A stretch of DNA of 64,000 nucleotides from an uncultured Candidatus Saccharibacteria bacterium (lineage in GTDB: Bacteria; Patescibacteriota; Minisyncoccia; Minisyncoccales; JANBVM01): positions 191 through 64,190 of the forward strand of contig CAZEQH010000004.1 of assembly GCA_964514375.1 (NCBI GenBank). The letters are read 5' to 3'. Position 1 is the stretch's first letter. Every line of letters starts with the position of its first letter. Below the pieces are notes generated by a model. That model was given only the letters and a program-made list of their open reading frames with translations. It did not search any database and was not told the DNA's origin. Shown here piece by piece: positions 1 through 64,000 of the stretch. A program made the translations under genes and the position numbers.

Positions 1-1441
1 TATCAAAACTGCATTTTGCTCCTTCAGTCTTGAGGCGCAACTGGCATAGTATCTTGTCTGCGGTTTCAGGCAGGAAGGGCTCCAGCATTTTGGTTATCTC
101 CGCGACAGAATAAAGCAGACACGCCACGCAGGCATTCTTTTCTTCGGGTTTTTCCCATATCCTGTTTTTTTCTATGTATTGGTCGCAAAAGCCTATCAGT
201 TCCCAAACAGCCATTAAGGCCTCATTGAACTTAAAATCCTTAAGGCTCACGTGGTATTTATCCCAGGCATCCATTATTCTGGGATAAAATTCGTTGTTGT
301 GAATTTCTGCAATTTTTATCTCCGGAGCAAGGCCGGGCTTTGAAGCCACGGCTGTCAAACGCGCCAATAGATTGCCTATTCCCTTGGCCAAATCTGAATT
401 ATACCTTTCCTCCAATCTCTCGTAGGTAAAATCACCGTCCTGAGTGGAAACTACTTCTCTCATCAGGAAATATCTGACGGCATCCGCACCGTACTTTTCC
501 ACCACCTTAAAGGGGTCTACCACATTTCCCAGGGATTTGGACATTTTTTCTCCATTGTGGGTGATATAGCCGTGGGCGAATATTTGTTCGGGCAGGGAAA
601 CACCGGCGGAAAGAAGCAGAGCGGGCCAGTAAACGGCGTGGAATCGGAGGATACCTTTGCCAATAACGTGGATTTTGTCATCGTTTTCCTCCCACCAGGC
701 TTGGAATCTATCCCTGTCCTCTGCATAACCTACGGCATTGATATAATTGGACAGAGCGTCAAACCATACCCAGATTATCTGACTAGGGTCGCCAGGAACT
801 TCAATCCCCCAGCCGTGGGCTCTCTCCCGAGAACGAGAAATGCAAATATCCTCCAGCCCCTGGTCTATAAAACTTAAAACCTCGTTTTTTCTTGTTTCCG
901 GTATAATTCTTACCTTACCCAGTCCGATAAGCTCCCTGAGTCGGGCCTGATACTTTGACAAACGGAAAAAATAATTTTCTTCTTCAATCAGCTCCGGCTT
1001 CGTCTTATGTTCCGGACAAAGCCCTTCTGAGAGCTCGCTCTCCTTATAGAACTCCTCGCAATCCACACAGTAAAGACCCTGGTAAGACTTCTTGTAGATA
1101 TCATTCCTGCAGGCAAGCCACAGTTTTTCAGTTCCTTGACGGTGGCGTTCCTGGGTAGTCCTTATAAAATCGTCGTAACTCAAGTTAAGCGCCTGCTTTA
1201 ATTCATAGAACTTGCCGGCATTCTTATCTACCAGTTCTTTGACGGGCAGGCCTTCCTTTTCCGCTGCCTTTACGTTCTTGAGGCTGTTTTCGTCGGTGCC
1301 CGACAAAAAGAAAACATCCTCGCCCTTAAGCCGGTGGTATCTGGATAAAACGTCTGCCTGGATTTTCTCCAACGCGTGACCAATATGGGGACTGCCATTA
1401 ACATAATCTATGGCAGTTGCTATAAAAATTTTCTTACTCAC
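1..1441 (-). CDS. metG: Methionyl-tRNA synthetase, N-terminal ~480 codons (C-terminus lies beyond the window edge)
   Basis: Own translation of the minus strand from GTG at 1441-1439 gives VSKKIFIATAIDYVNGSPHIGHALEKIQADVLSRYHRLKGEDVFFLSGTDE (HIGH motif), then IHVIGKGILRFHAVYWPALL, then GEKMSKSLGNVVDP (KMSKS; its ATG at 544-542 is in frame with 1441). It is absent from the ORF track because it has no in-window stop. It overlaps the rsmI stop by 8 nt. Confidence 0.85.
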   Translation of the reverse strand, partial: MSKKIFIATAIDYVNGSPHIGHALEKIQADVLSRYHRLKGEDVFFLSGTDENSLKNVKAAEKEGLPVKELVDKNAGKFYELKQALNLSYDDFIRTTQERHRQGTEKLWLACRNDIYKKSYQGLYCVDCEEFYKESELSEGLCPEHKTKPELIEEENYFFRLSKYQARLRELIGLGKVRIIPETRKNEVLSFIDQGLEDICISRSRERAHGWGIEVPGDPSQIIWVWFDALSNYINAVGYAEDRDRFQAWWEENDDKIHVIGKGILRFHAVYWPALLLSAGVSLPEQIFAHGYITHNGEKMSKSLGNVVDPFKVVEKYGADAVRYFLMREVVSTQDGDFTYERLEERYNSDLAKGIGNLLARLTAVASKPGLAPEIKIAEIHNNEFYPRIMDAWDKYHVSLKDFKFNEALMAVWELIGFCDQYIEKNRIWEKPEEKNACVACLLYSVAEITKMLEPFLPETADKILCQLRLKTEGAKCSFD

Positions 1442-2117
1442 GATTTTTATCAATTATAACTACAAACTCCCCACGGATTTGGTCTTCCCCAAACTGTGAT
1501 ATTACTTCCGGGATATTTCCGCGGTAGAGAGTTTCAAATTTTTTGGTCAATTCCCGACACACTACTACTCTTAAATTTTTTTTAGATAAATTATCAATTT
1601 CCTGCAAGGTTTTAATAACGCGGTGGGGAGACTCATAAAATACTGCGAGATATTCCGAATCTATGATTTTTTGAAAAAATCTCCTTCTTTTGCGTTTCGC
1701 AGGAGGAAATCCCAAGAATAAAAAATTGTCTGTCGGAAATCCGCAGACACTGAGGGCTGCAGTTACTGCCGAAGGGCCGGGAACCGTCACCACATCTGCT
1801 TTCGCCCCAAATCTCTTTACGGCTTCTTCTATCAATTTATTGCCGGGGTCAGATATGCCGGGAGTGCCTGCGTCGGAAACCAGAGCCAGACTCCTGCCCT
1901 GTTCCAGCAGCTTGATGATATCCTCCACTTTTTTAAGTTTACTGTGCTGATGGTAGCTGATAGTCGGCTTATCGATGCCATAATGATGAAGCAGTTTTGC
2001 CGTAACCCTGGTATCCTCACACAAGATAAAATCCGCCTCTTTCAGGACAGATAAAGCCCTCAAGGTTATATCGTCAAGATTCCCTATGGGGGTTCCTACC
2101 ACGTAGAGAGTTGCCAT
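1434..2117 (-). CDS. rsmI: 16S rRNA (cytidine1402-2'-O)-methyltransferase RsmI
   Basis: The N-terminus MATLYVVGTPIGNLDDITLRALSVLKEADFILCEDTR and the length (227 aa) are typical of the RsmI tetrapyrrole-methylase fold. Confidence 0.8.
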   Translation of the reverse strand: MATLYVVGTPIGNLDDITLRALSVLKEADFILCEDTRVTAKLLHHYGIDKPTISYHQHSKLKKVEDIIKLLEQGRSLALVSDAGTPGISDPGNKLIEEAVKRFGAKADVVTVPGPSAVTAALSVCGFPTDNFLFLGFPPAKRKRRRFFQKIIDSEYLAVFYESPHRVIKTLQEIDNLSKKNLRVVVCRELTKKFETLYRGNIPEVISQFGEDQIRGEFVVIIDKNRE

Positions 2118-2122
2118 AGATT

Positions 2123-3151
2123 TTAAACAGCTTCCTCATTAATCTCTTTTCTTCCTTTAAGAAAATCACTTATGAATTCATAGATAATACTAGTTAAAGG
2201 AATAGCCAATACAGCCCCCAGAATTCCCCATAATCTTCCTCCAATAAGTAAAGCTATAAGCACCAATACCGAAGGCAGTCCGACCATCCTCCTGGTTAAA
2301 AGAGGAGTCACAATATTCCCTTCGATCTGCTGAATGAGCACGAAGGCAATGAGCACGAACAGAGCTTTCCACCATTCCTCCAGGGCAGCCAGCAGGACAA
2401 TGACCAAACCCGCAAATATAGGTCCTAATACAGGAATAATATCCATAATGCCCGCAAATAGACTTAGGATAAAGGCATACTTTAATTTGACTACCTCCAG
2501 AGCCACATAGGAAACCAATCCTACAAAAAGGCTGCTTAAAAGCCTGCTGCCGAACCAGTAAGCGGTTTTACTCTGGCACCTCTTCCAGAGATTGAGGAAA
2601 TAATCCTCGTGGTCTTTGGGCGCTAAAAGCTTAATAGCTTTGTCGATGTCGCTTTCCTCTATGGAAAAGAATATTGCTATGGAAAAAATGGTAATGGTAG
2701 AAAATATTCCTCCGAAGATAGAAATGACGGCTCCGAAAATACTGGAGGAAGCTGTCTTTAACCACTCTTGGAGAACCTGAGTGAATGTTTCGAAACTATT
2801 GAAAGCTTCTATCTGTAATCCTCTTAGGGGAGGAGCCAGCTTTTCGAAATATTGGGGGAAGAGTTTGGTCAACTGCTGTATTTCAGCAATAAATATGGGA
2901 ATTATCCAGTAAAAAATCAGGGTAAGAATGGTAAAGGCCACCGTATAAACCAGTATGGTGGCTATAACCCGGGGGATTCTCTTTTCTTCTAAGAAATCGA
3001 TGGGCTGATTAAAAAGAATGGATATTACCAACCCGAAAATAGTCCACACAAGAATGTCCCTTATTAAAAAGAGGATATATATACCCAGGAATACAACGGC
3101 TATTTTTAAAATAGTGCCCCAAGATATGTCTAAGACTTTTTCTTCATCCAT
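2123..3151 (-). CDS. AI-2E family (PerM/UPF0118) transporter
   Basis: 342-aa polytopic membrane protein. The layout and the conserved C-terminal region (GLPSVLVLIALLIGGRLWGILGAVLAIPL) resemble the AI-2E/UPF0118 family. Confidence 0.6.
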   Translation of the reverse strand: MDEEKVLDISWGTILKIAVVFLGIYILFLIRDILVWTIFGLVISILFNQPIDFLEEKRIPRVIATILVYTVAFTILTLIFYWIIPIFIAEIQQLTKLFPQYFEKLAPPLRGLQIEAFNSFETFTQVLQEWLKTASSSIFGAVISIFGGIFSTITIFSIAIFFSIEESDIDKAIKLLAPKDHEDYFLNLWKRCQSKTAYWFGSRLLSSLFVGLVSYVALEVVKLKYAFILSLFAGIMDIIPVLGPIFAGLVIVLLAALEEWWKALFVLIAFVLIQQIEGNIVTPLLTRRMVGLPSVLVLIALLIGGRLWGILGAVLAIPLTSIIYEFISDFLKGRKEINEEAV

Positions 3152-3164
3152 GGTTTTGTGAAAT

Positions 3165-4430
3165 TTAAATTTTTAATAATTTTTGAAACCTTTCCTGGTT
3201 GGAGAAAGGCCCTATCACAGCCAAGTTAAGGCTTTGAGGTTTAAATATTTCTGATGAGATTTTCAAAATATCTCCCGGGGTCACCTTATCAATATGGGAA
3301 AATATCTGTTGAGGAGTAAGGATTTCCCTTTCAAGTATTTCCTGATTGGCATAAAAAGCGGCTAGAGCGTCTGACGATTCCAGCAGGAGCGCCGTCTTTC
3401 CTTTGACGTAGTCTTTGGCTTTTTTAAGTTCTGCGGGAGGAACTTTTTCCGTAGAAATTTTCTTGAATTCCTCCAGGATGGCCGAGACGACGTCTTCCAC
3501 CCGGCTGACGTCCACACCTACCCTGGCCGCCAGATATCCCGTATCCTGGTCTTCGGAAGATTCTGCGGCGATATAATAGGCAGCTCCCATTTTTTCTCTT
3601 ATCCTGACAAATAGACGGGAACTCATCATCCCCCCCATAATCAAGGATAAAATCCTCTGGGCATATTTTTGGGGATGGAAAACATTATAGGCCCTATTTC
3701 CCAAATAGAGATGGGCCTGGTCGGTTTCTCTATTATGAATGAGGAGATTGGGATTTGACTGCCTTTCAAAGACCTGAGCCCGGACTAAAGGTTTTGTTGT
3801 TTTTATTTTGGAAAAATACTTTTTTATTCTTTTTATCACAGCATCCTCGTCCATCCTGCCCGCCACGCATATGACGGTATTGGAGGCTACGTACTGATTT
3901 TTCATATATTCTGTGAGCTTTTTTCTGGTAATAGAAGCTACGCTTTCTTTGGTGCCCGCTACATCCCAGCCAGCGGGCTGGTCCCCGTACAAAAGCTGAT
4001 TCCAGAGTACCTGGACATAAAGCATGGGATGGTCGTAACGCATGTTTATCTCCTCTGTTATAACGTTTTTCTCTTTGGCCACCTCCTCTTCTGCGAGAAG
4101 GGAGTTTAAGAAAATATCGGCTACCCATTCCAGGGCAGAGTCTAAATATGAAAAAGCGACTTTGGCATAATAGCCCGTATATTCTTCGGAAGTAAAGGCA
4201 TTGTAAATCCCCCCAATCCTATCCAGGGTTTCACTAACCATAACAGGAGAGGGCCTTTTTTTGGTACCTTTAAAATACATGTGTTCCAAAAAATGGGAAA
4301 TACCGTTGATGTCCCTGGTTTCATATTTTGACCCCGTACCCACCAAAACCAAGACTGTGGCAGCCTGAGTGCTTTTCTGAGGAATAGTGATTATCCTCAG
4401 CCCATTATCAAGTGTCGTTTTCTTATACAT
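3165..4430 (-). CDS. M16 family (pitrilysin/insulinase-like) zinc peptidase
   Basis: Inverted zinc motif HxxEH is present (GISHFLEHMYFKGT). 421 aa, with typical M16 N- and C-domain organisation. Confidence 0.75.
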   Translation of the reverse strand: MYKKTTLDNGLRIITIPQKSTQAATVLVLVGTGSKYETRDINGISHFLEHMYFKGTKKRPSPVMVSETLDRIGGIYNAFTSEEYTGYYAKVAFSYLDSALEWVADIFLNSLLAEEEVAKEKNVITEEINMRYDHPMLYVQVLWNQLLYGDQPAGWDVAGTKESVASITRKKLTEYMKNQYVASNTVICVAGRMDEDAVIKRIKKYFSKIKTTKPLVRAQVFERQSNPNLLIHNRETDQAHLYLGNRAYNVFHPQKYAQRILSLIMGGMMSSRLFVRIREKMGAAYYIAAESSEDQDTGYLAARVGVDVSRVEDVVSAILEEFKKISTEKVPPAELKKAKDYVKGKTALLLESSDALAAFYANQEILEREILTPQQIFSHIDKVTPGDILKISSEIFKPQSLNLAVIGPFSNQERFQKLLKI

Positions 4431-4436
4431 AGGAAA

Positions 4437-5849
4437 TTAATTTTGTAATTTTTCTTTTAAAAAATTTGTAAGCTCTTCGATTTTAATCCTTTCCTGTTTC
4501 ATAGAATCCCTATCGCGGACGGTAACATCATCTTGCTCCAGGGTTTCAAAATCAACTGTAACAGCCAGAGGCACTCCTATTTCATCCGCTCTGCGGTATC
4601 TCCTGCCGATGGAGCCTGTTTCGTCATATTGGCAGGCGAAATTACCCTTAACCAGCTCGTAAACCTGGCGGCTCTTTTCCACCAACTGAGGTTTATTCCT
4701 AACCAGAGGAAATACTGCCACTTTTACGGGAGCCAGCTTCCGGCCTATTTTCATTACCACTTCCAGTTCTTTAGCCGCCTTGGTGGTTTCCGTTCTGCCT
4801 CCTGATATTTCCGTATAAGCCCCGCACAGCACTGCTAAAAGTATTCTTTCCACACCGCAAGAAGGCTCAATAACAAAGGGCGTGAAGTACTCCTTGGAAA
4901 CGTCGTCGAAATACCTCAGGTCGGTTCCTGAAAATTCCTGATGTTTTTTTAAGTCAAAATCCGTCCTGTTGGCTATACCCTCAATCTCTCCCCATCCGAA
5001 GGGAAACTTATATTCTATATCAGAACAGGACTTAGCATAATGAGCCAGTTCCTCTTTGGTATGAGGACGAATCCTTAATTTATCTTCGTCCATCCCCAGT
5101 TCCTCTGTATACCACCTTTTCCTTTCCTGCACCCAAAAATTAAAGAGTTTTTCATCTTCCCCTGGTTTGACGAAATATTCCATTTCCATCTGTTGGAACT
5201 CCCTGGACCTAAAGATAAAGTTTCGTGGAGTAATCTCGTTCCTGAAGGCTTTTCCTATCTGAGCTATGCCGAAAGGAACCTTCAGTCTTTGGGTATCTAA
5301 AATATTCTTATAATTGATAAAAATACCCTGCGCCGTTTCCGGCCTTAAAAAGGCCCGGGCTTCCGTATCTTCTACCGGACCGATAAAAGTCTTAAACATC
5401 AGATTGAATTGGCGGGGAGGCATAAGTTCTCCTCCGCACTCGGGGCAATTTATCTTTTCTATAGCCCTGGCTATCTCGTCAATATCGTCTGGGTCATAGG
5501 CTCCGTGTTCATCGAGTTTGCCTTCTTCTGCCTGGTCTTTTACCAGATGGTCTGCCCGAAACCTTTTGTGGCATGCCTTACACTCTGCCAGAGGGTCTGT
5601 AAAATTATCTACATGTCCGGAGGCCTGCCAAACCTTAGGATTGAAGACGACCGCACTATCCAGGCCCACTACCTCTTCCCTATCCCAAACCATGTTTTTC
5701 CACCAAGAATCTTTAATGTTTCTCTCGAGCTCCGTTCCCAGAGGGCCAAAATCATAAAACCCGGCCAATCCTCCGTAGATTTCCGAAGAAGGGTAAATGA
5801 ATCCCCTTCTTTTAGCAAGAGATATTATCTTTTCCAAATTGTCTTCCAT
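4437..5849 (-). CDS. glyQS: Glycyl-tRNA synthetase (class II, dimeric GlyQS type)
   Basis: N-terminus IISLAKRRGFIYPSSEIYGGLAGFYDFGPLGTEL, class II motifs, and a C-terminal anticodon-binding domain (VAVFPLV...). Confidence 0.9.
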   Translation of the reverse strand: MEDNLEKIISLAKRRGFIYPSSEIYGGLAGFYDFGPLGTELERNIKDSWWKNMVWDREEVVGLDSAVVFNPKVWQASGHVDNFTDPLAECKACHKRFRADHLVKDQAEEGKLDEHGAYDPDDIDEIARAIEKINCPECGGELMPPRQFNLMFKTFIGPVEDTEARAFLRPETAQGIFINYKNILDTQRLKVPFGIAQIGKAFRNEITPRNFIFRSREFQQMEMEYFVKPGEDEKLFNFWVQERKRWYTEELGMDEDKLRIRPHTKEELAHYAKSCSDIEYKFPFGWGEIEGIANRTDFDLKKHQEFSGTDLRYFDDVSKEYFTPFVIEPSCGVERILLAVLCGAYTEISGGRTETTKAAKELEVVMKIGRKLAPVKVAVFPLVRNKPQLVEKSRQVYELVKGNFACQYDETGSIGRRYRRADEIGVPLAVTVDFETLEQDDVTVRDRDSMKQERIKIEELTNFLKEKLQN

Positions 5850-5859
5850 ATTTAAAGCA

Positions 5860-7530
5860 TTAACCTCCCACTATTCCCTGTTCGTCGGAAACGCTGGGGT
5901 CATCGGGTAAAGTGGTGTTCACGGCCGGAGAAAAACTATCTATGGTTATTTCCGTCCAGGTGTCCTCACCGCTTATCCTGGCCTGACTAATGATTTCCGC
6001 CACCTGCCCCCTCTGATTCTGGTTGGGAATAAAGGAAACCTGGAAAGCCAATGTGAGGTTGTCTCCGGCAATTCCCACACCTCTCTGCAAGTCTCCGATG
6101 GACCATACTATTTCCCGGGAGTCAGAATCAAAAGTAAATTTGGATACTGATCCTTCAGGAAAAATGTTCCCCGTCAGTTCCACGTTCTCGGGTAAGACGG
6201 CCTTGACCTTGACGTTCTTAACGTCGGAATAATAGTTTTTTACCTGCCACATTATGGTATAAGTGGTGGACTTGCCCGCCTCCGGGGGAATGGGTCCGTT
6301 GTTGCCGAAAACCTCATCCTGAAAATAACCTTTCTGGGAAAGTTCAATCTTGGAACTTATCTTGGTAACAAATTCTTCCTTCACCTGGCCGATAAATACT
6401 TTATTGCGCAGTACTGGATTTTTAACGTTGCCCAAACCGTCTTTTAATTTAATCCAGAATTCTACCCTTCCGTCTTCTAGGGGTGCCAGATATTGGAGCT
6501 GGGGAACCCTTTTCCAATCGAATACGACTGAGTTGTCACCTTCCTGATAACTGCCGTAATCTGTCTTTATGGTCTGGAAATCAAAAGCATCTCCCTCAAG
6601 ACTGCTGACCATAAATAGGTTGGCAAGGTCTTCCTCTCCTATATTCTTGAAATAAATCTCGTAATGCAGCCATTCTCCGGGCAGGGCTACATATTGGGGA
6701 TTTCCGTTTATCTCCTGCCTCAGATAGAGAGAAGGGTTAACTATTTCCACTCCCCTGGTAGTTTCCTTTAAAACTATAAACTCCCCGTCCTTAAGAAGGC
6801 CGAGTTTGGCGCTGAATACTCTGGCATCTCCCGGATTGCCGGAAAGCTTCCCCGTAATTTCTATCCTGCCGCCTTCTGACTTATTCAATACAGGAATTTC
6901 CCAATCCGTCTTTTCTATGGACTTGGGAGAAGAGCTGATAAATTCAAAACCCGATGGATATTCCACCTGACATCTTAAATCGGTAAGCAAAGAATCGATG
7001 TTGGAAAAATAGTTAATCCTAACAACGAATTCCTTGGAATCTGCTACCTTAGAAGGCAGGTCAAATTCAAAGGTCAAAGGGGCAGATTTTATCTGGGTGG
7101 TAAAGCTGGACGAGGATTCATATCGCGCCTTCAAGTCCTTAGGCTGATAGCTTAAAAAAGCCCTGGCTATCTTAATTTCCCCTTCATTACCCAGCAGGGT
7201 CATGGTAAAGGAAAATGTCTTCTCTTCCCCGGGGTAGATGGCCTCTCCTATCTGGTCTGTACCGAGTATCTGGCGCTCATATATTTTTCCGTCTTTAAGG
7301 GAATGCTCCGGAGGCTCAAAAATCAGTTCCGGGTTGTCCAACCGGAAATTGCCGTTATTTTTGTACCGGATAATGTATTCTACCTCCTGTCCCAAGGAAA
7401 CCTCGGTGGGGCCGAAAATCTCAAGCCTTAAGCCCTCTTTGGAATAAAGATTGTCCTGCCAATTCCAAAGAAAACCAGCCACACCGGCTATTAAGGCCAG
7501 AACAATGATAAAAGTAACTAATTTATTCAT
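5860..7530 (-). CDS. Membrane-anchored surface protein with repeated beta-sandwich (DUF11/CARDB-like) modules
   Basis: N-terminal hydrophobic anchor MNKLVTFIIVLALIAGVAGFLW, followed by several ~110-aa beta-rich repeats (e.g. EVSLGQEVEYIIRYKNNGNFRLDNPELIF; WLHYEIYFKNIGEEDLANLF). Function unknown. Confidence 0.45.
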   Translation of the reverse strand: MNKLVTFIIVLALIAGVAGFLWNWQDNLYSKEGLRLEIFGPTEVSLGQEVEYIIRYKNNGNFRLDNPELIFEPPEHSLKDGKIYERQILGTDQIGEAIYPGEEKTFSFTMTLLGNEGEIKIARAFLSYQPKDLKARYESSSSFTTQIKSAPLTFEFDLPSKVADSKEFVVRINYFSNIDSLLTDLRCQVEYPSGFEFISSSPKSIEKTDWEIPVLNKSEGGRIEITGKLSGNPGDARVFSAKLGLLKDGEFIVLKETTRGVEIVNPSLYLRQEINGNPQYVALPGEWLHYEIYFKNIGEEDLANLFMVSSLEGDAFDFQTIKTDYGSYQEGDNSVVFDWKRVPQLQYLAPLEDGRVEFWIKLKDGLGNVKNPVLRNKVFIGQVKEEFVTKISSKIELSQKGYFQDEVFGNNGPIPPEAGKSTTYTIMWQVKNYYSDVKNVKVKAVLPENVELTGNIFPEGSVSKFTFDSDSREIVWSIGDLQRGVGIAGDNLTLAFQVSFIPNQNQRGQVAEIISQARISGEDTWTEITIDSFSPAVNTTLPDDPSVSDEQGIVGG

Positions 7531-7564
7531 AGATTTTTCAAGGGATAAATCTCTATTAAGTATA

Positions 7565-8293
7565 TCATTTTACCGTGTCTCTCCACAATAAATAATCTTT
7601 CGATACTTCATTTAAAAGCTTAATATGTTTATCTCCGACTTTCAAGCCGAGGAGCAGGTCTTTTCGACCGCTAAGGATAATTCTCAATATCTTCACAGTG
7701 TCGGCCTCCACTTTCTTTTGCGCGCTCGATCCTTTCCGATGACAGAGAGGACAGATTATTCCTCCCATCTCGGGGCTGAAATAAATATTAGCGGGGTCAG
7801 GGTTTCTTCCGCACACAGAACACTTCCGGAGTTGAGGAGAATAGCCGAGCACAGCCAGTAGGTTCCATAAAAAATAAAAATAGAGAAGCTTTAATTTTAC
7901 GGGATTCAAGCCCTGTATTTCCAAGACCGTTAAAACAGACAACAAGAGCTCCCAAATATCTTTTTCCCGTTCCTGGTCTACTGCCGTCTTCTCCAGTATC
8001 CGGGATACTTTTAAGGCCAGTGACAACTTTTTGAGGTCGGACCTTATGACGTTAAATTTTTCAACTGCAACGGCATCTATCAGTGTCTTATAGCCCTTGC
8101 CCTGGATGAATTCTATTTCGGAAAGATAAAGAACGTCTATGCCGGCTCTTAGTTTGGAGGTGAGCTTTCTGATGCCGCGGCCCAGAACCGCTATCCTGCC
8201 GAAATCTTCGGTATAAATAATAAAGAGTTGATCGGCTTCTCTGCGATCAACCTTCCTTAAGATAAGACCCCTGGTGCGGTAGTGGGCAAACAT
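7565..8293 (-). CDS. recO: DNA repair protein RecO
   Basis: N-terminal OB-fold sequence RTRGLILRKVDRREADQLFIIYTEDFGRIAVLGRGIRK and a C-terminal Cys4 zinc finger (CSVCGR...CPLC). Confidence 0.8.
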   Translation of the reverse strand: MFAHYRTRGLILRKVDRREADQLFIIYTEDFGRIAVLGRGIRKLTSKLRAGIDVLYLSEIEFIQGKGYKTLIDAVAVEKFNVIRSDLKKLSLALKVSRILEKTAVDQEREKDIWELLLSVLTVLEIQGLNPVKLKLLYFYFLWNLLAVLGYSPQLRKCSVCGRNPDPANIYFSPEMGGIICPLCHRKGSSAQKKVEADTVKILRIILSGRKDLLLGLKVGDKHIKLLNEVSKDYLLWRDTVK

Positions 8294-8890
8294 TTACTTT
8301 TTAGGTTTTCCAAAGATGTGATGGAGCAGTTTATCCTTTTTTTCAAGAATTTCCCTTTCCTTAACAATTTTTGCGCGTTCGGATGCTTTCTTTAATCTCT
8401 GATATTCCCGTCTTGACTTGCTGTGTTCATCCTTTAATCTTTCATACTCTTTTTTTAGAGTCTCTTTCCTGACATAACCGCTGCTTGTCTTTTTGAAAAG
8501 ACTTTCGGCATAGAGTTTTCTCTCTCTTTCTTTCATTCCGGTCTTATTTAACAACCCCCTCTTGCCCTTTTCACCTCTAAACATCTTCACTATATCATCT
8601 CGTCTTGCCTTTTCTTTAACCCAAATTTCTCCTTCTTTTCCTTTTTCTATTTTTTTAGCGGCCGCAGTCTTTTCTTTTTTTTGTTCCCTACTTTCAGCCA
8701 TCCGATCCAGCTGCCTTCTGAGAGAATCTTTAGGGGTAACAGGGCGTCCCTTTAAAAAATCTTCTCCTTTTTCCTTTAAAAATTCCCTAAAAGGCTTTAC
8801 TTGTTCCGAAGATTCCTGATTCTCTTCAGGGCCAATAGGTTTAGGTTCATCTTCCAGGCCGAAGGTTCTACCCCTGTTTGCTTCTGACAT
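8294..8890 (-). CDS. Lys/Glu-rich hypothetical protein
   Basis: 198-aa highly charged ORF, low in complexity and probably coiled-coil or disordered. It is wedged with no gap between ileS (23-nt overlap) and recO. No recognisable motif. Confidence 0.4.
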   Translation of the reverse strand: MSEANRGRTFGLEDEPKPIGPEENQESSEQVKPFREFLKEKGEDFLKGRPVTPKDSLRRQLDRMAESREQKKEKTAAAKKIEKGKEGEIWVKEKARRDDIVKMFRGEKGKRGLLNKTGMKERERKLYAESLFKKTSSGYVRKETLKKEYERLKDEHSKSRREYQRLKKASERAKIVKEREILEKKDKLLHHIFGKPKK

Positions 8891-11800
8891 AATGATTATT
8901 TTTTACTTTTTTTATGGAAATTTTTAATTTTTCCTCTCCCAAAACCAAATCTTTTTTGGCGGTTTTTTTTGCCTTTCCTTCAAGTAAATCTGCGGCTTTG
9001 ATACTCCTGATTATCTTTTTCTTATTTTCTTTTAAGACAGCGGCTAACCTGGGAGAGCTTTCAAAATAAACCAGGATGGTATCTTCTGGAGTAAACCCTG
9101 CCTCTTTCCGCATCTGCTGGATATTCCTGACAACCTCCCGGACCATGCCTTCCTGCGCCAATTCTTCAGTTATTTTTGTATCCAGCTCCATTTTATCACC
9201 AAAGGAAATATTTTTAACATTAATTTCTTCCTTAATTAGATTTAAAAGCTCTTTGTCCTGGGATAGATTTTTTTCTTTTATCTGGATGGAAAGAAGGGGC
9301 TGCCTCACCTTGATGCCGGCCTTTGCTCTCTCAGCTAAGGCTCCGGTAACTATCTGCCTGACCTGCGCCATCCTTTCATTAAGATTTGAGTCCATATCTT
9401 TCTTTGAAGCCTTGGGCCATTTATCCAAATGTACGGATACCTGCGCCTCTTTCTTTTTTTTGTTGATTTTCTGGTATATCTGTTCTGAGAGAAACGGTAT
9501 GAAAGGAGCGGAAAGCCTGCTGAGGTTCAGTAGCACGCATCCCAAAACTTTTGCGGCCCTTTTTAATTCCGCGGCTGTTTGAGGGTTTTGAAATCTCTTC
9601 CGGCTTCTCCTGACATACCAGAGAGAAAGGTCATTAATAACGAAGTCTTCTATCAGACGGGCAGAAGAAGTAATATCATAAGCATTTAAAAACCCTGTTA
9701 CCTCCAGCACCAGGCTGTTCAATTTGGAGACAATCCACTTATCCAGGATATTTCTGCTTTTTATCTTCAAGGATGAGCTCACTGCAAGGTACTGGGGAGC
9801 ATAGGTTGAGAAGAAATAAGAGCAGTTCCAGAAGGTGGAGATAAACTTCTTCAGTCTTTCCTTAACTTCCTTTTCCGAAAAAAGCTTAGGCTCCCCCGGC
9901 TGATTGGCAGTATAAAAATACCACCTTACGGTGTCTATGCCGTATTTTTCCATGATATACCAGGGATCTACTATGTTGCCGCGGGATTTGGACATTTTTT
10001 CTCCCTTATCATCAAGGATATGTCCCAGAGAAACGACGTTCCTAAAAGGGGCGCCCTTTTTAAGGAGTGTGGAAACCGCCAGCAGATTATAGAACCAGCC
10101 CCTGGTCTGGTCTACGGCTTCGCAGATGTAGTCGGCGGGAAACTGTTTCCCCGTGTCAATAATATTTTTGTTTTCGAAAGGATAATGATATTGAGCAAAG
10201 GGCATGGATCCTGCATCAAACCAGCAGTCCATCACGTCGGGTTCTCTTTCCATTTCTCCCTGACACTGAGGGCAGGAAAACTTTATCTTGTCCACGTAGG
10301 GACGGTGAAAATCCAGTTCTGCCTTATCGTTGAAGGGAAAAGGGACGAATTTAACTTCCCTTAACTCTCCGGGTCTGATGGTCTTTTCCTTCAGCTTTTC
10401 TTCCACCAATTCCTCCTGAAGCCTGCCCTTTAATGCTCCTTCCAGCAGCCAAAGAGGATCTCCGTGACTGACGACAAGAATGTTTTTGGATTTATATTTT
10501 TTTTCTGTCTCTTTTATAAATTTGAGCATTCTCTTCCTGCAGTGGAGCCAATCTTCTCCCCTCCGCGGTTTTTTATAAAATCTTTTCCTCATGTCCGGGA
10601 AAGCCCGGTAAAGCTCTTCCTTGGGTTTCCCTCTGAATTCTCCCAAATCTACATCCCTCAGTTTTTTATCAAATTTTATTTTCAGACCCAGGGCCTGAGC
10701 TGTTATTTCTGCCGTTTCCCTAGCCCTAAAATAATCCGAAGAGATAATAACGTCTATCTTATAATTCTTTATTCTGGAAGCGAGAGACTTTACCCTATTT
10801 TTCCCCTGGTCTGTAAGACCAAGAGAGGCGTCTTCTTCCCTGGAATAGATTATTTCTTTTCCTTTGGCGGTGCGGATGGTATCCCCGTGTCTTAGAAAAA
10901 AGTAGGCGTTGGAGCTGTATTCCTTCTTTAAAAAGTCCTCCCTGCTCCCCATCACTTCCGTCCTGTTACAGGATTTACATTTCCATACCGGCAGAGGAGT
11001 TCCCCAGTATCTTTCCCTAGACAGCGCCCAATCTTTAATTTCCCTAAGCCATTCTCCGAACCTTCCTTCTTTAAGGTAGGATGGAATCCAGTTGATTTTA
11101 TTGTTGTTTTCTATGATTTCCTTCTGTAATTTCTTCATTTTAATAAACCAGGTATTCCGGACATAATAAAGCAGGGGAGTTTTGCATCTCCAGCAAAAAG
11201 GATAGTCATGTTCGTAAGGTTCCTGTTTAAAAAGCAGTTCCCTCTGTTCCAGATTTTCAATAATCAGAGGATCTGCTTCCTTGAAAAACATACCGGCCCA
11301 CTTTTTGACATCAAATTTAAATCTGCCTTCTTCGTTAATAGTTATCAGTATAGGGATTTCCGTTTCTCCGGTTTCCTTCAATTTCCTGTTGCGGGATTTG
11401 ACCGCATCCATATCTTCTTCACCGAAGGCAGGGGCGATATGCACCAGCCCGGTGCCCTCTTCCAAAGAAACGAATTTGCCGGGGATAATCCTGTAGGCGG
11501 TACGGGAAATTTCATCGCTGTGCGGATAAAGGGGCTCATATATCAATCCCATCAGATCTTTCCCCTGGAATTCTTCTGCCGCCTCTCCTGAAAGGCCTAG
11601 GTCTTTCATCCTCTTTTTGGCCACTATTAGATAATCCTGGCCCTCTTTTACCTTGATATAGGTAAGATTGGGATTGACGGCTACTGCCACGTTGCCCGGC
11701 AGAGTCCAGGGAGTGGTAGTCCAGACGAGCAGACAGGTATTCTTAAATTCAGGATTTTTAATCTTCAGTTTCACGTAGATAGCGGGTTCCTTTATTTTCT

Positions 11801-12377
11801 TATATCCCTGAGCCACCTCGTGACTGGAAAGAGGAGTTCCGCATCGGGGGCAATAATGGACAACCTTGAAGCCCTGATAAAGCAGTCCGGAATCGTGAAT
11901 CTGTTTGATAATCCACCAGACTGTTTCAATATACTGGGGGGTGTAGGTTATATAAGGATTTTCCAAATCCAGCCAGAAACCTATTCTTTTGGTAAATTTT
12001 TCCCACTCCTGCTCGTATTCCCAAACAGACTGCTTGCACTTCTTATTAAATCTGGCTATACCGTACCTTTCTATCTCTTTCTTAGAATGAAGATTAAGCT
12101 TTTTTTCTATTTCCAGCTCCACGGGTAGTCCGTGCGTATCCCAGCCCGCCTTCCTCTCTACCCTAAAACCCTGCATGGTCTTGTAACGACAGATGATATC
12201 TTTAAAAACCCGGCTCAATACGTGATGGATTCCCGGCTTTCCATTGGCCGTAGGAGGCCCCTCATAAAAGACGAAATTTTTAGCCTTTTTACCTTTCTTT
12301 AAACTTTTCTCGAAAATCCCTTCCTTGTCCCAGAATTTGAGAATCGCTTTTTCCTGTTTGGGAAAGCTTATTTTCAT
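8868..12377 (-). CDS. ileS: Isoleucyl-tRNA synthetase carrying a nested histidine-phosphatase-like insertion
   Basis: PPTANGKPGIHHVLSR (HIGH-type), CP1 editing region (TTPWTLPGN), KGEKMSKSRGNIVDP (KMSKS). At 1169 aa it is about 200 aa longer than expected, because of the insert at about aa 488-685 (nt 10323-10916). Confidence 0.9.
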   Translation of the reverse strand: MKISFPKQEKAILKFWDKEGIFEKSLKKGKKAKNFVFYEGPPTANGKPGIHHVLSRVFKDIICRYKTMQGFRVERKAGWDTHGLPVELEIEKKLNLHSKKEIERYGIARFNKKCKQSVWEYEQEWEKFTKRIGFWLDLENPYITYTPQYIETVWWIIKQIHDSGLLYQGFKVVHYCPRCGTPLSSHEVAQGYKKIKEPAIYVKLKIKNPEFKNTCLLVWTTTPWTLPGNVAVAVNPNLTYIKVKEGQDYLIVAKKRMKDLGLSGEAAEEFQGKDLMGLIYEPLYPHSDEISRTAYRIIPGKFVSLEEGTGLVHIAPAFGEEDMDAVKSRNRKLKETGETEIPILITINEEGRFKFDVKKWAGMFFKEADPLIIENLEQRELLFKQEPYEHDYPFCWRCKTPLLYYVRNTWFIKMKKLQKEIIENNNKINWIPSYLKEGRFGEWLREIKDWALSRERYWGTPLPVWKCKSCNRTEVMGSREDFLKKEYSSNAYFFLRHGDTIRTAKGKEIIYSREEDASLGLTDQGKNRVKSLASRIKNYKIDVIISSDYFRARETAEITAQALGLKIKFDKKLRDVDLGEFRGKPKEELYRAFPDMRKRFYKKPRRGEDWLHCRKRMLKFIKETEKKYKSKNILVVSHGDPLWLLEGALKGRLQEELVEEKLKEKTIRPGELREVKFVPFPFNDKAELDFHRPYVDKIKFSCPQCQGEMEREPDVMDCWFDAGSMPFAQYHYPFENKNIIDTGKQFPADYICEAVDQTRGWFYNLLAVSTLLKKGAPFRNVVSLGHILDDKGEKMSKSRGNIVDPWYIMEKYGIDTVRWYFYTANQPGEPKLFSEKEVKERLKKFISTFWNCSYFFSTYAPQYLAVSSSLKIKSRNILDKWIVSKLNSLVLEVTGFLNAYDITSSARLIEDFVINDLSLWYVRRSRKRFQNPQTAAELKRAAKVLGCVLLNLSRLSAPFIPFLSEQIYQKINKKKKEAQVSVHLDKWPKASKKDMDSNLNERMAQVRQIVTGALAERAKAGIKVRQPLLSIQIKEKNLSQDKELLNLIKEEINVKNISFGDKMELDTKITEELAQEGMVREVVRNIQQMRKEAGFTPEDTILVYFESSPRLAAVLKENKKKIIRSIKAADLLEGKAKKTAKKDLVLGEEKLKISIKKVKNNHYVRSKQG

Positions 12378-12488
12378 AAGGTGAATGCGTTGTTATACAT
12401 TTAAAATATCATTTAAAACGCTTTAAATCAAATTAAGCCGGGGAACATAAAGGCAGGGTATTTCAGCAAAATCCTGACATTTGAGCAA

Positions 12489-14129
12489 TCACATTTTCTC
12501 CGGAGCGGAGATTCCCATAAGGTTGAGGGTATTCTCCAAAACGCTCTTAACTGCCAAAAGTAAAGCGGTTCTAGTTCTCTTCAGCTTTCCTTCTTCTTGC
12601 AAAACCGGGCAGTCCCGGTAAAAAGAGTGGAAGGAGGCAGCCAGGCCTGAGGCATAACGGGGCAGCCGCTGCAACTGATAGTCTCTTGAGGTGTCTGCAA
12701 TGATTTCAGGAAAAGCCATAAGCTGTTTAATAAGGGCTAATTCACTCTTATGTCTCAGCAATTCCAAATCATTGATTGTAATTTTTAAATCTTCACTTTT
12801 TATTTTTAATTTTTTTAAGATGCTGCAGATGCGGGCGTAAGCATATTGGACATAATGCACCGGGTTCTTTTCTGATTTGTCCTTGGCAGCATCAAGGTCA
12901 AAATTAAGGTGTCTGCCGGGACTTTTGCTTAAGAAAAAGAACCGAGCCACGTCCAGCCCCACCTCGTCTATCAACTCATCCAGGGTAATATAGACTCCCT
13001 TTCTTTTAGACATCCTGACTTCTTTCCCTTCCTGAAAAAGCTGAACCAGCTGCATAAGAATAATCTGTATCTGGTCTTTTTTGAAACCCAAAGCTTCCAC
13101 TGCCGCCTTTATCCTATTGATATATCCGTAGTGGTCTGCACCCCAAAGGTAGATTATAAGGTCAAAACCCCTGTTAAATTTATTTTTGAGGTAGGCTGCG
13201 TCAGAGGCCAGATACGTCGTCTCCCCGTCCTTTTTCACCAAAACCCTGTCCTTTTCGTCTCCGAACCGGGAAGACCTGAACCATATAGCCCCTTCTTTTT
13301 CGTAGGTAAGTTTCTTTTCCTTTAAAAAGGAAAGTGTCTCATCCACCTGGCCGCTTTCATAAAGGCTTTTTTCAGAAAACCAGACGTCAAACTTAATACC
13401 CATCCTTTCAACGGTGGGCTTAATCATTTCTTTTAAAATAACGGCGGCGGCCTTCTCCCCCGCCTTGTCGGGATCCTTCTCTTTGATTCTTTTTCGCAGA
13501 GCTTCTATGTATTCTCCCTTATAGGGACGGACCGATTCATCGCTTTCCGTCAAAGAAAGCCCGAGCTTCTTTACCTGGCCTCCAGTATCATTAATATAAT
13601 ATTCCCTTTCCACTTCATAACCGGCTTTTTCCAGGACCTTGGCCAAAGCGTCCCCACAGAACCCTCCTCTGCCGTTTCCCAAGGTAAGGGGACCCGTGGG
13701 GTTGGCAGAGATGAATTCCACCTGGACTTTTTTTCCTTTTCCATCTTTGAGCCGGCCGAAGTTCTCCTTTTGTTTCAGTACTTCCTTCACCTGTTCCTGT
13801 AAATATTTTTCAGCAAGAAAAAAGTTAATAAAGATAGGAAACTTAAACTCTGCCGGCTTGTCAAAATACTTTTTAAATTCCGGCTCTTTATTGAGGGCTG
13901 TAATAATCTTATCGTACTCTCCCTTTAATAAATTTCCGCCAGTCCGCATCTTTCTTCCGCCTTTCATTCTTTTAGCCTCTCCGATATAAGAAATTTCCGC
14001 CGTATAATCGCCGTGCTCCGGATTATTAGGTTCCACAACTTCCAGGCTTAAACCGTCTTTATATCTCTTGGATATTTCTTTATAGATCTGCAAACCCTTA
14101 ATTAAATTTTCTATTTTTTTGCGTACCAT
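12489..14129 (-). CDS. argS: Arginyl-tRNA synthetase
   Basis: FISANPTGPLTLGNGRGG signature, a DALR-type anticodon-binding C-terminus, and the typical terminal Met (…ISAPEKM). Confidence 0.9.
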   Translation of the reverse strand: MVRKKIENLIKGLQIYKEISKRYKDGLSLEVVEPNNPEHGDYTAEISYIGEAKRMKGGRKMRTGGNLLKGEYDKIITALNKEPEFKKYFDKPAEFKFPIFINFFLAEKYLQEQVKEVLKQKENFGRLKDGKGKKVQVEFISANPTGPLTLGNGRGGFCGDALAKVLEKAGYEVEREYYINDTGGQVKKLGLSLTESDESVRPYKGEYIEALRKRIKEKDPDKAGEKAAAVILKEMIKPTVERMGIKFDVWFSEKSLYESGQVDETLSFLKEKKLTYEKEGAIWFRSSRFGDEKDRVLVKKDGETTYLASDAAYLKNKFNRGFDLIIYLWGADHYGYINRIKAAVEALGFKKDQIQIILMQLVQLFQEGKEVRMSKRKGVYITLDELIDEVGLDVARFFFLSKSPGRHLNFDLDAAKDKSEKNPVHYVQYAYARICSILKKLKIKSEDLKITINDLELLRHKSELALIKQLMAFPEIIADTSRDYQLQRLPRYASGLAASFHSFYRDCPVLQEEGKLKRTRTALLLAVKSVLENTLNLMGISAPEKM

Positions 14130-14130
14130 T

Positions 14131-15342
14131 TCAGCTAATATTTTTATGTCCCATAATGATACCTTCCGAAACTAGGGCTCTCAGGGCCGCCAGGTTCTGC
14201 GCCAGCCCCACCGAAGCCATGACCTGGGCAAGTTCTTCAGCGCTACTCACTTTCATAATTTTCAGAGATATAGCAGCCAGCGGGTGGTTCTTGATACTCT
14301 CCCCTACGCTGCCAGCCGCCACAGGGACTGTCATATTTCCTATAAGATTTCCCTTTCTGTCTTTTTCCCACTTTGATAAGGGCTTATAAGCGCCGGAGCG
14401 TACGGCAAAGCCGTGTACAGCGGCCTCAAGGGCCCTCCAATCGTTGCCGGTAGCCAGGGCCACGGCCCCCATGCCGTTCAGGATGCCCTTATTACTGGTT
14501 ACTGCCCGGTAGATATCGCTTTCTGCAATAATAGAGGCCTTGGTTATATTTTCAACGGTAGTTTCAGCGTCAAACCCCTTTTTCTTTAAAGCTTCCTTTT
14601 TTATTACGGCAGTTACCTTTACCAGCCTCTCCTCTGCCAGATTGGATACAATCTTAAGCAAGGCCTTTCCTCCGGTGATTTTTTCCATCAGGGGAGCTGT
14701 ATACTCTGCCATCTTATCTGCAGTATTGGCTCCCATGGCATCCCCGACGTCGATTACCAAATGAATCCTTAAGAAAGTTCCTATCTTTTTATTTTTGAAA
14801 ATTGCCGTTCTAACATCCCTGACGCCGCCTCCGGCTTTGATAAGGGCGGGGTCGCTTAGGTTGGCAAACTTGATTATATTTTCTTTCTCCTGAAGTAATT
14901 TTTTCTCAGCCTCCCCTGGTTTCTTAACTTCCACCAGATATATCTGACCGTACATAAAATTGCCAAGCACCTCAGCCTTTATACCCCCGGACTGTCGGGT
15001 CATCTTAGCTCCGTAAGAAGCGGCTGCTACCACGGAAGGTTCTTCTGTTACCATGGGCACAAGATAATCTTTTTCGTTAATCAAAAAATTAGGAGCTACG
15101 GAATAAGGAAGAGGAAAGGCCCCAATCACATTTTCCGACAACCGGTTTCTCGCTTTCGGGGACAGTATGCCTGCCTTGATGATATTCGTTTCCTCTGAAG
15201 TTAACCCTGCGAATTTTTTTACCCTCTCCAATCTCTCGCCGGCTGAAATATGAAAGAAATCCGGGAATCTGCTGTTTCTTTTTCTGTTCATAAGAAAGCT
15301 TCTTATTAGTTTCAGCTTATCTAATTTTTCTGTTAAAATCAA
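14131..15342 (-). CDS. mvaA: Hydroxymethylglutaryl-CoA reductase, class II
   Basis: Motifs ENVIGAFPLPYSVAPNFLIN, VTEEPSVVAAAS and DAMGANTADKMAE are typical of class II HMGR. The true start may be the internal Met (MNRKRNSRF, nt 15291), which would leave room for the divergent smpB promoter. Confidence 0.8.
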   Translation of the reverse strand: MILTEKLDKLKLIRSFLMNRKRNSRFPDFFHISAGERLERVKKFAGLTSEETNIIKAGILSPKARNRLSENVIGAFPLPYSVAPNFLINEKDYLVPMVTEEPSVVAAASYGAKMTRQSGGIKAEVLGNFMYGQIYLVEVKKPGEAEKKLLQEKENIIKFANLSDPALIKAGGGVRDVRTAIFKNKKIGTFLRIHLVIDVGDAMGANTADKMAEYTAPLMEKITGGKALLKIVSNLAEERLVKVTAVIKKEALKKKGFDAETTVENITKASIIAESDIYRAVTSNKGILNGMGAVALATGNDWRALEAAVHGFAVRSGAYKPLSKWEKDRKGNLIGNMTVPVAAGSVGESIKNHPLAAISLKIMKVSSAEELAQVMASVGLAQNLAALRALVSEGIIMGHKNIS

Positions 15343-15345
15343 AGA

Positions 15346-15795
15346 ATGAAGGAGATATCCAGAAACAAGAAAGCGTATTTCAATTATGAAATACTGGAGA
15401 GATTCGAAGCCGGCATCTCTCTAAACGGCCAGGAGGTTAAATCAATCAAGTCAGGCAGAATCAATCTGGCCGGAGCTTACGTGGTAATAAGGGGAGGAGA
15501 GGCCTATCTGCTGGGAGCCAACGTTCCTCCCTATCAACCCAAAAATGCCCCCGCAGATTATAATCCGGAGCGGTCCCGCAAGCTGCTTTTGAAAAAAGCT
15601 GAAATTAATTATTTAATCGGGAAAACAAAACAAAAAGGTTTGACAACCATACCTTTAAGAGTGTATAATATAAGAGGAAAAATAAAGCTGGAGTTTGGCT
15701 TAGGCAAGGGAAAGAGGGAAATCGACAAAAGGGAGACCATCAGGAAAAGAGAGACGGAACGGGAAATAAGAAGGGTCTTCAGAAAAAGCTCCTAA
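15346..15795 (+). CDS. smpB: SsrA-binding protein SmpB
   Basis: NKKAYFNYEILERFEAGISLNGQEVKSIK... and a basic C-terminal tail. It lies immediately upstream of the tmRNA. Confidence 0.9.
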   Translation: MKEISRNKKAYFNYEILERFEAGISLNGQEVKSIKSGRINLAGAYVVIRGGEAYLLGANVPPYQPKNAPADYNPERSRKLLLKKAEINYLIGKTKQKGLTTIPLRVYNIRGKIKLEFGLGKGKREIDKRETIRKRETEREIRRVFRKSS

Positions 15796-15989
15796 AAATT
15801 ACAAATTGAGGAAAAGAATTCCCATGTCGGAAAGGGGTCGGGAAAACCATTCGGTTTTCCCGTGTAGGAAAACAGGCTTTCGCCGCCTGCTTCGCCGAAG
15901 CGAATGCGAGGCGAGTAGGCGAAAACGTTAGAAACCGTGGGTTTCTAAAGAGCGAGCCTTAGCGAGCGACAGATAAAATATTTCAGTTT

Positions 15990-16332
15990 GGGGGTGTACA
16001 GATTCGACAGAGATGCAATCCAAAACATGCAAGTCGAGCCCAAAACTCGTAAAACTTTGGAAAACAAAACAATTGCCAATCTATTTGAAGGGCAACCCGC
16101 ATTAGCATTTGCTTAGTCTAATGCCATCTTCTCTGCCCATTCTCGATAAGCAGAGCAAGGTGTTATATCATCGAGAAAAAGAGTTCTTTGCGGTTCCGGG
16201 AGTTACTCCCGATAAACCGGACAGAAAGATTTTGCTCGGCTTCATACTTTCTGTCATGTTTCAAACCGAGACAAACTTGTAGACTGTTCTGGTGACCGTC
16301 CCTGGACAAGGGGGCAGTTCCCTTCATCTCCA
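15990..16332 (+). ncRNA. ssrA: tmRNA (SsrA), one-piece
   Basis: The 5' end GGGGGTGTACAGATTCGACAG pairs with the 3' end CATCTCC (acceptor stem, two G-U pairs), followed by discriminator A. The 3' architecture GGAC-AAGGG-GGCAGTT-CCCTT-CATCTCC-A parallels E. coli GGAC-GCGGG-UUCAACU-CCCGC-CAGCUCC-A. The internal tag ORF at 16075-16116, GCC AAT CTA TTT GAA GGG CAA CCC GCA TTA GCA TTT GCT TAG, encodes ANLFEGQPALAFA*. CCA is not encoded. Confidence 0.85.
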
Positions 16333-16339
16333 CAAAAAT

Positions 16340-16846
16340 TTGTTGAAGAAACCATTAATCAATAATCAAATAAGGACGGATAAGGTAAGGCTCATCGATA
16401 ATGACGGGACCCAGGTGGGAATTGTTACCTTAGAAGAAGCGCTCCGGAGGGCTAAGGAGCGCAATTTAGATTTAATCCAGGTAACAGGGAAGGTAAATCC
16501 GCCCGTCTGTAAGATAATGGACTACGGGAAGTATGTTTACAGGATGAAGAAAAGAGAAAAGAAGGCCAAGAAAAGTGTGGACATCAAGGGCATCAGATTG
16601 AGATATAACATATCGTCCCACGACCTGGAAACCCGTCTCCATCAGGCGGAAAAGTTTCTTAATGCAGGACACAAGGTAAAAGTGGAAATGCTTTTGAGAG
16701 GAAGGGAAAAAAGACTCGCTGATTTCGCCAGGGGAAAGACGGAAAAATTCATTCAAGACCTTAATGCAAAAATACCCGTCAAACAAGAAGGGAAATTATT
16801 AAAAAAAGGCAAGGGTTTTGTGGCCGTATTGGTAAAGGAGTCATAA
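16340..16846 (+). CDS. infC: Translation initiation factor IF-3
   Basis: KKPLINNQIRTDKVRLIDNDGTQVGIVTLEEALRRAKERNLDLIQV is a typical IF-3 N-domain. The track start (GTG 16292) would overlap the tmRNA 3' end, so the likelier start is the in-frame TTG at 16340 or 16343 (infC classically uses a non-AUG start). Confidence 0.8.
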   Translation: MLKKPLINNQIRTDKVRLIDNDGTQVGIVTLEEALRRAKERNLDLIQVTGKVNPPVCKIMDYGKYVYRMKKREKKAKKSVDIKGIRLRYNISSHDLETRLHQAEKFLNAGHKVKVEMLLRGREKRLADFARGKTEKFIQDLNAKIPVKQEGKLLKKGKGFVAVLVKES

Positions 16847-16856
16847 CCTGTTCCGA

Positions 16857-16885
16857 TTGACAATTATTAAATACCAAAGTAATAT
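16857..16885 (+). promoter_or_regulatory. Sigma-70-like promoter for rpmI-rplT
   Basis: TTGACA (16857-16862), 17-nt spacer, TAATAT (16880-16885). The small inverted repeat CCAAAgtaatatTTTGG overlaps the -10. Confidence 0.5.
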
Positions 16886-16906
16886 TTTGGTATATTATTG
16901 TATTTT

Positions 16907-17119
16907 ATGAGTAAACAAAGCAAAAAGGGGAAAGCCAAAACAAGGAAAGCCATCCTTAAGCGTTTTAAGATTACTAAAAGCGGTAAGGTGCTAAGAAGAC
17001 AAACCGGTCTTGACCATTACCGACGTAAAAAGTCAGGAGCTTTTAAAAGAAAAAAAAGAAAATTCGTAGAAATGTCAAAGGGAGAAACTAAAAAGATTAA
17101 AAAGTTATTACATTCTTAA
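16907..17119 (+). CDS. rpmI: 50S ribosomal protein L35
   Basis: MSKQSKKGKAKTRKAILKRFKITKSGKVLRRQTG...; basic, ~70 aa, in the infC-rpmI-rplT order. The ATG at 16907 is preferred over the track's TTG at 16898. Confidence 0.85.
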   Translation: MSKQSKKGKAKTRKAILKRFKITKSGKVLRRQTGLDHYRRKKSGAFKRKKRKFVEMSKGETKKIKKLLHS

Positions 17120-17122
17120 AAC

Positions 17123-17473
17123 ATGGTGAGAATAAAGCGCGGCAAAGCCGCCCACAAAAGACGCAAAAAGGTTCTCAAGGCAGCGAAAGGGTATAAATGG
17201 GGTCGGAAATCAAAGTATCGATTAGCCAAAGACGCGCTTTTTCATGCTTGGACGCATGCCTACCGCGACAGAAAAAGGAAAAAAAGAGCTTTCAGGGGCT
17301 TATGGCAGATTCAAATAAATGCGGCCTGCAGACAGCACGGAATTTCTTACAGTAAATTCATCAACGGCTTGAAGGAAAAGCATATAGAAATAGACAGAAA
17401 GGTACTGGCGGAAATTGCGCAAAAACATCCTGAAATTTTTGAAAAAATTGTAGCCGAAGCCAAAATCAAATAG
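17123..17473 (+). CDS. rplT: 50S ribosomal protein L20
   Basis: [39 protein letters not shown]...[23 protein letters not shown] is a canonical L20 sequence. Confidence 0.95.
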
Positions 17474-17488
17474 AGTTTTACCGACATC

Positions 17489-17518
17489 AAAAACCGCTTC
17501 CCGAAAGAAGCGGTTTTT
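17489..17518. terminator. Bidirectional intrinsic terminator between rplT and the NUDIX gene
   Basis: AAAAACCGCTTC-ccgaaa-GAAGCGGTTTTT: a perfect stem flanked by an A-run and a T-run. Confidence 0.8.
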
Positions 17519-17533
17519 ATATTGAGTTCCCGA

Positions 17534-17938
17534 TTAATAGGTATGAGCCGCCCGCAGTATGGCTTTGGCGTTTTCGAAGGTCAGCCGTTCCAGGGCCTGC
17601 CGGTAATCAAGCCATTCAAATCCCTGGTGTTCCCATGAAATTTTAACCTCCCTGTCTGCAGTTTCCACCAGGAAAAAGATTACTTGCTTAAAAATGGTAT
17701 TACCCCGCCTTTTGTAGAAATAAGTAATGGTTTTCCTAAAACCGGGAATGAATTTAAGGCTTGTAATTCCGGTTTCTTCCTGAATTTCCCTGACTGCCGT
17801 TTCTTCCGGTGTTTCTCCTTTCTCTATGTTTCCCTTAGGGAAATCCCAATGACCTCCTTCGTAGTACAGGAGAAGGTAATAAGTTTCCTGTCCTTCTTTT
17901 CGGAAAATTACCGCACCGGCTGAGCGTTCTTTTAACAT
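17534..17938 (-). CDS. NUDIX hydrolase
   Basis: Nudix box GGHWDFPKGNIEKGETPEETAVREIQEETGI (GX5EX7REUXEEXGU). Confidence 0.85.
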   Translation of the reverse strand: MLKERSAGAVIFRKEGQETYYLLLYYEGGHWDFPKGNIEKGETPEETAVREIQEETGITSLKFIPGFRKTITYFYKRRGNTIFKQVIFFLVETADREVKISWEHQGFEWLDYRQALERLTFENAKAILRAAHTY

Positions 17939-17939
17939 A

Positions 17940-19703
17940 TTAACGGAAAAGGGGTATAAGCTTTTTAACGGGCATGGTATTGATAATATTCTGCTTCTCG
18001 GTCCATCCCCTTCTGGCCTGAGCCACTCCCAATTCTAAACATTTCATTTGATTCTTATGGTGGGCATCGGTATTAATCACCATCAATACTCCTTCTTCAT
18101 TACACCTTTTAATGTAGTAATCACTCAGGTCAAGCCTTTGGGGAGAGGAATTGATTTCTAGAAAGACATGGAATTCCTGGGCTGCCCGCAGTATCTTTTC
18201 AAAATTCACTTTATATTCTTCCCTTCTCTTGATAAGACGGCCCGTGGGATGAGAAATTATATTGATGAAAGGGTTCTTCATCGCCTTGATTATTCTTTCC
18301 GTCATTTCGTCTTTAGACATTTTAAAATTGGAATGGATTCCGGCGATGGCATAATCTAATTTTTTTAAAGCTTTGTCGTCAATATCAATAGAGCCGTTAT
18401 TTAAAATATTTGTTTCCGCTCCCTGGAGAATAACGAACGGAGTTCGAGGTTCTGAGTTCGGGGTTCGGGGTTTACCTCGCACCATCTCTGGTGCGGGTTC
18501 GGAGTTAATCTTATCTATCTCCTTTCTCTGCTCTGAGAGCTGTTTTTCATTGAGACCGCTCTCAATTTTAAGGAATTTGGTGTGGTCTGAAATTCCAAGA
18601 TATTCGTATCCCATTTCCCGGGCTTTCTGTGCCATTTCTAAAATGGAATTTTCTCCCCCGTCCCAGGAGCAGTGGCAGTGCAAATCTCCTTTAATATCTT
18701 CCAATTTCACCAAATGCGGCAACTCTCCCTTGATGGCAGCCTCTATCTCCCCTTTATCCTCCCTTATCTCCGGAGGAACCCAGGACATGCCTAAATTTTC
18801 ATATATTTCCTCCTCGGTTTCGCCGGCCATTTTTTTATCTCCTTTGAAAAGTCCGTATTCGTTAAGCTTAAGGCCTTTGGCAATGGCGATTTTACGGGTA
18901 GCGATGTTGTGTTCCTTGGAGCCAGTAAAATACTGAAGGGCGGCGCCGTACGATTCTTGCGGAATAACCCTGACGTCAACGTCAAAACCCTGTTCCATTC
19001 TCACGGAAGCTTTTGTTCCTCCTTTACCCCAGACTTTCACTACCCCTGGCAGGGAAACCACGAATTCCATTACTTCGGCAGACTTGTCCGATATTACCAA
19101 AAAATCCAGGTCTCCGATGGTTTCTTTCATCCTCCTCAGAGAACCCACTATATCTGCTTTCTTAACCACTTTCAGGGAGCGCAACTTCCCTTCTATCTCA
19201 CGGGCTGTGGGAAGGATGTCGCCCAGCAGGAATCTCCCTTTGCTCTTTTTCAAAAATTCTATGCCTTGCAAAATATTTTGCTCGGTCTTTTCCCCGAAAC
19301 CGAACAGGGGGGCTATTTTGTGGGCGAGAGCCGCCTTTTCCAAGTCCTTGATGTTCCTGATGTTGAGATTTTGATAAAGAGTCCTAATTCTCTTGGGGCC
19401 CAACCCTTCCACAGCCGTCAGTTGTTCTATGTCTACGGGTGCCTTTTTACGCAGATGTTCGTAGTATTTAATCTTGCCTGTATCTAGGTATTCTGCAATC
19501 TTAGCTGCTATGCTCTTTCCCACGCCGGGGATATCCTCCAGCCCCTTCAACCCCTGCTTGTCATAGATTTCATCCACGCTTTCCTCCATATTCTCAATCG
19601 CCAAAGCCACTTTCTTATAAGCGGCCGGTTTAAAGGGAACCTCCTGCATTTCCAGGTACTCGGCGATAAGGTTGATGATTTTAGCTATCTCTTGATTGTG
19701 CAT
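17940..19703 (-). CDS. polX: Family X DNA polymerase with C-terminal PHP domain (PolX)
   Basis: N-terminal HhH/Pol-beta-like region (IAEYLEMQEVPFKPAAYKKVALAIENM; GVGKSIAAKIAEYL; GSLRRMKETIGDLDFLV), then PHP motifs (GDLHCHCSWDGG; ISDHTKF; INTDAHH). Confidence 0.85.
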   Translation of the reverse strand: MHNQEIAKIINLIAEYLEMQEVPFKPAAYKKVALAIENMEESVDEIYDKQGLKGLEDIPGVGKSIAAKIAEYLDTGKIKYYEHLRKKAPVDIEQLTAVEGLGPKRIRTLYQNLNIRNIKDLEKAALAHKIAPLFGFGEKTEQNILQGIEFLKKSKGRFLLGDILPTAREIEGKLRSLKVVKKADIVGSLRRMKETIGDLDFLVISDKSAEVMEFVVSLPGVVKVWGKGGTKASVRMEQGFDVDVRVIPQESYGAALQYFTGSKEHNIATRKIAIAKGLKLNEYGLFKGDKKMAGETEEEIYENLGMSWVPPEIREDKGEIEAAIKGELPHLVKLEDIKGDLHCHCSWDGGENSILEMAQKAREMGYEYLGISDHTKFLKIESGLNEKQLSEQRKEIDKINSEPAPEMVRGKPRTPNSEPRTPFVILQGAETNILNNGSIDIDDKALKKLDYAIAGIHSNFKMSKDEMTERIIKAMKNPFINIISHPTGRLIKRREEYKVNFEKILRAAQEFHVFLEINSSPQRLDLSDYYIKRCNEEGVLMVINTDAHHKNQMKCLELGVAQARRGWTEKQNIINTMPVKKLIPLFR

Positions 19704-19731
19704 ATTGATTCTTATAAAACCGTCGCCTGTC

Positions 19732-20355
19732 TCATTTATGAAAAATTTCTTTGAAGCTGAAATGCATACCGTGGTCTGCCGAAGCCATTATGTCCTTCCT
19801 CAAAAAGAGGAGAATAAGTACCCCCACAATCTCAATCAGGCCTACTGCGATAAAGACGGGATTAAAGCCGAAGCGAGCTACCGCCCAGCCACCCACCGCA
19901 CCCGATATGCCCATACCGATACCAACAAAGGTGGCGTCAATTCCCCATTCGGTGGCTTCTTTTTGTTTGTCGATGTGACGGGTGAAGATGGCTGACCAGC
20001 CCGACAGACCCATGGCCATACCGATACCCTGAAGGACCTGGATGAGATAAATGTGCCAAGGATAAGCGGCAAACAGATAACAAAATGGAACAGCAGCCAC
20101 TATGGCAAGCCCAAGCATTAAGAAAATATAATCGTCCATTTCACCCGGACGATTGTCCAAGAAAATTCCTATGGGAATCCTGAGGAAAGACTTTACTATC
20201 CAGTAAACTGCCGAAGCCAACCCGGCTGCCGCCACCGAGCCTCCCTTGATATTGTCTGTGATAAAGATAGCAAAAATGGGGCTGGTTAAGCCCCAACCGC
20301 CCCAAAAAATTAAATCGCTGATGATGAAATATTTGATGACGCGGTTGATTTCCAT
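19732..20355 (-). CDS. Six-TM membrane protein resembling one half of an MFS transporter
   Basis: Six hydrophobic spans and an MFS motif-A-like loop (GIFLDNRPGEMDD) between TM2 and TM3. Only 207 aa, with no room for a second half downstream. Confidence 0.4.
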   Translation of the reverse strand: MEINRVIKYFIISDLIFWGGWGLTSPIFAIFITDNIKGGSVAAAGLASAVYWIVKSFLRIPIGIFLDNRPGEMDDYIFLMLGLAIVAAVPFCYLFAAYPWHIYLIQVLQGIGMAMGLSGWSAIFTRHIDKQKEATEWGIDATFVGIGMGISGAVGGWAVARFGFNPVFIAVGLIEIVGVLILLFLRKDIMASADHGMHFSFKEIFHK

Positions 20356-20367
20356 GTTAATTAAAGA

Positions 20368-20772
20368 TTATCCCTTTATTATTTTCACGTTAATTTCCCG
20401 CTGACGGGGACGATTGTCAAAGTCGATGAATGCTATCTGCTGCCAGGTTCCCAAGACCAGTCTGCCCTCTTCTACGGAAACGGCGAGGAAGGGTTTAAGC
20501 AGCGCCGACCTCACGTGCGCATAACCGTTGCAATCTCCCCATTTCTTGCAATGTTCGTAATCCTTGGAAACCGGAGCTATTCTATCAAGCGTTCTTTTTA
20601 AATCCTCTATCAGGCCGGATTCATATTCCAGAGTAGTAATGCCGCAGGTGGAACCTGCGCAGGAAACGAAACAAACACCTTCTTTTATGTTTGCATCTGC
20701 GACTATTCCCGAAACCTGGTCTGTAATGTCAATTATGTCCGTAAATCCCCTCGTTTCTATGGAAAATTTCAT
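20368..20772 (-). CDS. YjbQ/UPF0047 family protein (secondary thiamine-phosphate synthase-like)
   Basis: TRGFTDIIDITDQV...GVCFVSCAGSTCGITTLEYESGL...GYAHVRSALL...LGTWQQIAFIDFD is a typical UPF0047 pattern. Confidence 0.75.
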   Translation of the reverse strand: MKFSIETRGFTDIIDITDQVSGIVADANIKEGVCFVSCAGSTCGITTLEYESGLIEDLKRTLDRIAPVSKDYEHCKKWGDCNGYAHVRSALLKPFLAVSVEEGRLVLGTWQQIAFIDFDNRPRQREINVKIIKG

Positions 20773-21767
20773 ATTGAAGACTTATCAACCTTATCAAGGA
20801 TGATTTTTTTAAAAAATATCACCCCGTAACGCATAATGACAACCAGACCGGCCAGAGAAAATAAAAGCTCTGCTGCCCTGATAATCATGGTAAAGGCAGT
20901 GGCAGCCGGCACCCCCATGCCTAATGACTTGAAGGCGAAAGCCTGAATGGCCTCATGGGAACCAAGGGAGGTGGGGATGGGGATCATAGCGGCCAAATAA
21001 GTAAAGCTGAGTATGGAAACAGCCGAGATGGGAGAAATTTCCTTCACCAAGAAAGCTATCAGAAGCCAAGTCCGAAGATACATCACTGCTGCCCGCAAAA
21101 AGGAAATTAAGAAGCTTTTAACCATTGGCTTGTTCTCGAAACGAAAGAAATCAAAAATCTCCTTTTCTATCAGCAGAGGTTCTTCGCTGAGACTGCCTCC
21201 AAAAAGGCGTCTGAATGTTTTGGCGATACTTTCTCTTCTGAAGGTTTTGAAGTAAAACCACGAAATGGCAGCCGAAAACAGCAGAAAGACTCCTCCGAAG
21301 GTTATTAAAAGGTTTTTGGGAGGCAAACCCATCCTGCTTAGAAAAAAAGTGAGGCCTGCCAGAATAATAACCAGATTCACGGTCCATTCCAGCACCCTGT
21401 CGATTACGACGGAAGCCAGGGCCTTTGACCAGGAAAGGCTGCTTTTTCTTTTGACGGCATACGCACGAAAAACTTCTCCCCCCCAAACCAGAACCGGAGC
21501 CAAAAACATAACCGCAAAACCTGCCAGATAGGGACTGAAAAGGTCCCAGAAAGAGATATTCACGTCCTGACCTTTTAAAATTTCCCGCCACCTCCAGTTA
21601 GCTGTGAGTATTATCAGCAGGGTTAAGATAAAAATCAATATTCCCTCCCATCCTTTAAATACCATCAAGGCTCCTTTAATTTCATTCCAGCCAACAAAAC
21701 CAATAACCCATTTTAGGAGTATTATTCCCGCAATCAATGATAAAATAAGCAGTAAAATGCGTTTCAT
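20769..21767 (-). CDS. Flippase-like / lysylphosphatidylglycerol-synthase-TM-region (UPF0104) family membrane protein
   Basis: 332-aa polytopic membrane protein. The N-terminus (MKRILLLILSLIAGIILLKWVIGFVGWNEI) and overall layout resemble UPF0104. The assignment is by resemblance only. Confidence 0.45.
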   Translation of the reverse strand: MKRILLLILSLIAGIILLKWVIGFVGWNEIKGALMVFKGWEGILIFILTLLIILTANWRWREILKGQDVNISFWDLFSPYLAGFAVMFLAPVLVWGGEVFRAYAVKRKSSLSWSKALASVVIDRVLEWTVNLVIILAGLTFFLSRMGLPPKNLLITFGGVFLLFSAAISWFYFKTFRRESIAKTFRRLFGGSLSEEPLLIEKEIFDFFRFENKPMVKSFLISFLRAAVMYLRTWLLIAFLVKEISPISAVSILSFTYLAAMIPIPTSLGSHEAIQAFAFKSLGMGVPAATAFTMIIRAAELLFSLAGLVVIMRYGVIFFKKIILDKVDKSSI

Positions 21768-21832
21768 GACGTTAGTTAATTATAGAACTTTTCGAACGGT
21801 GATGTAAAACATTAAGCTCCGCCCGCGGGAAT

Positions 21833-21861
21833 AAAAAACGAGACTTTTAAATGCCTCGTTT
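21833..21861 (-). terminator. Intrinsic terminator after the 65-aa ORF
   Basis: On the minus strand: AAACGAG-12 nt loop-CTCGTTT followed by TTT(A)T, 22 nt downstream of the ORF stop. Confidence 0.6.
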
Positions 21862-21882
21862 AAAGAACAAAACCTACGGGAA

Positions 21883-22080
21883 CTACAAGCATCGCCATAA
21901 TTCGTCTCCATTCAGACGTACTACCGTCCATTGTAACACCTGTCCATCAGCGCAAGGTTCTAATTTCGTTCCAAAATTTATTTCTACTCCGTCTTCCAAC
22001 ACAATGGTAAATTTATCGTCGTGCGTCCGGACATCAACTATTTTCTTGTTTAGAATACTCAAACTTGTGCTTTCTAACAT
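21883..22080 (-). CDS. Small hypothetical protein (65 aa), own transcription unit
   Basis: The ORF is flanked by its own promoter (22119-22146) and terminator (21833-21861). It is one of the few genes here with an SD-like GAGG upstream. No recognisable motif. Confidence 0.5.
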   Translation of the reverse strand: MLESTSLSILNKKIVDVRTHDDKFTIVLEDGVEINFGTKLEPCADGQVLQWTVVRLNGDELWRCL

Positions 22081-22118
22081 TGCTTTCTCACCCTCTTATT
22101 TTTTTAAAGATTATTATA

Positions 22119-22146
22119 ATTTTAATAGATTGCCCCTGAAAATCAA
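22119..22146 (-). promoter_or_regulatory. Sigma-70-like promoter for the 65-aa ORF
   Basis: On the minus strand: TTGATT (22146-22141), 16-nt spacer, TAAAAT (22124-22119), immediately followed by TATAAT. Confidence 0.5.
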
Positions 22147-22174
22147 AAATACTTATCTACTTTTCCCCCAACGG

Positions 22175-23221
22175 CTATCTTCGGAAATTAATAAGCTTGA
22201 CACCTTCTGTTTCCGTGGTAACCGGGAAAGAGGAAAAACCTTTTTCATTAAAAAGTTCAGAGAGAGCTTTTTCTCTTTTGTCATCCTCTGCCAATATTAT
22301 GCAGCAGCCTCCTCCCCATCCTCCGGTAGGTTTTGCCCCAAGGGCTCCGTTCTCGCGAGCCAGGGAAATTATCCTATCTAATTCGGGAGTGGAGATATGC
22401 AGCTTACTCAGTTCCTGATAATATTCCGTCATCAGCCCGCCAACCTTCCTTAGATTGTTTGTGGATAAAGCCGACAAAGCCTTTCGGGAAATTAAATCCA
22501 GGTCTTCCATTATCCGGCTCACCTGAGAGGGATTTTTTTCCCGCAGTTCTCTGACATAGGAAACCGTTTCTGAGGTCATGGCTTTCTGGCCGCTGTCCAC
22601 AATCAAAAGGGGCAGGCTAAAGTCAATTTTCATCCGCCTGATACCGCCGGATTTTCTGTAGGTAAGGTATCCTCCCCAGGTAACGGCGCTGTTATCGATA
22701 CCCGAAGGAGTTCCTCCATGTGCTATAATGTCTCCCCGGTAAGCGAATTCTGAAATCTCTCTCTCGGAGAGACTCTTACCCAAAAGTTTCAGGACTGCCG
22801 CGCTAATGGCAGAAAAAACGGCTGAGCTTGAACCCAGACTGTTGGGAATGTCAGAATCAATCTCAATATGTATACCATGAAAGGTGCGGTATTTTTTAAA
22901 AATCTCAGCTATTACAAAAAAACTCGGCGCAAGGTTATTTTGCGCCAGGTTTTCCTTTATTTTCTGAAAATCTCCGCTCTTCTCCCAAGCCCTTATCTCT
23001 TCTGCTTTCTGGAAAAGACCCTTCTCATCCAGGGAATCTTTAAACCCCAAACCATGGGAATCTATATCAATCCTTTCTTCCGACAGCAGCGACGCCTTAA
23101 CCCGGCATCTCCTGTCTATGCTGCAAACGATGCCTAATTTGTCATAAACAACGGCGTGTTCGCCAAAGAGAATAACCTTTCCGGGAGCTGAGGAAATAAC
23201 CATTTTATTGTGAAGAATCAA
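22175..23221 (-). CDS. mvk: Mevalonate kinase (GHMP kinase family)
   Basis: SAPGKVILFGEHAVVYDKLGIV at the N-terminus; GHMP ATP-binding motif PNSLGSSSAVFSA; C-terminal GAKPTGGWGGGC. Confidence 0.75.
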   Translation of the reverse strand: MILHNKMVISSAPGKVILFGEHAVVYDKLGIVCSIDRRCRVKASLLSEERIDIDSHGLGFKDSLDEKGLFQKAEEIRAWEKSGDFQKIKENLAQNNLAPSFFVIAEIFKKYRTFHGIHIEIDSDIPNSLGSSSAVFSAISAAVLKLLGKSLSEREISEFAYRGDIIAHGGTPSGIDNSAVTWGGYLTYRKSGGIRRMKIDFSLPLLIVDSGQKAMTSETVSYVRELREKNPSQVSRIMEDLDLISRKALSALSTNNLRKVGGLMTEYYQELSKLHISTPELDRIISLARENGALGAKPTGGWGGGCCIILAEDDKREKALSELFNEKGFSSFPVTTETEGVKLINFRR

Positions 23222-23996
23222 AATTTTCCCTTAAAAATTGAGAGATTTGGCGGCCGGTTAATGATTCCCAGGTATATTCGTGCCCCGGCACCTGAATAGA
23301 GCGGGCAAAAGAAATATTTGTTCCGCAAAGCTTGGCCGAAATCACTCTGAAAGGGGCTTTAATAAGAGATATTAACAAATTGGATACCTTCCTGTCGGCC
23401 AAGGAATCCTGCCCGTTGTTATCTAAAAAAAGAACGTTATCTGCCTGTAAAGGTTTTTCCCAAAAAGGCGTGCCTACCTCTACGGCCAATATTTTGCTTC
23501 CTTCCGCCTGCGGTATCTTTTCTATTATTTGATTGCTAAAAGCGGCACCATTGGAAAGACCGGTAATAATTATCCTCTCTTCCGGGTTTTTAACCAGATG
23601 GAGTTCTAATTGTTCCGCCAGTGCGGAAGATTGGGAATAAAAGGAGGAAAGAAGGCTTTTCAGTCCGGTAATCTTGCCAAGGAAACTATTTTCGGTCCTC
23701 TTATAGGGAATCACTATCGGATTGTAATCCATTTTCTCAAAGGTCTCTTGGATACCCGATAAAATAGATTTGAAATCGTTCGCCTCTTGAGGAGGCGTAT
23801 AACCCCATCCTCCTGAATTAAAAACGATTATCACGCGCTTGGGAGTAATCTCGTTCAGCTGAGCTACGAAATCGGCATTGTCGGGAAATTTATTGGGGGC
23901 TAAGATAAAGACGAGAACCGCTGCCGCCGCCAAGATTGTTAGAGTTTTTTTTAACTTTCCCATATTTTGGGTTCTTATGCCGGGGACTTTATTCAA
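23205..23996 (-). CDS. Membrane-anchored alpha/beta-hydrolase-like protein
   Basis: N-terminal anchor (LTILAAAAVLVFIL) and a possible nucleophile elbow, IITGLSNGAAF (GxSxG). The start may be the internal Met at 23963. Function unknown. Confidence 0.4.
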   Translation of the reverse strand: MNKVPGIRTQNMGKLKKTLTILAAAAVLVFILAPNKFPDNADFVAQLNEITPKRVIIVFNSGGWGYTPPQEANDFKSILSGIQETFEKMDYNPIVIPYKRTENSFLGKITGLKSLLSSFYSQSSALAEQLELHLVKNPEERIIITGLSNGAAFSNQIIEKIPQAEGSKILAVEVGTPFWEKPLQADNVLFLDNNGQDSLADRKVSNLLISLIKAPFRVISAKLCGTNISFARSIQVPGHEYTWESLTGRQISQFLRENFDSSQ

Positions 23997-24001
23997 AAAA
24001 C

Positions 24002-25294
24002 CTATTTTCTTCCCCTCCGGGAATAGAATTTTTTCTTGACCTCATCAAAAAAGTCAAAACAAAGCTGATTGTCACATTTTTCAAAAGCCCATTCCCAAAT
24101 GGGAGCCGCGGAAAATTTATTATTCTGACGTTCATACAATAGATTCTGAAGGAGAACCGCCAGAACATTAATCTGAGACAGAAAACTGCCTTCCGGACTG
24201 CTCCTGGTTCTGTATTCTCTCCATAAATCGATAATCTCTTTCTTGAAAGGAGGCTTTAGATTACGGGAAAGATTTTCCAGGGCTTCTTTTTCTTCTTTAA
24301 AGTCTTCTGCAAACTGCTCTGCCTTTTCTGCCTGAGAAAGCCGCACCCACTTTTTAAGGGCTTCCTTTCGAGTTTTTCCTTCCCTGGGTAAATTACTATC
24401 ATAAGGAGTGGTATCTCCGGTATAGACGGCTGATATCTCATGGCAGAGAGCCATTTTGATGAGCTTATCCAGATTGCACTTTATCTGACTTCCGAAAACC
24501 CACGCCATAATAGAGACTGTAAAGATGTGGCCTGCTACTGTTTCCGGCTCCTTAACCTTCCTTATCTTCCAGTACATCCTCGGCAGTCTCTTCAGTTTTC
24601 CCACTTGAAGAAGAAAATCCAGAATATTCTCAAGTTCCCTGTCGCCTTTCTCCATCTTCTTGCTTTTAGGATAAAATCTTGCCTGTATAACCTTTAAAAA
24701 ATCTATCAACATGGGGTCTTCAACCATTTCCTCTGTCCCTTCCCACCAGCTGGTACCGCTGTCCTCTTCCTTGCTCCCCAGATATTCTATTGACTGGAGA
24801 AGGGTTTCTATCCTGTCTACCTGCTTTACAAATTTACCTTCCTGCGACATTCTCCTTTCGTATCCCAGCCATGAAGAAAACAATTCTCTCTTGAGCTGGG
24901 GAGAGAGACTTTGAATTAATTTCTCCAAGCTCTCCTTTTCTTTTTGAAACTTTATTCTTCCTCTTTTCTCCTTTTCCTTTTTAGTCAGCCGCACCCACCT
25001 CATCAAGGCCTTCTCCTTATCCATTTTCCCTTTTCCCTGCGGAAGGTCCACATAGTAAAAAAACGGGGTCATATCCCCCGCATACACTTCACATAGGTCA
25101 TGGGCCAAAGCCATCTTGACTGCTTTGGCGGCGTTGAGCCCTCTCTTTTCGGCCAGAAGCCAGCAGGCCAGAGCAAGCCGAAAGGTATGGTCTGCGATGG
25201 TCTCCGGATTTTTTACTCCCATCAACACCCATCCTGTTCTCTGCATTGTTTTTAATTTACTGACTTCCAGGAGGAAGTCCAATGCTTTATCCAT
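24002..25294 (-). CDS. Tandem HD-domain phosphohydrolase (two YfbR-like 5'-deoxynucleotidase modules fused)
   Basis: Two copies of the pattern R(T/M)GW...PET(I/V)A(D/G)H...A(L)(A/C)H(D/E)...GD(M/T)TP (aa ~15-80 and ~235-300). The duplication is visible at nucleotide level too (gccgcacccac in both halves). Confidence 0.65.
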   Translation of the reverse strand: MDKALDFLLEVSKLKTMQRTGWVLMGVKNPETIADHTFRLALACWLLAEKRGLNAAKAVKMALAHDLCEVYAGDMTPFFYYVDLPQGKGKMDKEKALMRWVRLTKKEKEKRGRIKFQKEKESLEKLIQSLSPQLKRELFSSWLGYERRMSQEGKFVKQVDRIETLLQSIEYLGSKEEDSGTSWWEGTEEMVEDPMLIDFLKVIQARFYPKSKKMEKGDRELENILDFLLQVGKLKRLPRMYWKIRKVKEPETVAGHIFTVSIMAWVFGSQIKCNLDKLIKMALCHEISAVYTGDTTPYDSNLPREGKTRKEALKKWVRLSQAEKAEQFAEDFKEEKEALENLSRNLKPPFKKEIIDLWREYRTRSSPEGSFLSQINVLAVLLQNLLYERQNNKFSAAPIWEWAFEKCDNQLCFDFFDEVKKKFYSRRGRK

Positions 25295-25401
25295 AAAATT
25301 TCAACTTCCAATTTAATAACCCTTATCTAATACAAAAATATGCTCAGAGCTCCCCTGAGTATATTATCGTAATTTATGAGAGATAGTCAAACCTACTCCT
25401 A

Positions 25402-25875
25402 TTATATGAAGCGGTATTTGACGTCTTTAATTTTATAGACAACCTTGATAGGAGAGGTAATAATCACTTCTTCCCCCTTTATGTGTCCGAGCAGGGTTCT
25501 ACCTATGGGGGAGGCAGAAGAAATCTTGCCTTCTCCCGGATTGGCCTCGAGGCTTCCTACAATCATAAATTCGTTAATCTGACCGTCTGCCTCCTGGAGG
25601 GTTACTGTCGCTCCAAGTGATACTATATCCCGCTTGCTCTTGGCGGGCTTCTTGATAGTCTCTGCATTTTTGAGAACATTGGTGAGCTCAACAATCCTGG
25701 TCTCCAAAAAACTGAGGTCTTCCCTAAAAGAAAGGTATTCCGGATTTAAATCTTCTGAGTGTAAAGCGGTGGGGGTTTCTCCCGTGGTTTTGGCAAACTT
25801 AATCTTCTTCAAATCCTGATATTCTTTTTGAAGTTTTTTTAATCCTTCTTTAGTGAGGTAAAACTTGTTTTCCAT
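25402..25875 (-). CDS. greA: Transcription elongation factor GreA
   Basis: N-terminal coiled-coil (LTKEGLKKLQKEYQDL) and C-terminal FKBP-like domain (ISSASPIGRTLLGHIKGEEV). Confidence 0.85.
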   Translation of the reverse strand: MENKFYLTKEGLKKLQKEYQDLKKIKFAKTTGETPTALHSEDLNPEYLSFREDLSFLETRIVELTNVLKNAETIKKPAKSKRDIVSLGATVTLQEADGQINEFMIVGSLEANPGEGKISSASPIGRTLLGHIKGEEVIITSPIKVVYKIKDVKYRFI

Positions 25876-25881
25876 GGTTTT

Positions 25882-25913
25882 AAAGAGAAAAGGCCTCTCT
25901 TGGTGAGAGGCCT
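25882..25913 (-). terminator. Intrinsic terminator/attenuator 15 nt upstream of the greA start codon
   Basis: On the minus strand: AGGCCTCTC-accaa-GAGAGGCCT followed by TTTCTCTTT, then aaaacc-ATG(greA). Confidence 0.65.
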
Positions 25914-26085
25914 AGTAGTGAGTTCCTGATGATAGTGTTAGCGGCTTTTTCTACTAAACCTCTCGTGTTTTTCTCCGTAAGTGGTGGAGACACAAATTTT
26001 CCAGGTTTTAATCCCGGTTAGTGTAAAAAATGTATTTTGCCTTCTTTTATTCATAATCTAATCTGGGTTTACTAGAACTTTTTTC

Positions 26086-26113
26086 ATTATAGCCGCAAGG
26101 TTAATGTTGTCAA
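26086..26113 (-). promoter_or_regulatory. Consensus sigma-70 promoter pointing toward greA
   Basis: On the minus strand: TTGACA (26113-26108), 16-nt spacer, TATAAT (26091-26086). Both hexamers match the consensus perfectly. Confidence 0.65.
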
Positions 26114-26151
26114 GATTAGAATATTAAAGCGACCGGTGAGCCGGTAAGCCT

Positions 26152-26179
26152 TTGAAAATTTATTTCTTTCTTTTAGAAT
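26152..26179 (+). promoter_or_regulatory. Sigma-70-like promoter for rtcA
   Basis: TTGAAA (26152-26157), 16-nt spacer, TAGAAT (26174-26179), about 30 nt upstream of the rtcA ATG. Confidence 0.5.
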
Positions 26180-26208
26180 AAAGGAATCACGGCTAATATC
26201 CCTGATAT

Positions 26209-27243
26209 ATGATTACAATCGACGGTTCCAAAATGGAAGGAGGAGGACAGATTTTGAGAACCTCCCTCGCCCTGGCCTCAAGTTTAAGACAGTCCTGCGA
26301 AGTTTCTCATATAAGGGAAGGAAGGGAAAAACCCGGCCTCATGCCTCAGCACTTGTCGGCCTTAAAGGCGGCGGCTGAATTGTGCGGAGGGGAGGTAAAG
26401 GGGGATTTCCTGGGAAGCAGGACGATACAGTTTTTTCCCGGCGCCTCTACAGAAAAATCTCTGACCATTAAGCTGGAAACGGCGGCCAGCATTCCTTTAA
26501 TAATGCAGGCCCTAATACTCCCCAGTCTTGTGTCTTCTTCTCCTGTTTCTATAAGTGTCAGAGGGGGGGCTACCGACACCTTCTTTGCCCCGTCATGGGA
26601 TTTCTTCCAGCATGTATTTCTAAAAATATTGGAAAGGATGGGAGCTGAGATAGAAGTGGAAACTAAAAAAAGGGGTTATTTTCCGGAAGGCGGTGCGGAA
26701 ATCATTTTGAAAATCCATCCCTCTTCTTTGAAAATTCGTTCCCTTACTAAAAGAGGGGAATTGACGAAAATATCGGTTTTTTCGGGAGCATCTTCTTCTC
26801 TACGGGAAAGAAAGGTAGCCGAACGCCAGATTACGGGAGCCAGAAGTGTGCTAGACAAGCTGAAAGGTTTTCCCGTACATACAGACATTAGGTATTACCA
26901 AACAGAATCCCCCGGCAGTCATATTTGCCTGGCGGCAGAATTCACCGGCACGGTTCTGGGGACAGATGTTCTGGGAACCCTGGGTAAAAGAGCTGAGGAC
27001 GTGGGACGGGAAGCTGCATCCAACTTACTGGAAGAAGAAAAAAATGGCGCCTGCCTGGATAAACATCTGACAGACCAGGCCCTTCCCTTTCTTGCCCTGC
27101 ATCCAAAAAAAATCGAGGTCAAGACCTCGCAAATTACCAGCCACGCCAGGACTAATATGTGGGTGATTGAAAAATTTATAAAAGGAAAATTCGAAACGCG
27201 GGAAAATAACATTACCTGGCTGCCGCTACAATCTAATCAGTGA
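26209..27243 (+). CDS. rtcA: RNA 3'-terminal phosphate cyclase RtcA
   Basis: IDGSKMEGGGQILRTSLALASSL at the N-terminus and the length (344 aa) are typical of RtcA. Confidence 0.8.
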   Translation: MITIDGSKMEGGGQILRTSLALASSLRQSCEVSHIREGREKPGLMPQHLSALKAAAELCGGEVKGDFLGSRTIQFFPGASTEKSLTIKLETAASIPLIMQALILPSLVSSSPVSISVRGGATDTFFAPSWDFFQHVFLKILERMGAEIEVETKKRGYFPEGGAEIILKIHPSSLKIRSLTKRGELTKISVFSGASSSLRERKVAERQITGARSVLDKLKGFPVHTDIRYYQTESPGSHICLAAEFTGTVLGTDVLGTLGKRAEDVGREAASNLLEEEKNGACLDKHLTDQALPFLALHPKKIEVKTSQITSHARTNMWVIEKFIKGKFETRENNITWLPLQSNQ

Positions 27244-27245
27244 AT

Positions 27246-28220
27246 TCAGATAGACTTATGCAAAGAAATGTTAGACCATTTCCCGCATCGGTCCCCCCAG
27301 CGCGCCATGGTTTTTCCTTCCATCTTTGCTTCTATAACTTCGCAGTGATTCGGACACCCGTCGCACTGGAAAGAAGTGCACTGGACGTCTTTATCTGAAA
27401 CCTCAAAGCCTAAAAATTTTGTTTTATCGGGAGCGGCTTCTTCAACCAGAAGAGCTGCTCCAAATGCCCCCATAACAGTATTATAAGAAGGGACAATAAT
27501 TTCCTGCTGCAAGGCATCTTCAAAGGCCTTCCTCATTCCTATGTTTTGAGAAACTCCTCCCAGGAAAACTATAGGAGCACTGACGTTCTTGCCTTTAGCT
27601 ACATTAGCTAAAAAATTCCTCGCCAGACCCTGGCATAAACCAGCGACAATATCCTCCACCCTGTGCCCTATCTGCTGTTTATGAATCATGTCGGACTCAC
27701 AAAAGACCGTACACCTAGAGCCGATGTTGGTCGGCTTTTTAGATTTTAAAGACAGACCTCCAAATTGTTCTATGGGTATTTTCAGCCGGAAGGCCTGAGC
27801 GTCGAGGAAAGACCCCGTGCCGGCTGCACAAATCAGGTTCATGGCAAAATCCACCGCTACACCATTGTCCAGAATAATAATCTTGGAATCCTGACCTCCT
27901 ATCTCTATGATAGTCCTGACGTCCGGCACCACGAAAGACGTGCCTTTGGCATGGGCTGTAATTTCGTTCTTAACCAAGTCCGCTCCTGTAATGACTCCGG
28001 CTAGATAGCGTGCAGAACCCGTAGTCCCCACGCCCACTATATCAACGTCCATGTCATTACTTTTAAGATAATCGTGCAGGTGTTTAAGCCCCTTCTGGAC
28101 AGCGCCGATGGGGTTGCCTTCCGTTCTCCTGTACAGATGATATAGTATCTTCCCGTCCGGGTCTATTAAGACCAGCTTAGTAGAAATGGAACCTACGTCT
28201 ATACCTAAATAAGTCTTCAT
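27246..28220 (-). CDS. BcrA/BadF/HgdC-type ATPase (CoA-substrate-specific enzyme activase-like) with a Cys-rich C-terminal extension
   Basis: ASKHA-fold N-terminus YLGIDVGSISTKLVLID, then GVGTTGSARY, ICAAGTGSFLD, SRCTVFCESDM and FLGGVSQN. The C-terminus is CTSFQCDGCPNHCEV...WGDRCGKW. Confidence 0.7.
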   Translation of the reverse strand: MKTYLGIDVGSISTKLVLIDPDGKILYHLYRRTEGNPIGAVQKGLKHLHDYLKSNDMDVDIVGVGTTGSARYLAGVITGADLVKNEITAHAKGTSFVVPDVRTIIEIGGQDSKIIILDNGVAVDFAMNLICAAGTGSFLDAQAFRLKIPIEQFGGLSLKSKKPTNIGSRCTVFCESDMIHKQQIGHRVEDIVAGLCQGLARNFLANVAKGKNVSAPIVFLGGVSQNIGMRKAFEDALQQEIIVPSYNTVMGAFGAALLVEEAAPDKTKFLGFEVSDKDVQCTSFQCDGCPNHCEVIEAKMEGKTMARWGDRCGKWSNISLHKSI

Positions 28221-29308
28221 GATAAACTTTGGCGATTATACTTCTTATGATGGTTTTTGACAACATCCACGAAGGCCTCCAGCCTGGTATCAATACCCGC
28301 TTCAGCCACCTGTTCGTCCAGAGAAAGAGATAAAAAAGGAATGTTTTTTTCCTTATGGATGTTCTCCAAGATAGGCCTTACCGTTACTTCAGGCATGCAG
28401 CCGAACGGCAGCAGGTGAACGACCCCGTCAAACTTTTTCTCTGCATAATCCAGCATCTCATAAATAGCGTCCCTGCCGTGGCCTCCAACGGTGGATTTCA
28501 AATAGGGATTTATCTTCCGCTGGATAACCCAATCCTTCCAGGGAAAAATTATCTTCTGAATATGATAAGTAACGTCCATTTCACGATGAACCTCAATGCC
28601 TTCTTTCCCCAGCTTTCTCTCCACTCCAAAATTGATATGAGGATCGCTCACGGTATATATCTCTCCTATAATGCCCACCCTAGGTACGGATTTATTCTTA
28701 TCAACCTTGATCTTAAGCAGTTTTTTCCCTATTTCAGTTTCAAGGCTCGACAATTCTTCCGGCCGATCCGCTCTTTCCATCCTGGCTAAAAAATAATCTA
28801 CTAATTTATCCGTTTCTCCGGCCTGAATTTCCCGCGGCCGATAATACTGGGCCTTTCTATCCACCTTTTCTACAAGCCATAGTTTTTTGAAAAAGATTCT
28901 GGCAGCCCTGAAAATCTGTGAAAAGGAAGCTCCGGAAACGCTTTTTACTTTCTTATAAATATTCTTGGGCGTTATCTTAAGGTCAATGAAATCAATATCC
29001 CAACCGTTTTCCTTGAGAATCTTATTCTGTATGGCTCCATAATACCTTTGTCGGCAGGATCCTCCTACGTTTTGTACCATAAAAATGGTGTTGGCTCCTT
29101 TTCTTAAGGCAGGTAAGTAGTTTCCGATAGTGGCTTTCATGGGAAAACAAAACATGTCTGGAACCAACTTAGCTCCCTCAGAAACGGTCCTGGGGTTAGT
29201 TTTTTCGGGGGGGATAACTTCCAAGCCCAATTGTTCAAAAAGGGTTTTGAAGGCTACGGTATAATTGCCCCAGCCGGCAAAAGTAACTATGGTTTTTTCT
29301 CTGGGCAT
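28217..29308 (-). CDS. 2-hydroxyacyl-CoA dehydratase/activase-associated subunit-like protein (second component)
   Basis: Resembles the C-terminal module of the large fused CoA-enzyme-activase proteins. It ends in DEQVAEAGIDTRLEAFVDVV, paralogous to the upstream gene's terminus. The start is set at ATG 29308 (MPREKTIVTFAGWGNY), 4 nt after the upstream stop, rather than the track start at 29380, which would overlap by 68 nt. Confidence 0.5.
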   Translation of the reverse strand: MPREKTIVTFAGWGNYTVAFKTLFEQLGLEVIPPEKTNPRTVSEGAKLVPDMFCFPMKATIGNYLPALRKGANTIFMVQNVGGSCRQRYYGAIQNKILKENGWDIDFIDLKITPKNIYKKVKSVSGASFSQIFRAARIFFKKLWLVEKVDRKAQYYRPREIQAGETDKLVDYFLARMERADRPEELSSLETEIGKKLLKIKVDKNKSVPRVGIIGEIYTVSDPHINFGVERKLGKEGIEVHREMDVTYHIQKIIFPWKDWVIQRKINPYLKSTVGGHGRDAIYEMLDYAEKKFDGVVHLLPFGCMPEVTVRPILENIHKEKNIPFLSLSLDEQVAEAGIDTRLEAFVDVVKNHHKKYNRQSLS

Positions 29309-29312
29309 AATA

Positions 29313-30230
29313 TTAATGGAGGGTATCCACGAAAGCCTCCAGCCTGGTTTGAAGGCCCGCTTCTCCCGTATGTTCGTCAATAATCAAATAAAGAAAAGGG
29401 GTTTTTCTTTTTTTAAATTCTCCTTCCACCATCTCTTTAATGACGCCGTCGCATCCGCATTGAAAAGAGGATATTTCCACTCCTCCCGTAATATTATATT
29501 TAAAGATTTCCCTGATTTTTTCAACTATTTCCTCGGCAAATTCCCAATGGAAATCCACTTCGGACAAGTCGCCGGCAGCACCCTTTCTTTTGGGTAAAAA
29601 TTTACGATGTCTGACCGGCACTTCTTCCAGCATAAGCGGCTGAACTCCCAACCGGAGAAGTTTCTCTTCGGTTCTCAGATTTACATAGGTATCATACAGA
29701 TTGTAGGGATGGGAAATTAAAATAATCTTAGGCTTTTTAGACGCCAGTTTTTTAAAAAATTTTTCCTCTTTTTTCAGCTCTTCTCTTTTTTCCTTTAAAA
29801 GTGAGTCCCTCAGCGCCGCCTTGACGTCTTGGACATTTTTATCAAGTTGAGCGCCCAGCTGCTCCAGGCTTTTCTGAAAAGACCTTTTCTTTTGGTCTAA
29901 GGTGCAGGTCAGTATGGGCGTAGTCACAAGAATTTGAGCCAGGTCCGGCAAACCGAAAAATTTCGGACAGTATTCCAGTTTTATTTCGTTGGTTTTAAGC
30001 CGTGGAACAAAGATTAAATCACATTTCTTGTCCAACCACATAAGGTGGCCCCAATACACCTTATTGGAGAAACATGTTTCCGGGTCTGCCTTCTTCACCC
30101 CCATCTCCACTATCTCTCTGTTGGTGGCGGGAGAAAGCAAGACCTCAAAACCCAGATTCTTGAAAAAACCCTCCCAGAAAAGTGGTCTCTTCCAATAAAC
30201 TAAAGCTTTAGGAATGCCTATAGTAACCAT
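29313..30230 (-). CDS. DUF2229-like CoA-enzyme-activase-associated protein (first component)
   Basis: N-terminus IGIPKALVYWKRPLFWEGFFKNLGFEVLLSPATN...ETCFSNKVYWGH is typical of the uncharacterised domain fused to BcrA/HgdC-type activases. The C-terminus is DEHTGEAGLQTRLEAFVDTL. Confidence 0.5.
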   Translation of the reverse strand: MVTIGIPKALVYWKRPLFWEGFFKNLGFEVLLSPATNREIVEMGVKKADPETCFSNKVYWGHLMWLDKKCDLIFVPRLKTNEIKLEYCPKFFGLPDLAQILVTTPILTCTLDQKKRSFQKSLEQLGAQLDKNVQDVKAALRDSLLKEKREELKKEEKFFKKLASKKPKIILISHPYNLYDTYVNLRTEEKLLRLGVQPLMLEEVPVRHRKFLPKRKGAAGDLSEVDFHWEFAEEIVEKIREIFKYNITGGVEISSFQCGCDGVIKEMVEGEFKKRKTPFLYLIIDEHTGEAGLQTRLEAFVDTLH

Positions 30231-30235
30231 AAATA

Positions 30236-31489
30236 TTAAAGCAGAATCCCCTGCTTGGATAGACTTCTGTTTTCTTCGCTGGAAAATATTTTTACCTTCC
30301 CATAAACTCCGTCGTAACCGGGCTCTATAATTACTCTTCCTTCCCGAACTCTTATAATGCCTTCTGCAATCTCAGCTGCTGCCGTCCGCTCCAAGTCTTC
30401 TCTGGGTACGTCAAGCAGAATTTTTATCTCACTCCCCAGATTTTCGGTCAAAGAATTATATTCTTCCCTTACCTTTTTAGTTTTAACCCCAACTCCCAGG
30501 GCTTCTGAAATTATTTCCTTCAGCGGAACCAGTCTTTTAAAGGGAATGGCATGTTCCGGATGGAAACCGGGAGGATTTTGGGCCAGCTGTTCTATCCGGT
30601 TTAATACTCCTATAGTCAGCTGACGCCCACAGTTTGGGCAGATATTATTACATTTCCTTGATTCTGCTGGAGAAAAGCAAACACCGCAGATTCTGTGACC
30701 GTCGTAGTGATATTTACCCTCTTGGGGAAAAAACTCAATAGTATAAAGAAATTTTCCGTTGTCTCTATTTTTAAGCGCCGAAATAAGTGATGGATAACTC
30801 ATTTCTGTGTCAAAAACATTCACCTCTCTCCCTATGTTTTCCGGCGAATGGGCGTCGGAATTGGACACAAGGGTTAATGTTCCCCCCTCCCCCAGCCTCC
30901 ATATCATTTCAGGGTCTGCGGAAAGCCCTGTTTCCATGGCAAAAATATAGTCGGAATAATCCTCAAAACATTCTTTTAGAGAATTGAATCCCGATTTGGA
31001 GCCGAAGAGAGCGAACCAGGGAGTCATCACGTGGGCCGGAATCACCATACACTGCTCCGACGCATCAAGAATTATGCCGGTCAATTCCTTAGCGTCCAAA
31101 CCCAGTATCGGCCTGCCGTCGGCGGACAAATTGCCTATTTCAGAAAGCCTCCCGTTAATTTTTTCTACTGCCTCAATAGAGGGGGCTAAGACCAGAATAT
31201 GGATTTTGCGCACCCTGTCGTTCTTGGAATAAATACAGCTTATCTCCGCCGTTAAAATGAAACGGGTAAATTCTCCTGTCTGTTTTTTTATTTTAAAAAG
31301 ACCTTCCTCTGCAGATTCTAATTTCTTTTTAATATTCTCCATCCAATAGGGATGGGTGAAGTCGCCGGTCCCCAAGACATGAATCCCCTTGATTTTTGCC
31401 CATCGGTCAAGGGTTTCCAGTTCCATTTGGGGAGAAGTGGCTCTAGAATATTTAGAATGCAGATGAAGGTCCGCTATGAGCCTCATCAC
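30236..31489 (-). CDS. PHP-domain endonuclease, endonuclease Q (EndoQ)-like
   Basis: N-terminus ADLHLHSKYSRATSPQM...HVLGTGDFTHPYW, and a zinc-finger segment CGVCF...CPNCGRQLTIGVLNRIEQL. From memory it resembles Pyrococcus EndoQ (DLHIHS.YS.A...GTGD). Confidence 0.55.
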   Translation of the reverse strand: MMRLIADLHLHSKYSRATSPQMELETLDRWAKIKGIHVLGTGDFTHPYWMENIKKKLESAEEGLFKIKKQTGEFTRFILTAEISCIYSKNDRVRKIHILVLAPSIEAVEKINGRLSEIGNLSADGRPILGLDAKELTGIILDASEQCMVIPAHVMTPWFALFGSKSGFNSLKECFEDYSDYIFAMETGLSADPEMIWRLGEGGTLTLVSNSDAHSPENIGREVNVFDTEMSYPSLISALKNRDNGKFLYTIEFFPQEGKYHYDGHRICGVCFSPAESRKCNNICPNCGRQLTIGVLNRIEQLAQNPPGFHPEHAIPFKRLVPLKEIISEALGVGVKTKKVREEYNSLTENLGSEIKILLDVPREDLERTAAAEIAEGIIRVREGRVIIEPGYDGVYGKVKIFSSEENRSLSKQGILL

Positions 31490-31920
31490 TCCTTATTAAA
31501 AACTTTCTTTTCCAACGATCCCATCCCTGACAGCACCAATAGTACTAAGAAGGTGGTAAAAGCTGAAAGGGAAAAGAATTTCATTCCCACAGCCGTACCT
31601 ATGGCGGACACTGTCCAAAGGCCGGCAGCCGTAGTCAAACCTACTACTCCGGAAGACTGCTGGAAAATCACGCCAGCCCCGATAAAACCTATTCCTATCA
31701 CTATGGCTTGAATAACTCTGATGGGGTCGAAAACCATTTTAGAGTAATCCTTATAAACAGACACTATACTGAATGCAATAATAGTAAAGAGACAGGAACC
31801 CAGACAGACCAAACTGTAGGTTTGCAGACCGGCTCCCTTCTTCTTGTATTCTCTTTCCAGGCCGATGAGGGCACCTAAGAAAGTAGCTAAAACCAGTTGA
31901 TAGATTATTTGAAAATCCAT
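31486..31920 (-). CDS. MgtC/SapB family membrane protein
   Basis: LGALIGLEREYKKKGAGLQTYSLVCLGSCLFTII is the typical MgtC N-terminal membrane-domain signature. Confidence 0.7.
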   Translation of the reverse strand: MDFQIIYQLVLATFLGALIGLEREYKKKGAGLQTYSLVCLGSCLFTIIAFSIVSVYKDYSKMVFDPIRVIQAIVIGIGFIGAGVIFQQSSGVVGLTTAAGLWTVSAIGTAVGMKFFSLSAFTTFLVLLVLSGMGSLEKKVFNKE

Positions 31921-31941
31921 TATTAATGAAATGGAATTAAG

Positions 31942-32211
31942 TTATATTTTATAAACCTTGTATCCTTCCCTAACCTTCTGGTCAAACTTCAAACCCACAG
32001 AATCACCTTTCTTGGCCTTTTTCATTTTTTTGTGGTCAACCTCCATGGATTCCACCTGCTGTTCAAAATCAGTTTCTCCACCCACAACCCTGATATTTTC
32101 TCCTTCCTCCAAGCCGCCAGAAAGCTCTACGACTCCTACTCGTATATGCCCGAAATAATGACTAATAATGCCGATAAGTTTCCCCTCAGGATTTAATTTT
32201 TTTTCCGGCAT
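31942..32211 (-). CDS. Small beta-barrel protein resembling elongation-factor domain 2 (translation elongation factor-like)
   Basis: 89 aa. IGIISHYFGHIRVGVVELSGGLEEGENIRVVG...KGDSVGLKF resembles the EF-Tu domain-2 barrel. Weak assignment. Confidence 0.35.
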   Translation of the reverse strand: MPEKKLNPEGKLIGIISHYFGHIRVGVVELSGGLEEGENIRVVGGETDFEQQVESMEVDHKKMKKAKKGDSVGLKFDQKVREGYKVYKI

Positions 32212-32225
32212 ACTATTTTATTGGT

Positions 32226-32780
32226 TTATTTTGCGACCTTTACCTTATCTTGTTTGATAAGTTTGATAAGCTTCCTAACGATTTTCTTAGGGTCTGTGTC
32301 GTAGGCAATCTTTTTAGTACCTCTAAAGGGAACGTTGGCAATGAATTTTATTTTATCTGCCGTCCCTCCCGTACCTTCCAATACGCCTATGGGTTTCTGT
32401 ATTTCGAAGGCGGTGACAAATTCGTGCAGGGTGCCCATTCTGCCGCAAATGACGATGACTCCGTCAGCCGCCTTGGTCATAATAATATTTCTGCCCGTGT
32501 AGTCCGCCCCCGTATATACTATCGCATCAAAAGGATCCATGGGAAGCTTATAAGTCTTGACATGAGCCGCTTCTGAAGTGGCCGGAGAAAAACCGATGGA
32601 AAGCCCTCCCACCTCCTTAAATCCCAAGGCTGAAAAATAGGGAACCCCAGTGGTTGCTCCCGTCACTAAAACACATTTTTGCCGGGCCAGCTCCTTTCCC
32701 ACCTCCCTGGAGATTTCCTCAATCCCTTCACAGCAGTGGTTTATCTGAGCAGCTCCGGATACTGCAATTTTGTAAGGCAT
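32226..32780 (-). CDS. TIGR00725/LOG-like Rossmann-fold protein
   Basis: IAVSGAA...VLVTGATTGVPY...GVIVICGRMGTLHEFVTAF resembles the LOG/TIGR00725 family (GGxGTxxE-like motif). Confidence 0.5.
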   Translation of the reverse strand: MPYKIAVSGAAQINHCCEGIEEISREVGKELARQKCVLVTGATTGVPYFSALGFKEVGGLSIGFSPATSEAAHVKTYKLPMDPFDAIVYTGADYTGRNIIMTKAADGVIVICGRMGTLHEFVTAFEIQKPIGVLEGTGGTADKIKFIANVPFRGTKKIAYDTDPKKIVRKLIKLIKQDKVKVAK

Positions 32781-32848
32781 AATAAATACATTTTACCCTC
32801 TCCTTTTCTAAAAGGCAACATAGGAAAATTAGCCTTTAGAGACAACTA

Positions 32849-32875
32849 AAAACGGGAGGTCAAACGTCCCGTTTT
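32849..32875 (-). terminator. Intrinsic terminator (minus-strand orientation)
   Basis: On the minus strand: AAAACGGGA-cgtttgacc-TCCCGTTTTT. There is no annotated gene between it and the tRNA terminator at 33099-33122. Confidence 0.6.
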
Positions 32876-33098
32876 CAGTAAGGAGAGAACAATTCTTTAC
32901 AAAATTGGCGTTCAAGTTTAACTTCAACTGGACAGGGTTGAGGAATTCCTTCTGCCTCCTCCGTTAAAAAATTGCTTGTCCTACGGAAACAATTCCGTAT
33001 CCCCTTTCGCTTCCACTTTAAGGCCAAAAACCTTCTCTGTCAAGCTAACTTTTCTGGCAACATTCCTTCTTATTACTCATTACTAAAGACTAATTACT

Positions 33099-33122
33099 AA
33101 AATCGCCCCGTAGGGCGATTTT
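33099..33122 (-). terminator. Intrinsic terminator directly after tRNA-Arg
   Basis: On the minus strand: AAAATCGCCC-tacg-GGGCGATTTT, starting 3 nt after the tRNA CCA end. Confidence 0.75.
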
Positions 33123-33124
33123 GG

Positions 33125-33200
33125 TGGTGCTCTCGGTAGGACTCGAACCTACAGTCTCTTCCTCCGGAGGGAAGCATTTTATCCATTAAACTACGAGAGC
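33125..33200 (-). tRNA. tRNA-Arg (anticodon CCG), CCA encoded
   Basis: Hand-folded cloverleaf: acceptor GCTCTCG/CGAGAGC, D arm GTTT-AATGGATA-AAAT, anticodon arm CTTCC-CTCCGGA-GGAAG (anticodon CCG), variable AGACT, T arm GTAGG-TTCGAGT-CCTAC, discriminator A, CCA. 76 nt. Confidence 0.9.
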
Positions 33201-33203
33201 CGA

Positions 33204-33908
33204 TTATTTCAGCGCCAGCTTTCTGGCTACGATATAGGTATTCTGGCGGGTTTCCCGCTGGTTCTCCGCTATCCCTAATTTTACCACTCTGAAGCCTGCT
33301 TTTTCCAGAGCGTCTCTTAGTTCCTTCCCGTAAAAATAATGATAATATCTCTCCGTCCTATCTCCCCAGGGCACCAGTATGTCTCCCCAATCCAGCTCTG
33401 ATTTCCTAATTACTTTTAGCCAGGTATACTTAAGTAACAGCATAAGCTCGCGGAAACGGTTAAATCTCCATACCGTCAGCACTAAAAGACCCTTATTTTT
33501 CAACACCCTCTGCGCCTCCTTTAGGAATTTTAATCTAAGCTGACGGGAAGGAATCTGATGGAATACGGCAACACTGAAAATCTTGTCAAAAAATTCATTA
33601 GGAAAAGAAAGTTCCAAGGCATCCTCTACAAAAAAATTGGCTTCGGGAAATTTTTTCCTGGCAATCTCAATCAGTGCTTCCGAATTATCCCCTCCAAAGT
33701 AAACCACCCCTTCTCTCTGAAAGAATGGATAATATCGTCCATTACCGCATCCCAAATCCAAAACCTTATCTCCGGGTTCGAGATACTCTTCAAATAAAAA
33801 TTTTGTTTCCGGCCAGGGGCTTTTCCGAGTTCTTGAAAAATCCTTGGCTATCAAGGTATAATCCTGTTTAGTCTTCCCGAGAAGATACCTTGCATATTCT
33901 TCTTGCAT
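33204..33908 (-). CDS. Class I SAM-dependent methyltransferase, Trm9-like (candidate tRNA mcm5U34 methyltransferase)
   Basis: SAM motif VLDLGCGNGRY, plus three stretches that match my recollection of yeast Trm9: IAKDFSRTRKSPWPE (Trm9 IAPHFSQTRYKPWP), DILVPW (DVFVPW) and ERYYHYFYGKELRDALEKAGF (YRYYHLYREGELAEDCRQAG). Confidence 0.6.
   Translation of the reverse strand: MQEEYARYLLGKTKQDYTLIAKDFSRTRKSPWPETKFLFEEYLEPGDKVLDLGCGNGRYYPFFQREGVVYFGGDNSEALIEIARKKFPEANFFVEDALELSFPNEFFDKIFSVAVFHQIPSRQLRLKFLKEAQRVLKNKGLLVLTVWRFNRFRELMLLLKYTWLKVIRKSELDWGDILVPWGDRTERYYHYFYGKELRDALEKAGFRVVKLGIAENQRETRQNTYIVARKLALK
33833..33862 (+). promoter_or_regulatory. Sigma-70-like promoter for elp3, embedded in the methyltransferase coding region
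   Basis: TTGAAA (33833-33838), 18-nt spacer, TATAAT (33857-33862), about 45 nt upstream of the elp3 ATG. Confidence 0.45.
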
Positions 33909-35540
33909 ATGAAATCAGAATATTTAATTCTAAAGGATTTATCCAACCACCAAAAAGAGGCTCGCAGCAACCTCCATGCCTTTAAGAGAAAAATGGCTAA
34001 AAAGTACCAGATTCCTTTTCCCAGCAACTTCCAGCTGTTAAGAGCTTATCATAATATTAGGAAAGAGAAAAGAATCAAGAAAATAGAAGGCATAAACCGC
34101 CTGCTTAGAACGCGGCCTGTACGCTCGCTTTCCGGTATTGTTAATGTCTCTGTACTGACCAAACCCTATCCTTGTCCCGGCAAATGCATCTTCTGTCCCC
34201 AAGAAGAGGGAATACCTAAGAGCTATCTCTCCGGAGAGCCCGCAGTAGAAAGGGCGAAAGAATTGGACTATCAGCCCTATAAACAGACCAGGAAAAGGCT
34301 GGAAACGCTGAAGGACCAGGGGCATCCGGGTGATAAAATAGGACTCAGAATAATCGGAGGGACGTGGTCTTTCTATCCTAAACGATATCAAAGCTGGTTT
34401 ATGAAGCAGTGTTTTGACGGCTGTAACGGCAAGATAAGCAAAACCTTGAGGGCGGCGCAAAGATTTAATGAAAGTTCCCGCCGCCGAATCGTTGAATTGT
34501 CTGTTGAAACCAGACCGGATTTCATCGATGAGAAGGAAGCGAAAAGAATGAGAAAACTCGGCGTTACCAAAGTAGAAATGGGGGCTCAAAGCCTTTCCGA
34601 CCGCGTTTTAACACTAAACCAAAGGGGGCATAATGTCAAAGCCCTTATAGACGCCACCAGGCTGCTGAAGGACGCGGGTTTTAAGGTCTCCTATCAGATG
34701 ATGCTGAACCTGCCCGGCTCGACCCCCGCGGAAGACATTAAAACTTTTGAAAGGTTATTTGACAATGCTTCTTTCAGGCCGGACTCCTTAAAGATTTATC
34801 CCTGCGCCCTGCTCAAGGAATCCCGTCTTTTTCAATGGTATTTGAAGGGAAGATATAAACCCTATACGGAAAAAACTCTGATTAACGTTATAAAATCAAT
34901 AAAAACTAAGATTCCTTATTACGTCAGGATAGAAAGGGTAATCCGGGATATACCCGCTCCCAGGATAGCGGCAGGTCCGGCTAAAGTATCGAATTTAAGA
35001 CAACTAGTTGAAGAAGAAATGAAGAAGGAAAAAAAAGACTGCAGATGCATCAGGTGCCGTGAGATAAAGAACAGGTACTGCCTCTCAGAAAAAGCTGAGT
35101 TGCATCGGCATGATTACCAGGCCTCATTGGGCAGGGAAATATTTTTGAGTTTTGAAGACAGGAAAAGAAGAAAACTTTACAGCCTCTTAAGGATGAGAAT
35201 CCCTTCATGGGTTTCCTCTAATCTGGAAAGTGAATCCCGACAAGCCCGCGGCCACAAGGGAAAATTATTCCTTCCTGTTTTAAAAAACTCGGCCCTCATA
35301 AGAGAAATCCATACTTATGGCCAAATGGTTCCCATAGATAAAAAAAGAACTGCTCCCCAGCACAAAGGATTAGGTCAGAAGCTGCTGAAAGCTGCTGAAA
35401 GAGTAGCAAGGGAAGAATTCGGTCTGCCCAGGATAGCTGTCATCTCGGGTGTCGGAGCCCGCAACTATTATCGAAAGAACGGATACCGCTTAAGTTCCAC
35501 CTATATGGTAAAAAACCTCTGTGAAAGAGGTTCTCTATAA
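33909..35540 (+). CDS. elp3: Elp3-type radical SAM / GNAT acetyltransferase (tRNA U34 carboxymethylation enzyme homologue)
   Basis: RTRPVRSLSGIVNVSVLTKPYPCPGKCIFCP (Elp3 radical-SAM cluster site), EMGAQSLSD, and a C-terminal GNAT segment QHKGLGQKLLKAAERVAREEFG. The ATG at 33909 is preferred over the track's TTG at 33903. Confidence 0.8.
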   Translation: MKSEYLILKDLSNHQKEARSNLHAFKRKMAKKYQIPFPSNFQLLRAYHNIRKEKRIKKIEGINRLLRTRPVRSLSGIVNVSVLTKPYPCPGKCIFCPQEEGIPKSYLSGEPAVERAKELDYQPYKQTRKRLETLKDQGHPGDKIGLRIIGGTWSFYPKRYQSWFMKQCFDGCNGKISKTLRAAQRFNESSRRRIVELSVETRPDFIDEKEAKRMRKLGVTKVEMGAQSLSDRVLTLNQRGHNVKALIDATRLLKDAGFKVSYQMMLNLPGSTPAEDIKTFERLFDNASFRPDSLKIYPCALLKESRLFQWYLKGRYKPYTEKTLINVIKSIKTKIPYYVRIERVIRDIPAPRIAAGPAKVSNLRQLVEEEMKKEKKDCRCIRCREIKNRYCLSEKAELHRHDYQASLGREIFLSFEDRKRRKLYSLLRMRIPSWVSSNLESESRQARGHKGKLFLPVLKNSALIREIHTYGQMVPIDKKRTAPQHKGLGQKLLKAAERVAREEFGLPRIAVISGVGARNYYRKNGYRLSSTYMVKNLCERGSL

Positions 35541-35563
35541 GTTTCTCCTTGGAAAGAGGATAT

Positions 35564-36457
35564 TTAAATAACGAATTTGACCGCCAGGTACCCCAGAATG
35601 GAGAAAAAAGCAATGGGCGGCAGGGCAGGAATAGGATTCCTTCTTTTCTGGAAAGCAAAAAAATAAAAGCTGGCCAAAAGCCCCATCACCGAAAACAGGG
35701 CCACGATAAGGGTTTTAGTAATGCCGAATGAAGGAACCAGAGAACAGCACAGGAATAACGGAAAAACTATGTCACCACCTCCTAAAATAAGGAATTTTCC
35801 CCCGGGCTTTAATTCTTCCAGGCGCTCCTGGAAACCCAAGATACTTCGGGGTATTATCAACCCTAGAATCGCCCTGCTTTCTATCATTTGTTTGGCCATT
35901 TCCACCATGTGTTTGGTTTTATAGACCGCCACAACATCGTATACAGAGAAAACTATCAAGAGGGCTACTACTATTTCCGGCTTAAATGCCAGTCCTAAAA
36001 AACTCCCGGCTCCGGAAATCCCCAGTACGATACAGAGATCCTGGATAAAAACAGAGGGCCACAGCCACCACCAGGCTAAAAAAATTGTCATCAGGAAAAG
36101 TGCCGGCAGATAAGGAAACCAAACGCTCATCATAGAAATGCCCCCTAAAAAAACAGCTGCCACAAAAATCAGCTTAAAAATCAATCCCTTCTGTTTTCTA
36201 AACTTCACTAGTTGAATAATCAGAAGAACAAAAAGCGTAGTCAAAAGAAACTGGAGAATGAAATGCCAAAATGATATTTCAGGAATAGCCATATTTTGCT
36301 CCTTGAGAGTGGCGCTGATTTCAAGAGCGGTAAAAATACCCAGCAGTAAAGTGAGAGAAAAGAGGAATACTTCAATAATGAGAATTTTCCAAAAAGGTTT
36401 TAGAAAAGAAAGCTCTTCATCAACCTCCAGCTGGCGATTATTTGTCTCTTCTGCCAT
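35564..36457 (-). CDS. Presenilin/signal-peptide-peptidase-like GxGD intramembrane aspartyl protease (peptidase A22 family-like)
   Basis: Polytopic membrane protein with the three family signatures in canonical order: FSVYDVVAVY (YD), FLILGGGDIVFP (GxGD) and NPIPALPPIAF (PAL). Confidence 0.65.
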   Translation of the reverse strand: MAEETNNRQLEVDEELSFLKPFWKILIIEVFLFSLTLLLGIFTALEISATLKEQNMAIPEISFWHFILQFLLTTLFVLLIIQLVKFRKQKGLIFKLIFVAAVFLGGISMMSVWFPYLPALFLMTIFLAWWWLWPSVFIQDLCIVLGISGAGSFLGLAFKPEIVVALLIVFSVYDVVAVYKTKHMVEMAKQMIESRAILGLIIPRSILGFQERLEELKPGGKFLILGGGDIVFPLFLCCSLVPSFGITKTLIVALFSVMGLLASFYFFAFQKRRNPIPALPPIAFFSILGYLAVKFVI

Positions 36458-36566
36458 AATCTATCGTCCATTCCATTTTTAGGAAGGAAGACTGATAATC
36501 TTATATCTTCTGCGATTACTTCTGTAAAATGGGTAATTATCTACCGCTTTCCTGTGAAAAATATCT

Positions 36567-37547
36567 CTATTTTCTTGACACCCTTATCAGTCCGGAACAC
36601 GGAACAATCGCAATATTCCTTTTTTCCAATTCATCCAGGAAAAGATTTACCCCTAGGGAGTCTGAACTCATATGGCCGGCTATCACCACGTTGATATTGG
36701 CCGTTTCTGCCTCCTTCTTGTGCTCTTCCGAGATATGCATTCCTACAACGGTGCCGATGCCGGCGATGGCCATTTTTTCGTATAATTTCGGAGAACCCTC
36801 CGTGCCTCCTGTTATTTCAGTGATGGCTATTTTACCGCATCTGTTGTCTTTTTTTCCTACAAAAATCTTGGGTCCTGCTCCAAGCTCAGCAGCTCTTTGG
36901 TATTCCGGAATTTCTTCTAAAAGGCGGATGAGGTCGCTGAGTCTCATTAAGCCGTCTTTTTTGTCAATTTTCCTCTTCAGAAAATTAGCGGCCAGATTAT
37001 CACAGACTGTATGGAGGCACATTAGATTGAATCCGAGAAGCCTGGCTGCATCAACGGCCCTCTGATGGTTAAGTTTGTTCACCCCGCGAGCTACTTCTGA
37101 TATCCTTTCCCGCATCAATCCCTCAGCCACGTTGATAGGCACGCCGTACTGGTGAAGCACGTCGCACTGCAGTTCCATTACCTCGTGAAGACTGGCTAAA
37201 GCCTTCCCTAAAGGGTGGTGGGAGATAATAAGGTCTATCCCGCCAAGCTCCTTAGCTAAAATGATTTCAGCTGTATCTATGTCTATACCCGTCAAAACCT
37301 TCTTGATTTCCTTATTCTCGGTAATATTCAAAATCCTGGAATCCAGGTAAGGATTTTCAAGCGCTTCTTTATCGAAGTGCCTTTTCTGATATTCAGACAT
37401 TTTTTCAAAAGCTTCTTTCTTCCTATCTAAAATTATCTTTACGCTCTCGCGCCCCCTGAAATCGTTATCTATGGCCTTATCAATTGCCAGCCTGTATATC
37501 TCTTTTACTCTCATATGTCTTAAGGAGTTTCTTATATAATCCCTCAA
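36567..37547 (-). CDS. NIF3 (DUF34)-family dinuclear-metal-centre-like protein
   Basis: GIDLIISHHPLGKAL and a C-terminal VVIAGHMSSDSLG resemble NIF3-family metal-ligand motifs. The N-terminal region is atypical. Confidence 0.45.
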   Translation of the reverse strand: MRDYIRNSLRHMRVKEIYRLAIDKAIDNDFRGRESVKIILDRKKEAFEKMSEYQKRHFDKEALENPYLDSRILNITENKEIKKVLTGIDIDTAEIILAKELGGIDLIISHHPLGKALASLHEVMELQCDVLHQYGVPINVAEGLMRERISEVARGVNKLNHQRAVDAARLLGFNLMCLHTVCDNLAANFLKRKIDKKDGLMRLSDLIRLLEEIPEYQRAAELGAGPKIFVGKKDNRCGKIAITEITGGTEGSPKLYEKMAIAGIGTVVGMHISEEHKKEAETANINVVIAGHMSSDSLGVNLFLDELEKRNIAIVPCSGLIRVSRK

Positions 37548-37714
37548 TTATTTTATTTTGTTCTTCTTTATTAAAAACCTCCCGCCTGATGCGCGCTTTC
37601 TCCAGGCGGATGTGTTTTCTTAAACTTCTGTTAAAGTTTTTTCCCTTCATAAAATAAAAAATAGGGGTTTGGCGTCGGAGCGTCAGTGTCTTCCATGCTA
37701 AGGTTCATCTTAAA

Positions 37715-39181
37715 TCACTCTCCCTTAATCACCGCTAAGGGTTTTAAAATTGCGACTTTTTTAGAAAGACCGGCTTTACTCACCACCTCTATCACTTCGT
37801 CTATGTCTTTATAAGCAAGAGGAGCTTCCTCGGATATACCTCTCAAGCTGTGACATTTTATAATTACCCCCTTTTGTTCTAACCTTTTTATTACTTCTTG
37901 TCCAGAAATCCGTCTCTGGGCTTCTCTCCGCGACATGGTCCTGCCGGCGCCATGGCAGGTTGACCAAAAGCTTTCTGCCCCCTCCTTGATACCGGCCATC
38001 ACATAAGATGCAGTGCCCATGGAACCCGGAATCAGAACCGGCTGGCCTACCGCGCGATATTGTTCAGGAATCTCTGGGCGGCCGGGAGGAAAAGACCTGG
38101 TAGCTCCTTTTCTATGAACACATAACTCCTCCTTCACCCCGCTTATCTCGTGCCCCTCTATCTTGGCAATATTGTGAGAAACATCATAAAGCATTCTGAG
38201 ATGTGCTTTCTCTCCCAGGACAGATGCCCAGGCCTTCCTGATATAATAAGCTATCATCTGTCTGTTGGCCCAGGCATAGTTTGCCCCGCAGGCCATAGCA
38301 GAAAAATATCTCTTCCCCTCCAGAGAATCTAAAGGACAGCAAGCCAGCTCCCGATCTGGTAAAATGATGCGGTATTTAGCCATAACATCCATCATTGTCT
38401 TAATATAGTCTGTGGCAATTTGGTGTCCTAAACCCCGGGAACCGGTATGTATCATTACTACTACTTGACCTTCGAAAATACCGAAGGCGGATGCTGTTAC
38501 CTCATCAAAAATCTTTTCCACCTTTTGAATCTCGCAAAAATGATTTCCGGACCCCAGAGTACCCACCTGGTCCCTTCCCCTGTTCTTAGCCCTGGCGGAA
38601 ACGGCGGACGAATCCGCCGCGTGCCCAAATTCCCCCTCTTCTTCACAGTTGCTGATATCTTCATCGTTCCCAAAACCCTGTTTCACTAAATAAGCAGATC
38701 CCCCTTCCAATACTCTGTCTATGAAGTTTATGTCAAGCTTCTTCCGTCTTCCCTTCCCCAGACCCGAGGGTACTTCCGTCTGAATCATGGAGGCTAAAGC
38801 ATCCAAATATTTTCCCAATTCCCCTGCAGTATATTCTGACTTCAGCAGCCGCATCCCGCAATTTATATCATATCCCACACCTCCCGGAGATATCACCCCT
38901 TCGCTTACCCTCACTGCAGCCACGCCCCCTATGGGAAAGCCATAGCCTTCATGCATGTCCGGCATAGCTAAACTGTATCTTGCGATACCCGGCAGAGAAG
39001 CAACATTCACTAATTGATTCAGTGACCTGTCACGGAAAATCTCACCCATCATTCTGCCTCCAGTGTATATTCTCGCCGGCACTCTCATATCAGCCCTAAA
39101 ACTCTTTGGAATTTCCCAAACCCAGTCGGATATTTTATGCAGGGTTTCCCTTGAAATCATTTTTTTTGTTTTATATTGCAT
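37715..39181 (-). CDS. rtcB: RNA-splicing ligase RtcB (3'-phosphate/5'-hydroxyl RNA ligase)
   Basis: PDMHEGYGFPIGGVAA, GVGYDINCGMR, HTGSRGLGHQIATDY, SHNIAKIE, CHGAGR: the full set of RtcB metal- and GMP-binding motifs. Confidence 0.9.
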   Translation of the reverse strand: MQYKTKKMISRETLHKISDWVWEIPKSFRADMRVPARIYTGGRMMGEIFRDRSLNQLVNVASLPGIARYSLAMPDMHEGYGFPIGGVAAVRVSEGVISPGGVGYDINCGMRLLKSEYTAGELGKYLDALASMIQTEVPSGLGKGRRKKLDINFIDRVLEGGSAYLVKQGFGNDEDISNCEEEGEFGHAADSSAVSARAKNRGRDQVGTLGSGNHFCEIQKVEKIFDEVTASAFGIFEGQVVVMIHTGSRGLGHQIATDYIKTMMDVMAKYRIILPDRELACCPLDSLEGKRYFSAMACGANYAWANRQMIAYYIRKAWASVLGEKAHLRMLYDVSHNIAKIEGHEISGVKEELCVHRKGATRSFPPGRPEIPEQYRAVGQPVLIPGSMGTASYVMAGIKEGAESFWSTCHGAGRTMSRREAQRRISGQEVIKRLEQKGVIIKCHSLRGISEEAPLAYKDIDEVIEVVSKAGLSKKVAILKPLAVIKGE

Positions 39182-39591
39182 CAGATATCAAACAATACAA
39201 CAGCTTCCCAGAGCCCCTCTCCTTTTTTCCTTACGTTCAAACCGTGGTAAGTGGCAGCTTTAATGTCCCTGCCAAACCGCGCCGCTTTCCTGCCCTTCAG
39301 CTCTCCCTCGATTAATTCAGCGGAAAACTTTCTGAAATCAATACCATTATAAACTTCTTTTTTGACGGAACTAAGATAGAGGCACTCGTTGAGAAAATCT
39401 ACTAATAAGGCCTTTGAGTCTGGTCCCTTCACCTTTATTTTTCTCTTTACTCTCTGTTTGTCGGCGCTGATTTCGGCTTGCTGGGAATCCTCCATTCCAC
39501 GCATCATATTTAGAAAAAGCTCTTTTCTGGTTCTGCCGAAAGATTTTATTTTTAAATCTGCTTTGTGATCCAAAATAACGTATTTATCCAT
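39181..39591 (-). CDS. Archease (RtcB activator)
   Basis: ILDHKADLKIKSFGRTRKELFLNMMRGM (HTAD-like N-terminus) and C-terminal IKAATYHGLNV...WEAVVLFDI. Its stop overlaps the rtcB ATG (TGATG). Confidence 0.75.
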   Translation of the reverse strand: MDKYVILDHKADLKIKSFGRTRKELFLNMMRGMEDSQQAEISADKQRVKRKIKVKGPDSKALLVDFLNECLYLSSVKKEVYNGIDFRKFSAELIEGELKGRKAARFGRDIKAATYHGLNVRKKGEGLWEAVVLFDI

Positions 39592-40864
39592 AGGATTGGC
39601 CGTGATTCCTCTTCGAGAATTCCTCCCTTACTACTTCTCTGTCATCCCATGGCACCTTTCTGCCCTTTTCCATAATACAGGGCTCAGAACCCTTGCCTGT
39701 AATTATTACTGCGTCTCCGGGAACGGCCTTTATGAGGGCTTCCCTGATGGCCTTCCTTCTATCTAATATTTTTTCGGCTTTGGCGCCTGTCCCTTCCATA
39801 ACCTGGTCAATAATCTTTTCCGGGTTTTCGTCATAAGGGTCTTCATTAGTAACTATAATCAAGTCACAATGTTGGCGTGCTATCTTACCCAGCACCGGCC
39901 TTTTCCATTTATCTCTGCCTCCGCCGGCAGCTCCGATTACACATATCATCTTGCCGGGACGGAAATTGCTTCTTACTTCCCCGTACACTTTTTCCAGCGC
40001 ATTAGGGGTAAAAGCGTAATCCACCACCACCTTAAAGGGCTCTTTAATTACCAGTTCCATTCTTCCCGGAACCTCCGATAATTCCACCAAGGCCGTCCGG
40101 CATTTTTCCAGGCTGACACCCTGAGAAAGGCCGACACAAATGGCCGCCAGGGCGTTAGATATATTAAATCTGCCCAATACGGGAACATTAAACAAGGTAT
40201 CGCTTATCTCGAAAGTTATTCCCTCCGCTGAGGATGCGGGATTTTCTGCTTTTATTATGGTCAGATTTTTCTGGCCAAAAACTTCTTTTTCAAAACCGTA
40301 CCCGTATTTCTTTTCCGCAGGAAAGCTCAGGAAATAATCCGTGTTTTTATCATCGAGGTTAAGGACGTGAATGCCCTTTGTCGCTTCGAAAAGTTTACCC
40401 TTGGCCCTTTTGTAATTTTCGAAAGAACCGTGGGATTCTATGTGTTCTGGAGAAAGATTTGTAAAGACCGCGATCTTAAAGTCTATGAATTTATGGCGGT
40501 ACTGTTTTATGCCCTCGGAGGTAACCTCCAAAATAGCATACCGGCATCCCTTGTCCGCAGCCCGCTTTAAAAAACCCTGAAGAGCAAAACGTCCCGGCAT
40601 AGTCATCCTGAGAACATTAGGCTTATCCTCCTTGCCTACTTTAATATTTATGGAAGAAAAGGAAGCTGCGGAAAGTTCTTCCTCCTCCAATATCCGGGAT
40701 ATCATTTTCACAACGGTCGACTTTCCATTGGTGCCGGTAACGCCTATCACCTCTAAACGCCTTGAGGGAAATCCATAAACCGCAGCGCCTAAAAAAGCTA
40801 ATACAAAATGATACCATCCGACTACAAAGGAAGGGATTATTTTTTTAATTATTTTTTTAAGCAT
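39584..40864 (-). CDS. Mur ligase family protein (MurE-like) with an N-terminal hydrophobic helix
   Basis: VIGVTGTNGKSTVV (P-loop), AILEVTSEG, AVFTNLSPEHIESHGSFENYKRAKGKLF, VVDYAFTPNALEKV, GAAGGGRDKWKRP. The MurE DNPR specificity motif is replaced by NEDPYDE. The gene is not in a dcw-like context. Confidence 0.55.
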   Translation of the reverse strand: MLKKIIKKIIPSFVVGWYHFVLAFLGAAVYGFPSRRLEVIGVTGTNGKSTVVKMISRILEEEELSAASFSSINIKVGKEDKPNVLRMTMPGRFALQGFLKRAADKGCRYAILEVTSEGIKQYRHKFIDFKIAVFTNLSPEHIESHGSFENYKRAKGKLFEATKGIHVLNLDDKNTDYFLSFPAEKKYGYGFEKEVFGQKNLTIIKAENPASSAEGITFEISDTLFNVPVLGRFNISNALAAICVGLSQGVSLEKCRTALVELSEVPGRMELVIKEPFKVVVDYAFTPNALEKVYGEVRSNFRPGKMICVIGAAGGGRDKWKRPVLGKIARQHCDLIIVTNEDPYDENPEKIIDQVMEGTGAKAEKILDRRKAIREALIKAVPGDAVIITGKGSEPCIMEKGRKVPWDDREVVREEFSKRNHGQSYG

Positions 40865-40962
40865 AAGCCCTAAAGGAATTTCTTTTTCCTTTTTTTAATT
40901 ATATCACACAATCTCCAACATTCTTGAAAAAAGCATACTATTAAGATAAACATAAAGCAGAT

Positions 40963-42939
40963 ATGAATTTTAAGATTCAGACAAGATTCCAGCCGACGGG
41001 AGACCAGCCCAAAGCTGTAGCCAAACTGACTGCCAACCTGGAAAACGGCGCCAAACATCAGGTACTTTTAGGCGTGACGGGCTCCGGGAAAACGGCAACC
41101 ATGAGCTGGATAATAGAAAAGATGCAGAAGCCTGTTTTAGTAATCAGTCCTAACAAGACCCTCTGCGCTCAGCTGTTCCAGGAATTTAATGATTTCTTTC
41201 CTAAAAACGGAGTCCATTATTTTGTCTCTTATTACGATTATTACCAGCCGGAGGCCTATATTCCCCAAACAGATACTTATATAGAAAAGGACGCCGACAT
41301 CAACGAAGAGATAGACAGGCTGAGGCATGCCGCCGTCCAGGACGTCCTCAGCAGAAGGGACGTTATTATAGTTGCCTCTGTGTCCTGTATATACAATATC
41401 GGCTCTCCTGAAGGGTACCAAAAAGTTTCTCTGCAGATAAAAGAGGGGCAGCAGATTGGAAGAAGGGAACTACTGAACCGGCTTACTGCTCTCCAATATC
41501 AGAGAAATGAAATCGACTTCAAACCCGGGACTTTTCGAGTGAGGGGAGAGGTTTTGGAAATTTTCCTTGTCACCGGCGACCGGATACTGAGGTTGGAGAT
41601 GTTCGGGGATACGATAGAGAAACTGCTAGAGGCAGACGCAAGCATCAGCCCCAGCTTTAACCGTTTGGAAACGGGCAGTTTCCAGCTATTTCCGGCCCAT
41701 TTTTGGGCAACCCCCCAGGAAAAAATAAAAATTGCCCTGCAGAACATCAGATTAGAGCTGCAGGAACAGTTAAAAAAACTGCGGCAGGATAATAAGCTCC
41801 TGGAAGCCCAGAGGCTGGAGAGCCGCACTAATTATGATTTGGACATGCTGAAAGAAGCAGGATTCTGCAGCGGTATAGAAAACTATTCCAGACATTTGGA
41901 ATTCAGAAAACCCGGGGAAGCTCCCTATACCCTTGTTGATTATTTTCCCGAAGATTTTCTTATTTTCGTCGACGAATCTCATCAAACCCTTCCCCAGGTG
42001 CGGGCTATGTCTGCGCAGGACAGGGTAAGAAAGGATGCTTTAATCAAATATGGCTTCCGGTTGCCTTCCGCCTTAGATAATAGACCCTTGGACTTTAAGG
42101 AATTTGAGGAGCGGATTAATCAGGCCGTCTACGTCTCCGCCACTCCGGGCAGGGAAGAAATAGAGAAAACCCTGGAACAGGGAAGAAATAGGGTTGAAGG
42201 AAAAAAATATATTGTAGAGCAGTTGATAAGGCCTACCGGTCTCCTAGAACCAACTATCGAAATCCGCCCCACGGAAAATCAAATTAAAGATTTGGTTTCC
42301 GAAGCTCAAAAGAAAAAATCTGCCGGACAGAGAGTGCTGGCCCTTACCCTTACCAAAAGGCTGGCCGAAGCCCTTTCTGATTATATGAGCGAACAGGGAT
42401 TATCCTGCCAGTGGCTTCATTCTGAGGTGAAAACCCTGGAAAGACCGGGCATTTTAAAGGAACTCAGAAAAGGCAAATACGATGTGCTGGTAGGCATCAA
42501 CCTTCTGCGGGAAGGCCTGGACCTGCCGGAGGTAGCGCTGGTAGCAATACTCGATGCTGATAAAGAAGGATTTTTAAGATCCAAAACTACCTTAATCCAG
42601 ATTATGGGGAGAGCCAGCCGACATCCTGAAGGACACATTATTCTTTACGCAGACGCCATTACCGGCTCCATGAAGGGAGCTATAGATGAAATCGAAAGGA
42701 GAAGGGAAATTCAAGAAGCCTTCAATCGCGAGCACCAAATTATTCCAAAACCAATAATAGCCAGCATTAAAGATTGGCCCTTTGCCAGGGAAAAGAAGAA
42801 TATTTCCACGGAATTCTGGATGGTCCGGGATAAAAATCTACTAAGAAAAGAAATGAAAAAGGCCGCTAGGGATTTGAATTTTGAAAGGGCTGCGGAAATA
42901 AGGGATTTAATAAAGAAACTGGGAGAACAAGAAAAATAG
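40963..42939 (+). CDS. uvrB: Excinuclease ABC subunit B
   Basis: FQPTGDQPKAVAKL...LLGVTGSGKT, YYDYYQPEAY, helicase motifs, and the C-terminal UVR domain (AARDLNFERAAEIRDLI). Confidence 0.95.
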   Translation: MNFKIQTRFQPTGDQPKAVAKLTANLENGAKHQVLLGVTGSGKTATMSWIIEKMQKPVLVISPNKTLCAQLFQEFNDFFPKNGVHYFVSYYDYYQPEAYIPQTDTYIEKDADINEEIDRLRHAAVQDVLSRRDVIIVASVSCIYNIGSPEGYQKVSLQIKEGQQIGRRELLNRLTALQYQRNEIDFKPGTFRVRGEVLEIFLVTGDRILRLEMFGDTIEKLLEADASISPSFNRLETGSFQLFPAHFWATPQEKIKIALQNIRLELQEQLKKLRQDNKLLEAQRLESRTNYDLDMLKEAGFCSGIENYSRHLEFRKPGEAPYTLVDYFPEDFLIFVDESHQTLPQVRAMSAQDRVRKDALIKYGFRLPSALDNRPLDFKEFEERINQAVYVSATPGREEIEKTLEQGRNRVEGKKYIVEQLIRPTGLLEPTIEIRPTENQIKDLVSEAQKKKSAGQRVLALTLTKRLAEALSDYMSEQGLSCQWLHSEVKTLERPGILKELRKGKYDVLVGINLLREGLDLPEVALVAILDADKEGFLRSKTTLIQIMGRASRHPEGHIILYADAITGSMKGAIDEIERRREIQEAFNREHQIIPKPIIASIKDWPFAREKKNISTEFWMVRDKNLLRKEMKKAARDLNFERAAEIRDLIKKLGEQEK

Positions 42940-42957
42940 CACAGCTGCACCCCGTCC

Positions 42958-42986
42958 TTGAAATAGAAAGATTTATCTGTTATATT
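42958..42986 (+). promoter_or_regulatory. Sigma-70-like promoter for rpsT
   Basis: TTGAAA (42958-42963), 17-nt spacer, TATATT (42981-42986). Confidence 0.5.
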
Positions 42987-43012
42987 GATTAGGGAAGATT
43001 ACTGCTTTAAAT

Positions 43013-43273
43013 ATGCCTATCACAAAATCAGCTAAAAAAGCCGTGCGACAAAGTAAAAGGAAAGGGAGAAGAAACACAAAAAAGAAAGTGCAACTGCACG
43101 ATCTCTTAAAAGAGTTTGAAGGGCTGGTTTCTCAGGGAAAAAAGAACGAAGCTAAGAAAATGGTGCCGCGGGTTTATAAATCTTTGGATAAACTGGCCAA
43201 AGCAGGTATTATTAAGAAGAACTCAGCCGCCAGAAAAAAATCACGAGTCGCCCGCCTTGCAGAGAAAAAATAA
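43013..43273 (+). CDS. rpsT: 30S ribosomal protein S20
   Basis: MPITKSAKKAVRQSKRKGRRNTKKK...; basic, 86 aa, typical of S20. Confidence 0.85.
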   Translation: MPITKSAKKAVRQSKRKGRRNTKKKVQLHDLLKEFEGLVSQGKKNEAKKMVPRVYKSLDKLAKAGIIKKNSAARKKSRVARLAEKK

Positions 43274-43276
43274 ACC

Positions 43277-44233
43277 CTAAACCCTGGCTATTAGAAGGTC
43301 CAGGGCAGTTTCCGGATCTATCTTTCCTGTTTTAACATCAAGGTCTACCTGAAAAATTTTTCGGTAGACCTTTTTAAGTTCCGCCATTTCAAACTTACGA
43401 CAGAGGGCTAAACTTTTCTTTACCACGAAAGGGTGAAGCCCGCTGGCAGAAAACGGGGAAAGTCCTTTCAGGACGATATCTGACACTATGATAAGGTTGC
43501 GGAATTGATAATTAATCATAGCTAAAAGATATAATGGTTCATCACCCCTATTCAGATGATTTTTTAAAAGCCGCAAGGCCTTTTTTTTATCACGTGAAGC
43601 GATAGCATCTATTGTTTTAAAAATATCAGGTTCTATCTTAGGCTTTACTAGAAGCTCCACATCCCTCTCCTTAATTGCCTTGCCCTTCTCTTTGAAATTA
43701 GAAAGCTTGGCAACCTCATTGGCCATCTGCCAAAGGTCGTCCTGTACATAATCGCTTAAGAGAGCCAGCGCTTCGTCTTCTATTCTACTTCCCAATCCTT
43801 CTGCCTCCCCTCTAGCCCATTTTTTCAGGCTGATACCCTGGAGGGGATTAAATTCCTGGGCCTGGGCATGTTTTTTCAAAAATATAAAAAGGGAATCCTT
43901 TTTGAGAATCTTGTTTTTTTCATAAATCACCATTATATCCTGTGATTTTTCATAAGATTCTGCTTTCTTTAAAAATTTTTCCTTAAAAGCCTTGGCGGAA
44001 AAGAGATTATATAATATCAAAAGCTTCTTCTCTTCGAACATAGACGCCTGGTTCGTCCCCTTGTTTAATTCGTCAAAATTACTCTCCTGGCAGTCAAAGT
44101 GCATCAGATTTAATCCGCTCTTATGAATCTTCCGATAGCGCTCTATTATGCTTCTAAGTTTTCTGCCGGACCTATAACTGTCCGGGCCATAAAGGAGAAT
44201 AATCATTTTTTCACGGCTTTTTGTTTTTGGCAT
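43277..44233 (-). CDS. holA: DNA polymerase III delta subunit
   Basis: N-terminus IILLYGPDSYRSGRKLRSII, with a length and helical C-terminal domain typical of HolA. Confidence 0.6.
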   Translation of the reverse strand: MPKTKSREKMIILLYGPDSYRSGRKLRSIIERYRKIHKSGLNLMHFDCQESNFDELNKGTNQASMFEEKKLLILYNLFSAKAFKEKFLKKAESYEKSQDIMVIYEKNKILKKDSLFIFLKKHAQAQEFNPLQGISLKKWARGEAEGLGSRIEDEALALLSDYVQDDLWQMANEVAKLSNFKEKGKAIKERDVELLVKPKIEPDIFKTIDAIASRDKKKALRLLKNHLNRGDEPLYLLAMINYQFRNLIIVSDIVLKGLSPFSASGLHPFVVKKSLALCRKFEMAELKKVYRKIFQVDLDVKTGKIDPETALDLLIARV

Positions 44234-45099
44234 TTAGGGCAAAAATAGGTTGACCTGCTGCCCTGCTTTTCCCTCACGACAATGGAACCGCATTGCGGAC
44301 AGATTTTGCCTTCCCTGTCATACACCTCGCCGTATTCCTGAAAACCGCCTTTCTTTCCGCTGGTTCTCCTGAAGTCAGAATAACTGGCCCCCTTTAACTC
44401 AATACCCTTTTTTAAAGTCTCTTTCACGGCTGAAAAAATACCTTTTAATTCCTTCTCATTTAAGTTTTTAATGCGTTCGAACGGATATATCCCAGCACGC
44501 CACAGTATTTCGCTGGCGTATATATTGCCTACGCCGGCTATTATATTCTGATCCATTAACACCTGTTTTATTTCTCCGCCGCTTTTTCTATTCACTGCTT
44601 TCTTAAATTCGGAGAAGGTGAATTTTTTATCGAGGGGTTCCGGTCCCAGCTTTTTAAACCCCGGAGAGGACTCCAATTTCTCCCTGTCCCAAAACTCTAC
44701 CTTGGAAAATTTACGCATATCAGAAAGCGCCAATTGAGAACCATCACCGAAAAAAATAATCAGGTGCAGGAATTTGTTTCTGGAATCTTCTTTTATTGGA
44801 CCCTGTGTTTGGGCTGTCCATTCTCCCGCCTTCATCTTCCAGCGTCCTATCAGAAGATGACCCGTCATCTTCTGATGTATTAAAAGCACCTTGTTCTCAG
44901 TCAGATCAATAAGTATATTTTTAGCCCTTCTCCTAACCCCTTTTATTTCTTTCCCTCTAATCTGCTTTTTGAAATCATCCCATGCCGCAGGGTGCTTGAT
45001 GGGTTTGTTAAAATCCGTCCAAACCTCAATTATCTTTTTCCCTATCACCCTTCTCCTTAATTCCCTGACTGCTGTTTCTACTTCGGGTAACTCGGGCAT
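44203..45099 (-). CDS. mutM: Formamidopyrimidine-DNA glycosylase (Fpg/MutM)
   Basis: MPELPEVETAVREL (catalytic Pro2/Glu3), H2TH region, and a C-terminal zinc finger CPQCG...YFCPKCQ. Confidence 0.9.
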   Translation of the reverse strand: MPELPEVETAVRELRRRVIGKKIIEVWTDFNKPIKHPAAWDDFKKQIRGKEIKGVRRRAKNILIDLTENKVLLIHQKMTGHLLIGRWKMKAGEWTAQTQGPIKEDSRNKFLHLIIFFGDGSQLALSDMRKFSKVEFWDREKLESSPGFKKLGPEPLDKKFTFSEFKKAVNRKSGGEIKQVLMDQNIIAGVGNIYASEILWRAGIYPFERIKNLNEKELKGIFSAVKETLKKGIELKGASYSDFRRTSGKKGGFQEYGEVYDREGKICPQCGSIVVREKQGSRSTYFCPKCQKQKAVKK

Positions 45100-45136
45100 G
45101 TTAAGCTGATTGGAGTCTTATTAAGCTTAATAAATA

Positions 45137-45188
45137 AGCCCCACCCCTTAAGCTTGTTTTCCGTCAGCAAAGCACAAGGGGCGGGGCT
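45137..45188 (-). terminator. Long GC-rich hairpin downstream of the two-component operon
   Basis: AGCCCCACCCCTT - 26 nt - AAGGGGCGGGGCT (13-bp stem, one mismatch). On the minus strand it is followed by TATTTATT. Confidence 0.45.
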
Positions 45189-45226
45189 CTATTCTCTTGA
45201 TAATCGCCTATATATTGGAGTTTATC

Positions 45227-45595
45227 CTATCCCAAAACGTTCTTTATTTTTTCGATAATCTCCCCGGGAGTGAAGTGAGCCTTAATGAGATAGTCTGCGG
45301 CTCCCAGATTCAAACCCTTCTCAACTTCTTCCTTCTGGCCGAGATTGGAGAGAATAATAACGGGGATTGCGGAAACACTGTCGTCACTTTTAATAGTAGA
45401 CAGAACTTCGAAACCATCCATACTAGGAAGGATAAGGTCAAGCAGAATAAGGTCGGGCTGGGACTCTTTGACCTTATTAATGCCGTCTTCTCCGTCAACG
45501 GCCTGGGTAATGTCGTACCCTTCGTCGGTCAATTTCCTGGAAATAAGCTCTCTCAGGAATTTATCGTCCTCTATTATTAATATTTTTTTTGCCAT
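45227..45595 (-). CDS. Single-domain response regulator (receiver only)
   Basis: KILIIEDD...DLILLDLILPSMDGFEV...PVIILSN...K: a CheY-like receiver with no output domain (122 aa). Confidence 0.85.
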   Translation of the reverse strand: MAKKILIIEDDKFLRELISRKLTDEGYDITQAVDGEDGINKVKESQPDLILLDLILPSMDGFEVLSTIKSDDSVSAIPVIILSNLGQKEEVEKGLNLGAADYLIKAHFTPGEIIEKIKNVLG

Positions 45596-45610
45596 ATACC
45601 TTTTATGCGA

Positions 45611-45982
45611 TTATTTACCGATTTGTTTAACCACTTTTTCTATTACCTCTTGGGGATCAAACTCTGTTTTAATCAACCAGTCGCTGGCGCCCAGCTCCTT
45701 GGCCTTACCGAGTTCCACCGGCTGTCCAGAATTGGAAATAATTATAACCGGTATTCTCTTCAACTGGGCGTCCTTCTCCATTTCTTCCATCACTTCAAAT
45801 CCCCCCATTTTCGGCATAATGATGTCCAGTAAAATAATATCAGGCTTCAGTTCTTTCATTTTTTTCAATCCCTCCTCGCCATTGACCGATACCGTCACTT
45901 CATAACCCTCCTGTTCAAGCTTCTTTTCAAGCAGGTTAATCATAATCTTCTCGTCTTCAATTAGTAAAATTTTTTTAGCCAT
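45611..45982 (-). CDS. Single-domain response regulator (receiver only)
   Basis: KILLIEDE...DIILLDIIMPKMGGFEV...PVIIISN...K; 123 aa, a paralogue of the downstream receiver. Confidence 0.85.
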   Translation of the reverse strand: MAKKILLIEDEKIMINLLEKKLEQEGYEVTVSVNGEEGLKKMKELKPDIILLDIIMPKMGGFEVMEEMEKDAQLKRIPVIIISNSGQPVELGKAKELGASDWLIKTEFDPQEVIEKVVKQIGK

Positions 45983-46032
45983 AATTCTTCTTTTATTATT
46001 TTATATTATTAAGAAATCTTTTCAACTGAAAA

Positions 46033-47556
46033 TTACTTTGCCGGAATAGAAAAGAAAAACGTAGTTCCCTTTCCTAGTTCGGACTCAAACCACACCTTCC
46101 CTTCATGAGCCTCTATAACATTCCTAGTAATAAACAACCCCAGTCCTGACCCCTCCGTTTCTCTTTTCAGGACATTAGAACCTCGGTAGAATTTGGAAAA
46201 TATCCTTTCCTGCTGGGATTCAGGAATACCTATACCCGTGTCTTTAACATAAACCACTATTTCTTTTTTATCATAATCTATGCCGACTGTCACCTTTCCT
46301 TTCTCCGGAGTGTACTTGATGGCGTTATCTATCAGGTTCTGCAGAGCCAAACCCATCTTTTCTACGTCTATCATGGCTTGGGGCAGAGATTCCTTAGGCT
46401 TAATAAATTCAATTTCGATTTTCCTCTTCTTAGCCTCATCTTCGTAAGAATCTATCAGGGATTGCGTCAGCTCCGTCATGTCATAGGGAACCTTTTTGTA
46501 AAGGTATCTGCCCTCCTCTATACGGCTGACATTCAACAGATCGTTAATAAGCCTTATCATCCTTTCATTGGATTCGTAAGTCTTTTCAATAAATTCTCTC
46601 TGCTCCGAAGAGATTTTACCCAAGTCTCCATCTAACAGCATCTTTAATGTCCACTTTATAGCCGAAAGGGGCGTCCTTAACTGATGGGCCGCAACGGAAA
46701 CAAACTCCGTCTTCATCCTTTCCACGGTTTTTTCCCGACTGACGTCGTGCATCACCACCACATTCCCCATGCTTCTGCCGCGAGCAATCAAGGGTATAGT
46801 TGAAATTTCCAGGATAAAACTGTCTCCCACCTTTAGCTCTTCACGGAAAAGCCTCTTAATATCCCTACCCAAAAGATAAGCTAATGGCCTCAATTCCGAG
46901 GTATGAAAGAAGTCAGAAACCGCCTTGCCTATTATTTTCTCCTTTTCCACCCCGAAAAGTTTCTCGGACTGAAGATTCATCAGAGAAAGCTTATTGTCTT
47001 TGTCGAAAACCATGAGCCCATCGTTGAGACTGGCGATAATCTCCTCTGTTCTTTTCCTTTCTTCCTCCGCTTTCCTTCTGGCCTCTTCGGTATCCTCAAG
47101 GATATTCATAAGAGCGACCTGGCTCTTTTTGAGCTCTTTTTCCACGTCTTTGATTTTAGTTAAATCAAAGAGCCCAAGGAAATAGCCCACCACGTCTTCT
47201 TTTTCGTCTTTCCGCACCCTGGTGAAAACCTGGGTGATGATGTTGCCTTCCTGCTGGGTAAAGAACTCCATTTCTTTCCCTTTGACAGATCCTTTTTCCA
47301 AAGTCTCCTTGGCTAAATCCTCGATTTTTTCTTTGTTAAAGAGCTTTTCTATAGGCTCTCCTATTAATTCGTAGGATTTCATCTTGGAAATAGACTCAAA
47401 GGCAGGATTCACTTCAAGCAGTACGCCTATCGGGCTTACAAAACAGATGGGAAGAGGAGAAAAATTAAAAAGATCATGGATATAGTTCTCCAGAGAAGCC
47501 AAGTCATCCGCTAAAAGAGAGCTTTTAACGCGGTCTTCTTCGTTTTCTTCCGGCAT
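46033..47556 (-). CDS. Cytoplasmic PAS-PAS sensor histidine kinase
   Basis: Two PAS-like segments, H-box FVSVAAHQLRTPLSAIKW, and the N/G boxes NLIDNAIKYT, DTGIGIP, GSGLGLFI. No TM segment. Confidence 0.85.
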   Translation of the reverse strand: MPEENEEDRVKSSLLADDLASLENYIHDLFNFSPLPICFVSPIGVLLEVNPAFESISKMKSYELIGEPIEKLFNKEKIEDLAKETLEKGSVKGKEMEFFTQQEGNIITQVFTRVRKDEKEDVVGYFLGLFDLTKIKDVEKELKKSQVALMNILEDTEEARRKAEEERKRTEEIIASLNDGLMVFDKDNKLSLMNLQSEKLFGVEKEKIIGKAVSDFFHTSELRPLAYLLGRDIKRLFREELKVGDSFILEISTIPLIARGRSMGNVVVMHDVSREKTVERMKTEFVSVAAHQLRTPLSAIKWTLKMLLDGDLGKISSEQREFIEKTYESNERMIRLINDLLNVSRIEEGRYLYKKVPYDMTELTQSLIDSYEDEAKKRKIEIEFIKPKESLPQAMIDVEKMGLALQNLIDNAIKYTPEKGKVTVGIDYDKKEIVVYVKDTGIGIPESQQERIFSKFYRGSNVLKRETEGSGLGLFITRNVIEAHEGKVWFESELGKGTTFFFSIPAK

Positions 47557-47635
47557 TTTATAGATTGGTTTTTATTATTAGCAAAGAATATCTTATTCTA
47601 TCAAATCGGCTGCTTTTAACAACCGGAAAAGCTGC

Positions 47636-48367
47636 CTATTCACCCTTCTCTTTAATTCTGTCTAATTCTTTTTTCAACTCCACCATCTTCATTTCTCTGC
47701 CCACAGCTATCTCTCTAAACCTTTCCAGTTCGCTTATCTTGTTTTCCAGCTCTTCAGTCCTTTGTTTTATTTCTACGTCCAAATTTTTATTAAGGTCTGC
47801 CAACTCTTTAGTTCTAGCCTGCACCTTGATTTCCAGCGTGGTCTTAGCTTCTTCCAGGGCCGTCATGGTTTCTTCCAGTTCGGCCGTCCTCTCCCTTACT
47901 TTCCTCTCCAGGCTTTTCTTTGCTTCTTCAAGGGCTTTCTGGGTCGTTTTTAATTCCTGAGTCATATTATTGAAATGGGAAGCCAGCTCCCCCCATTCGT
48001 CCTGGGAGCCCGTTTGTACCTTAAAGTCCAGATTTCCCTTGGAAATTTCCTGAATTCCTTTAATAAGCCTCTGCAGGGGTCTGGTAAATCCCCGCGAGAT
48101 TAACACGTTTCCAAAAAGAGTGAGAATGATGACTATGAATACCGTCAGGACAGCCTGAATGCGGGCGTTGTTCAGGGTCATTGACAGTCCCTCCATCACT
48201 TCCTTACTTGCCTGAACCCCTCCTCCGGTCAATAAAGCTTTGACTAAGTCCTGATAGGTATAAATAATCAAGGCGGCTGTAATGAGAAGCGGGATAATGG
48301 TAAAAAATAAGGTAAACAAAAGAAGCTTGGTGCTTATTTTTATATTTGTCTTTTTTTGAGAAACCAT
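47636..48367 (-). CDS. Membrane-anchored HAMP-domain protein with a long signalling coiled-coil and no kinase domain
   Basis: Two TM segments, HAMP (FTRPLQRLIKGIQEISKGNLDFKV), then repeated LE(R/I)KV(R/Q)(E/A)RT(A/K)EL heptad modules ending in ERFREIAVGREMKMVELKKE. Confidence 0.7.
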   Translation of the reverse strand: MVSQKKTNIKISTKLLLFTLFFTIIPLLITAALIIYTYQDLVKALLTGGGVQASKEVMEGLSMTLNNARIQAVLTVFIVIILTLFGNVLISRGFTRPLQRLIKGIQEISKGNLDFKVQTGSQDEWGELASHFNNMTQELKTTQKALEEAKKSLERKVRERTAELEETMTALEEAKTTLEIKVQARTKELADLNKNLDVEIKQRTEELENKISELERFREIAVGREMKMVELKKELDRIKEKGE

Positions 48368-48510
48368 TATGGAAAATCAAAATTTAGTTTATCCATTATT
48401 ATAATATAACATTTTTATCGCCCGCCTTTTAGTGTTAAGCCTTCTCCCTCCGATACCGGGAGAGGGGTTTGGTGGTATCTCCTTTTGGCGAGGCGTCGCT
48501 TTAGAATTAA

Positions 48511-49458
48511 TTAGAGTAATTTCATTGTCTTTTCTCTTCCTGCTTGGCCGTTTTCCTTCTGCTGAAAAAGTCTTTTGATAAGAGTTTTAAATCCTAAATC
48601 CTGAAAAGCTTCCATTACGGCTTGACGGTCATATTCTCTCCATTCGTATTCCTTAATGGGAATATTAATAGGTACATCTTTTTTAATCTGGGATAATTCT
48701 CGGCTCATAAAGGCCTTATCCCTGCCATCTAAAAGCAAGTCCTTAATCCGGGGAGTAATCAGCGGATGGTTTTTTCCTTTTTTCAAATTATCGTAGATAG
48801 CCGCAAGTGAGCCGAACTCTCCCAGAAGTTTCAGGGCGGTTTTTTGGCCGATGCCTGGTACGCCGGGAATATTGTCGGAAGCGTCTCCCGTCAAAGCCCT
48901 CAAATCGACCAACTGTTGTGGTTTTAGGCCCGGGTACTTTTCTCTTATCAAGTCTTCATCATAAAGGTCGGCATTCTTCACTCCTTTAGCCAGAAGATAA
49001 ACACGAGTTTTAGCATTGATAAGCTGAAGAACGTCCCTATCACCGCTGACAATAATCGTTCTAATATCGAAAGAACGCTTTATTCCAGGGAAGATGCGGC
49101 TGACGGTTCCTATCAGGTCATCTGCTTCAAAACCTTTCTTTTCTAAAACCGGTACGGAAAAAAGGCCTAACATCCTTTTTATTTGGGGAATTTGTGCCGC
49201 CAGTTCCTTGGGGGTGGGAGGTCTTTGAGCTTTATACTCCTTGAATTTTTCATGCCGAAAGGTAAGAGCCGGATAATCGAAGCAAACGGCTAAGAATTCG
49301 GGGCGGAACTCTCCAATCACTTTTAAAAATACCAGCAGAAAACCGTAGACCGCGCCAACTTGCTGCCCGTCCCTGGCGGTCAGAGGCGGGAGAGCATGGA
49401 AGGCTCTATGCAGAACGGAATTGCCGTCAATGACAACTATTTTTTTTTGTTCGGCCAT
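48511..49458 (-). CDS. 5'-3' exonuclease / flap endonuclease (stand-alone Pol I N-terminal domain)
   Basis: IVVIDGNSVLHRAFHALPPL...GAVYGF, SGDRDVLQL, GDASDNIPGVPGIGQKTA (H3TH). Confidence 0.85.
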   Translation of the reverse strand: MAEQKKIVVIDGNSVLHRAFHALPPLTARDGQQVGAVYGFLLVFLKVIGEFRPEFLAVCFDYPALTFRHEKFKEYKAQRPPTPKELAAQIPQIKRMLGLFSVPVLEKKGFEADDLIGTVSRIFPGIKRSFDIRTIIVSGDRDVLQLINAKTRVYLLAKGVKNADLYDEDLIREKYPGLKPQQLVDLRALTGDASDNIPGVPGIGQKTALKLLGEFGSLAAIYDNLKKGKNHPLITPRIKDLLLDGRDKAFMSRELSQIKKDVPINIPIKEYEWREYDRQAVMEAFQDLGFKTLIKRLFQQKENGQAGREKTMKLL

Positions 49459-49919
49459 TTTATTCTAATTATTCTTTCCTCTTTTCCCTTTATTTCAAAG
49501 TGAACCCCGACCGTATCTTCGGGCAGAATATTCTTAATTCTGTAAGCCCATTCTACCGCTGCAATATTGCCGGGATTTGAAATTATCTTTTTAAATCCCA
49601 GATCCAGAATTTCTTTAGCCTCATGGATGCGATAGCAATCCAGATGGTAAAAAAAAGAAGGTCTAGGATTAGGAACTTCAAATCTTTTAAGTATCACGAA
49701 TGTTGGACTCAGTATTTTTTCTGCCACCCCCAAGCCGCGGGCAAAACCCTGAATAAAAGTGGTTTTTCCTCCTCCCAGTTCTCCTGTCAGTGCCACCACT
49801 AAAGCTTTCTTCCTCCTTCCCTGTTCCAAAATTCTGTGAGCCATTTTTTCTCCCAGCCGTTTAGTTTGAGAAGCGCTGCGGGAGCGATATTTTTCACCAA
49901 CCTTTATGTTTTTCATCAC
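49437..49919 (-). CDS. tsaE: tRNA t6A37 biosynthesis ATPase TsaE
   Basis: VVALTGELGGGKTTFIQGFARGLG...SPTFV...HLDCYR is the typical TsaE/YjeE pattern. Confidence 0.8.
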   Translation of the reverse strand: MMKNIKVGEKYRSRSASQTKRLGEKMAHRILEQGRRKKALVVALTGELGGGKTTFIQGFARGLGVAEKILSPTFVILKRFEVPNPRPSFFYHLDCYRIHEAKEILDLGFKKIISNPGNIAAVEWAYRIKNILPEDTVGVHFEIKGKEERIIRIKWPNKKK

Positions 49920-50015
49920 TCGCTGCTGTAAGATGTTTTGTCAAGATTGACTTTTAAATTAGAATAATATAAATTCAACTAATCAAGTTTTTACTGCTTT
50001 CCATTTTAAATCTTT

Positions 50016-51353
50016 ATGGATGGAATTTCAAAAAAAATAACGGGTGAGGTTAAAATACCTGTTGAGATTCTAAAGGATTCTCAGAAAAAGGTTAAGAATG
50101 TACCCGCCCTAAAGGAACACCTGGAAAAGTCTTTCCAGCAGAGGCTTACGGAAGTTGTGGAAATTCTTTTGGCGGGCGCCATTAACCTGAATGCCTCCGA
50201 TATTCACCTGGAACCCAAGGAGGAGAAATCAAAAATCAGGGTGAGGGTGGACGGACTTTTGCAGGAAGTAACCTCGTTGGAACGGGACCTTTACGAAAAA
50301 ATCGTTTCAAGAATAAAACTTCTTTCGGGTCTTAAATTGAATGTAAGTGATCGGCCTCAAGACGGCCGATTTTCTATTGGCGTCCCCGAAAATACGGAAA
50401 AAGCGATAACTAAATTTTTTACAGTGGAAGTAAGGACCTCGACCCTTCCCACTGAATATGGAGAAACCATAGTGCTTAGAATATTAAATCCCAAAAGCCT
50501 GATTAACCTGGAGGCCTTGGGTCTAAGAGAAGATTTATTCGCTCTGTTCAATAAGGAAATCAAAAGGCCGAATGGAATGATTATCGTAACGGGTCCTACA
50601 GGTTCGGGTAAAACAACCACCCTATACGCTTTCCTGAAGAGTATACAGAGCCCCGAGAACAAAGTGATAACTATTGAAGACCCTATAGAATATCATCTTA
50701 AAGGCATTTCCCAGACGCAGGTAAGTCCGGGAAAGGGGTATGATTTTGCTAATGGTTTGCGCTCTATTATGAGGCAGGACCCCGACGTGGTACTGGTGGG
50801 AGAAATAAGAGACTTGGAAACCGCCAGTATTGCTCTCCAGGCCGCCCTTACCGGGCATCTGGTCTTCTCAACCCTCCACACCAATGATGCTGCCGGGACA
50901 ATCGCCCGCCTGCAAGCTTTGGGAGAAAAATCGGCCAATATAGCGCCCGCTATCAATCTGGTTATAGCCCAGAGACTGGTAAGAAAAGTTTGCAAAGAGT
51001 GTTCTAAAAAAGAAAAGGTTTCTCCCGCCCATCTGAAGAAAATAAAAAAGGCCGTCAAGGGCCTGATTGGGAAAACGGATATTCCGAAGATAGATGCTTC
51101 CCTTGAAGTTCCCAAGGCTGTAGGATGCAAGGAGTGTAATTTTACCGGCTATCGGGGAAGAATGGGTGTCTATGAAGCTCTTACCATAGACGACCAGATG
51201 GAAAAATTCATATTGAATGTAGCTTCCATAGCCGCCTTGAGAGAAAAAGCTGCTGCTTTAGGCATGACTACTATGTATCAGGACGGAATCGTTAAAGTCT
51301 TGCATGGAATCACCACCCTGGAAGAAGTGGAGAGGGTGGTCGGAGAACAATAA
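50016..51353 (+). CDS. pilB: GspE/PilB-family type II/IV secretion (type IV pilus assembly) ATPase
   Basis: ASDIHLEP, Walker A GPTGSGKTTTLYA, Asp box, Walker B VLVGEIRD, His box TGHLVFSTLHTN, and a tetracysteine CKEC...CKEC. Confidence 0.85.
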   Translation: MDGISKKITGEVKIPVEILKDSQKKVKNVPALKEHLEKSFQQRLTEVVEILLAGAINLNASDIHLEPKEEKSKIRVRVDGLLQEVTSLERDLYEKIVSRIKLLSGLKLNVSDRPQDGRFSIGVPENTEKAITKFFTVEVRTSTLPTEYGETIVLRILNPKSLINLEALGLREDLFALFNKEIKRPNGMIIVTGPTGSGKTTTLYAFLKSIQSPENKVITIEDPIEYHLKGISQTQVSPGKGYDFANGLRSIMRQDPDVVLVGEIRDLETASIALQAALTGHLVFSTLHTNDAAGTIARLQALGEKSANIAPAINLVIAQRLVRKVCKECSKKEKVSPAHLKKIKKAVKGLIGKTDIPKIDASLEVPKAVGCKECNFTGYRGRMGVYEALTIDDQMEKFILNVASIAALREKAAALGMTTMYQDGIVKVLHGITTLEEVERVVGEQ

Positions 51354-51355
51354 AA

Positions 51356-51475
51356 CCCCAAGGCTGGGGGTCGACTTAGGTATTGGGAACGCAAAGTTTA
51401 GAACTTTTCCGAGGAACAGCTTCGCCTAAACCAAGCTGTCCAACTGAGAAAAACTCCTAACCCCCAGCCTTAGGG
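51356..51475. other. About 120-nt element bounded by 16-nt inverted repeats, with two internal hairpins (candidate structured RNA or MITE-like element)
   Basis: CCCCAAGGCTGGGGGT (51356-51371) versus ACCCCCAGCCTTAGGG (51460-75): 15 of 16 complementary. Extension TTAGG/CCTAA. Internal hairpins AAAGTT-tag-AACTTT (51393-51407) and ACAGCTT-cgcctaaacc-AAGCTGT (51417-51440). Confidence 0.5.
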
Positions 51476-51505
51476 CTCTATTGTATGCCTTTATTCTAAT
51501 ATATT

Positions 51506-52708
51506 ATGAAAAATTTGTCAAGAGATAGGTCTCCTATTTTCGGCTTTACGGCAGGATTAATCCTGCTTTTTATTTTTCTTCCCTTCAAAGCTAATGCTTT
51601 TTCTTTCCTAGACGTAGTTATTAATGAAATAGCCTGGATGGGGACATCTGTGTCGACTGCCGATGAATGGTTGGAACTGCATAATAACACAGATTTTTTC
51701 ATAGACGTCACCGGCTGGAAAATAGAAACCAGCGACGGCAGCCCGAATGTGGAGCTGTCAGGAAAAATTGGCCCTTCCGGTTTCTTTGTTATTGAAAGAA
51801 CAGACGATAATACTCTCCCTAATATTTCCGCCAATCAGATATATGCGGGTTCCCTGAACAATAAAGGGGAATATATAAAACTTTTGGACAAGGAAAACAA
51901 TCTGATAGACATGGTTGACTGCGATGACGGTTGGTTCGGCGGCGACAATGTTTCCAAGAAAACGATGGAAAGAAAAGTAAGTAATGGAAAAGGAATACCC
52001 GAAAACTGGCAGACTTCTCTTTTTGAAGCCGGGACCCCGGGCGAAGAGAACAGTACGCTGCCATACGACGAAGACGTTTCTGGGGCCAATGCTTTTTCTA
52101 TCGGAAATTTTATCATAACAGAAGTTCTCCCCTCCCCATCAGGCCAAGATGAAGAGGAAGAATGGATTGAACTTTTAAACCAGGATACTCGCCAGATAAA
52201 TCTCACAGGATGGAAGCTTACAGACCAAGCAGGTAGGACAAAAACATATTCTTTCGAAGAAAAAGTTTCGATAGAATCCGGCACATTTATCGTCTTGAGC
52301 CGCCGGCAAACGGGCATCACCTTGAATAATGAAGGAGACGGTCTTTATCTGATGGCGCCTAACGGTAAAATAGCTGACCGTATGGATTATGGAAAAGCAC
52401 CTATGGGAAAATCTTATGCCTTAATCGACGGGGATTGGATGTGGAACTCTTCGCCGACGCCGGGAGGAAAAAATGTAAACATACCTACGGAAGAGGGTGG
52501 GGTTGAAACAAATACCTTTATGGAAGAAGAAAAAGTGCCGCATCAGCCTGTCAGGAAAGAGGAAGTCAGTCCAGGACAGACGGGCGATAAATCCAATAAT
52601 TCTGTATTTATTAAAACGCTCCTGGCCGCCTCCCTTACTTCTGTGATTTCCGGCGCAGTTTTTTTTGTCTGGAAAAATTTCCTGAAGAAAGCCATTTTAG
52701 AAACTTAA
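51506..52708 (+). CDS. Secreted, C-terminally anchored protein with two lamin-tail domains (LTD)
   Basis: Signal peptide ending FKANA. Two LTD-like modules (VVINEIAWMGT...DEWLELHNNTDFFIDVTGWKI; FIITEVLPSPSG...EEWIELLNQDTRQINLTGWKL). C-terminal TM helix. Confidence 0.65.
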   Translation: MKNLSRDRSPIFGFTAGLILLFIFLPFKANAFSFLDVVINEIAWMGTSVSTADEWLELHNNTDFFIDVTGWKIETSDGSPNVELSGKIGPSGFFVIERTDDNTLPNISANQIYAGSLNNKGEYIKLLDKENNLIDMVDCDDGWFGGDNVSKKTMERKVSNGKGIPENWQTSLFEAGTPGEENSTLPYDEDVSGANAFSIGNFIITEVLPSPSGQDEEEEWIELLNQDTRQINLTGWKLTDQAGRTKTYSFEEKVSIESGTFIVLSRRQTGITLNNEGDGLYLMAPNGKIADRMDYGKAPMGKSYALIDGDWMWNSSPTPGGKNVNIPTEEGGVETNTFMEEEKVPHQPVRKEEVSPGQTGDKSNNSVFIKTLLAASLTSVISGAVFFVWKNFLKKAILET

Positions 52709-52800
52709 CGCTGGTTTGATTTTTAATGAAAAATAGTTTAAAGTTGAAAGAGCAAGTTTGCTTTAATAAGCTTTTATTAGTTAATAACCAAAAAACAAAT

Positions 52801-53535
52801 ATGTCAGGACACTCTCATGCCAGAACTGTTAAGCATCAAAAGGACCTGGATGCTCAGAAAAGGAGTAAGGCATTTTCCAAGGTTTCCAGACTGATTTTAG
52901 TAGCGGTAAGAGAAGGCGGAGCTAACCCGGAAACTAACGCCTCTTTAAGAATGGCTATAGATAAAGCCCACTATTACAATATGCCCAATGATAATATTGA
53001 ACGGGCCATCAAACGCGCCACGGGAGAGCTTCCTAGCGGAAAACTGGAAGAATTTACTTTTGACGCCTATGGACCCGAAGGCATCGCTTTGATTATCGAG
53101 GGCATTACGGATAACCGTAAAAGGGCTTTGGCTGACATTAAAAAAATCCTCAGCCAGTATAACGGCAAGCTGGTAGCCGAAGGAGCGGTAAGATGGATGT
53201 TTGAAAGGAAGGGCTGTATCTCGGTTAATATCGAGGAGCAGAAAGAATCTTTAAGAAATAAGGAGCATCTGGAGCTGATAGCTATTGAGGCGGGAGCCGA
53301 GGATACTGTCTGGAGAGAAAATTATTTGGACATTTATACGAACCCGGAAAAGATGGAAGACATCAAGAACGCATTGGAAAAGAAAGAGATTAAGATAGAT
53401 TCAAGCTCCCTGGAATGGAAACCCAATAAGGAAGTGGAGCTAGAAGAAAAGAAAAAAGCCTCCAGCTTGAAGCTTTTCGAGGCCCTTGACGACAATGAAG
53501 ACGTTCAGGATGTATACTTTGACTTAAAACTATGA
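52801..53535 (+). CDS. yebC: YebC/PmpR family transcriptional regulator
   Basis: MSGHSHARTVKHQKDLDAQKRSKAFSKVSRLILVAVREGGANPETN is a canonical YebC N-terminus. The ATG at 52801 is preferred over the track start at 52726. Confidence 0.85.
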   Translation: MSGHSHARTVKHQKDLDAQKRSKAFSKVSRLILVAVREGGANPETNASLRMAIDKAHYYNMPNDNIERAIKRATGELPSGKLEEFTFDAYGPEGIALIIEGITDNRKRALADIKKILSQYNGKLVAEGAVRWMFERKGCISVNIEEQKESLRNKEHLELIAIEAGAEDTVWRENYLDIYTNPEKMEDIKNALEKKEIKIDSSSLEWKPNKEVELEEKKKASSLKLFEALDDNEDVQDVYFDLKL

Positions 53536-54005
53536 CTATATTAGGCGTTGACCCGGGCACTGCCAGTACCGGGTATGGGGTAGTTAAGAAAACGAAATCC
53601 CTGCAGTGTTTAGATTATAATGTCATCCATACTTTCCCGGGAGTCCGCACGGAAGAACGCCTGAGAATAATCAACAACGAACTCTCCAAGGTCATAAAAA
53701 AACATCAGCCAGACGTTTTAGCTATAGAAAACGTCTATTTTTTTAAGAACCTCAAAACCGCCATCCCCGTTTCCCAGGCCAAGGGTTCCATAATGCTGAC
53801 GGCGGCAAAGAAAAGGCTGCCCGTATGCGAATTTACCCCTCTGCAGGTTAAATTAGCCATTACGGGAAACGGCCGGGCTGACAAAAAAGATGTTCAAAAA
53901 AGCATTAAAAAAATATTGAAGCTGAAAGAAATACCAAAGCCCGACCATGCCTCAGACGCCTTAGCTATCGCGATCACTTATCTGATGCAAAGCGGCTCCC
54001 TGTAG
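53532..54005 (+). CDS. ruvC: Holliday junction resolvase RuvC
   Basis: ILGVDPGTASTGYGVV, AIENVYF, and a C-terminal DHASDALAIA. Classical yebC-ruvC linkage. Confidence 0.9.
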   Translation: MTILGVDPGTASTGYGVVKKTKSLQCLDYNVIHTFPGVRTEERLRIINNELSKVIKKHQPDVLAIENVYFFKNLKTAIPVSQAKGSIMLTAAKKRLPVCEFTPLQVKLAITGNGRADKKDVQKSIKKILKLKEIPKPDHASDALAIAITYLMQSGSL

Positions 54006-54026
54006 ACCTTATCCTCTTCTCTGTCC

Positions 54027-54054
54027 TTGACAGAGTTTTTCGGGAAATTATAAT
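54027..54054 (+). promoter_or_regulatory. Consensus sigma-70 promoter for the acidic mini-protein
   Basis: TTGACA (54027-54032), 16-nt spacer, TATAAT (54049-54054). Both hexamers are perfect. Confidence 0.65.
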
Positions 54055-54119
54055 ATCTTGTAAGGTTCCTTAATAAAGGGAAAAAGGTCGGGAAAGGATA
54101 GGACCTTAAAGAAACCGAT

Positions 54120-54305
54120 ATGACTTACCAAGGTAATTTCCCCTTTTCTTTTATTAATGACGATGAAGAAGATTTCATGGACGAGGAAACGGAAGATGAA
54201 TCAGAGGAATTAGACGATGAAGATGATGTCTTAAAAGACGATAAAGGCGTGGAAGATGATGATGAAGGGCTGGAAGATGTAGACGACGAATTCGACGAAG
54301 ATTAA
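54120..54305 (+). CDS. Hyper-acidic 61-aa protein
   Basis: MTYQGNFPFSFINDDEEDFMDEETEDESEELDDEDDVLKDDKGVEDDDEGLEDVDDEFDED: 33 of 61 residues are D/E by my count. It has its own consensus promoter and a downstream hairpin with a T-run. Confidence 0.5.
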   Translation: MTYQGNFPFSFINDDEEDFMDEETEDESEELDDEDDVLKDDKGVEDDDEGLEDVDDEFDED

Positions 54306-54329
54306 AGCCCCTTAAAGGGGGTTTTAATT
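54304..54329 (+). terminator. Weak intrinsic terminator after the acidic ORF
   Basis: AAAGCCCC-ttaaa-GGGGGTTTTAATTTTT: a short GC stem plus a T-rich tail. Confidence 0.45.
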
Positions 54330-54350
54330 TTTCCGCCGCTCATTTCTCTT

Positions 54351-54378
54351 TTGAAAAAAAGAAGAAAATTATTATAAT
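54351..54378 (+). promoter_or_regulatory. Sigma-70-like promoter for the PBP gene (very short leader)
   Basis: TTGAAA (54351-54356), 16-nt spacer, TATAAT (54373-54378). The ATG is only 11 nt downstream of the -10. Confidence 0.55.
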
Positions 54379-54389
54379 AGGTAGATACT

Positions 54390-56384
54390 ATGCCGAAAAG
54401 AAAATATAAAAGGGCAACCTATAAAAAGGAGGGGGGGCGTTTCTGGCTCGGAATACGGTTGTTTTTTGCAGCTTTACTTTTGGGTGTTTTCGCATTTTTC
54501 TTTCTGTTTTTCTATTACGCCAAGGACTTTCCCCGCCCCGAGCTTTTTTCAGAAAGACAGCTTTCCCAGTCCACTAAAATATACGACCGCTCAGGCCAAG
54601 TCCTGCTTTACGAAGTATACGGCGAAGAAAAAAGGACATGGATTCCTTTATCCCAGATACCTCAGCAGCTCCAGCAGGCAGTCATCGCAACGGAAGACGC
54701 TCATTTTTACACCCATTTCGGCATAGACGTTGGACGTATTATCCGGTCCCTGTTGACGGACTTTAAAATAGGTAAACCCACCTACGGCGGTTCTACTATC
54801 AATCAGCAGCTAATCCGTTCTACCTTCTTAACTCTGGATAAAACCATAGAAAGAAAATTCCGGGAAATTATCCTGTCCTTGGAATTAGACAGGAGGTATT
54901 CCAAAGACCAGATTTTAGAGTGGTATCTTAACCAGGTACCCTTCGGCCAGAATGCTTACGGAGTAGAAGCCGCCAGCCAAACCTACTTTAATAAATCCGT
55001 AGAAAATATTTCCCTCTCTGAATCCGCCATCCTCGCCTCCTTAATAAATGGCCCTTCACGCCTTTCTCCTTATGGACAGAATAAAGACGAACTGTTGGCG
55101 AGAAAAGATTACGTTATTGATAGGATGGCAGAAGAAAGATATTTGACCGCAGAGCAGGCCGAGGAGGCAAAACAGGAAAACGTGGAATTCTCAGATAAGC
55201 CCCTGCAGATAAAGGCCCCCTACTTTACTTTATGGGTAAAGCAGCAGCTGGAAGAAAAATACGGGGAAGAATTCCTGCGCGCCAAGGGATTAAAGATTTA
55301 TACCTCCTTGGACTGGGGAATTCAGCAAACCGCGGAAGAGGCCTTAAAGAACGGCATAGAAAGGAATAAATCATACAATGCCCACAATGCAGGCTTGGTT
55401 TCTATAGACCCGAAAACGGGCCAGATTTTAGCCATGGCGGTAGGCACCGGAGATTATTATGACGACCCCTTTCCCAAAGATTGTATTTCCGGAAAGAATT
55501 GTCTCTTCGACCCAAAATTTAACGTAGTGGTGGGGACGGAGAACAACCCGGGGAGACAGCCGGGTTCAGCCTTCAAACCATTCGTTTATGCCACTGCTTT
55601 CAAAAACGGATATACGGATAGAACTACCGTTATTGATGAGCCCACCAACTTCGGGGTTTGGGGAGGAAAAGAATATACTCCGCAGAATTATGACGGACTT
55701 TTTAGAGGGGAAGTTACCCTTAGACAGGCGTTAGCCCAATCTTTAAATATCCCCTCCGTTAAGGTTCTTCTTAATTTAGCGGGGCTGGATGCAAGCATTA
55801 AAACCGCCAAGGATTTAGGTATCACCACTTTAACCCCTCCCTACGGCCCTTCCATCGTCTTGGGGGGATGGGAGGTTAAATTATTAGATATTACTTCGGC
55901 TTACGGGGTTTTTGCCAATGATGGCAGGAGAGTGCCCCCTGTTTCTATTTTAAAAGTAGAGGACGCAAGCGGACGAGTCTTGGAGGAAAATAAAAAAGAA
56001 CCAATAGTGGTGCTGGATAAAGAAGTTGCCAGAATGGTCAGCGATATACTTTCCGACAATCAAGCCAGAACCCCCATGTTTGGTCCTCGCTCCAATCTTT
56101 ATTTCACGGATTACCAAGTGGCAGCCAAAACAGGTACCACCCAAAATTACAGAGATGCCTGGTCTATAGGTTTTACTCCTTCGCTAGTGACCGGGGTGTG
56201 GGCAGGCAATAATAACAACGCCGCCATGTCTTCGAAACCGGCCGTTACTCTGGCTGGCTCCATCTTTCATGATTTCATGGAAAAGACGCTTCCCAAATTC
56301 CCGAAAGAAAATTTTATAAAACCGGCCCTGCTTCTGAACCATCTCTTGGAAAATAATTCTACATCGACAAACCCCACACCGTAA
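54390..56384 (+). CDS. Class A penicillin-binding protein (glycosyltransferase GT51 + transpeptidase)
   Basis: N-terminal TM. GT51 motifs ATEDAHFYTHFGID, GGSTINQQL and RKFRE. Transpeptidase motifs GSAFKP (SxxK), SLN and KTGTT. Confidence 0.9.
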   Translation: MPKRKYKRATYKKEGGRFWLGIRLFFAALLLGVFAFFFLFFYYAKDFPRPELFSERQLSQSTKIYDRSGQVLLYEVYGEEKRTWIPLSQIPQQLQQAVIATEDAHFYTHFGIDVGRIIRSLLTDFKIGKPTYGGSTINQQLIRSTFLTLDKTIERKFREIILSLELDRRYSKDQILEWYLNQVPFGQNAYGVEAASQTYFNKSVENISLSESAILASLINGPSRLSPYGQNKDELLARKDYVIDRMAEERYLTAEQAEEAKQENVEFSDKPLQIKAPYFTLWVKQQLEEKYGEEFLRAKGLKIYTSLDWGIQQTAEEALKNGIERNKSYNAHNAGLVSIDPKTGQILAMAVGTGDYYDDPFPKDCISGKNCLFDPKFNVVVGTENNPGRQPGSAFKPFVYATAFKNGYTDRTTVIDEPTNFGVWGGKEYTPQNYDGLFRGEVTLRQALAQSLNIPSVKVLLNLAGLDASIKTAKDLGITTLTPPYGPSIVLGGWEVKLLDITSAYGVFANDGRRVPPVSILKVEDASGRVLEENKKEPIVVLDKEVARMVSDILSDNQARTPMFGPRSNLYFTDYQVAAKTGTTQNYRDAWSIGFTPSLVTGVWAGNNNNAAMSSKPAVTLAGSIFHDFMEKTLPKFPKENFIKPALLLNHLLENNSTSTNPTP

Positions 56385-56401
56385 CCTGATGTGGGGTTTT
56401 A
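56370..56401. terminator. Intrinsic terminator between the PBP gene and dnaN (convergent)
   Basis: AAACCCCACA-10 nt loop-TGTGGGGTTTT; overlaps the PBP stop codon. Confidence 0.65.
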
Positions 56402-56423
56402 AATTATAAATCAGCGTTCTTTA

Positions 56424-57548
56424 TTAAGACGGTTTTATGGGCATTATAATATAAAGATAATCACTCTTGCCCGTCGGTTTTAATGCAGCCGGTCCGTCTT
56501 CGTTGGTGAGGTTAAAAATCACATCTTCGGTATTTATCTCACCGATCCCGTCTATAAGAAAACGGTGATTGAAAGAAATAGAAATATCTTGCCCTTTAAT
56601 TTTGCCCTTGAAAAAGCTGTTGTATTCTCCTAGGTCAGGGCTTTGACTGGCGACATTTATCTTTCCCTCTTTTGCTTCAAGGTTTATCTTAACTTCATTT
56701 ATTTTACCGCTGAAAAGACTGGCGGCCTTTACCTGGTTAAGGAAATCCTTTTTCTTAACTTGTGTTTCGGTGTTGTATTCCTTGGGAATAATTTCCTGAT
56801 AATCAGGATACTCCCCCTCTACTAATCGGGAGGTAAATTCTATCTGAGGCTGGGCAACCCTGTCCGAGGCAAATTCAAATAATATTTGGTTTGGAGAAAG
56901 ATAAATGTTTAAGTCTCCTTCCTTGTCTCCGAAGACCCCTATAATTTCTTTGGCGGCTGACTGCGGTAATATTAAAGAGTGTTCTTTAGCAACCCCTGTT
57001 TTTATAAATATTTTTCTCTCAGCCAGCCTGAAGCTGTCCGTGGCCACCATTTTAATAGAATCTGGCTGAAAAGAGAGATAGATCCCGGAAATCTCAGGCC
57101 TGGTGGTGGAGGGAGAGGGAATATTGATAATTTGGGCTAACGCTTTACAAAATTCAGAGTTATTAACCACCACAGCCTTACCTTCTTTAGGCTGGGGAAT
57201 AATGGGGAAATCTTCTGGACTTAATCCTTTGATTTTAGTATTAAAATTATCGCACCTTAACCCTAAAGAGAGATTTTTAACCTCCAGCTCTATGGGTTTT
57301 TCAGGAAGAGAATTTATTAAGCTGGACAAGAATTTAGTGGGTATACAAATTTGTCCGTCTTTTTCTATTTTAGCTAACCCCTGCCATTTTATGCTTGATT
57401 CTAGATTGGTGCTAGAGAGCTTTAAAAAGTTTTTCTCCGCTGTGAAAAGGGTATTTTGAAGTATGGGCAGGGTTAAGGATTTTTGGGAAATCCTTTCCAC
57501 AATTTTAATTCCCTCGTTAAGTTTTTCTTTTAATATAATTAATTTCAT
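56424..57548 (-). CDS. dnaN: DNA polymerase III beta sliding clamp
   Basis: 374 aa with a three-domain clamp pattern (LKEKLNEGIKIVERISQKS...LPILQNTLF). It lies directly downstream of dnaA. Confidence 0.9.
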   Translation of the reverse strand: MKLIILKEKLNEGIKIVERISQKSLTLPILQNTLFTAEKNFLKLSSTNLESSIKWQGLAKIEKDGQICIPTKFLSSLINSLPEKPIELEVKNLSLGLRCDNFNTKIKGLSPEDFPIIPQPKEGKAVVVNNSEFCKALAQIINIPSPSTTRPEISGIYLSFQPDSIKMVATDSFRLAERKIFIKTGVAKEHSLILPQSAAKEIIGVFGDKEGDLNIYLSPNQILFEFASDRVAQPQIEFTSRLVEGEYPDYQEIIPKEYNTETQVKKKDFLNQVKAASLFSGKINEVKINLEAKEGKINVASQSPDLGEYNSFFKGKIKGQDISISFNHRFLIDGIGEINTEDVIFNLTNEDGPAALKPTGKSDYLYIIMPIKPS

Positions 57549-57688
57549 TGTTGTTATTGTTGTGGTTGTTAATAATTTATTTTTTAAATATAAATAAGGT
57601 GGGGAAAAAGCGATGATTAACAGCGGGTTTTCCGCCGCATAAAGGGTATTTAATTTTTATTATAAGAAATCTCCACAGCTTACCCACA
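57549..57688. other. Candidate oriC part II: AT-only tract (possible DNA-unwinding element) plus two DnaA-box-like 9-mers in or at the dnaA-dnaN spacer
   Basis: A 29-nt run of only A/T (57569-57597). ATCTCCACA (57669-57677, 2 mismatches to TTATCCACA) and TTACCCACA (57680-57688, 1 mismatch) lie in tandem at the dnaA stop codon. Confidence 0.45.
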
Positions 57689-59032
57689 CAAAACCCTTTG
57701 TTTTATTAACTCTATTTCTTCGCTTAAACTTTCATCCTTTTTCACCGCTTTGGAAATTTTTTCATAAGCATGGATGGCGGTAGTGTGGTCCTTTCCTCCT
57801 AGTTTTCTCCCGATAAAAGGAAAAGAGGCTTTTAGTTCCTTTCTTAATAGATACATGGCTATCTGCCTTGGTTTGACGATTTCTTTTTTCCTGGATTTTG
57901 ATATCAGTTCTTTTATCTTAATATCATAAAAATCAGCCACAGAGCCTATAATTTTTTTAGCGTTAAGAATTTTAGTTTGAGAAGATGTCAGGTTTTTTAG
58001 CAGGGACTTTACGGTCGTAAGATCAGGAGAGGAATTATTCAATTTCTGATAAGCTGCGAGAATATTAAGAGCCCCTTCTAATTCCCTTATATTTCTCTTA
58101 ATATGGGAGGCGATAAAATTAATCACCTCCTCCGATGGTTCACTTTTCCTTTCCTGGCACTTGGTTTTTAAGATGGCTATTCTGGTTTCGAAATCGGGGA
58201 GGGAAATATCTGCTATCATTCCTCCTTCGAACCGCGACCTTAAGCGCTCTGTCAGGGCGGGAATTGCTTTCGGAGGCCTGTCAGAAGACAGGATGATTTG
58301 TTTGTTCTTTTCGTAAAGGCCGTTGAAGGTATAAAAGAACTCTTCCTGGGTTTTTTCCTTGCCTGCCAGAAACTGGATATCATCGATAATTAAAGTGTCA
58401 ACCCGCTGGTATTTAAGTTTCAATTCTTCAGTATTTCGGTTTCTTATAGCGGCTATCACTTCGGAAACAAATTTTTCAGAGGGAATATATTTTACTTTAT
58501 TGTCTTGGAAGTTTTTGCCAATCTCATTGCCGACGGCCTGAAGAAGATGAGTTTTCCCCAACCCCACTCCTCCATAGATGAAAAGAGGATTGTAAACCTG
58601 GCCCGGATTCTGGGCGGTAGCCCAACCGGCCGCTTGGGCTAATTCATTAAAGGGACCGACTACGAAATTTTCAAAAGTGTATTTTTTATTAAGATTAGTA
58701 TCTTTTTCTACCGCGAAGTTATCAAATTCTAGCTGTTCACTTTCCTCAGGCATTACGGCCGGCATTTGTTGAGAAGCTTTCATAGTTCTTTTCCCCACTT
58801 CATATTGAATGGACTTAATGCCGGTGTCTAGGCTGTGCAGGACCCTGAAGATGGTTTTGTTGTATTTTTGCTCCAGCCACTCTTTGGCAAAAGAGTTAGG
58901 TACGGACACGAAAACGGTGCCTTCTCTCTGAGAGGCTATCTCTGTATTTTTAAACCAAGTAGCAAAATTAGCAGAAGAAATTTGAAGTTGAATTTGTGCT
59001 AGAACCGTTTGCCAGAGTTCTTCGTGGTTCAT
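57680..59032 (-). CDS. dnaA: Chromosomal replication initiator DnaA
   Basis: EELWQTVLAQIQLQIS...FATWF, AAA+ Walker A GGVGLGKTHLL, Walker B LIIDDIQF, and the domain IV DNA-binding helix (GKDHTTAIHAYEKI). Confidence 0.95.
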   Translation of the reverse strand: MNHEELWQTVLAQIQLQISSANFATWFKNTEIASQREGTVFVSVPNSFAKEWLEQKYNKTIFRVLHSLDTGIKSIQYEVGKRTMKASQQMPAVMPEESEQLEFDNFAVEKDTNLNKKYTFENFVVGPFNELAQAAGWATAQNPGQVYNPLFIYGGVGLGKTHLLQAVGNEIGKNFQDNKVKYIPSEKFVSEVIAAIRNRNTEELKLKYQRVDTLIIDDIQFLAGKEKTQEEFFYTFNGLYEKNKQIILSSDRPPKAIPALTERLRSRFEGGMIADISLPDFETRIAILKTKCQERKSEPSEEVINFIASHIKRNIRELEGALNILAAYQKLNNSSPDLTTVKSLLKNLTSSQTKILNAKKIIGSVADFYDIKIKELISKSRKKEIVKPRQIAMYLLRKELKASFPFIGRKLGGKDHTTAIHAYEKISKAVKKDESLSEEIELIKQRVLCG

Positions 59033-59249
59033 AAAAATATAATAAATAGGTTGTTAAACTTTTTCACAGCCTGTTAATATTTTGTTAAAAAGAGATTCGG
59101 CTTGCCGAATACTTTTTAATTATACTACATGTCAAAAGAATGTAAAACAAAAAGGAAAGAGGCTCTTTTGTTAATAATATGGGTAAAAACTGTGGATTAA
59201 ATTTTCCCTCCGCCTTTCCGCTTTCCGAGGAATAAAGCAACCTCCAGAA
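59033..59249. other. Candidate oriC part I: AT-rich dnaA-rpmH intergenic region with DnaA-box-like sequences
   Basis: TTTTTCACA (59060-59068) and TGTGGATTA (59191-59199), each one mismatch from TTATCCACA or its complement. Classic position between divergent dnaA and rpmH. Confidence 0.5.
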
Positions 59250-59278
59250 TTGACTCTTATTATTTTTATGTCTAAAAT
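59250..59278 (+). promoter_or_regulatory. Sigma-70-like promoter for rpmH-rnpA-yidC-jag, implying a leaderless or near-leaderless mRNA
   Basis: TTGACT (59250-59255), 17-nt spacer, TAAAAT (59273-59278). The rpmH ATG begins 7 nt after the -10. Confidence 0.55.
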
Positions 59279-59285
59279 AAACCAT

Positions 59286-59420
59286 ATGTCAATAACCTAT
59301 CAGCCGCGCAAAGGCAAAAGGAAAAAGACTCACGGGTTTTTGAAAAGGAAGAGTACGAAGTCCGGGAGAGAAGTCCTTAAAAGAAGAAGAAAAAAGGGCC
59401 GCAAGAGGCTGACCCCATAG
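59286..59420 (+). CDS. rpmH: 50S ribosomal protein L34
   Basis: Own translation (the ORF is below the track's size cut-off): [44 protein letters not shown], a canonical L34 sequence and position. Confidence 0.95.
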
Positions 59421-59424
59421 CTTG

Positions 59425-59799
59425 ATGTTGGCGAAAGAATTCAGGCTGTGTAAGAAGAAGGACTTTGAACAGGTTTTAAAAAGAGGGCGGGGCGTTAAAG
59501 AAGCATTTTTTGTTTTAAAAGTTAAAAAAACAAAGGAGGGAAGAATGAGATTCGGTTTCATAGTTTCTCAGAAGGTCTCCAAAAAAGCCGTGGTTAGAAA
59601 TAAAATTAAAAGAAGATTCAGGAGTGCTGTTCAGGAAGAATTAGGATGCAGGAGGGGTTCCGAGACCGCAAACAGATGCTTAGAAAAGAGTTTGGACGTT
59701 GTCTTAATAGCGCTACCGGGCGCAGAGGAAAGGAGTTTTAAAGAAACACACGAGAGAATTAAAAGAGCTTTCGGCAAGACAGGCGTATTAAACCCATGA
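59425..59799 (+). CDS. rnpA: Ribonuclease P protein component
   Basis: MLAKEFRLCKKKDFEQVLKRG...SKKAVVRNKIKRRFR (RNR-like motif); follows rpmH. Confidence 0.85.
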   Translation: MLAKEFRLCKKKDFEQVLKRGRGVKEAFFVLKVKKTKEGRMRFGFIVSQKVSKKAVVRNKIKRRFRSAVQEELGCRRGSETANRCLEKSLDVVLIALPGAEERSFKETHERIKRAFGKTGVLNP

Positions 59800-60533
59800 A
59801 TATCTTCACAGAAACCTTTAATACAGTATTATATCAGCCGCTATTTAATATTCTTATTCTACTGTATGAATATTTCCCCGGACACGATTTTGGAGTGGCT
59901 ATTATAGTGCTTACTTTTATTATAAGGCTGCTTCTTTATCCCCTAATGGCTCAGAATATCAGGAACCAGAGGGCTCTTACCGCCATGCAGCCCAAATTAA
60001 AAGATATCCAGGAGCGTTTTAAGGATGACCAGGAGAGACAGGCTAAAGAAATAATCAATCTATATAAGGAGCACGACATCAGTCCTTTCAGCGCTTTCGT
60101 ACCCCTTTTGATACAGCTGCCGCTTTTGATTGCCCTTTTCCAGGTTTTTCAGAAAGGTCTTGTCCCGGACAATCTGACCGGCTTATACAGCTTTGTATCC
60201 CATCCCGGAGAAATCAATTACACCTTTTTGGGAATTATAAGCTTAGGCAGCGCCAGTGCTTTCCTGGCCGTTATGGCTGCCGTCCTCCAGCTTATCCAGT
60301 TCAAAACCTTAGACGTTAAACCTGCGGCGCGGGAGGGAAAAAAGAAATCCGATAAGGCGGATTATATCAGCAACTTAACCCAAAGGCAGATGCCCTACTT
60401 TCTTTCCGGCTTCACCTTCATTTTTCTCCTGAGACTTCCGGCGGCTCTGGCTCTTTACTGGATTACCACTTCTTTATTTTCTATAATTCAGCAGTATATA
60501 CTGCAAAACCATGATAAGTCCAAATCAAATTGA
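59796..60533 (+). CDS. yidC: Membrane protein insertase YidC (short form)
   Basis: YPLMAQNIRNQRALTAMQPKLKDIQERFKDD...LYKEHDISPFS...LIQLPLLIALF; conserved position. Confidence 0.9.
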   Translation: MNIFTETFNTVLYQPLFNILILLYEYFPGHDFGVAIIVLTFIIRLLLYPLMAQNIRNQRALTAMQPKLKDIQERFKDDQERQAKEIINLYKEHDISPFSAFVPLLIQLPLLIALFQVFQKGLVPDNLTGLYSFVSHPGEINYTFLGIISLGSASAFLAVMAAVLQLIQFKTLDVKPAAREGKKKSDKADYISNLTQRQMPYFLSGFTFIFLLRLPAALALYWITTSLFSIIQQYILQNHDKSKSN

Positions 60534-60972
60534 AAAAATAAAAGAGATTACTAGGGAATTTTTTAACAAAACAAGCTTTGGAGTGGAAGTGGAAGTTTTA
60601 CCTCAGAGCGGCCTGACAATCCCTATTAATCTTGAAACCGACAATCCCCAGGTTCTTATCGGAGAGGGAGGGCAGACCCTGACAGATTTCCAGCATATCC
60701 TAAAAGCCATCTTAAGGCGGGAAATACAGGAAGATTTTTATATAGACCTTGATATCAACGGTTACAAAGAACAGAAAAAAAGATATCTCAGGGAACTGGC
60801 CGGCTCCTTAGCCGACGAAGTGTCCCTGATGAAAAAAGACAAAATACTTCCTCCCATGCCCGCTTACGAGAGAAGGATTATTCATATAGAACTAGCCGAT
60901 AGGACGGACGTGACCACGGAAAGTATCGGTCGGGAACCCGAAAGGAGGATTATAATAAAACCCTACCCTTAA
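60511..60972 (+). CDS. jag: Jag/KhpB-like KH + R3H RNA-binding protein
   Basis: C-terminal R3H motif (PMPAYERRIIHIELADRTDVTTESIGREPERRIIIKP); follows yidC. Confidence 0.8.
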   Translation: MISPNQIEKIKEITREFFNKTSFGVEVEVLPQSGLTIPINLETDNPQVLIGEGGQTLTDFQHILKAILRREIQEDFYIDLDINGYKEQKKRYLRELAGSLADEVSLMKKDKILPPMPAYERRIIHIELADRTDVTTESIGREPERRIIIKPYP

Positions 60973-60992
60973 AGTTTAAAAAAGAGAATTCG

Positions 60993-61018
60993 AAACCCCC
61001 TCCAATGAGGGGCTTTTT
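60993..61018. terminator. Bidirectional intrinsic terminator between jag and the VirB4-like gene
   Basis: AAACCCCCTC-caat-GAGGGGCTTTTT. Confidence 0.65.
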
Positions 61019-62822
61019 ATAATCTGGACTCTTTAGCCTTTTTTATTTTTAGTACCTCTTCCGGGCTGGTGGTAATAATCTGGTCTTCCGTATAAGAAGC
61101 TATAGACCTTGTGGCTACATGTTTTTGCCCCGCAAAGAATATTCCTTCTCCAACTTCGGCTTCCAATAGGAGATATTTTTCCTGGTCGGTCAGGTTAAAA
61201 GTCTTTTTAACGATATCAATAGTGGCTGGAGACTGCTTCATTAATATTTGGAGAGCAGAGTTAGTAATAATCGGCTGTCCGTAGGAAGATTTCATAAAGT
61301 CGTTGACGTCCTGGGAAATAGTGGTTACTCCCAACCAGTACTTCCTCCCTCTTTTGCAAATCCCATAAAGGAAGGACGCCCCGTCTTCGTTCTTCATTAT
61401 CCACCAGGCTTCATCCACCACCAAAATTCTTTTTTTCAGTTCCGTCCTGACTTTATTCCAGATATATCTCATAATAATGAACATGGCGATGGGTCTGAGC
61501 TCGTCTTCCATATCCCTGATACCGAAAACCACGAAGGGTTTTTCCATAGTGATATTAGTGGGCTCGTTAAAGAACTGGGCAAAGGTTCCCTTGGTGAATT
61601 TTCTCACTCTCCTTACCAAAGACTCCGCCCCCTCCATACCCTCCAGGATGGCTTCAAAGTCCTCCATTAAGGGTATCCTTTCCTGCCAGGTGCCGGGATC
61701 GCTGTCGGGGGTAATATCCTTGGCTGCATAAGTTTCCGTTAAGGCCCTGTCTATAATGGCGTCCTCTTCAGGGCTTAGTCCGCCGAGCATTATCCTTAGA
61801 AGCCCGACCAGATTAATAATATTAGACCTTAAGACATCCTCCGGTTTTTCGTCTTCTCTGGGAGTGGGCAGGTCAAAGGGGTTGATGTGATTAGGAGAAG
61901 CCAGGGAGATGCTGAAATAAGAACCTCCTACCCCCTCGGCCAGATGATTGTATTCGTTTTCAGGGTCTATCACTATAACCTCCACGCCGGTCATTAAATA
62001 TCTTAGTATTTCCAGCTTAACAGTGTAGCTCTTACCGGAGCCCGACTTTCCGAAAAGTACTTCATTGGCGTTTTCCAGGCTGAACCTGTCAAAAAGGATT
62101 AGGGAATTATTGTGCTGGTTTACGCCGTAGAGAACTCCTTCATTGGAGCTTAAATCAAAAGAAGTGAAGGGAAAAGAAGAAGAAAGGGGTCCCGTGTTCA
62201 TGGAGGTATGGACCATCAGCTGGTCCATACCATAGGGGGCGGTGGAATTAAACCCTTCCCTCTGCTGGTAGAGAGCAGGCTTTACATATATCAGCCTTGA
62301 TTCCAGGATAGAACGCAGATTAGTGGTTACATCGGTCAGCTCCTGCCTTTTTTCCCCGTAAATGGTGATATAGACTCCCAATCTAAACATCCTCTCCTGA
62401 GCGGTCTGTAATTTATCTCTGAGGGTTTCCAAATCCTGATAGGCCACTTCTAAAGCAGGGTCGCGAATAAGCCCCTTTTCTTCTCTTTCAGCTATCTCCG
62501 CCATTACTTCGGTTACCTTTTTCCTTAATTTTTTAAGTATGTCCCCCGTTTCAATGGGAAAGATATGGAAACCTACATTCATAGGAGTGTCCATATTAAT
62601 AACGGGTGAAAACCATCCGGTGGTTATGTACCTGGGATAGGAAAAAATGAAAAAAGACCTGGCTAATCTCTTCCCCAGTTTCAAATGGTCTGGCTTAAGA
62701 GATGTTAAAGCAGAGGGAGCGATGATGTCCTTGATGTCTATCTTAGAGGTTTCAAAAATCTGTTCCGGTATTTCCCTTTTTTTAAAAAAGGGCAGTTTTC
62801 TTAAGAATGGAGGTAGTTTCAT
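61017..62822 (-). CDS. virB4: VirB4/TraE-like type IV secretion ATPase, C-terminal 601-aa part (ATPase domain)
   Basis: IAPSAL...LGKRLARSFFIFSYPRYITTGW (typical of Gram-positive-type VirB4), Walker A VLFGKSGSGKSY, Walker B ILVVDEAW. Confidence 0.75.
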   Translation of the reverse strand: MKLPPFLRKLPFFKKREIPEQIFETSKIDIKDIIAPSALTSLKPDHLKLGKRLARSFFIFSYPRYITTGWFSPVINMDTPMNVGFHIFPIETGDILKKLRKKVTEVMAEIAEREEKGLIRDPALEVAYQDLETLRDKLQTAQERMFRLGVYITIYGEKRQELTDVTTNLRSILESRLIYVKPALYQQREGFNSTAPYGMDQLMVHTSMNTGPLSSSFPFTSFDLSSNEGVLYGVNQHNNSLILFDRFSLENANEVLFGKSGSGKSYTVKLEILRYLMTGVEVIVIDPENEYNHLAEGVGGSYFSISLASPNHINPFDLPTPREDEKPEDVLRSNIINLVGLLRIMLGGLSPEEDAIIDRALTETYAAKDITPDSDPGTWQERIPLMEDFEAILEGMEGAESLVRRVRKFTKGTFAQFFNEPTNITMEKPFVVFGIRDMEDELRPIAMFIIMRYIWNKVRTELKKRILVVDEAWWIMKNEDGASFLYGICKRGRKYWLGVTTISQDVNDFMKSSYGQPIITNSALQILMKQSPATIDIVKKTFNLTDQEKYLLLEAEVGEGIFFAGQKHVATRSIASYTEDQIITTSPEEVLKIKKAKESRL

Positions 62823-62823
62823 A

Positions 62824-63465
62824 TTACTGAGATAACTCAGGAGGTATTTCGGGGTAATAACCTACTTCAGCTTCTTCCGGGTGGTAAAGGCTCCAGAAAA
62901 GCTCCACCAGCTCTGAAGTATTCAAGGGAACGCACTGCAGTCCGCACCTTCGCAATCCCAGGGCCACAAATTCCATCCTCTGCCACAGCTGGGACTTGGC
63001 TCTTTGGAATCGGTCTTCCGTGAGGGAAAGGGATTTAACCTTTTTATCCCCGCCGTCTTCCGCTATGGGTCTGGGGAGTTCTCCCAGGGTAAAAGGCACC
63101 ACCACGAAAAAATTTTTAGACATAATGGCTCCTCCGGCAATCATTTCCTTAATAAAATCGTGGTATTCTCCTATTTGAATTTTCAGCAGTTCATTTTCCT
63201 CTTTTTCTTCCAATTCCTTCAGTTTATCCAGGTAGCCGGTAATATTCAGCTGTCTTGACTGTATTACCACCTCCAGCGGAAAATCCAGGGAATTGAGGAA
63301 ATTTTGGAACTGGTAAATTATAGCCTTTTGTTCTTCTTCGGACTTTAAGGCAAAGTTAATCGAGGAAACCATAAGGACTCCTCTTAAGGCCTTATTCCTT
63401 AGAACAATAACGCCTTCCCTTATCTGGTCTAATTCCAAAAATTGCTGTGTGCTTGCCTTAGGCAT
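62824..63465 (-). CDS. VirB4-like N-terminal domain encoded as a separate 213-aa ORF
   Basis: QQFLELDQIREGVIVLRNKALRGVLMVSSINFALKSEEEQKAIIYQFQNFLNSL matches the N-terminal pattern of Firmicutes-type VirB4 proteins (as I recall Tn916 ORF16). The stop TAA is separated by 1 nt from the next ATG (TAA-T-ATG). Confidence 0.6.
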   Translation of the reverse strand: MPKASTQQFLELDQIREGVIVLRNKALRGVLMVSSINFALKSEEEQKAIIYQFQNFLNSLDFPLEVVIQSRQLNITGYLDKLKELEEKEENELLKIQIGEYHDFIKEMIAGGAIMSKNFFVVVPFTLGELPRPIAEDGGDKKVKSLSLTEDRFQRAKSQLWQRMEFVALGLRRCGLQCVPLNTSELVELFWSLYHPEEAEVGYYPEIPPELSQ

Positions 63466-63467
63466 GA

Positions 63468-63884
63468 TTATTGGTTAATCTTTTTTGTTTCTATCTCTGT
63501 TTTTTTATTTTTCAGTTTGCTGCGGGCAGCGATTTTCAATGGGGTCTGGTCTTCGGGTATTTCCTCCTTCTCTACAGTTTTCTCCACAAACCCCGCATTA
63601 CTTCCTTTCTGCATCTTCCATAAATACATCTTGGGGGAAAGGGTAAATTTTAAGAAGTTCCCAATACGTATGAGCAAAGGAACGCCGTCTACCTTAAAAA
63701 AGGCAATGGAGAGGGCGGCTCCACCTATTAGAAAACAGGCCAACAGGAACAGGGGGAAAGGCAGGCTGAAATAAAGAAAAAAGCAGATAGCTGCCGCTAT
63801 TCCCAGATAAATAAATTGATTGAATGTTAGAGGGCCCACTATCTTAGGCTCTCTCTCAATGAATTGGGGTATGGTGAACCTCAT
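63468..63884 (-). CDS. PrgI-family (VirB3-analogue) small membrane protein
   Basis: MRFTIPQFIEREPKIVGPLTFNQFIYLGIAAAICFFLYF followed by a second TM. Typical PrgI-family layout, directly upstream of VirB4. Confidence 0.6.
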   Translation of the reverse strand: MRFTIPQFIEREPKIVGPLTFNQFIYLGIAAAICFFLYFSLPFPLFLLACFLIGGAALSIAFFKVDGVPLLIRIGNFLKFTLSPKMYLWKMQKGSNAGFVEKTVEKEEIPEDQTPLKIAARSKLKNKKTEIETKKINQ

Positions 63885-63896
63885 TACATTATTTTA

Positions 63897-64000
63897 TCAC
63901 ACTTCCTCGCGGTAAAGGTCTTCGGCGCTGGAAGGTCTTTCTTTAAGCGGTTCCCTTTCCTCTATCACAGGTTTTTCGGCGGCAGGCTCTGAATTATCTA
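63897..64000 (-). CDS. 3' end of an unidentified ORF running in from beyond the window
   Basis: Open minus-strand frame ...DNSEPAAEKPVIEEREPLKERPSSAEDLYREEV* ending at TGA 63899-63897. Too short to identify. Confidence 0.3.
   Translation of the reverse strand, partial: DNSEPAAEKPVIEEREPLKERPSSAEDLYREEV

Follow-up and report, generated by a model that had tools for sequence, protein, structure and literature searches.

GreA frees RNA polymerase from the backtracked state, and cells keep its amount under tight control. In Escherichia coli, two-thirds of the transcripts stop in the greA leader (PMC2836576). This leader, GraL, is a non-coding RNA of 40-60 nt, whose terminator begins 19 nt after the transcription start (PMC2836576, PMC6829880). 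Through GraL, E. coli GreA represses its own gene in cis, and this autorepression requires catalytically active GreA and has been seen in vivo only, implying a further cellular factor; its mechanism is still unsettled (PMC6829880). Attenuators predicted in Proteobacteria, bacilli and Clostridia include those of the greA/rnk family, which takes seventh place among the genes concerned, "each with a clear antiterminator" (PMC2965389). No leader ORF has been reported in the described greA attenuators, and no description of a greA leader from CPR bacteria was found in the literature searched.

A different type of leader, responsive to translation stress, precedes mycobacterial whiB7, where efficient translation of an upstream ORF (uORF) leads to formation of the terminator, and inefficient translation to the antiterminator and read-through (10.1101/2023.06.02.543512). 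The greA locus analysed here lies on the minus strand of a 64,000-nt stretch of DNA, referred to below as the window. It combines an intrinsic terminator with a conserved uORF and a predicted antiterminator, and probably works along the lines of the whiB7 leader. All features of greA and its leader given below are on the minus strand.

Promoter, terminator and upstream ORF of the greA leader

The ORF at 25875-25402 encodes a protein of 157 amino acids and represents a genuine greA, as proposed by the first-pass annotation, with matches to both Pfam domains (PF03449 GreA_GreB_N, E = 1.8e-11; PF01272 GreA_GreB, E = 6.3e-19). The same annotation had described a TTGACA-16-TATAAT promoter pointing at this gene, and both direct reading and a promoter scan place it at 26113-26086 with a 12/12 consensus match. 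The -35 hexamer TTGACA (26108-26113), which is found at the same position in nearly all related loci, is separated by a 16-nt spacer from the -10 hexamer TATAAT (26086-26091). Only two perfect matches to this pattern are present on both strands of the 64 kb, and with up to one mismatch allowed there are four in the window versus 0.42 expected, a count of at least four being reached in 0 of 100 shuffles. The other perfect promoter, at 54027-54054, is located upstream of an unrelated small acidic-protein gene, and a similar leader device at this site was rejected because it is this gene that the promoter drives.

Transcription from the greA promoter is predicted to start near 26079. The strong intrinsic terminator reported earlier was also recovered, with a 9-bp stem (AGGCCTCTC / GAGAGGCCT, six GC pairs) at 25913-25891 enclosing the loop ACCAA (25904-25900). 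Its 3' arm, designated segment 4 (GAGAGGCCU, 25891-25899), is supported by a terminator scan and by covariation, and is followed by a U-tract (UUUCUCUUU, DNA reading TTTCTCTTT) at 25882-25890, identified by direct reading and by the scan. The predicted leader transcript, extending from about 26079 to the U-tract at about 25882, has a length of about 197 nt, which agrees with the previous estimate of about 190 nt, and we infer that the terminator is active in vivo. The greA ATG at 25875 is positioned 15 nt past the terminator stem, a gap also given in the first-pass annotation. The terminator ends so close to the ATG that a second promoter serving greA alone would not fit in between.

The first-pass annotation saw no further minus-strand gene on the way from the promoter to greA; this is wrong, since a conserved ATG ORF of 38 codons followed by TAA (MNKRRQNTFFTLTGIKTWKICVSTTYGEKHERFSRKSR) occupies positions 26054-25938. 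This uORF was identified in the ORF list and is supported by its conservation and by the preservation of its frame. It begins about 25 nt after the predicted transcription start, crosses the 5' arm of the antiterminator and ends 13 nt beyond this arm. The uORF is presumably translated. Neither it nor greA has a Shine-Dalgarno sequence, which is normal here because the genome is poor in such motifs (a Shine-Dalgarno-like motif precedes 7 of 55 long ORFs). The conserved uORF and the antiterminator are the two parts of the leader that were absent from the first-pass annotation.

Conservation of the leader and its two competing helices

Related loci were collected by GreA-anchored retrieval with one genome per species, resulting in 80 loci, of which the closest 58 are from Parcubacteria (Nealsonbacteria, Paceibacteria, Wildermuthbacteria and similar lineages of the Patescibacteria/CPR). 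In the best relative (locus L001), GreA is 93% identical to the window protein and the uORF homologue is MNRYGSQKFFFMLTGIKTWRYDVSITCGEICERFSKKSR. The complete arrangement of promoter, uORF, antiterminator and terminator is present upstream of greA in 49 of the 58 loci. All 49 have a near-consensus promoter, its TTGACA almost invariant, and an ATG ORF whose length is 27-48 codons. One segment of each leader, named segment 2, pairs with the 5' arm of the terminator plus a few bases on the upstream side of this arm, and the terminator itself is usually found 10-35 nt ahead of the greA ATG. A search with a covariance model of these sequences added locus L012 (47 bits) and, weakly, locus L021.

The only other match of this model in the window is at 60931-61025 (24.9 bits). 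A second copy of the leader at this position was rejected, as the match is a gene-end terminator of the usual kind, which follows a Jag-like gene and lies where two ORFs converge. A metagenome scan with the signature of segments 2 and 3 alone returned two loci, both before greA; they belong to the same lineages as L001 and L003 and are supportive, with little added. The leader element thus appears to be specific to greA across the sequences searched, and its recurrence in some 50 related genomes shows that this cis-regulatory element is real and conserved.

Folding of the leader transcript (26079-25881) gave a minimum free energy (MFE) of -47.2 kcal/mol (z = -3.16), and in both the MFE and the centroid fold the helix between segments 2 and 3 is present and the terminator is absent. 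Segment 2, the 5' arm of the antiterminator (GAGAGGUUUAGUAG, 25951-25964), is supported by both folds, by RNAduplex and by covariation. Segment 3 (CUACUAGGCCUCUC, 25905-25918) is common to the two helices: all of its 14 nt pair with segment 2, and the last nine (25913-25905) represent the 5' arm of the terminator. The RNAduplex energy of segments 2 and 3 is -22.2 kcal/mol, and the isolated antiterminator hairpin has a calculated energy of -21.6 kcal/mol versus -16.4 kcal/mol for the terminator. The antiterminator is also the more stable of the two hairpins in 35 of 46 loci (means of -14.6 and -11.8 kcal/mol). Its loop (25919-25950) contains the uORF stop codon and is A-rich; across the family these loops are 12-53 nt long, with 50% A, and vary in both length and sequence. 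A small hairpin, UCUCC-N9-GGAGA, is located within the uORF at 25972-25990, 7 nt upstream of segment 2, with an identical stem in loci L001 and L082. It was not found beyond the subclade of the window, where it may serve as a pause or timing hairpin.

Covariation was analysed in 47 sequences that MAFFT had aligned without any structural information. For the antiterminator, 82.8% of the alignment cells are paired, compared with 42-58% when the partner is slid, and there are 98 double-change cells against 41.3 ± 8.0 after shuffling, a number reached in 0 of 500 shuffles. Compensatory changes were found in 11 of its 14 pairs, including six of the seven in the antiterminator-specific extension outside the terminator. 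The terminator has 81.1% paired cells (44-75% in the slid-partner control) and 58 double-change cells versus 27.5 ± 5.1, again with 0 of 500 shuffles reaching the observed number. Two mutually exclusive helices that covary separately are the signature expected of an attenuator expression platform.

The reading frame of the uORF is preserved across the family. Of 46 loci, 45 have a uORF that starts with ATG, comprises 25 or more codons and ends at segment 2, compared with 5.6 ± 2.2 in dinucleotide shuffles of these leaders. When 16 full leaders were aligned as nucleotides, nine of ten gap events inside the uORF were multiples of three versus 6 of 16 downstream, and the stop codons fell in one alignment column in 15 of the 16. 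Selection on the amino acid sequence appears to be weak: the entropies of the three codon positions are 0.81, 0.84 and 0.91, and the in-frame ratio of synonymous to non-synonymous changes (74:166) is barely above those of the shifted frames (75:183 and 58:229), with 22 synonymous and 37 non-synonymous changes in close pairs. With so weak a signal from entropies and synonymous ratios, we make no claim of strong peptide-level selection or of an arrest peptide. Amino acid enrichment or runs were not found family-wide, the composition being that predicted from nucleotide content, and the leader peptides gave no match to Pfam families.

The position of the uORF stop codon relative to the helices is also conserved. 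Counted from the first base of segment 2, it is at -6 to +31 nt in every one of the 46 loci, and its distance to the end of the terminator is 36-75 nt. Two arrangements are found in the family. In one of them the stop codon abuts or overlaps segment 2, as in C-UGA-GGGGAUUAG; in the other, to which the window belongs, the ORF crosses segment 2 and ends in the A-rich loop. The effect of a translating ribosome was modelled by moving a 31-nt footprint along the window leader and refolding the remaining RNA. The terminator was predicted with the P-site at codons 28-38, and the antiterminator with the P-site at codons 13-25 as well as in free RNA. This thermodynamic model is noisy, because with the footprint at codon 4 or 10 the terminator likewise appeared, via near-degenerate long-range pairings. 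In the subclade of the window, a ribosome on the stop codon would mask only the 3' half of segment 2, and termination there would need a ribosome in transit over segment 2 with the right timing.

The first-pass annotation had suggested a covariation analysis of the leader in related genomes and had made its proposal depend on the conservation of promoter or terminator in relatives. Both helices do covary, as described above, and in about 50 related genomes greA is preceded by a near-consensus promoter and a terminator that are placed as in the window. Its proposal that greA depends on read-through of the leader terminator is well supported by the lack of room for another promoter and by the conserved, covarying antiterminator. 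It had further likened the locus to an attenuator of the GraL kind. The attenuator is retained in our reading and the GraL-like mechanism is not, as the antiterminator and the uORF point to the ribosome.

Probable ribosome-mediated attenuation and alternative explanations

The leader is best read as a ribosome-mediated (leader-peptide) transcription attenuator of greA of the whiB7 type, to which we assign a probability of roughly 0.7. This reading is suggested by the combination of a leader ORF, a terminator before the gene, an exclusive and covarying antiterminator, and an ORF end at the antiterminator 5' arm. The strong sigma-70-type promoter would produce the leader of about 197 nt with the uORF starting some 25 nt in, and segment 2 would be part of the 3' end of the uORF or, in a sister subfamily, follow immediately after its stop codon. 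Pairing of segments 2 and 3 would create the 14-bp antiterminator, and pairing of segments 3 and 4 the intrinsic terminator. For naked RNA, read-through would be the default, because the antiterminator is transcribed first and is more stable. With the lead ribosome on the last 11 codons or so, or on the stop codon, at the time when segments 3 and 4 are made, segment 2 would be buried, the terminator would form, and the leader RNA would be released without greA. Should there be no ribosome, or should it lag behind or stall further upstream in the uORF, the antiterminator would form and greA would be transcribed.

The signal read by such a device would, as proposed for whiB7, be the gap between the polymerase and the first ribosome. 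It most likely reflects general translation status, because the uORF contains no single-amino-acid run. An amino-acid-sensing attenuator was rejected, as there are no enriched or clustered codons, and so was a trp-like four-segment design, for which the conserved 1:2 pairing is missing. Pairing of the uORF body with segment 2 was no better than in shuffles (mean z = -0.47, 46 loci), and RNAalifold on the full leaders returned the terminator as the sole conserved helix, with neither a segment 1:2 helix nor an aptamer-like domain. A conserved pause hairpin or segment 1:2 pairing that would synchronise ribosome and polymerase, as in trp, was not found. Because there is no segment 1, absence of translation would result in read-through and not in super-attenuation.

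GreA resolves backtracked RNA polymerase complexes, and a polymerase that is not pushed by a trailing ribosome backtracks more. The physiological logic of ribosome-mediated control may therefore be that polymerases not closely trailed by ribosomes need more GreA. It can be suggested, only tentatively, that the leader senses transcription-translation coupling as such and raises GreA when polymerases lack ribosomal support, with GreA perhaps feeding back via pause escape in the A-rich spacer. CPR bacteria have, to our knowledge, not been shown to couple transcription to translation, and this counts against ribosome-mediated attenuation, as do the weak selection on the peptide, the lack of a conserved synchronising hairpin or pairing, the incomplete cover of segment 2 by a ribosome on the stop codon in the window's subclade and the noise of the footprint model.

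Several other explanations were considered. A rather unlikely one is a GreA-autoregulatory kinetic attenuator, in which the GreA level would be sensed as the polymerase escapes from pausing or backtracking in the A-rich stretch that separates segments 2 and 3. Abundant GreA would bring the polymerase to the terminator while a ribosome still masks segment 2, causing termination; with scarce GreA the polymerase would linger, the ribosome would leave, the antiterminator would form and greA would be made. The autorepression of E. coli greA in cis, with its need for catalytically active GreA and a further cellular factor, provides a precedent (PMC6829880), and a spacer that is 50% A and variable in sequence, together with a distance from uORF stop to terminator of mostly 25-41 nt, fits a timing device. 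However, no conserved pause element was found, and base composition and the Lys/Arg-rich tail of the uORF account for the A-rich spacer just as well. This mechanism would be an addition to the ribosome model and not a replacement for it. We consider it unlikely that the uORF encodes a nascent-peptide arrest sequence of the TnaC/Erm/Cat kind, with a small molecule or a cellular state causing a ribosome stall whose position sets the choice of helix. Outside the helices, no stretch of the leader is better conserved than the 3' part of the uORF, no RNA helix accounts for this conservation, and candidate motifs (KW-x7-(V/I)LTFGK-x2-C/R-stop; LTGIKTW in the window peptide) are placed such that a ribosome stalled on them would leave segment 2 just uncovered. 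Yet the first motif is common to one subfamily only, and the absence of a family-wide motif adds to the weak synonymous/non-synonymous signal, the composition expected from nucleotides and the lack of a Pfam match. Highly improbable, although the peptides share a polar or basic N-terminus and a hydrophobic middle and their open frame is conserved and frame-preserving, is a functional small protein co-transcribed with greA, with the hairpins acting as a partial terminator or stabiliser that sets stoichiometry. Its amino acid sequence is poorly conserved across the family and random-looking in composition, and the strand-sharing, covarying antiterminator and the fixed stop codon at segment 2 would be left unexplained.

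Given the perfect promoter and the efficient-looking terminator, a short RNA would be expected in abundance, and E. coli GraL (PMC6829880) and rnTrpL of S. meliloti (PMC6614838) are described as terminated leaders with trans activities. A discrete small RNA or dual-function leader, with the RNA of about 197 nt as the main product acting in trans and greA read-through as incidental, is nevertheless decidedly unlikely: the window contains no promoter for greA alone, the ATG of which is 15 nt from the terminator, the variable loop and the poor conservation outside the helices and uORF argue against a conserved target-binding region, and the element was found only beside greA. Rfam likewise offers no match; no family reached gathering scores across the whole window, and a search of 25850-26220 at E ≤ 10 returned only noise (for example Phe_leader, whose 18 bits, well below the threshold of 55, came from the terminator). 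A tRNA/tmRNA scan found nothing at the leader locus. 6S RNA and SRP RNA, considered on account of the size of about 200 nt and the strong promoter, were rejected, as there was no model match, the ends do not form a closing stem and an ORF is conserved. A metabolite- or protein-binding riboswitch, whose aptamer would govern the antiterminator, has scarcely any likelihood. It would share an antiterminator/terminator expression platform of the type seen here, but no conserved structured domain is present upstream of or inside the platform, Rfam is silent, and the region upstream of segment 2 is taken by the frame-preserved ORF.

Significance and comparison with described leaders

A minimal-genome lineage with few regulators keeps an elaborate greA leader in about 50 species. 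If ribosome-mediated attenuation is correct, GreA supply would be tied to translation status, and Parcubacteria would, as judged from the literature searched, have a cis-regulatory RNA with an elucidated mechanism for the first time. It would also provide indirect evidence for transcription-translation coupling in CPR bacteria, and, as a compact part of about 230 bp, would be suited to heterologous reporters. Should the leader in fact sense coupling, it would represent a direct link between coupling and Gre-factor supply. Even an ordinary attenuator with partial termination would be a useful annotation, with a conserved uORF and a leader RNA missed by gene callers and Rfam.

Like GraL, the Parcubacteria leader has an intrinsic terminator between a strong promoter and greA, with the greA mRNA presumably made by read-through. 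GraL is 40-60 nt long with no leader ORF reported, whereas the leader in the window has about 197 nt with a conserved 38-codon ORF whose end overlaps the antiterminator, and shows no similarity to GraL in sequence or in Rfam. The Dehalococcoidia greA loci that were fetched have a short GraL-like leader without a uORF, with a conserved terminator hairpin about 25 nt after the promoter. As judged by comparison with these loci, the Parcubacteria and GraL-like leaders appear to be distinct designs. The trpL, hisL, pheL and thrL leaders resemble the greA leader in having a leader ORF and strand-sharing alternative hairpins between which the ribosome position decides. In contrast to them, the greA leader has neither tandem regulatory codons nor a conserved segment 1:2 pairing, its uORF is 2-3 times longer, and the regulated gene encodes a transcription factor instead of a biosynthetic operon.

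The whiB7 leaders and the greA leader share no sequence relationship, and they serve a transcription activator in Actinobacteria and greA in CPR bacteria, respectively. The whiB7 uORFs are enriched in alanine, whereas the greA uORFs of Parcubacteria show no enrichment beyond nucleotide composition, and the whiB7 model is supported by experiments, the greA model being derived from sequence. Both systems have a long, species-variable uORF before the regulated gene, neither contains a single-amino-acid run, and the proposed logic is the same. Leaders of greA with a terminator and an antiterminator are already known in Proteobacteria and Firmicutes, and the peptide-coding version in Parcubacteria, which most likely senses translation, is new.

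Translation signals and the upstream ORF

The genome is poor in Shine-Dalgarno (SD) sequences: among all ORFs of at least 120 aa in the window (n = 55), an SD-like 4-mer was found in the region from -20 to -4 in only seven, and the mean anti-SD duplex energy is -1.2 kcal/mol. Rfam detects a tmRNA at 15990-16335 on the plus strand (95 bits, E = 7.5e-36), but it is missing from the ARAGORN predictions.

The 38-codon upstream ORF (uORF) of the greA leader contains a small hairpin, UCUCC-N9-GGAGA (25972-25990, minus strand), located 7 nt upstream of the 5' arm of the antiterminator (segment 2). Its stem is identical in the related loci L001 and L082, with two substitutions in the loop, and this element may represent a pause or timing hairpin particular to the subclade of the window.

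Gene neighbourhood and a second perfect promoter

The rtcA locus (RNA 3'-phosphate cyclase; 26152-27243, plus strand) diverges from the greA leader, and its promoter-like site (26152-26179) lies back-to-back with the leader promoter. This synteny is conserved in both metagenome relatives, L081 and L082. Downstream of greA, the minus strand encodes a 430-aa protein (24002-25294) comprising two tandem HD_3 (YfbR-like 5'-deoxynucleotidase) domains, with a promoter-like site between the two genes (25390-25363).

Besides the greA leader promoter, the window has only one other TTGACA-16-TATAAT promoter without mismatch, at the plus-strand locus 54027-54332. The 61-codon ORF that it drives (54120-54305, plus strand) codes for an extremely acidic peptide (MTYQGNFPFSFINDDEEDFMDEETEDESEELDDEDD...) and has a terminator of its own after it. 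The next gene, with its ATG at 54390, is preceded by a second promoter, which is near-consensus (54351-54378).

Leader variation among greA loci

In several greA loci from other genomes (L009, L017, L021, L031, and also L008), an additional AT-rich module, 60-160 nt long, separates the attenuator terminator from the greA ATG. The module includes two small conserved hairpins, for example TTCAATGAATCTTTGATTCATT and AAATAAATTTATTT, and may serve as a promoter region or add a second level of regulation. In the subclade of L051, L053, L054, L056, L058 and L072, the uORF ATG follows the -10 hexamer by just 8-9 nt, which probably makes the leader mRNA leaderless, its AUG lying at or adjoining the 5' end.

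The greA leaders of Dehalococcoidia (L060 and L065-L071) are short (~60 nt), lie ~30-90 nt upstream of greA and contain no uORF. About 25 nt past the promoter comes a terminator-like hairpin that is conserved among these loci (GACTGRRGGYC...GRCCTTCAGTC plus T6); it is followed by an SD sequence (GGAGG) and then the ATG. We found no literature report of a GraL-like greA leader in Chloroflexota, the phylum of these bacteria; the layout of their leaders resembles that of GraL, the short terminated greA leader of E. coli.

Follow-up and report, generated by a model that had tools for sequence, protein, structure and literature searches.

Three adjacent minus-strand genes, here called A, B and C, very probably provide all parts of a radical enzyme that depends on ATP and belongs to the DUF2229 branch of the benzoyl-CoA reductase/2-hydroxyacyl-CoA dehydratase (BCR/HAD) superfamily. 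The best overall explanation, to which we give about an even chance, is that the trio forms an ATP-dependent, electron-consuming BCR/HAD reductase, probably working on membrane-lipid esters; judged by itself, a membrane-lipid ester as the substrate is suggested by the comparative analysis at slightly below an even chance. With the trio present in at least 577 species genomes, this three-piece form spans hundreds of anaerobic species.

Gene structure and family assignment

ORF calling in the window, i.e., the whole 64-kb stretch of DNA that was analyzed, confirmed the three genes on the minus strand, as follows.

29313-30230, minus strand: gene A, 305 aa; Red1-like catalytic subunit with DUF2229 and an HGD-D-like C-terminus
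28217-29308, minus strand: gene B, 363 aa; Red2-like partner subunit with DUF2229 and an HGD-D C-terminus
27246-28220, minus strand: gene C, 324 aa; ASKHA-type electron-transferring ATPase (activase or 'archerase')
27249-27437, minus strand: C-terminal extension of C (about residues 262-324), carrying C286-x2-C289-x3-C293-x18-C312

The original prediction of three translationally coupled genes agreed with this arrangement, since the ATG of gene C and the TGA of gene B overlap as ATGA and the ATG of gene B (29308) lies 4 nt past the TAA of gene A. The mechanical ORF of gene B begins at a TTG at 29380, and its start was set at the ATG on the basis of the sequence and of the homologue alignment, which begins there.

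The predicted families of all three proteins were likewise recovered in profile searches. A matched Pfam DUF2229 (PF09989) at 1.2e-41 and showed a weak HGD-D C-terminus, while B matched DUF2229 at 1e-14 and HGD-D at 3.4e-7, the DUF2229 scores of both exceeding the gathering score of 29.4; a DUF2229 domain followed by an HGD-D-like C-terminus is the arrangement of the PlsA/Ger branch. C matched BcrAD_BadFG at 9e-52 (Pfam) and TIGR00241 at 1e-60 (NCBIfam), above the 125-bit cutoff of the latter, and its matches among PDB sequences included MbdQ (1.4e-42), HadI (9.5e-42), HgdC (2.2e-39) and DCCP-R (3.4e-24). When the AF2 models of A (pLDDT 93.5) and B (pLDDT 85.8) were compared with the PDB using Foldseek, the best 16 matches of A were exclusively DCCP, HadBC, BzdNO or MbdON, and the best 17 of B exclusively DCCP, BzdNO, HadBC or MbdON, with E values of 1e-10 to 1e-5 and TM scores of 0.5-0.6; both proteins model as subunits of the BCR/HAD/DCCP fold. 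The trio combines three features of the superfamily, namely an ASKHA ATPase with two Cys per monomer, two subunits predicted to have the HadBC/BcrBC/DCCP fold, and Cys ligands in each.

A and B align with each other at 25% identity (BLASTP, E = 3e-14) and share the terminal motif G(L/I)(Q/D)TRLEAFVD, in agreement with their predicted paralogy. A near-identical 23-nt stretch had been put forward as a further sign of this relationship; it is present exactly twice (at 28266 and 29326; 0 expected) but is the coding sequence of that motif and nothing more, and it is uninformative on the age of the paralogy. As the motif-coding copies of A and B share 16-26 of 33 nt across about 25 related genomes, differing at synonymous sites, the 23-nt identity is, judging from these sequences, a codon coincidence rather than a sign of recent duplication or gene conversion.

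Within the superfamily, a double-cubane cluster protein (DCCP) working as a small-molecule reductase is a very improbable reading. DCCP and DCCP-R (Carboxydothermus hydrogenoformans; E. coli YjiM/YjiL) do form a two-component ATP-driven reductase, DCCP-R matches C, and for A and B no PDB entry matches better than DCCP (7yyl, 6eno), whether sequences (E = 0.04 and 0.57) or folds (E of about 1e-9 to 1e-10) are compared. The sequence match, however, is confined to a common C-terminal segment, and DCCP is a homodimer that acts on small molecules, whereas the trio has two diverged subunits. Moreover, A and B have three conserved Cys each instead of the 7-Cys motif CX19CX18-19CX29CX166-170CX32-34CX32C, in which six Cys of one subunit hold an [8Fe-9S] cluster (PMC7317905).

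Class I benzoyl-CoA reductases (BzdNOPQ, MbdONPQ, BcrABCD), which couple stoichiometric reduction to ATP, also belong to this superfamily; MbdQ is the best PDB sequence match of C, and BzdNO and MbdON are among the fold matches. They differ from the trio in having four distinct subunits with a heterodimeric activase (A/D or P/Q), whereas the activase of the trio is one gene, and aromatic-degradation genes were not found near the trio. This candidate was rejected, as the scores of C with the NCBIfam BCR equivalogs (108, 90 and 70 bits) were far below the cutoffs (578, 380 and 313, respectively), and A and B gave no BCR family match (Pfam, NCBIfam).

A 2-hydroxyacyl-CoA dehydratase with its activator, catalyzing redox-neutral dehydration in amino-acid fermentation, would have the same three-part plan as is predicted for the trio, in which a [4Fe-4S] cluster bridges the two subunits of an ASKHA homodimer, the activator, and the other partner is a heterodimer of homologous three-Cys [4Fe-4S] subunits, as in HadBC plus HadI (2-hydroxyisocaproyl-CoA dehydratase) and HgdAB/HgdC. 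HadI and HgdC are matched by C with E values near 1e-40, the fold matches of A and B to HadBC are strong and among the best, some B homologues are named '2-hydroxyacyl-CoA dehydratase' by NCBI, and B passes the Pfam HGD-D threshold (30.6 versus 28.4 bits). That HGD-D match, however, spans only the last ~60 residues (profile positions 280-340, or ~275-342, of 342) and not the full length, the HadC equivalog NF052456 gave 15.5 bits against a cutoff of 700 (NCBIfam), and structural identity to HadB/C is 11-14%. HAD systems also have neither the DUF2229 domain nor the four-Cys tail of C; they act on CoA thioesters and recycle the electron, whereas NfnA/NfnB-like pairs adjoin the trio in six loci, suggesting net electron consumption, as expected of a reductase that uses up electrons more than of a redox-neutral dehydratase. 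Neither CoA-transferase nor 2-hydroxyacid dehydrogenase genes were found nearby. We thus consider a dehydratase hardly credible.

Cysteine ligands and relation to fused PlsA-type proteins

Predicted cluster-binding Cys, on whose presence the original prediction depended, were found in all three proteins: three invariant residues each in A and B, and two in C in addition to a four-Cys tail.

30072-30074, 29967-29969 and 29457-29459, minus strand: invariant Cys codons C53, C88 and C258 of A
29147-29149, 29054-29056 and 28397-28399, minus strand: invariant Cys codons C54, C85 and C304 of B
27828-27830 and 27711-27713, minus strand: codons of C131 and C170 of C, predicted ligands of a bridging [4Fe-4S] cluster

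Conservation was 100% for the three Cys of A (in 78 sequences and likewise in 52 representatives), for those of B (74 sequences) and for C131 and C170 of C (57 sequences). Other CPR genomes carry inteins inserted at C131 and C170 of C and at C304 of B, which marks these positions as highly conserved functional sites. The Cys-rich tail noted earlier in C is real, but its motif had been misdelimited: C281, the first Cys of the tail as then drawn, is conserved in just 19% of homologues, as against 98% for the motif C286-x2-C289-x3-C293-x18-C312. This tail matched no Pfam family and is missing from the solved activators HgdC, HadI, MbdQ/P and DCCP-R; the PDB activators are 243-276 aa long and align to residues 2-267 of C alone. 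It does align with 'CNLCSNTCQ...GNRCERG' of a fused Listeria protein, and its counterpart in fused PlsA-type proteins is the linker from Act2 to Red1.

The correspondence to the 1475-aa Listeria protein is colinear throughout (Act2, Cys-rich linker, Red1, Red2), with C aligning to residues 319-642 (31% identity, 1e-50), A to residues 669-971, or Red1 (27%, 1e-20), and B to residues 993-1241, or Red2 (27%, 9e-16). Every homologue mapped in the same way, i.e., 77/77 A proteins to Red1, 72/72 B proteins to Red2 and 57/57 C proteins to Act2 plus the tail. These data support the earlier view that the trio represents, in split form, the large fused 'CoA-substrate-specific enzyme activase' proteins. 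The fused proteins themselves had been called functionally unassigned, which proved incorrect: the only members of the DUF2229 branch characterized so far, PlsA/PlsR and Ger, reduce lipid esters, and their BBD(H)D(H) architecture and enzyme activities are documented (PMC13159169, PMC12838417, PMC9702350, PMC8788747).

PlsA/PlsR is the anaerobic plasmalogen synthase, encoded by CPE1194/1195 in Clostridium perfringens and by a single ORF in Enterococcus, Listeria, Lactococcus and Bifidobacterium. With the trio it has in common an activase domain, a Cys-rich linker and two paralogous DUF2229/HGD-D modules (PlsA being Act1-Act2-Red1-Red2; PMC12838417) with three conserved Cys per Red module, and module splitting already occurs in the PlsA family, where PlsR is encoded apart from PlsA. 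The trio differs in that its one activase stands alone, where PlsA has two activation domains fused to the rest, and in its gene order of Red1-Red2-Act versus Act-Act-Red1-Red2, the activase gene lying downstream of both reductase genes here and in the 57 loci with contiguous A-B-C. PlsA homologues without an activation domain have been termed 'unclear' (PMC13274423). A and B are ~25% and C is 31-33% identical to PlsA-type proteins, below the 41-55% retained by true PlsA orthologues (PMC12838417). The trio falls outside the clade of validated PlsA/Ger proteins, and none of the best 150 representatives of 50% clusters was a fused (>1000 aa) protein. By these sequence comparisons, the trio proteins form a paralogous clade of their own that is ancient, and one genome may hold both the trio and a fused PlsA-type gene.

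The glycerol ester reductase Ger (Thermotoga maritima Tmari_0479; Desulfatibacillum alkenivorans SHJ90043), an anaerobic-only enzyme proposed to convert ester into alkyl ether bonds, has the architecture BBDHD(D)H (PMC13159169) and the same Pfam content as the trio (PF01869, PF09989, PF06050); the trio, too, is found in Thermotogota (Petrotogaceae, Kosmotogales). Ger is, however, one polypeptide with two activation domains, and all alkyl-ether producers have the BBD core (PMC13159169), whereas the trio has a single B domain, its activase, on a separate gene and no BB joined to the first reduction domain. As no sequence rule tells Ger from PlsA (PMC11868695, PMC13274423), the product type is not predictable.

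In the mechanism that we propose, C would form a homodimer holding one [4Fe-4S] cluster between its subunits via C131 and C170, and would accept an electron from a donor of low potential (ferredoxin or flavodoxin). Against this model, searches of the window for ferredoxin-type motifs and for other electron-donor genes found none. ATP binding and hydrolysis would allow C to inject the electron into an A/B heterodimer, whose subunits are each predicted to carry one three-Cys [4Fe-4S] cluster with one iron site open. One of these clusters could bind the carbonyl oxygen of the substrate and give a ketyl-type radical, making reduction and water loss possible, and the reduction would probably be stoichiometric. 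The four-Cys tail of C may serve as an extra metal site or docking element, in either case replacing the Act2-Red1 linker of the fused enzymes. The likeliest substrate would be an acyl ester of a membrane glycerolipid, converted into an alk-1-enyl or alkyl ether; if so, a lipid-scavenging or lipid-poor CPR cell could remodel its own membrane.

Distribution, gene neighborhood and candidate substrates

The three genes co-occur elsewhere, as the original prediction needed: A-B-C is contiguous in 57 of 68 informative loci (median gaps of -4 nt) from CPR, Chloroflexota, Thermotogota, Bacillota, Actinomycetota, Asgard archaea and others. The system had been thought unexpected in a lineage with so reduced a gene set, a view contradicted by its 60-83% identity across many Parcubacteria-type CPR genomes. 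In the window, the trio belongs to a series of genes on one strand (LOG-like, EF-Tu-D2-like, MgtC, EndoQ-like/MJ0043, A, B, C), of which those upstream of A are listed below.

30236-31489, minus strand: EndoQ-like/MJ0043 PHP protein
31486-31920, minus strand: MgtC
31942-32211, minus strand: EF-Tu-domain-2-like 89-aa protein
32226-32780, minus strand: SLOG/LOG-like protein

EndoQ-like, MgtC and A are separated by gaps of ≤5 nt or overlap, and the order from LOG-like to A is kept in five related CPR loci. The apparent operon described before is present but is conserved within CPR alone, the four neighbors being absent from all non-CPR loci examined. In one locus, a HicA gene and a 550-nt gap lie between A and the upstream genes. 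It is doubtful that these four genes belong functionally to the trio.

Lipid genes adjoin the trio independently in distant phyla, which argues for the membrane-lipid reading. Adjacent and on the same strand are a protein with three PlsC-type acyltransferase domains plus a HAD hydrolase in a Helarchaeota locus, PlsX in two Dehalococcoidia loci, ACP in two further loci, and GT4, a deacetylase and LPG_synthase_TM in a Thermoleophilia locus; in a Desulfotomaculaceae locus, the trio lies beside a gene for a fused PlsA-type protein that shares 53% identity with the Listeria protein. Against this reading, the trio forms its own clade at ~25% identity to PlsA-type proteins, and neither the CPR context (EndoQ-like, MgtC) nor the most frequent context outside CPR, a sporulation operon, is lipid-related. 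The small share of loci with lipid-gene neighbors and the lipidomic result, both given below, also speak against it. The coexistence with a fused PlsA-type gene in the Desulfotomaculaceae locus further implies that the trio need not share the PlsA substrate.

The same observations bear on a rather unlikely alternative, in which the activase and the two Fe-S subunits work on another carbonyl compound, e.g., a CoA/ACP thioester or a small metabolite, and the resemblance to PlsA/Ger reflects shared ancestry alone. It would accommodate the separate clade and the coexisting fused gene, the restriction of lipid-gene neighbors to just ~7 of 60 non-CPR loci, and lipidomics of a CPR-dominated 0.1-µm cell fraction, which found no bacterial ether lipids (bioRxiv 10.1101/465690); the ACP and PlsX neighbors would also fit acyl-ACP or acyl-phosphate. 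On the other hand, all characterized DUF2229 proteins act on glycerolipid esters (PMC13159169, PMC9702350), the lipid-gene adjacencies are several and independent, and among the loci examined no genes of an alternative pathway (CoA transferases, 2-hydroxyacid dehydrogenases, aromatic degradation) recur beside the trio.

Within the membrane-lipid reading, it is conceivable, at a low probability, that the split A-B-C system is a distinct lipid-ether enzyme rather than a redundant plasmalogen synthase, which may reduce the sn-2 ester or turn vinyl into alkyl ethers, and with which Parcubacteria-type CPR bacteria would remodel scavenged host phospholipids into ether lipids. If true, these bacteria would thereby receive their first assigned capacity to modify lipids.

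Outside CPR, the trio is most often found with the spoVA sporulation operon: 16 Firmicutes loci have A-B-C immediately after spoVAC-AD-AE-AF in the same orientation, with overlapping or abutting ORFs in Moorella and Neomoorella, and dapF, DapL and ylmC are close to the trio in Monoglobus. A sporulation enzyme in Firmicutes, co-transcribed with the dipicolinate-channel operon for forespore maturation and with a derived function for the CPR copy, is nevertheless quite improbable, as the trio is strongly conserved in non-sporulating CPR, Thermotogota, Chloroflexota, Actinomycetota and Asgard archaea. Synteny of the dacF-spoIIA-spoVA-lysA-scpA block is ancestral in Firmicutes, and the trio may therefore adjoin it for historical reasons; a role in forespore membrane lipids would agree with a membrane-lipid ester reductase rather than compete with it.

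Gene boundaries, families and cysteine ligands of the split trio

Three coupled minus-strand genes, hereafter A, B and C (together, the trio), were all confirmed as open reading frames where the original prediction had placed them:

29313-30230, minus strand, A, a Red1-like subunit of 305 aa
28217-29308, minus strand, B, a Red2-like subunit of 363 aa, with the ATG at 29308 preferred
27246-28220, minus strand, C, a BcrAD/HgdC-type activase of 324 aa, whose ATG overlaps the B stop codon in ATGA

The ATG at 29308 was preferred as the B start since it lies 4 nt past the A stop codon and agrees with the N termini of homologues. The 3′ end of B holds, just ahead of the C start, a near-consensus sigma-70-like promoter (TTGTCA, 17 nt, TATAAT; 11 of 12 matches; 28235-28263, minus strand), which was recognized purely by pattern matching and might supply the activase with its own transcript.

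In Pfam and NCBIfam searches, A matched DUF2229 (1.2e-41) and had a weak HGD-D-like C terminus, while B matched DUF2229 (1e-14) and, over its last ~60 residues only, HGD-D (3.4e-7). The two are paralogues (25% identity, E = 3e-14), in agreement with the prediction that they belong to a shared family. The assignment of C as a BcrA/HgdC-type ATPase was borne out by its matches to BcrAD_BadFG (9e-52) and to TIGR00241, 'acyl-CoA dehydratase activase' (1e-60). The common C-terminal ending of A and B, G(L/I)(Q/D)TRLEAFVD, is real; double-cubane cluster proteins (DCCPs) end in ...LKTRIEAFLE, and the motif is a hallmark of the superfamily as a whole. The 23-nt stretch reported as shared by the two genes was indeed present twice (2 exact sites versus 0 expected), but synonymous positions varied freely between the two copies of this region in ~25 related genomes. 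These synonymous-site differences ruled out a recent duplication or gene conversion, and the nucleotide identity is a codon coincidence within the protein motif.

Confident AlphaFold2 models were obtained for A (pLDDT 93.5) and B (pLDDT 85.8), and their best 16-17 fold matches in the PDB were exclusively DCCP, HadB/HadC, BzdNO and MbdON, at 10-18% identity, with unrelated Rossmann-like folds below them. Exactly three cysteines were invariant in each subunit (C53, C88 and C258 in A; C54, C85 and C304 in B), a pattern that, judged from the alignments, is that of the three-cysteine [4Fe-4S] site found in 2-hydroxyacyl-CoA dehydratases and in benzoyl-CoA reductases. This count, three rather than the seven of the double-cubane motif (PMC7317905), ruled out a DCCP identity, while equivalog scores and partial domain coverage ruled out an identity as 2-hydroxyacyl-CoA dehydratase or benzoyl-CoA reductase.

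Residues 2-267 of C aligned with the solved activators MbdQ (1.4e-42), HadI (9.5e-42), HgdC (2.2e-39) and DCCP-R (3.4e-24). Both C131 (in ...NLICAAGTGSF...) and C170 (in ...GSRCTVF...) were invariant in 57 C homologues, and C retains in them the two residues that would ligate the [4Fe-4S] cluster bridging the subunits; the predicted cluster-binding cysteines were accordingly found, and found invariant, in the alignments of all three proteins. Unlike the solved activators (243-276 aa), C carries ~60 additional C-terminal residues, a tail covered by no family in a Pfam scan. The Cys-rich motif proposed for it needed trimming: C286-x2-C289-x3-C293-x18-C312 was kept in 98% of homologues, but C281, the first cysteine of the motif as predicted, in only 19%.

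Inteins were present in trio genes of other CPR genomes at three independent insertion sites, with a ligand cysteine as the +1 residue each time. The C-extein of the activase restarts at C131 in L005:12362-14215 and probably in L012:2807-5032, and at C170 in L027:7954-9898 (L numbers denote trio loci in other genomes, in their own coordinates), while that of the B homologue P0337 restarts at C304. These insertions indicated that C131, C170 and C304 are highly conserved and presumably important sites.

Colinearity with fused reductases and spread of the split clade

The trio was compared with a fused 1475-aa Listeria monocytogenes protein, found by tblastn of plasmid-labelled records and annotated '2-hydroxyacyl-CoA dehydratase', which served as a stand-in PlsA-type reference, its orthology to Clostridium perfringens PlsA/PlsR being taken from PMC9702350 and PMC12838417. 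The domain order of PlsA is Act1-Act2-Red1-Red2 (PMC12838417, PMC9702350). C matched residues 319-642 of the Listeria protein, its second activase domain plus Cys-rich linker (31% identity, 1e-50), A matched residues 669-971 (27%, 1e-20) and B residues 993-1241 (27%, 9e-16). Among homologues from 80 genomes, the best-matching module was Red1 for 77 of 77 A-type proteins, Red2 for 72 of 72 B-type proteins and Act2 plus tail for 57 of 57 C-type proteins. This module-by-module mapping indicated that the trio had been correctly described as a split version of the fused 'CoA-substrate-specific enzyme activase' proteins.

The accompanying view that the function of those fused proteins was still unassigned has been overtaken. 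The plsA-plsR pair of C. perfringens confers plasmalogen synthesis on E. coli (PMC12838417, PMC9702350), as does the single-ORF plsA of lactic acid bacteria and Bifidobacterium (PMC12838417, PMC9702350), and Ger of Thermotoga and Desulfatibacillum, with the architecture BBDHD(D)H, makes 1-O-alkyl glycerol ethers anaerobically (PMC13159169). In the chemistry proposed, the ester carbonyl is reduced twice, by one electron each time, and then protonated and dehydrated (PMC8788747).

The trio differs from fused PlsA/Ger in having a single activase and the order Red1-Red2-Act. Both systems stand side by side in a Desulfotomaculaceae MAG (L089, 864-8940), where a fused 1427-aa PlsA-type gene, a MarR gene and A-B-C form, in this order, a same-strand block. 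This fused protein was 53% identical to the Listeria protein over its full length, whereas the trio showed only ~25% identity to either of them. These data indicated that the trio is an old paralogue of PlsA/Ger and not an orthologue: the machine is of a known kind, and its split single-activase Red1-Red2-Act arrangement is an uncharacterised variant. The 'additional PlsA homologs' without an activation domain that a 2026 paper describes in Bacillota genomes (PMC13274423) are very probably A and B genes of the split clade.

When 1.84 billion cluster representatives were searched exhaustively with HMMER, 2079 relatives of A emerged, 258 of them at E ≤ 1e-30. The split clade comprises ~2,000 clusters at 50% identity. 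The best 150 of the 2079 were nearly all stand-alone proteins of ~300-380 aa, with few fragments and seven proteins of 585-765 aa that are apparent fusions, most seemingly A-B; no fused enzyme of >1000 aa was found among these 150. With each GTDB species represented by one genome, a scan that used 13 sequences revealed the trio in at least 577 species genomes. The best 80 of these carriers include CPR, Anaerolineae, Dehalococcoidia, Petrotogaceae and Kosmotogales, many Clostridia (with the cultured Moorella thermoacetica and Neomoorella carbonis), as well as Actinomycetota, a Helarchaeota MAG, Ignavibacteriales and Sumerlaeota. The genes recur together elsewhere, as predicted: A-B-C was contiguous in 57 of the 68 loci with enough downstream sequence (median gaps −4 nt), and the three genes follow one another in this order in a Monoglobus record as well. 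Protein identity was 60-83% inside CPR and, among the matches listed, about 35% or less to the next relatives beyond it. Going by how the closest homologues are named, the host of the window is a CPR bacterium of the Parcubacteria/Nealsonbacteria type.

Database annotation of the split clade is generic only, and the searchable literature on DUF2229, 'CoA-substrate-specific enzyme activase' or Patescibacteria plasmalogens yielded no work on what the split form does. As far as that literature shows, the strong conservation of the trio in CPR is new.

Genomic context, proposed mechanism and substrate

The predicted operon with EndoQ-like, MgtC and LOG genes holds within CPR, where the gene order LOG-like, EF-Tu-D2-like, MgtC, EndoQ-like/MJ0043, A, B, C recurs, but this order is limited to that lineage and broken in one locus (L008), so that a functional link of the upstream genes to the trio is doubtful. 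In two CPR genomes (L019:6001-6903 and L020:6001-6903), LOG, MgtC and EndoQ-like genes still stand upstream of an intact A with all three cysteines, and no B or C lies within 6 kb downstream of A.

At 16 loci of spore-forming Firmicutes (L036:2403-9366, L045:2366-9071 and 14 more, Moorella thermoacetica included), spoVAC-AD-AE-AF is directly followed by A-B-C and then by lysA, an M50 peptidase gene and scpA. The spoVA genes and the trio share a strand, their ORFs overlap or abut, and their adjacency may reflect an operon or ancestral synteny.

An NfnA/NfnB-like pair adjoins the trio at 4 Actinomycetota loci, 1 unclassified locus and 1 Sumerlaeota locus, suggesting a supply of reduced ferredoxin and hence a net reductase. 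An 'NfnA-like' match in the CPR locus L012 is actually a dihydroorotate dehydrogenase and gives no evidence of electron supply; an 'NfnB-like' gene in L057 (32% identity to NfnB, with a thioredoxin gene beside it) is probably a thioredoxin reductase and was not counted. A search for ferredoxin-type Cys motifs found no ferredoxin-type gene in the 64-kb window.

In the mechanism we propose, a C2 homodimer, bridged by a [4Fe-4S] cluster, would take an electron from ferredoxin or flavodoxin and, driven by ATP, pass it to an A/B heterodimer holding two three-cysteine [4Fe-4S] clusters, each with an open iron site. One of these would bind the substrate carbonyl, giving a ketyl-type radical, and the other would store or relay an electron, as in HadBC (PMC7317905). 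The four-cysteine tail of C would stand in for the linker that joins Act2 to Red1 in the fused enzymes, probably binding a metal and docking C onto A.

Homology and gene context suggest that the trio most likely acts on acyl esters of membrane glycerolipids, which it would convert into vinyl or alkyl ethers. Families, fold, ligands, colinearity and synteny were thus established by the analysis, and the clusters, the electron path and the substrate are inferred. Lipid-related genes lie directly adjacent to the trio, on the same strand, at seven loci from distant lineages, one of them being the fused PlsA-type gene of L089. On a contig binned as Helarchaeota (Asgard; L040:1834-9134), an 872-aa protein with three PlsC-type acyltransferase domains and a HAD hydrolase precede A-B-C, placing bacterial-type ester-lipid genes beside the putative ester reductase in an archaeal bin. 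PlsX adjoins the trio at two Dehalococcoidia loci and an ACP gene at two loci, and, in a Thermoleophilia MAG (L049), an LPG_synthase_TM gene (4701-5831), preceded by genes for a GT4 glycosyltransferase and a polysaccharide deacetylase, lies directly upstream of it. Against a lipid substrate stand the low identity of the trio to PlsA/Ger, the coexistence of a fused PlsA-type gene with the trio, the majority of loci having no lipid-gene neighbours, and the spoVA association, which it leaves unaccounted for. It also counts against a lipid substrate that a study of a CPR-dominated small-cell fraction from Crystal Geyser detected no bacterial ether lipids (bioRxiv 10.1101/465690); judging by the CG1_ prefix of its name, one Parcubacteria MAG that carries the trio appears to come from this site. 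Were the substrate of another kind, the trio would still represent an ATP-driven radical reductase of wide occurrence.

For membrane lipids, CPR bacteria are thought to rely on other cells. If the trio does act on lipid esters, CPR cells would shape their own membrane through a conserved, ATP-costly ester-to-ether enzyme. The split clade, a large enzyme group of Bacillota, Chloroflexota, Thermotogota, Actinomycetota, CPR and Asgard archaea, would then be an obvious candidate for the sn-2 and saturated ether bonds of bacterial ether lipids, among which are the brGDGT palaeoclimate markers.

Other genes of the window

Further genes of the window are as follows:

8868-12377, minus strand, isoleucyl-tRNA synthetase, 1169 aa
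14131-15342 and 22175-23221, minus strand, mevalonate-pathway genes, HMG-CoA reductase and GHMP kinase
20769-21767, minus strand, LPG_synthase_TM (MprF-N-terminal-like) membrane protein, 5.5 kb from C
26209-27243 (plus), 33903-35540 (plus), 35564-36457 (minus) and 37715-39591 (minus), RtcA/RtcB-Archease/ELP3-like/presenilin-type gene group
56424-59032, minus strand, dnaN and dnaA, together

HMG-CoA reductase and the GHMP kinase indicated that this CPR organism apparently obtains isoprenoid precursors via the mevalonate route. In relatives (L007:13785-16745), three GHMP-family genes lie in a row, the middle one with MVD-like_N and MDD_C, which are diphosphomevalonate-decarboxylase domains.

Many families more familiar from archaea and eukaryotes surround the trio, namely RtcA, RtcB with Archease, an ELP3-like radical SAM/GNAT protein, a presenilin-type signal-peptide peptidase, an MJ0043/EndoQ-like PHP protein (30236-31489, minus strand) and a TIGR00725 SLOG protein (32226-32780, minus strand), and their synteny is kept in related CPR genomes. 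The isoleucyl-tRNA synthetase carries a histidine-phosphatase domain (His_Phos_1, 7e-34) at residues 493-654, an insertion into the class I catalytic domain that is unusual for an aminoacyl-tRNA synthetase. Finally, dnaN stands beside dnaA, which puts the probable origin of chromosomal replication near 59 kb of the window.

Follow-up and report, generated by a model that had tools for sequence, protein, structure and literature searches.

A divergent elp3 and Trm9-family methyltransferase gene pair as a probable wobble-uridine modification module in Patescibacteria (CPR)

Modification of the wobble uridine to xm5 derivatives is seen as domain-specific, with bacteria relying on MnmE/MnmG, and eukaryotes and some archaea on Elp3 together with Trm9. 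Does a bacterial genome also carry the second route? The question is raised by a 64-kb stretch of DNA (64,000 nucleotides; hereafter the window) from an uncultured Candidatus Saccharibacteria bacterium, in which a gene initially annotated as elp3 lies head to head with a gene for a Trm9-like methyltransferase. The features placed there by the initial annotation are all present in the sequence at their assigned positions, and the locus is laid out as follows:

33204..33908, minus strand: gene for a putative Trm9-family SAM-dependent methyltransferase of 234 aa (ORF and family comparison)
33909..35540, plus strand: elp3, for a stand-alone radical-SAM/GNAT protein of 543 aa (ORF, ATG at 33909)
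33906..33911, no strand assigned: abutting divergent start codons, CAT/ATG (read from the sequence)
33833..33862, plus strand: putative sigma-70-type elp3 promoter, TTGAAA-18-TATAAT (11/12 consensus matches)
33125..33200, minus strand: tRNA-Arg(CCG) with CCA encoded (ARAGORN; Rfam RF00005, 69.4 bits)
33099..33122, minus strand: intrinsic-terminator-like hairpin (MFE -17.1 kcal/mol)
33278..33307, minus strand: weak promoter-like site, TGGAAA-18-TAAAAT, with TG upstream (9/12; possible tRNA promoter)
34051..34078, minus strand: weak promoter-like site inside elp3, TTGATT-16-TATTAT (9/12; methyltransferase candidate)

Bases 33906-33911 read CATATG, and the starts of the two genes are 0 nt apart, as had been claimed. 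An in-frame TTG (33903) lies upstream of the elp3 ATG; the gene callers used on three identical public contigs choose the ATG. A second zero-spacer divergent pair in the window, HMG-CoA reductase and SmpB at 15342/15346, was set aside: the Pfam match of the reductase begins at residue 36, so the long ORF starting with TTG is probably overstated. The host is a bacterium, as supposed, since the window encodes tmRNA and SmpB and holds a dnaA-rnpA-yidC region (rnpA at 59422-59799, by sequence inspection); IF3, S20, UvrB and a Mur ligase are further bacterial markers.

Judged by its sequence, the assignment of the plus-strand gene to the Elp3 family is solid. The protein passes NCBIfam model TIGR01211 (520.9 bits vs a cutoff of 350), with residues 10-537 covering positions 5-522 of 522, and matches the solved Elp3 structures of Methanocaldococcus infernus (MinElp3; E 1.4e-119) and Dehalococcoides mccartyi (DmcElp3; 5L7J, 6IA6; E 6.3e-119). 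Domain matches include PF04055 (67.5 bits), PF16199 (74.1 bits) and the GNAT domain PF00583 (23.0 bits vs a cutoff of 20.7). All three functional motifs are intact: the Fe-S motif CPGKCIFCP is matched by CPGKCIYCP in DmcElp3 and by CPhGKCIFCP in MinElp3, the Zn motif CRCIRC is identical in the three proteins (CRCIRCRE aligns with CRCIRCRE), and the acetyl-CoA motif QHKGLGQKLL corresponds to QHRGLGRKLL (Dmc) and QHMGYGRML (Min). A Zn motif with three cysteines is characteristic of Elp3 from bacteria and archaea (PMC6367351). DmcElp3 is likewise a stand-alone bacterial protein, but the N-terminus of the window protein is extended and of archaeal type, with ∼70 additional residues that DmcElp3 does not have (PMC6367351); this extension and the Zn-binding CxCxxC are both shared with MinElp3. 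DmcElp3, the one bacterial Elp3 that has been studied, was called a rare bacterial example, with no Trm9 partner mentioned (PMC6367351). We predict that the elp3 product is a tRNA U34 carboxymethyl (cm5U) synthase.

The motifs that had suggested a Trm9-like neighbor (FSRTRKSPWP, DILVPW and RYYHYFYGKEL) are all found in the 234-aa methyltransferase ORF, and profile and sequence comparisons bear out this suggestion. The best PDB match is Yarrowia Trm9 (5cm2_Z), whether the query is the single sequence (E 1.6e-14) or a profile (82.1 bits, vs 68.6 for the next match). The alignment to Trm9 spans residues 25-216, whereas other methyltransferases align over the Rossmann core only and do not have the TR..PW, HH, VW, VPW and RYYH signatures. 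Using hhalign, the similarity to 14 fungal Trm9 proteins extends over the full length (columns 11-234; probability 99.94, E = 2.9e-37), and BLASTP against a Yarrowia Trm9 gives an E-value of 6e-24, with 30% identity over 206 aa. Full-length homology is thus shared with the eukaryotic Trm9/ALKBH8 methyltransferase domain (5CM2), which is also paired with Elp3. The IMG automatic annotation independently labels several family members TRM9 or ALKBH8. From its sequence, then, the methyltransferase is a member of the Trm9 family. This family is large (833 clusters at 50% identity, with E-values of 1e-30 or better); the top 150 representatives are 169-322 aa long, and no Trm9-Elp3 or Trm9-Trm112 fusions were found among them.

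The two genes are neighbors far beyond the window. Out of 78 informative species-level CPR loci, 72 have elp3 adjacent and divergent to the methyltransferase gene, where the loci are phylogenetically related and the counts are not fully independent; any other neighbor of the methyltransferase gene is common to at most 31 out of 80 loci. The adjacency persists at 36-57% protein identity and in several CPR classes, and the starts stay close: among 73 loci the median start-to-start distance is 2 nt, with the starts overlapping in a CATG palindrome (-2) in 21 loci and 0 nt apart in seven. Among CPR organisms in co-culture, at least Ca. Microsyncoccus archaeolyticus carries the pair. Because the divergent pairing was found again in ∼70 other species-level genomes, the arrangement is more than chance; Elp3 and the Trm9-family methyltransferase are probably functionally linked, as their adjacency across many CPR lineages suggests, and very likely represent a real bacterial version of the Elp3-Trm9 pathway. 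In the proposed pathway, the stand-alone Elp3, with its radical-SAM and acetyl-CoA-binding GNAT domains, would place a carboxymethyl group onto C5 of U34 (cm5U), and the methyltransferase would use SAM to methyl-esterify the carboxyl of cm5U, giving mcm5U34.

How far the catalytic apparatus of Trm9 is retained can be read from the residues studied in yeast. Mutagenesis of yeast Trm9 found R29, D72, W145, W168, R241, Y243 and N271 to be essential, and also His116, the H116A protein being inactive (PMC4678810). Seven of these eight are invariant in the family: the equivalent residues of the window protein (R28, D74, W147, W181, R187, Y189 and N223, in the same order) are kept in 26 out of 26 members. 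H117, the equivalent of yeast H115, is also invariant. The exception is the column of yeast His116 (Yarrowia H127), which is Gln118 in the window protein; in the family, 15 out of 26 members have His and 11 (∼40%) have Gln. The protein shares with eukaryotic Trm9 the N-terminal VY..IA..FS.TR..W and the equivalents of D72, H115, W145, W168, R241-Y-Y243-H and N271, but does not have the long insertion present in the S. cerevisiae protein. Yeast Trm9 and the human ALKBH8 domain are Trm112-dependent tRNA (carboxymethyluridine34-5-O)-methyltransferases, and Trm112 is required by Trm9 of eukaryotes and Haloferax. The Trm112-like partner raised in the initial annotation did not turn up: regex searches of six-frame translations, a survey of 36 small ORFs between genes and tblastn using YcaR of E. 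coli as the query revealed no Trm112/YcaR-like ORF, either in the window (64 kb) or at 80 loci out to a distance of 6 kb.

Two other readings of the methyltransferase were weighed against the formation of mcm5U. In the first, it would be a generic class I SAM enzyme whose substrate is a small molecule or some unrelated target, and the adjacency to elp3 would be inherited gene order with no functional meaning; gene order in the clade is indeed partly conserved overall. Pfam and NCBIfam return generic methyltransferase domains only, and no curated family cutoff is reached: the top NCBIfam score is 59.3 bits (cutoff 155), and UbiE (TIGR01934; 40.6 bits vs 158), BioC (38.6 bits vs 185) and other curated bacterial class I families were rejected with scores far under their cutoffs. 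An AlphaFold model of the protein has a pLDDT of 93. In a Foldseek comparison with the PDB, an uncharacterized methyltransferase of the archaeon M. mazei (3sm3) ranks first and Trm9 second; class I methyltransferases score alike in this comparison, so the family assignment rests on sequence profiles and residues. These contain a full-length Trm9 profile match with Trm9-specific residues kept, and beyond the SAM motif there is no similarity to UbiE or to E. coli CmoM (SmtA), which was rejected as an identity for this protein (E 0.092, 19/87 identities, around the SAM motif only). The likeness to UbiE/SmtA-type enzymes that would have spoken against Trm9 is therefore not seen, and with elp3 adjacent in 72 out of 78 loci, far more often than any other neighbor, we consider a generic enzyme very improbable. 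An end product other than mcm5U, with the pair functional and both proteins acting on U34, is somewhat less remote though still unlikely. The methyltransferase, especially in its Gln118 forms, might have a shifted specificity or a non-catalytic partner role, or the Elp3 product might stay cm5U or become ncm5U or another derivative. The Gln in place of a histidine whose replacement by alanine abolishes activity in yeast speaks for such a change, as does the outcome of the Trm112 search. On the other side, Gln can serve as donor of the hydrogen bond that His would give. The remaining catalytic and substrate-binding residues are invariant, among them the Asp that binds SAM and the R/Y/N residues thought in the proposed model to grip the uracil ring and the carboxylate of cm5U, and this invariance suggests that catalysis on the same substrate is retained. 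A cm5U34 carboxyl methyl-ester-forming enzyme, converting cm5U to mcm5U, is accordingly our prediction for this protein.

With abutting starts, the initial annotation reasoned, each promoter must lie inside the other gene, and this is borne out for elp3 only. The site TTGAAA (33833-33838) and TATAAT (33857-33862), with a spacer of 18, scores highest among the promoter-like sites between 32700 and 35800; it is antisense to methyltransferase codons 16-18 (D-Y-T/N) and 24-26 (F-S-R). An antisense TATAAT is found at the same codon position in 39 out of 80 loci (next best position: nine), and an antisense TTGAxx in 27 out of 80 (next best: 10). Synonymous codons are biased in the same places: the D16 codon is GAT in 48 out of 48 cases (background 0.70), and the S25 codon is TCA in 31 out of 65 (background 0.20). 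The embedded promoter is present in 34 out of 53 loci with a start spacing of at most 17 nt, vs two out of 16 with a spacing of at least 31 nt. These patterns support a proposed elp3 promoter inside the methyltransferase gene that is held by biased synonymous codons. Transcription of elp3 would start from this sigma-70-type element, antisense in codons 16-26, and the position of the promoter implies an elp3 leader of ∼40 nt that would run antisense to the partner gene over its first codons. For the methyltransferase gene, no conserved sigma-70-like site was found within 260 nt upstream inside elp3, where sites are weak and not conserved, and inspection of the 70 nt before its ATG in 36 loci revealed no conserved promoter either. 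The sole candidate is TTGATT-16-TATTAT (34051..34078, minus strand), ∼140 nt upstream of the start, and its position is not conserved. Nor does a -10 element at a suitable distance in the window support a leaderless start.

Downstream of the methyltransferase gene, the 5' end of tRNA-Arg(CCG) lies 3 nt past the TAA stop (33204-33206) on the same strand; this geometry, already described initially, is read directly from the sequence, and both ARAGORN and Rfam call the tRNA. In 22 other species-level loci the same tRNA gene likewise comes after the methyltransferase gene on its strand, and tRNA-Ser(CGA) takes the equivalent place in two, i.e. a tRNA is adjacent in 24 other loci altogether. Directly after the 3' CCA of the tRNA comes the hairpin AAAAUCGCCC-UACG-GGGCGAUUUU, which is more stable than any of 200 shuffled sequences (z = -4.9); a simple terminator scan did not list it. 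The adjacent tRNA has C34 and so is not itself a substrate of Elp3. Most likely the methyltransferase and tRNA-Arg(CCG) are co-transcribed: a single transcript would end at the hairpin, and RNase P, for which the window carries rnpA, would free the tRNA and set the 3' end of the mRNA. Alternatively, the tRNA may stay outside this mRNA and be made from a promoter of its own near the end of the methyltransferase gene, the tight spacing being due to genome compaction, an option that we consider the less probable one. A tRNA is normally needed in amounts far above those of the mRNA for a modification enzyme, and 78 nt before the tRNA there is TGGAAA-18-TAAAAT with its upstream TG. This site, however, has 9/12 matches only, and in 20 out of 23 loci the 130 nt before the tRNA contain nothing comparable; matches of at least 9/12 are found only in the window and in two other loci (L032 and L041), at differing positions. 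Moreover, the terminator comes after the tRNA and not after the ORF, and in five species the methyltransferase ORF enters the tRNA, using tRNA nucleotides 8-10 as its stop codon. Apparent reading of the ORF through into the tRNA at two further loci (L030 and L041) was left out of account as a probable artefact of the way ORFs were extended.

MnmE/MnmG is the usual bacterial route to xm5U34 (cmnm5U/mnm5U) and has the same decoding role of U34 in split codon boxes; it has the target position in common with the Elp3 route, but its enzymes and chemistry are unrelated. CmoM resembles the methyltransferase in its class I fold and in an analogous SAM-dependent methyl ester formation on a wobble-uridine carboxyl, but it converts cmo5U34 to mcmo5U34 downstream of CmoA/CmoB rather than of Elp3, and has no specific sequence relationship to it. 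Eukaryotic Trm9 differs from the present system in host, in the head-to-head position of elp3 here and in that no Trm112 was found nearby. The closest parallels are archaeal: the candidates of Haloferax volcanii (HVO_2888 / HVO_1032) and Sulfolobus solfataricus likewise have a stand-alone Elp3 without Elp1, Elp2 and Elp4-6, and the Elp3 and Trm9 genes of S. solfataricus, compared here by literature description, are also physically clustered (PMC6144793, PMC5372719). They differ from the window in host, which is bacterial here (tmRNA, SmpB, DnaA, RnpA). A 2017 review found prokaryotic Trm9 orthologues only in Sulfolobales and Halobacteriales, with none in bacteria, and homologues of Trm112-dependent methyltransferases undetectable in bacterial genomes (PMC5372719). 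Our literature search did not uncover a description of such a pair in bacteria, in agreement with the initial view that such a linked pair is uncharacterized; the enzymes are of a known kind, and their occurrence in bacteria appears to be unpublished.

Taken from sequence comparisons, it is probable that the locus is a compact wobble-uridine module of Patescibacteria (CPR) that gives mcm5U34 and has the gene organization proposed above. To our knowledge, mcm5U34 has so far been documented only in eukaryotes and archaea, and such a module would mean that a major radiation of bacteria has the mcm5U pathway as well. A broader version, which we put forward only tentatively and consider rather doubtful, is that mcm5U34 is made CPR-wide by Elp3 and a Trm112-independent Trm9 in place of MnmE/MnmG, with an unusual wiring of the module: overlapping divergent starts, an elp3 promoter in trm9 codons, a 5' antisense overlap and a trm9 mRNA punctuated by a tRNA that in some species provides the stop codon with its nucleotides 8-10, such that excision of the tRNA would compete with translation of the intact mRNA. 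The promoter in conserved codons and the tRNA overlapping the ORF end would be clear cases of sequence put to double use in a compact genome, and a Trm9-type family in CPR bears on gene exchange with archaea or the ancestors of eukaryotes. The pair would also offer a minimal two-protein system for mechanistic study, possibly working without Trm112 or the accessory subunits of Elongator.

The plus-strand gene of the pair encodes an Elp3 homologue, as proposed in the initial annotation. Its product matches NCBIfam TIGR01211 over the full length (520.9 bits, cutoff 350) and, at E ~1e-119, the solved structures of Elp3 from Methanocaldococcus infernus and Dehalococcoides mccartyi, and the Fe-S (CPGKCIFCP), Zn (CRCIRC) and acetyl-CoA (QHKGLGQKLL) motifs align with their counterparts. 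About 70 N-terminal residues align with the archaeal enzyme, whereas DmcElp3 (the D. mccartyi protein) lacks them; the Pfam model ELP3_N scores below its cutoff. The pair and its adjoining features are:

33125–33200, minus strand: tRNA-Arg(CCG), found by ARAGORN and Rfam
33204–33908, minus strand: methyltransferase ORF, 234 aa (ORF listing)
33909–35540, plus strand: elp3 ORF starting with ATG, 543 aa (ORF listing)
33833–33838 (TTGAAA) and 33857–33862 (TATAAT), plus strand: elp3 promoter-like site, spacer 18 nt, 11/12 matches, best in the region
33307–33278: weak promoter-like site upstream of the tRNA

The divergent neighbour had been called Trm9-like, and several lines of sequence comparison place it in the Trm9 family. 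Pfam and NCBIfam assign it generic class I methyltransferase domains only, and none of the curated bacterial methyltransferase families in NCBIfam reaches its cutoff (UbiE, 40.6 versus 158). Among all solved structures the best match is Yarrowia lipolytica Trm9 (5cm2_Z), both for the single sequence and for the profile of the family (26 members); this is the sole structure match whose alignment spans residues 25 to 216, the next ones aligning over the Rossmann core only or missing signature residues. The family profile matches a profile of 14 fungal Trm9 proteins over residues 11–234 (probability 99.94, E = 2.9e-37), and BLASTP against the Yarrowia-type Trm9 gives E = 6e-24 (30% identity over 206 aa), whereas E. 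coli CmoM/SmtA, the bacterial enzyme of analogous chemistry, gives E = 0.09. A grouping with generic UbiE/SmtA-type enzymes is thus not what these searches return. Eight residues are known from inactivating or crippling mutations in yeast Trm9: R29, D72, H116, W145, W168, R241, Y243 and N271 (Letoquart et al., PMC4678810). The equivalents of seven of them, and likewise Y18, are invariant in 26/26 family members; the H116 equivalent differs, being Gln118 in the window protein (codon 33555–33557), and this column holds His in 15 and Gln in 11 members next to an invariant H115 equivalent. AlphaFold models the protein with high confidence (pLDDT 93), and the fold search was not discriminating (Trm9 ranked second). 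The family is large, with 833 clusters (50% identity) at E ≤ 1e-30, and no fusion proteins occur among its top 150 representatives. Several members are labelled TRM9 or ALKBH8 by IMG automatic annotation and class I SAM-dependent methyltransferases by NCBI. Neither the window nor the 6 kb around any of the 80 related loci contains an ORF resembling Trm112 (the Trm9 partner in eukaryotes) or YcaR.

The window is bacterial: a tmRNA (15990–16335; Rfam match, not reported by ARAGORN) adjoins SmpB, IF3, ArgRS, GreA, TsaE, DnaA and YidC, inspection adds L35, L20, L34 and RnpA, and the same contig carries S20, UvrB, a Mur ligase and DNA polymerase III delta. For both proteins, the nearest relatives are in Patescibacteria/CPR genomes with names such as Nealsonbacteria, Parcubacteria and Paceibacterota. 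Divergent from smpB (15346–15795) and the tmRNA lies a minus-strand HMG-CoA reductase gene (14131–15342; PF00368, 324 bits), pointing to a putative mevalonate-pathway enzyme in this bacterium.

Scanning one genome for each GTDB species gave 424 confirmed relatives, of which the best 80 loci were fetched. In 72 of these 80 Elp3 is directly adjacent and divergent, so the pairing is syntenic across CPR; it is tandem-adjacent in one locus (L076) and 4 kb away in another (L081), missing from the available flank in four (L050, L061, L078 and L082), and two loci are uninformative because of contig ends. The pairing exceeds background gene-order conservation, since any other window neighbour is common to at most 31 of the 80 loci. 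The lineages covered are Nealson-, Portnoy-, Campbell-, Falkow-, Kuenen-, Peri- and Gracilibacteria, with methyltransferase identities of 36–57%. One 4.6-kb contig (L032, DAOPTN010000030.1), binned as a Pacearchaeota archaeon, is arranged like the CPR loci (elp3/methyltransferase/tRNA-Arg(CCG)); mis-binning of a CPR contig is the probable explanation, the alternative being transfer between CPR and DPANN.

The two start codons abut as originally described (33906–33911 is CATATG), and gene calls of three identical public contigs give the same boundaries. Across 73 loci the start-to-start distance has a median of 2 nt and is at most 30 nt in 57, with a CATG palindrome in 21 and CATATG, as in the window, in seven (start assignment is heuristic for loci whose alignment opens at residue 7–8); spacers of the other divergent gene pairs in the window are 96–390 nt. 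The initial annotation reasoned that each promoter must lie inside the other gene. This is well supported by sequence conservation for elp3, whose predicted TTGAAA-18-TATAAT promoter is present as described; for the methyltransferase, no conserved promoter inside elp3 was found across the loci. Promoter-like sites as a whole are no more numerous in the region than expected from shuffled sequence. The elp3 element is antisense to methyltransferase codons 16–18 (D-Y-T/N, giving TATAAT) and 24–26 (F-S-R, giving TTGAAA), which sit within the most conserved Trm9 motif. Antisense TATAAT at that exact codon and phase is found in 39/80 loci (runner-up position, 9) and TTGAxx at its codon position in 27/80 (runner-up, 10); the D16 codon is GAT in 48/48 (background 0.70, p = 5e-8) and the S25 codon TCA in 31/65 (background 0.20, p = 8e-7), both biases favouring the promoter sequence; and the element occurs in 34 of 53 loci with starts at most 17 nt apart, two of 16 with starts at least 31 nt apart and none of six without a divergent adjacent Elp3 (Fisher p = 4e-4)—statistics that are inflated by shared ancestry of the loci, although at such divergence saturation of the synonymous sites is to be expected. 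An embedded promoter would give elp3 a leader of ∼40 nt, antisense to the first 13 methyltransferase codons.

At the other end of the methyltransferase gene, ARAGORN, Rfam and the sequence itself agree on the tRNA-Arg(CCG) noted initially, on the same strand, its first base 3 nt past the TAA stop. A same-strand tRNA follows the methyltransferase in 24 other loci out of 80, mostly closer relatives: tRNA-Arg(CCG) in 22 and tRNA-Ser(CGA) in two, the gap often being 0–14 nt. In five species the ORF has no stop ahead of the tRNA, and the first in-frame stop is formed by tRNA nucleotides 8–10 (U8-A9-G10 for tRNA-Arg):

L007, 6687–6696: tRNA-Arg, TAG
L011, 6684–6693: tRNA-Arg, TAG
L014, 6690–6699: tRNA-Arg, TAG
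L017, 1064–1073: tRNA-Arg, TAG
L012, 6675–6684: tRNA-Ser, TGA

In these species, RNase P processing of a shared transcript would consequently leave a non-stop mRNA. Of 23 loci, 20 show no promoter-like site in the 130 nt preceding the tRNA, and the encoded CCA of the window tRNA is directly followed by a hairpin of high stability (−17.1 kcal/mol, z = −4.9). Given the tight gaps, the stops inside the tRNA, the missing upstream promoters and the hairpin, the most economical reading is that methyltransferase and tRNA would be co-transcribed and then processed by RNase P. With C at position 34, the neighbouring tRNA is no substrate of Elp3, and its linkage to the pair therefore seems to be a matter of gene organisation, not of enzymology. 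In the related CPR genome L011, ARAGORN calls a tRNA-Ile with anticodon UAU (11687–11762, minus strand). To avoid reading AUG, this tRNA would have to carry a U34 of restricted wobble, which may bear on the retention of a U34 modification pathway in these organisms.

Several other genes surround the pair. Among its commonest neighbours, and just past the tRNA in the window, are minus-strand genes for an 89-aa protein with a weak EF-Tu domain-2 match (31942–32211; near the pair in 29/80 loci) and a SLOG/LOG-like protein (PF18306; 32226–32780; 25/80). Within 8 kb lie RtcA (RNA 3'-phosphate cyclase; 26209–27243, plus), RtcB (RNA ligase; 37715–39181, minus; near the pair in 10/80 loci) and archease (39181–39591, minus; 4/80), so that archaeal/eukaryotic-type RNA-processing genes are grouped in the window. 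Directly downstream of elp3 is a minus-strand gene for a presenilin/signal-peptide-peptidase membrane protease (35564–36457; PF06550, 70 bits), a family more typical of archaea and eukaryotes. Three consecutive minus-strand genes (27246–30230) with BcrAD/BadFG-type ATPase and DUF2229/HGD-D domains, resembling a putative activator/dehydratase set of 2-hydroxyacyl-CoA-type radical enzymes, are unexpected in a reduced CPR genome.

Clustered Elp3–Trm9 genes are known from Sulfolobus solfataricus, much as they are paired here in CPR bacteria, and (m)cm5U from Haloferax (PMC6144793, PMC5372719, PMC6367351); a 2017 review limits archaeal Trm9 orthologues to Sulfolobales and Halobacteriales and reports none in bacteria (PMC5372719). 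DmcElp3 was termed a rare example of a bacterial Elp3 (PMC6367351), a 2026 paper reports Elp3 in numerous bacteria, and a 2018 survey of bacterial wobble-modification enzymes left out Elp3 and CPR. A full-text search for Elp3 in Candidate Phyla Radiation, Patescibacteria or Parcubacteria returned nothing relevant, in keeping with the earlier view that a bacterial Elp3–Trm9 pair is uncharacterised.

The evidence supports an Elp3 and Trm9-family pair conserved across CPR bacteria, whose predicted product is very likely (m)cm5U34. The enzymes are of known kinds, partly recognised already by automatic annotation; the interest lies in a Trm9 homologue in bacteria and its near-obligate coupling to Elp3, and in a putative elp3 promoter written into conserved codons and a probable tRNA-punctuated 3' end.
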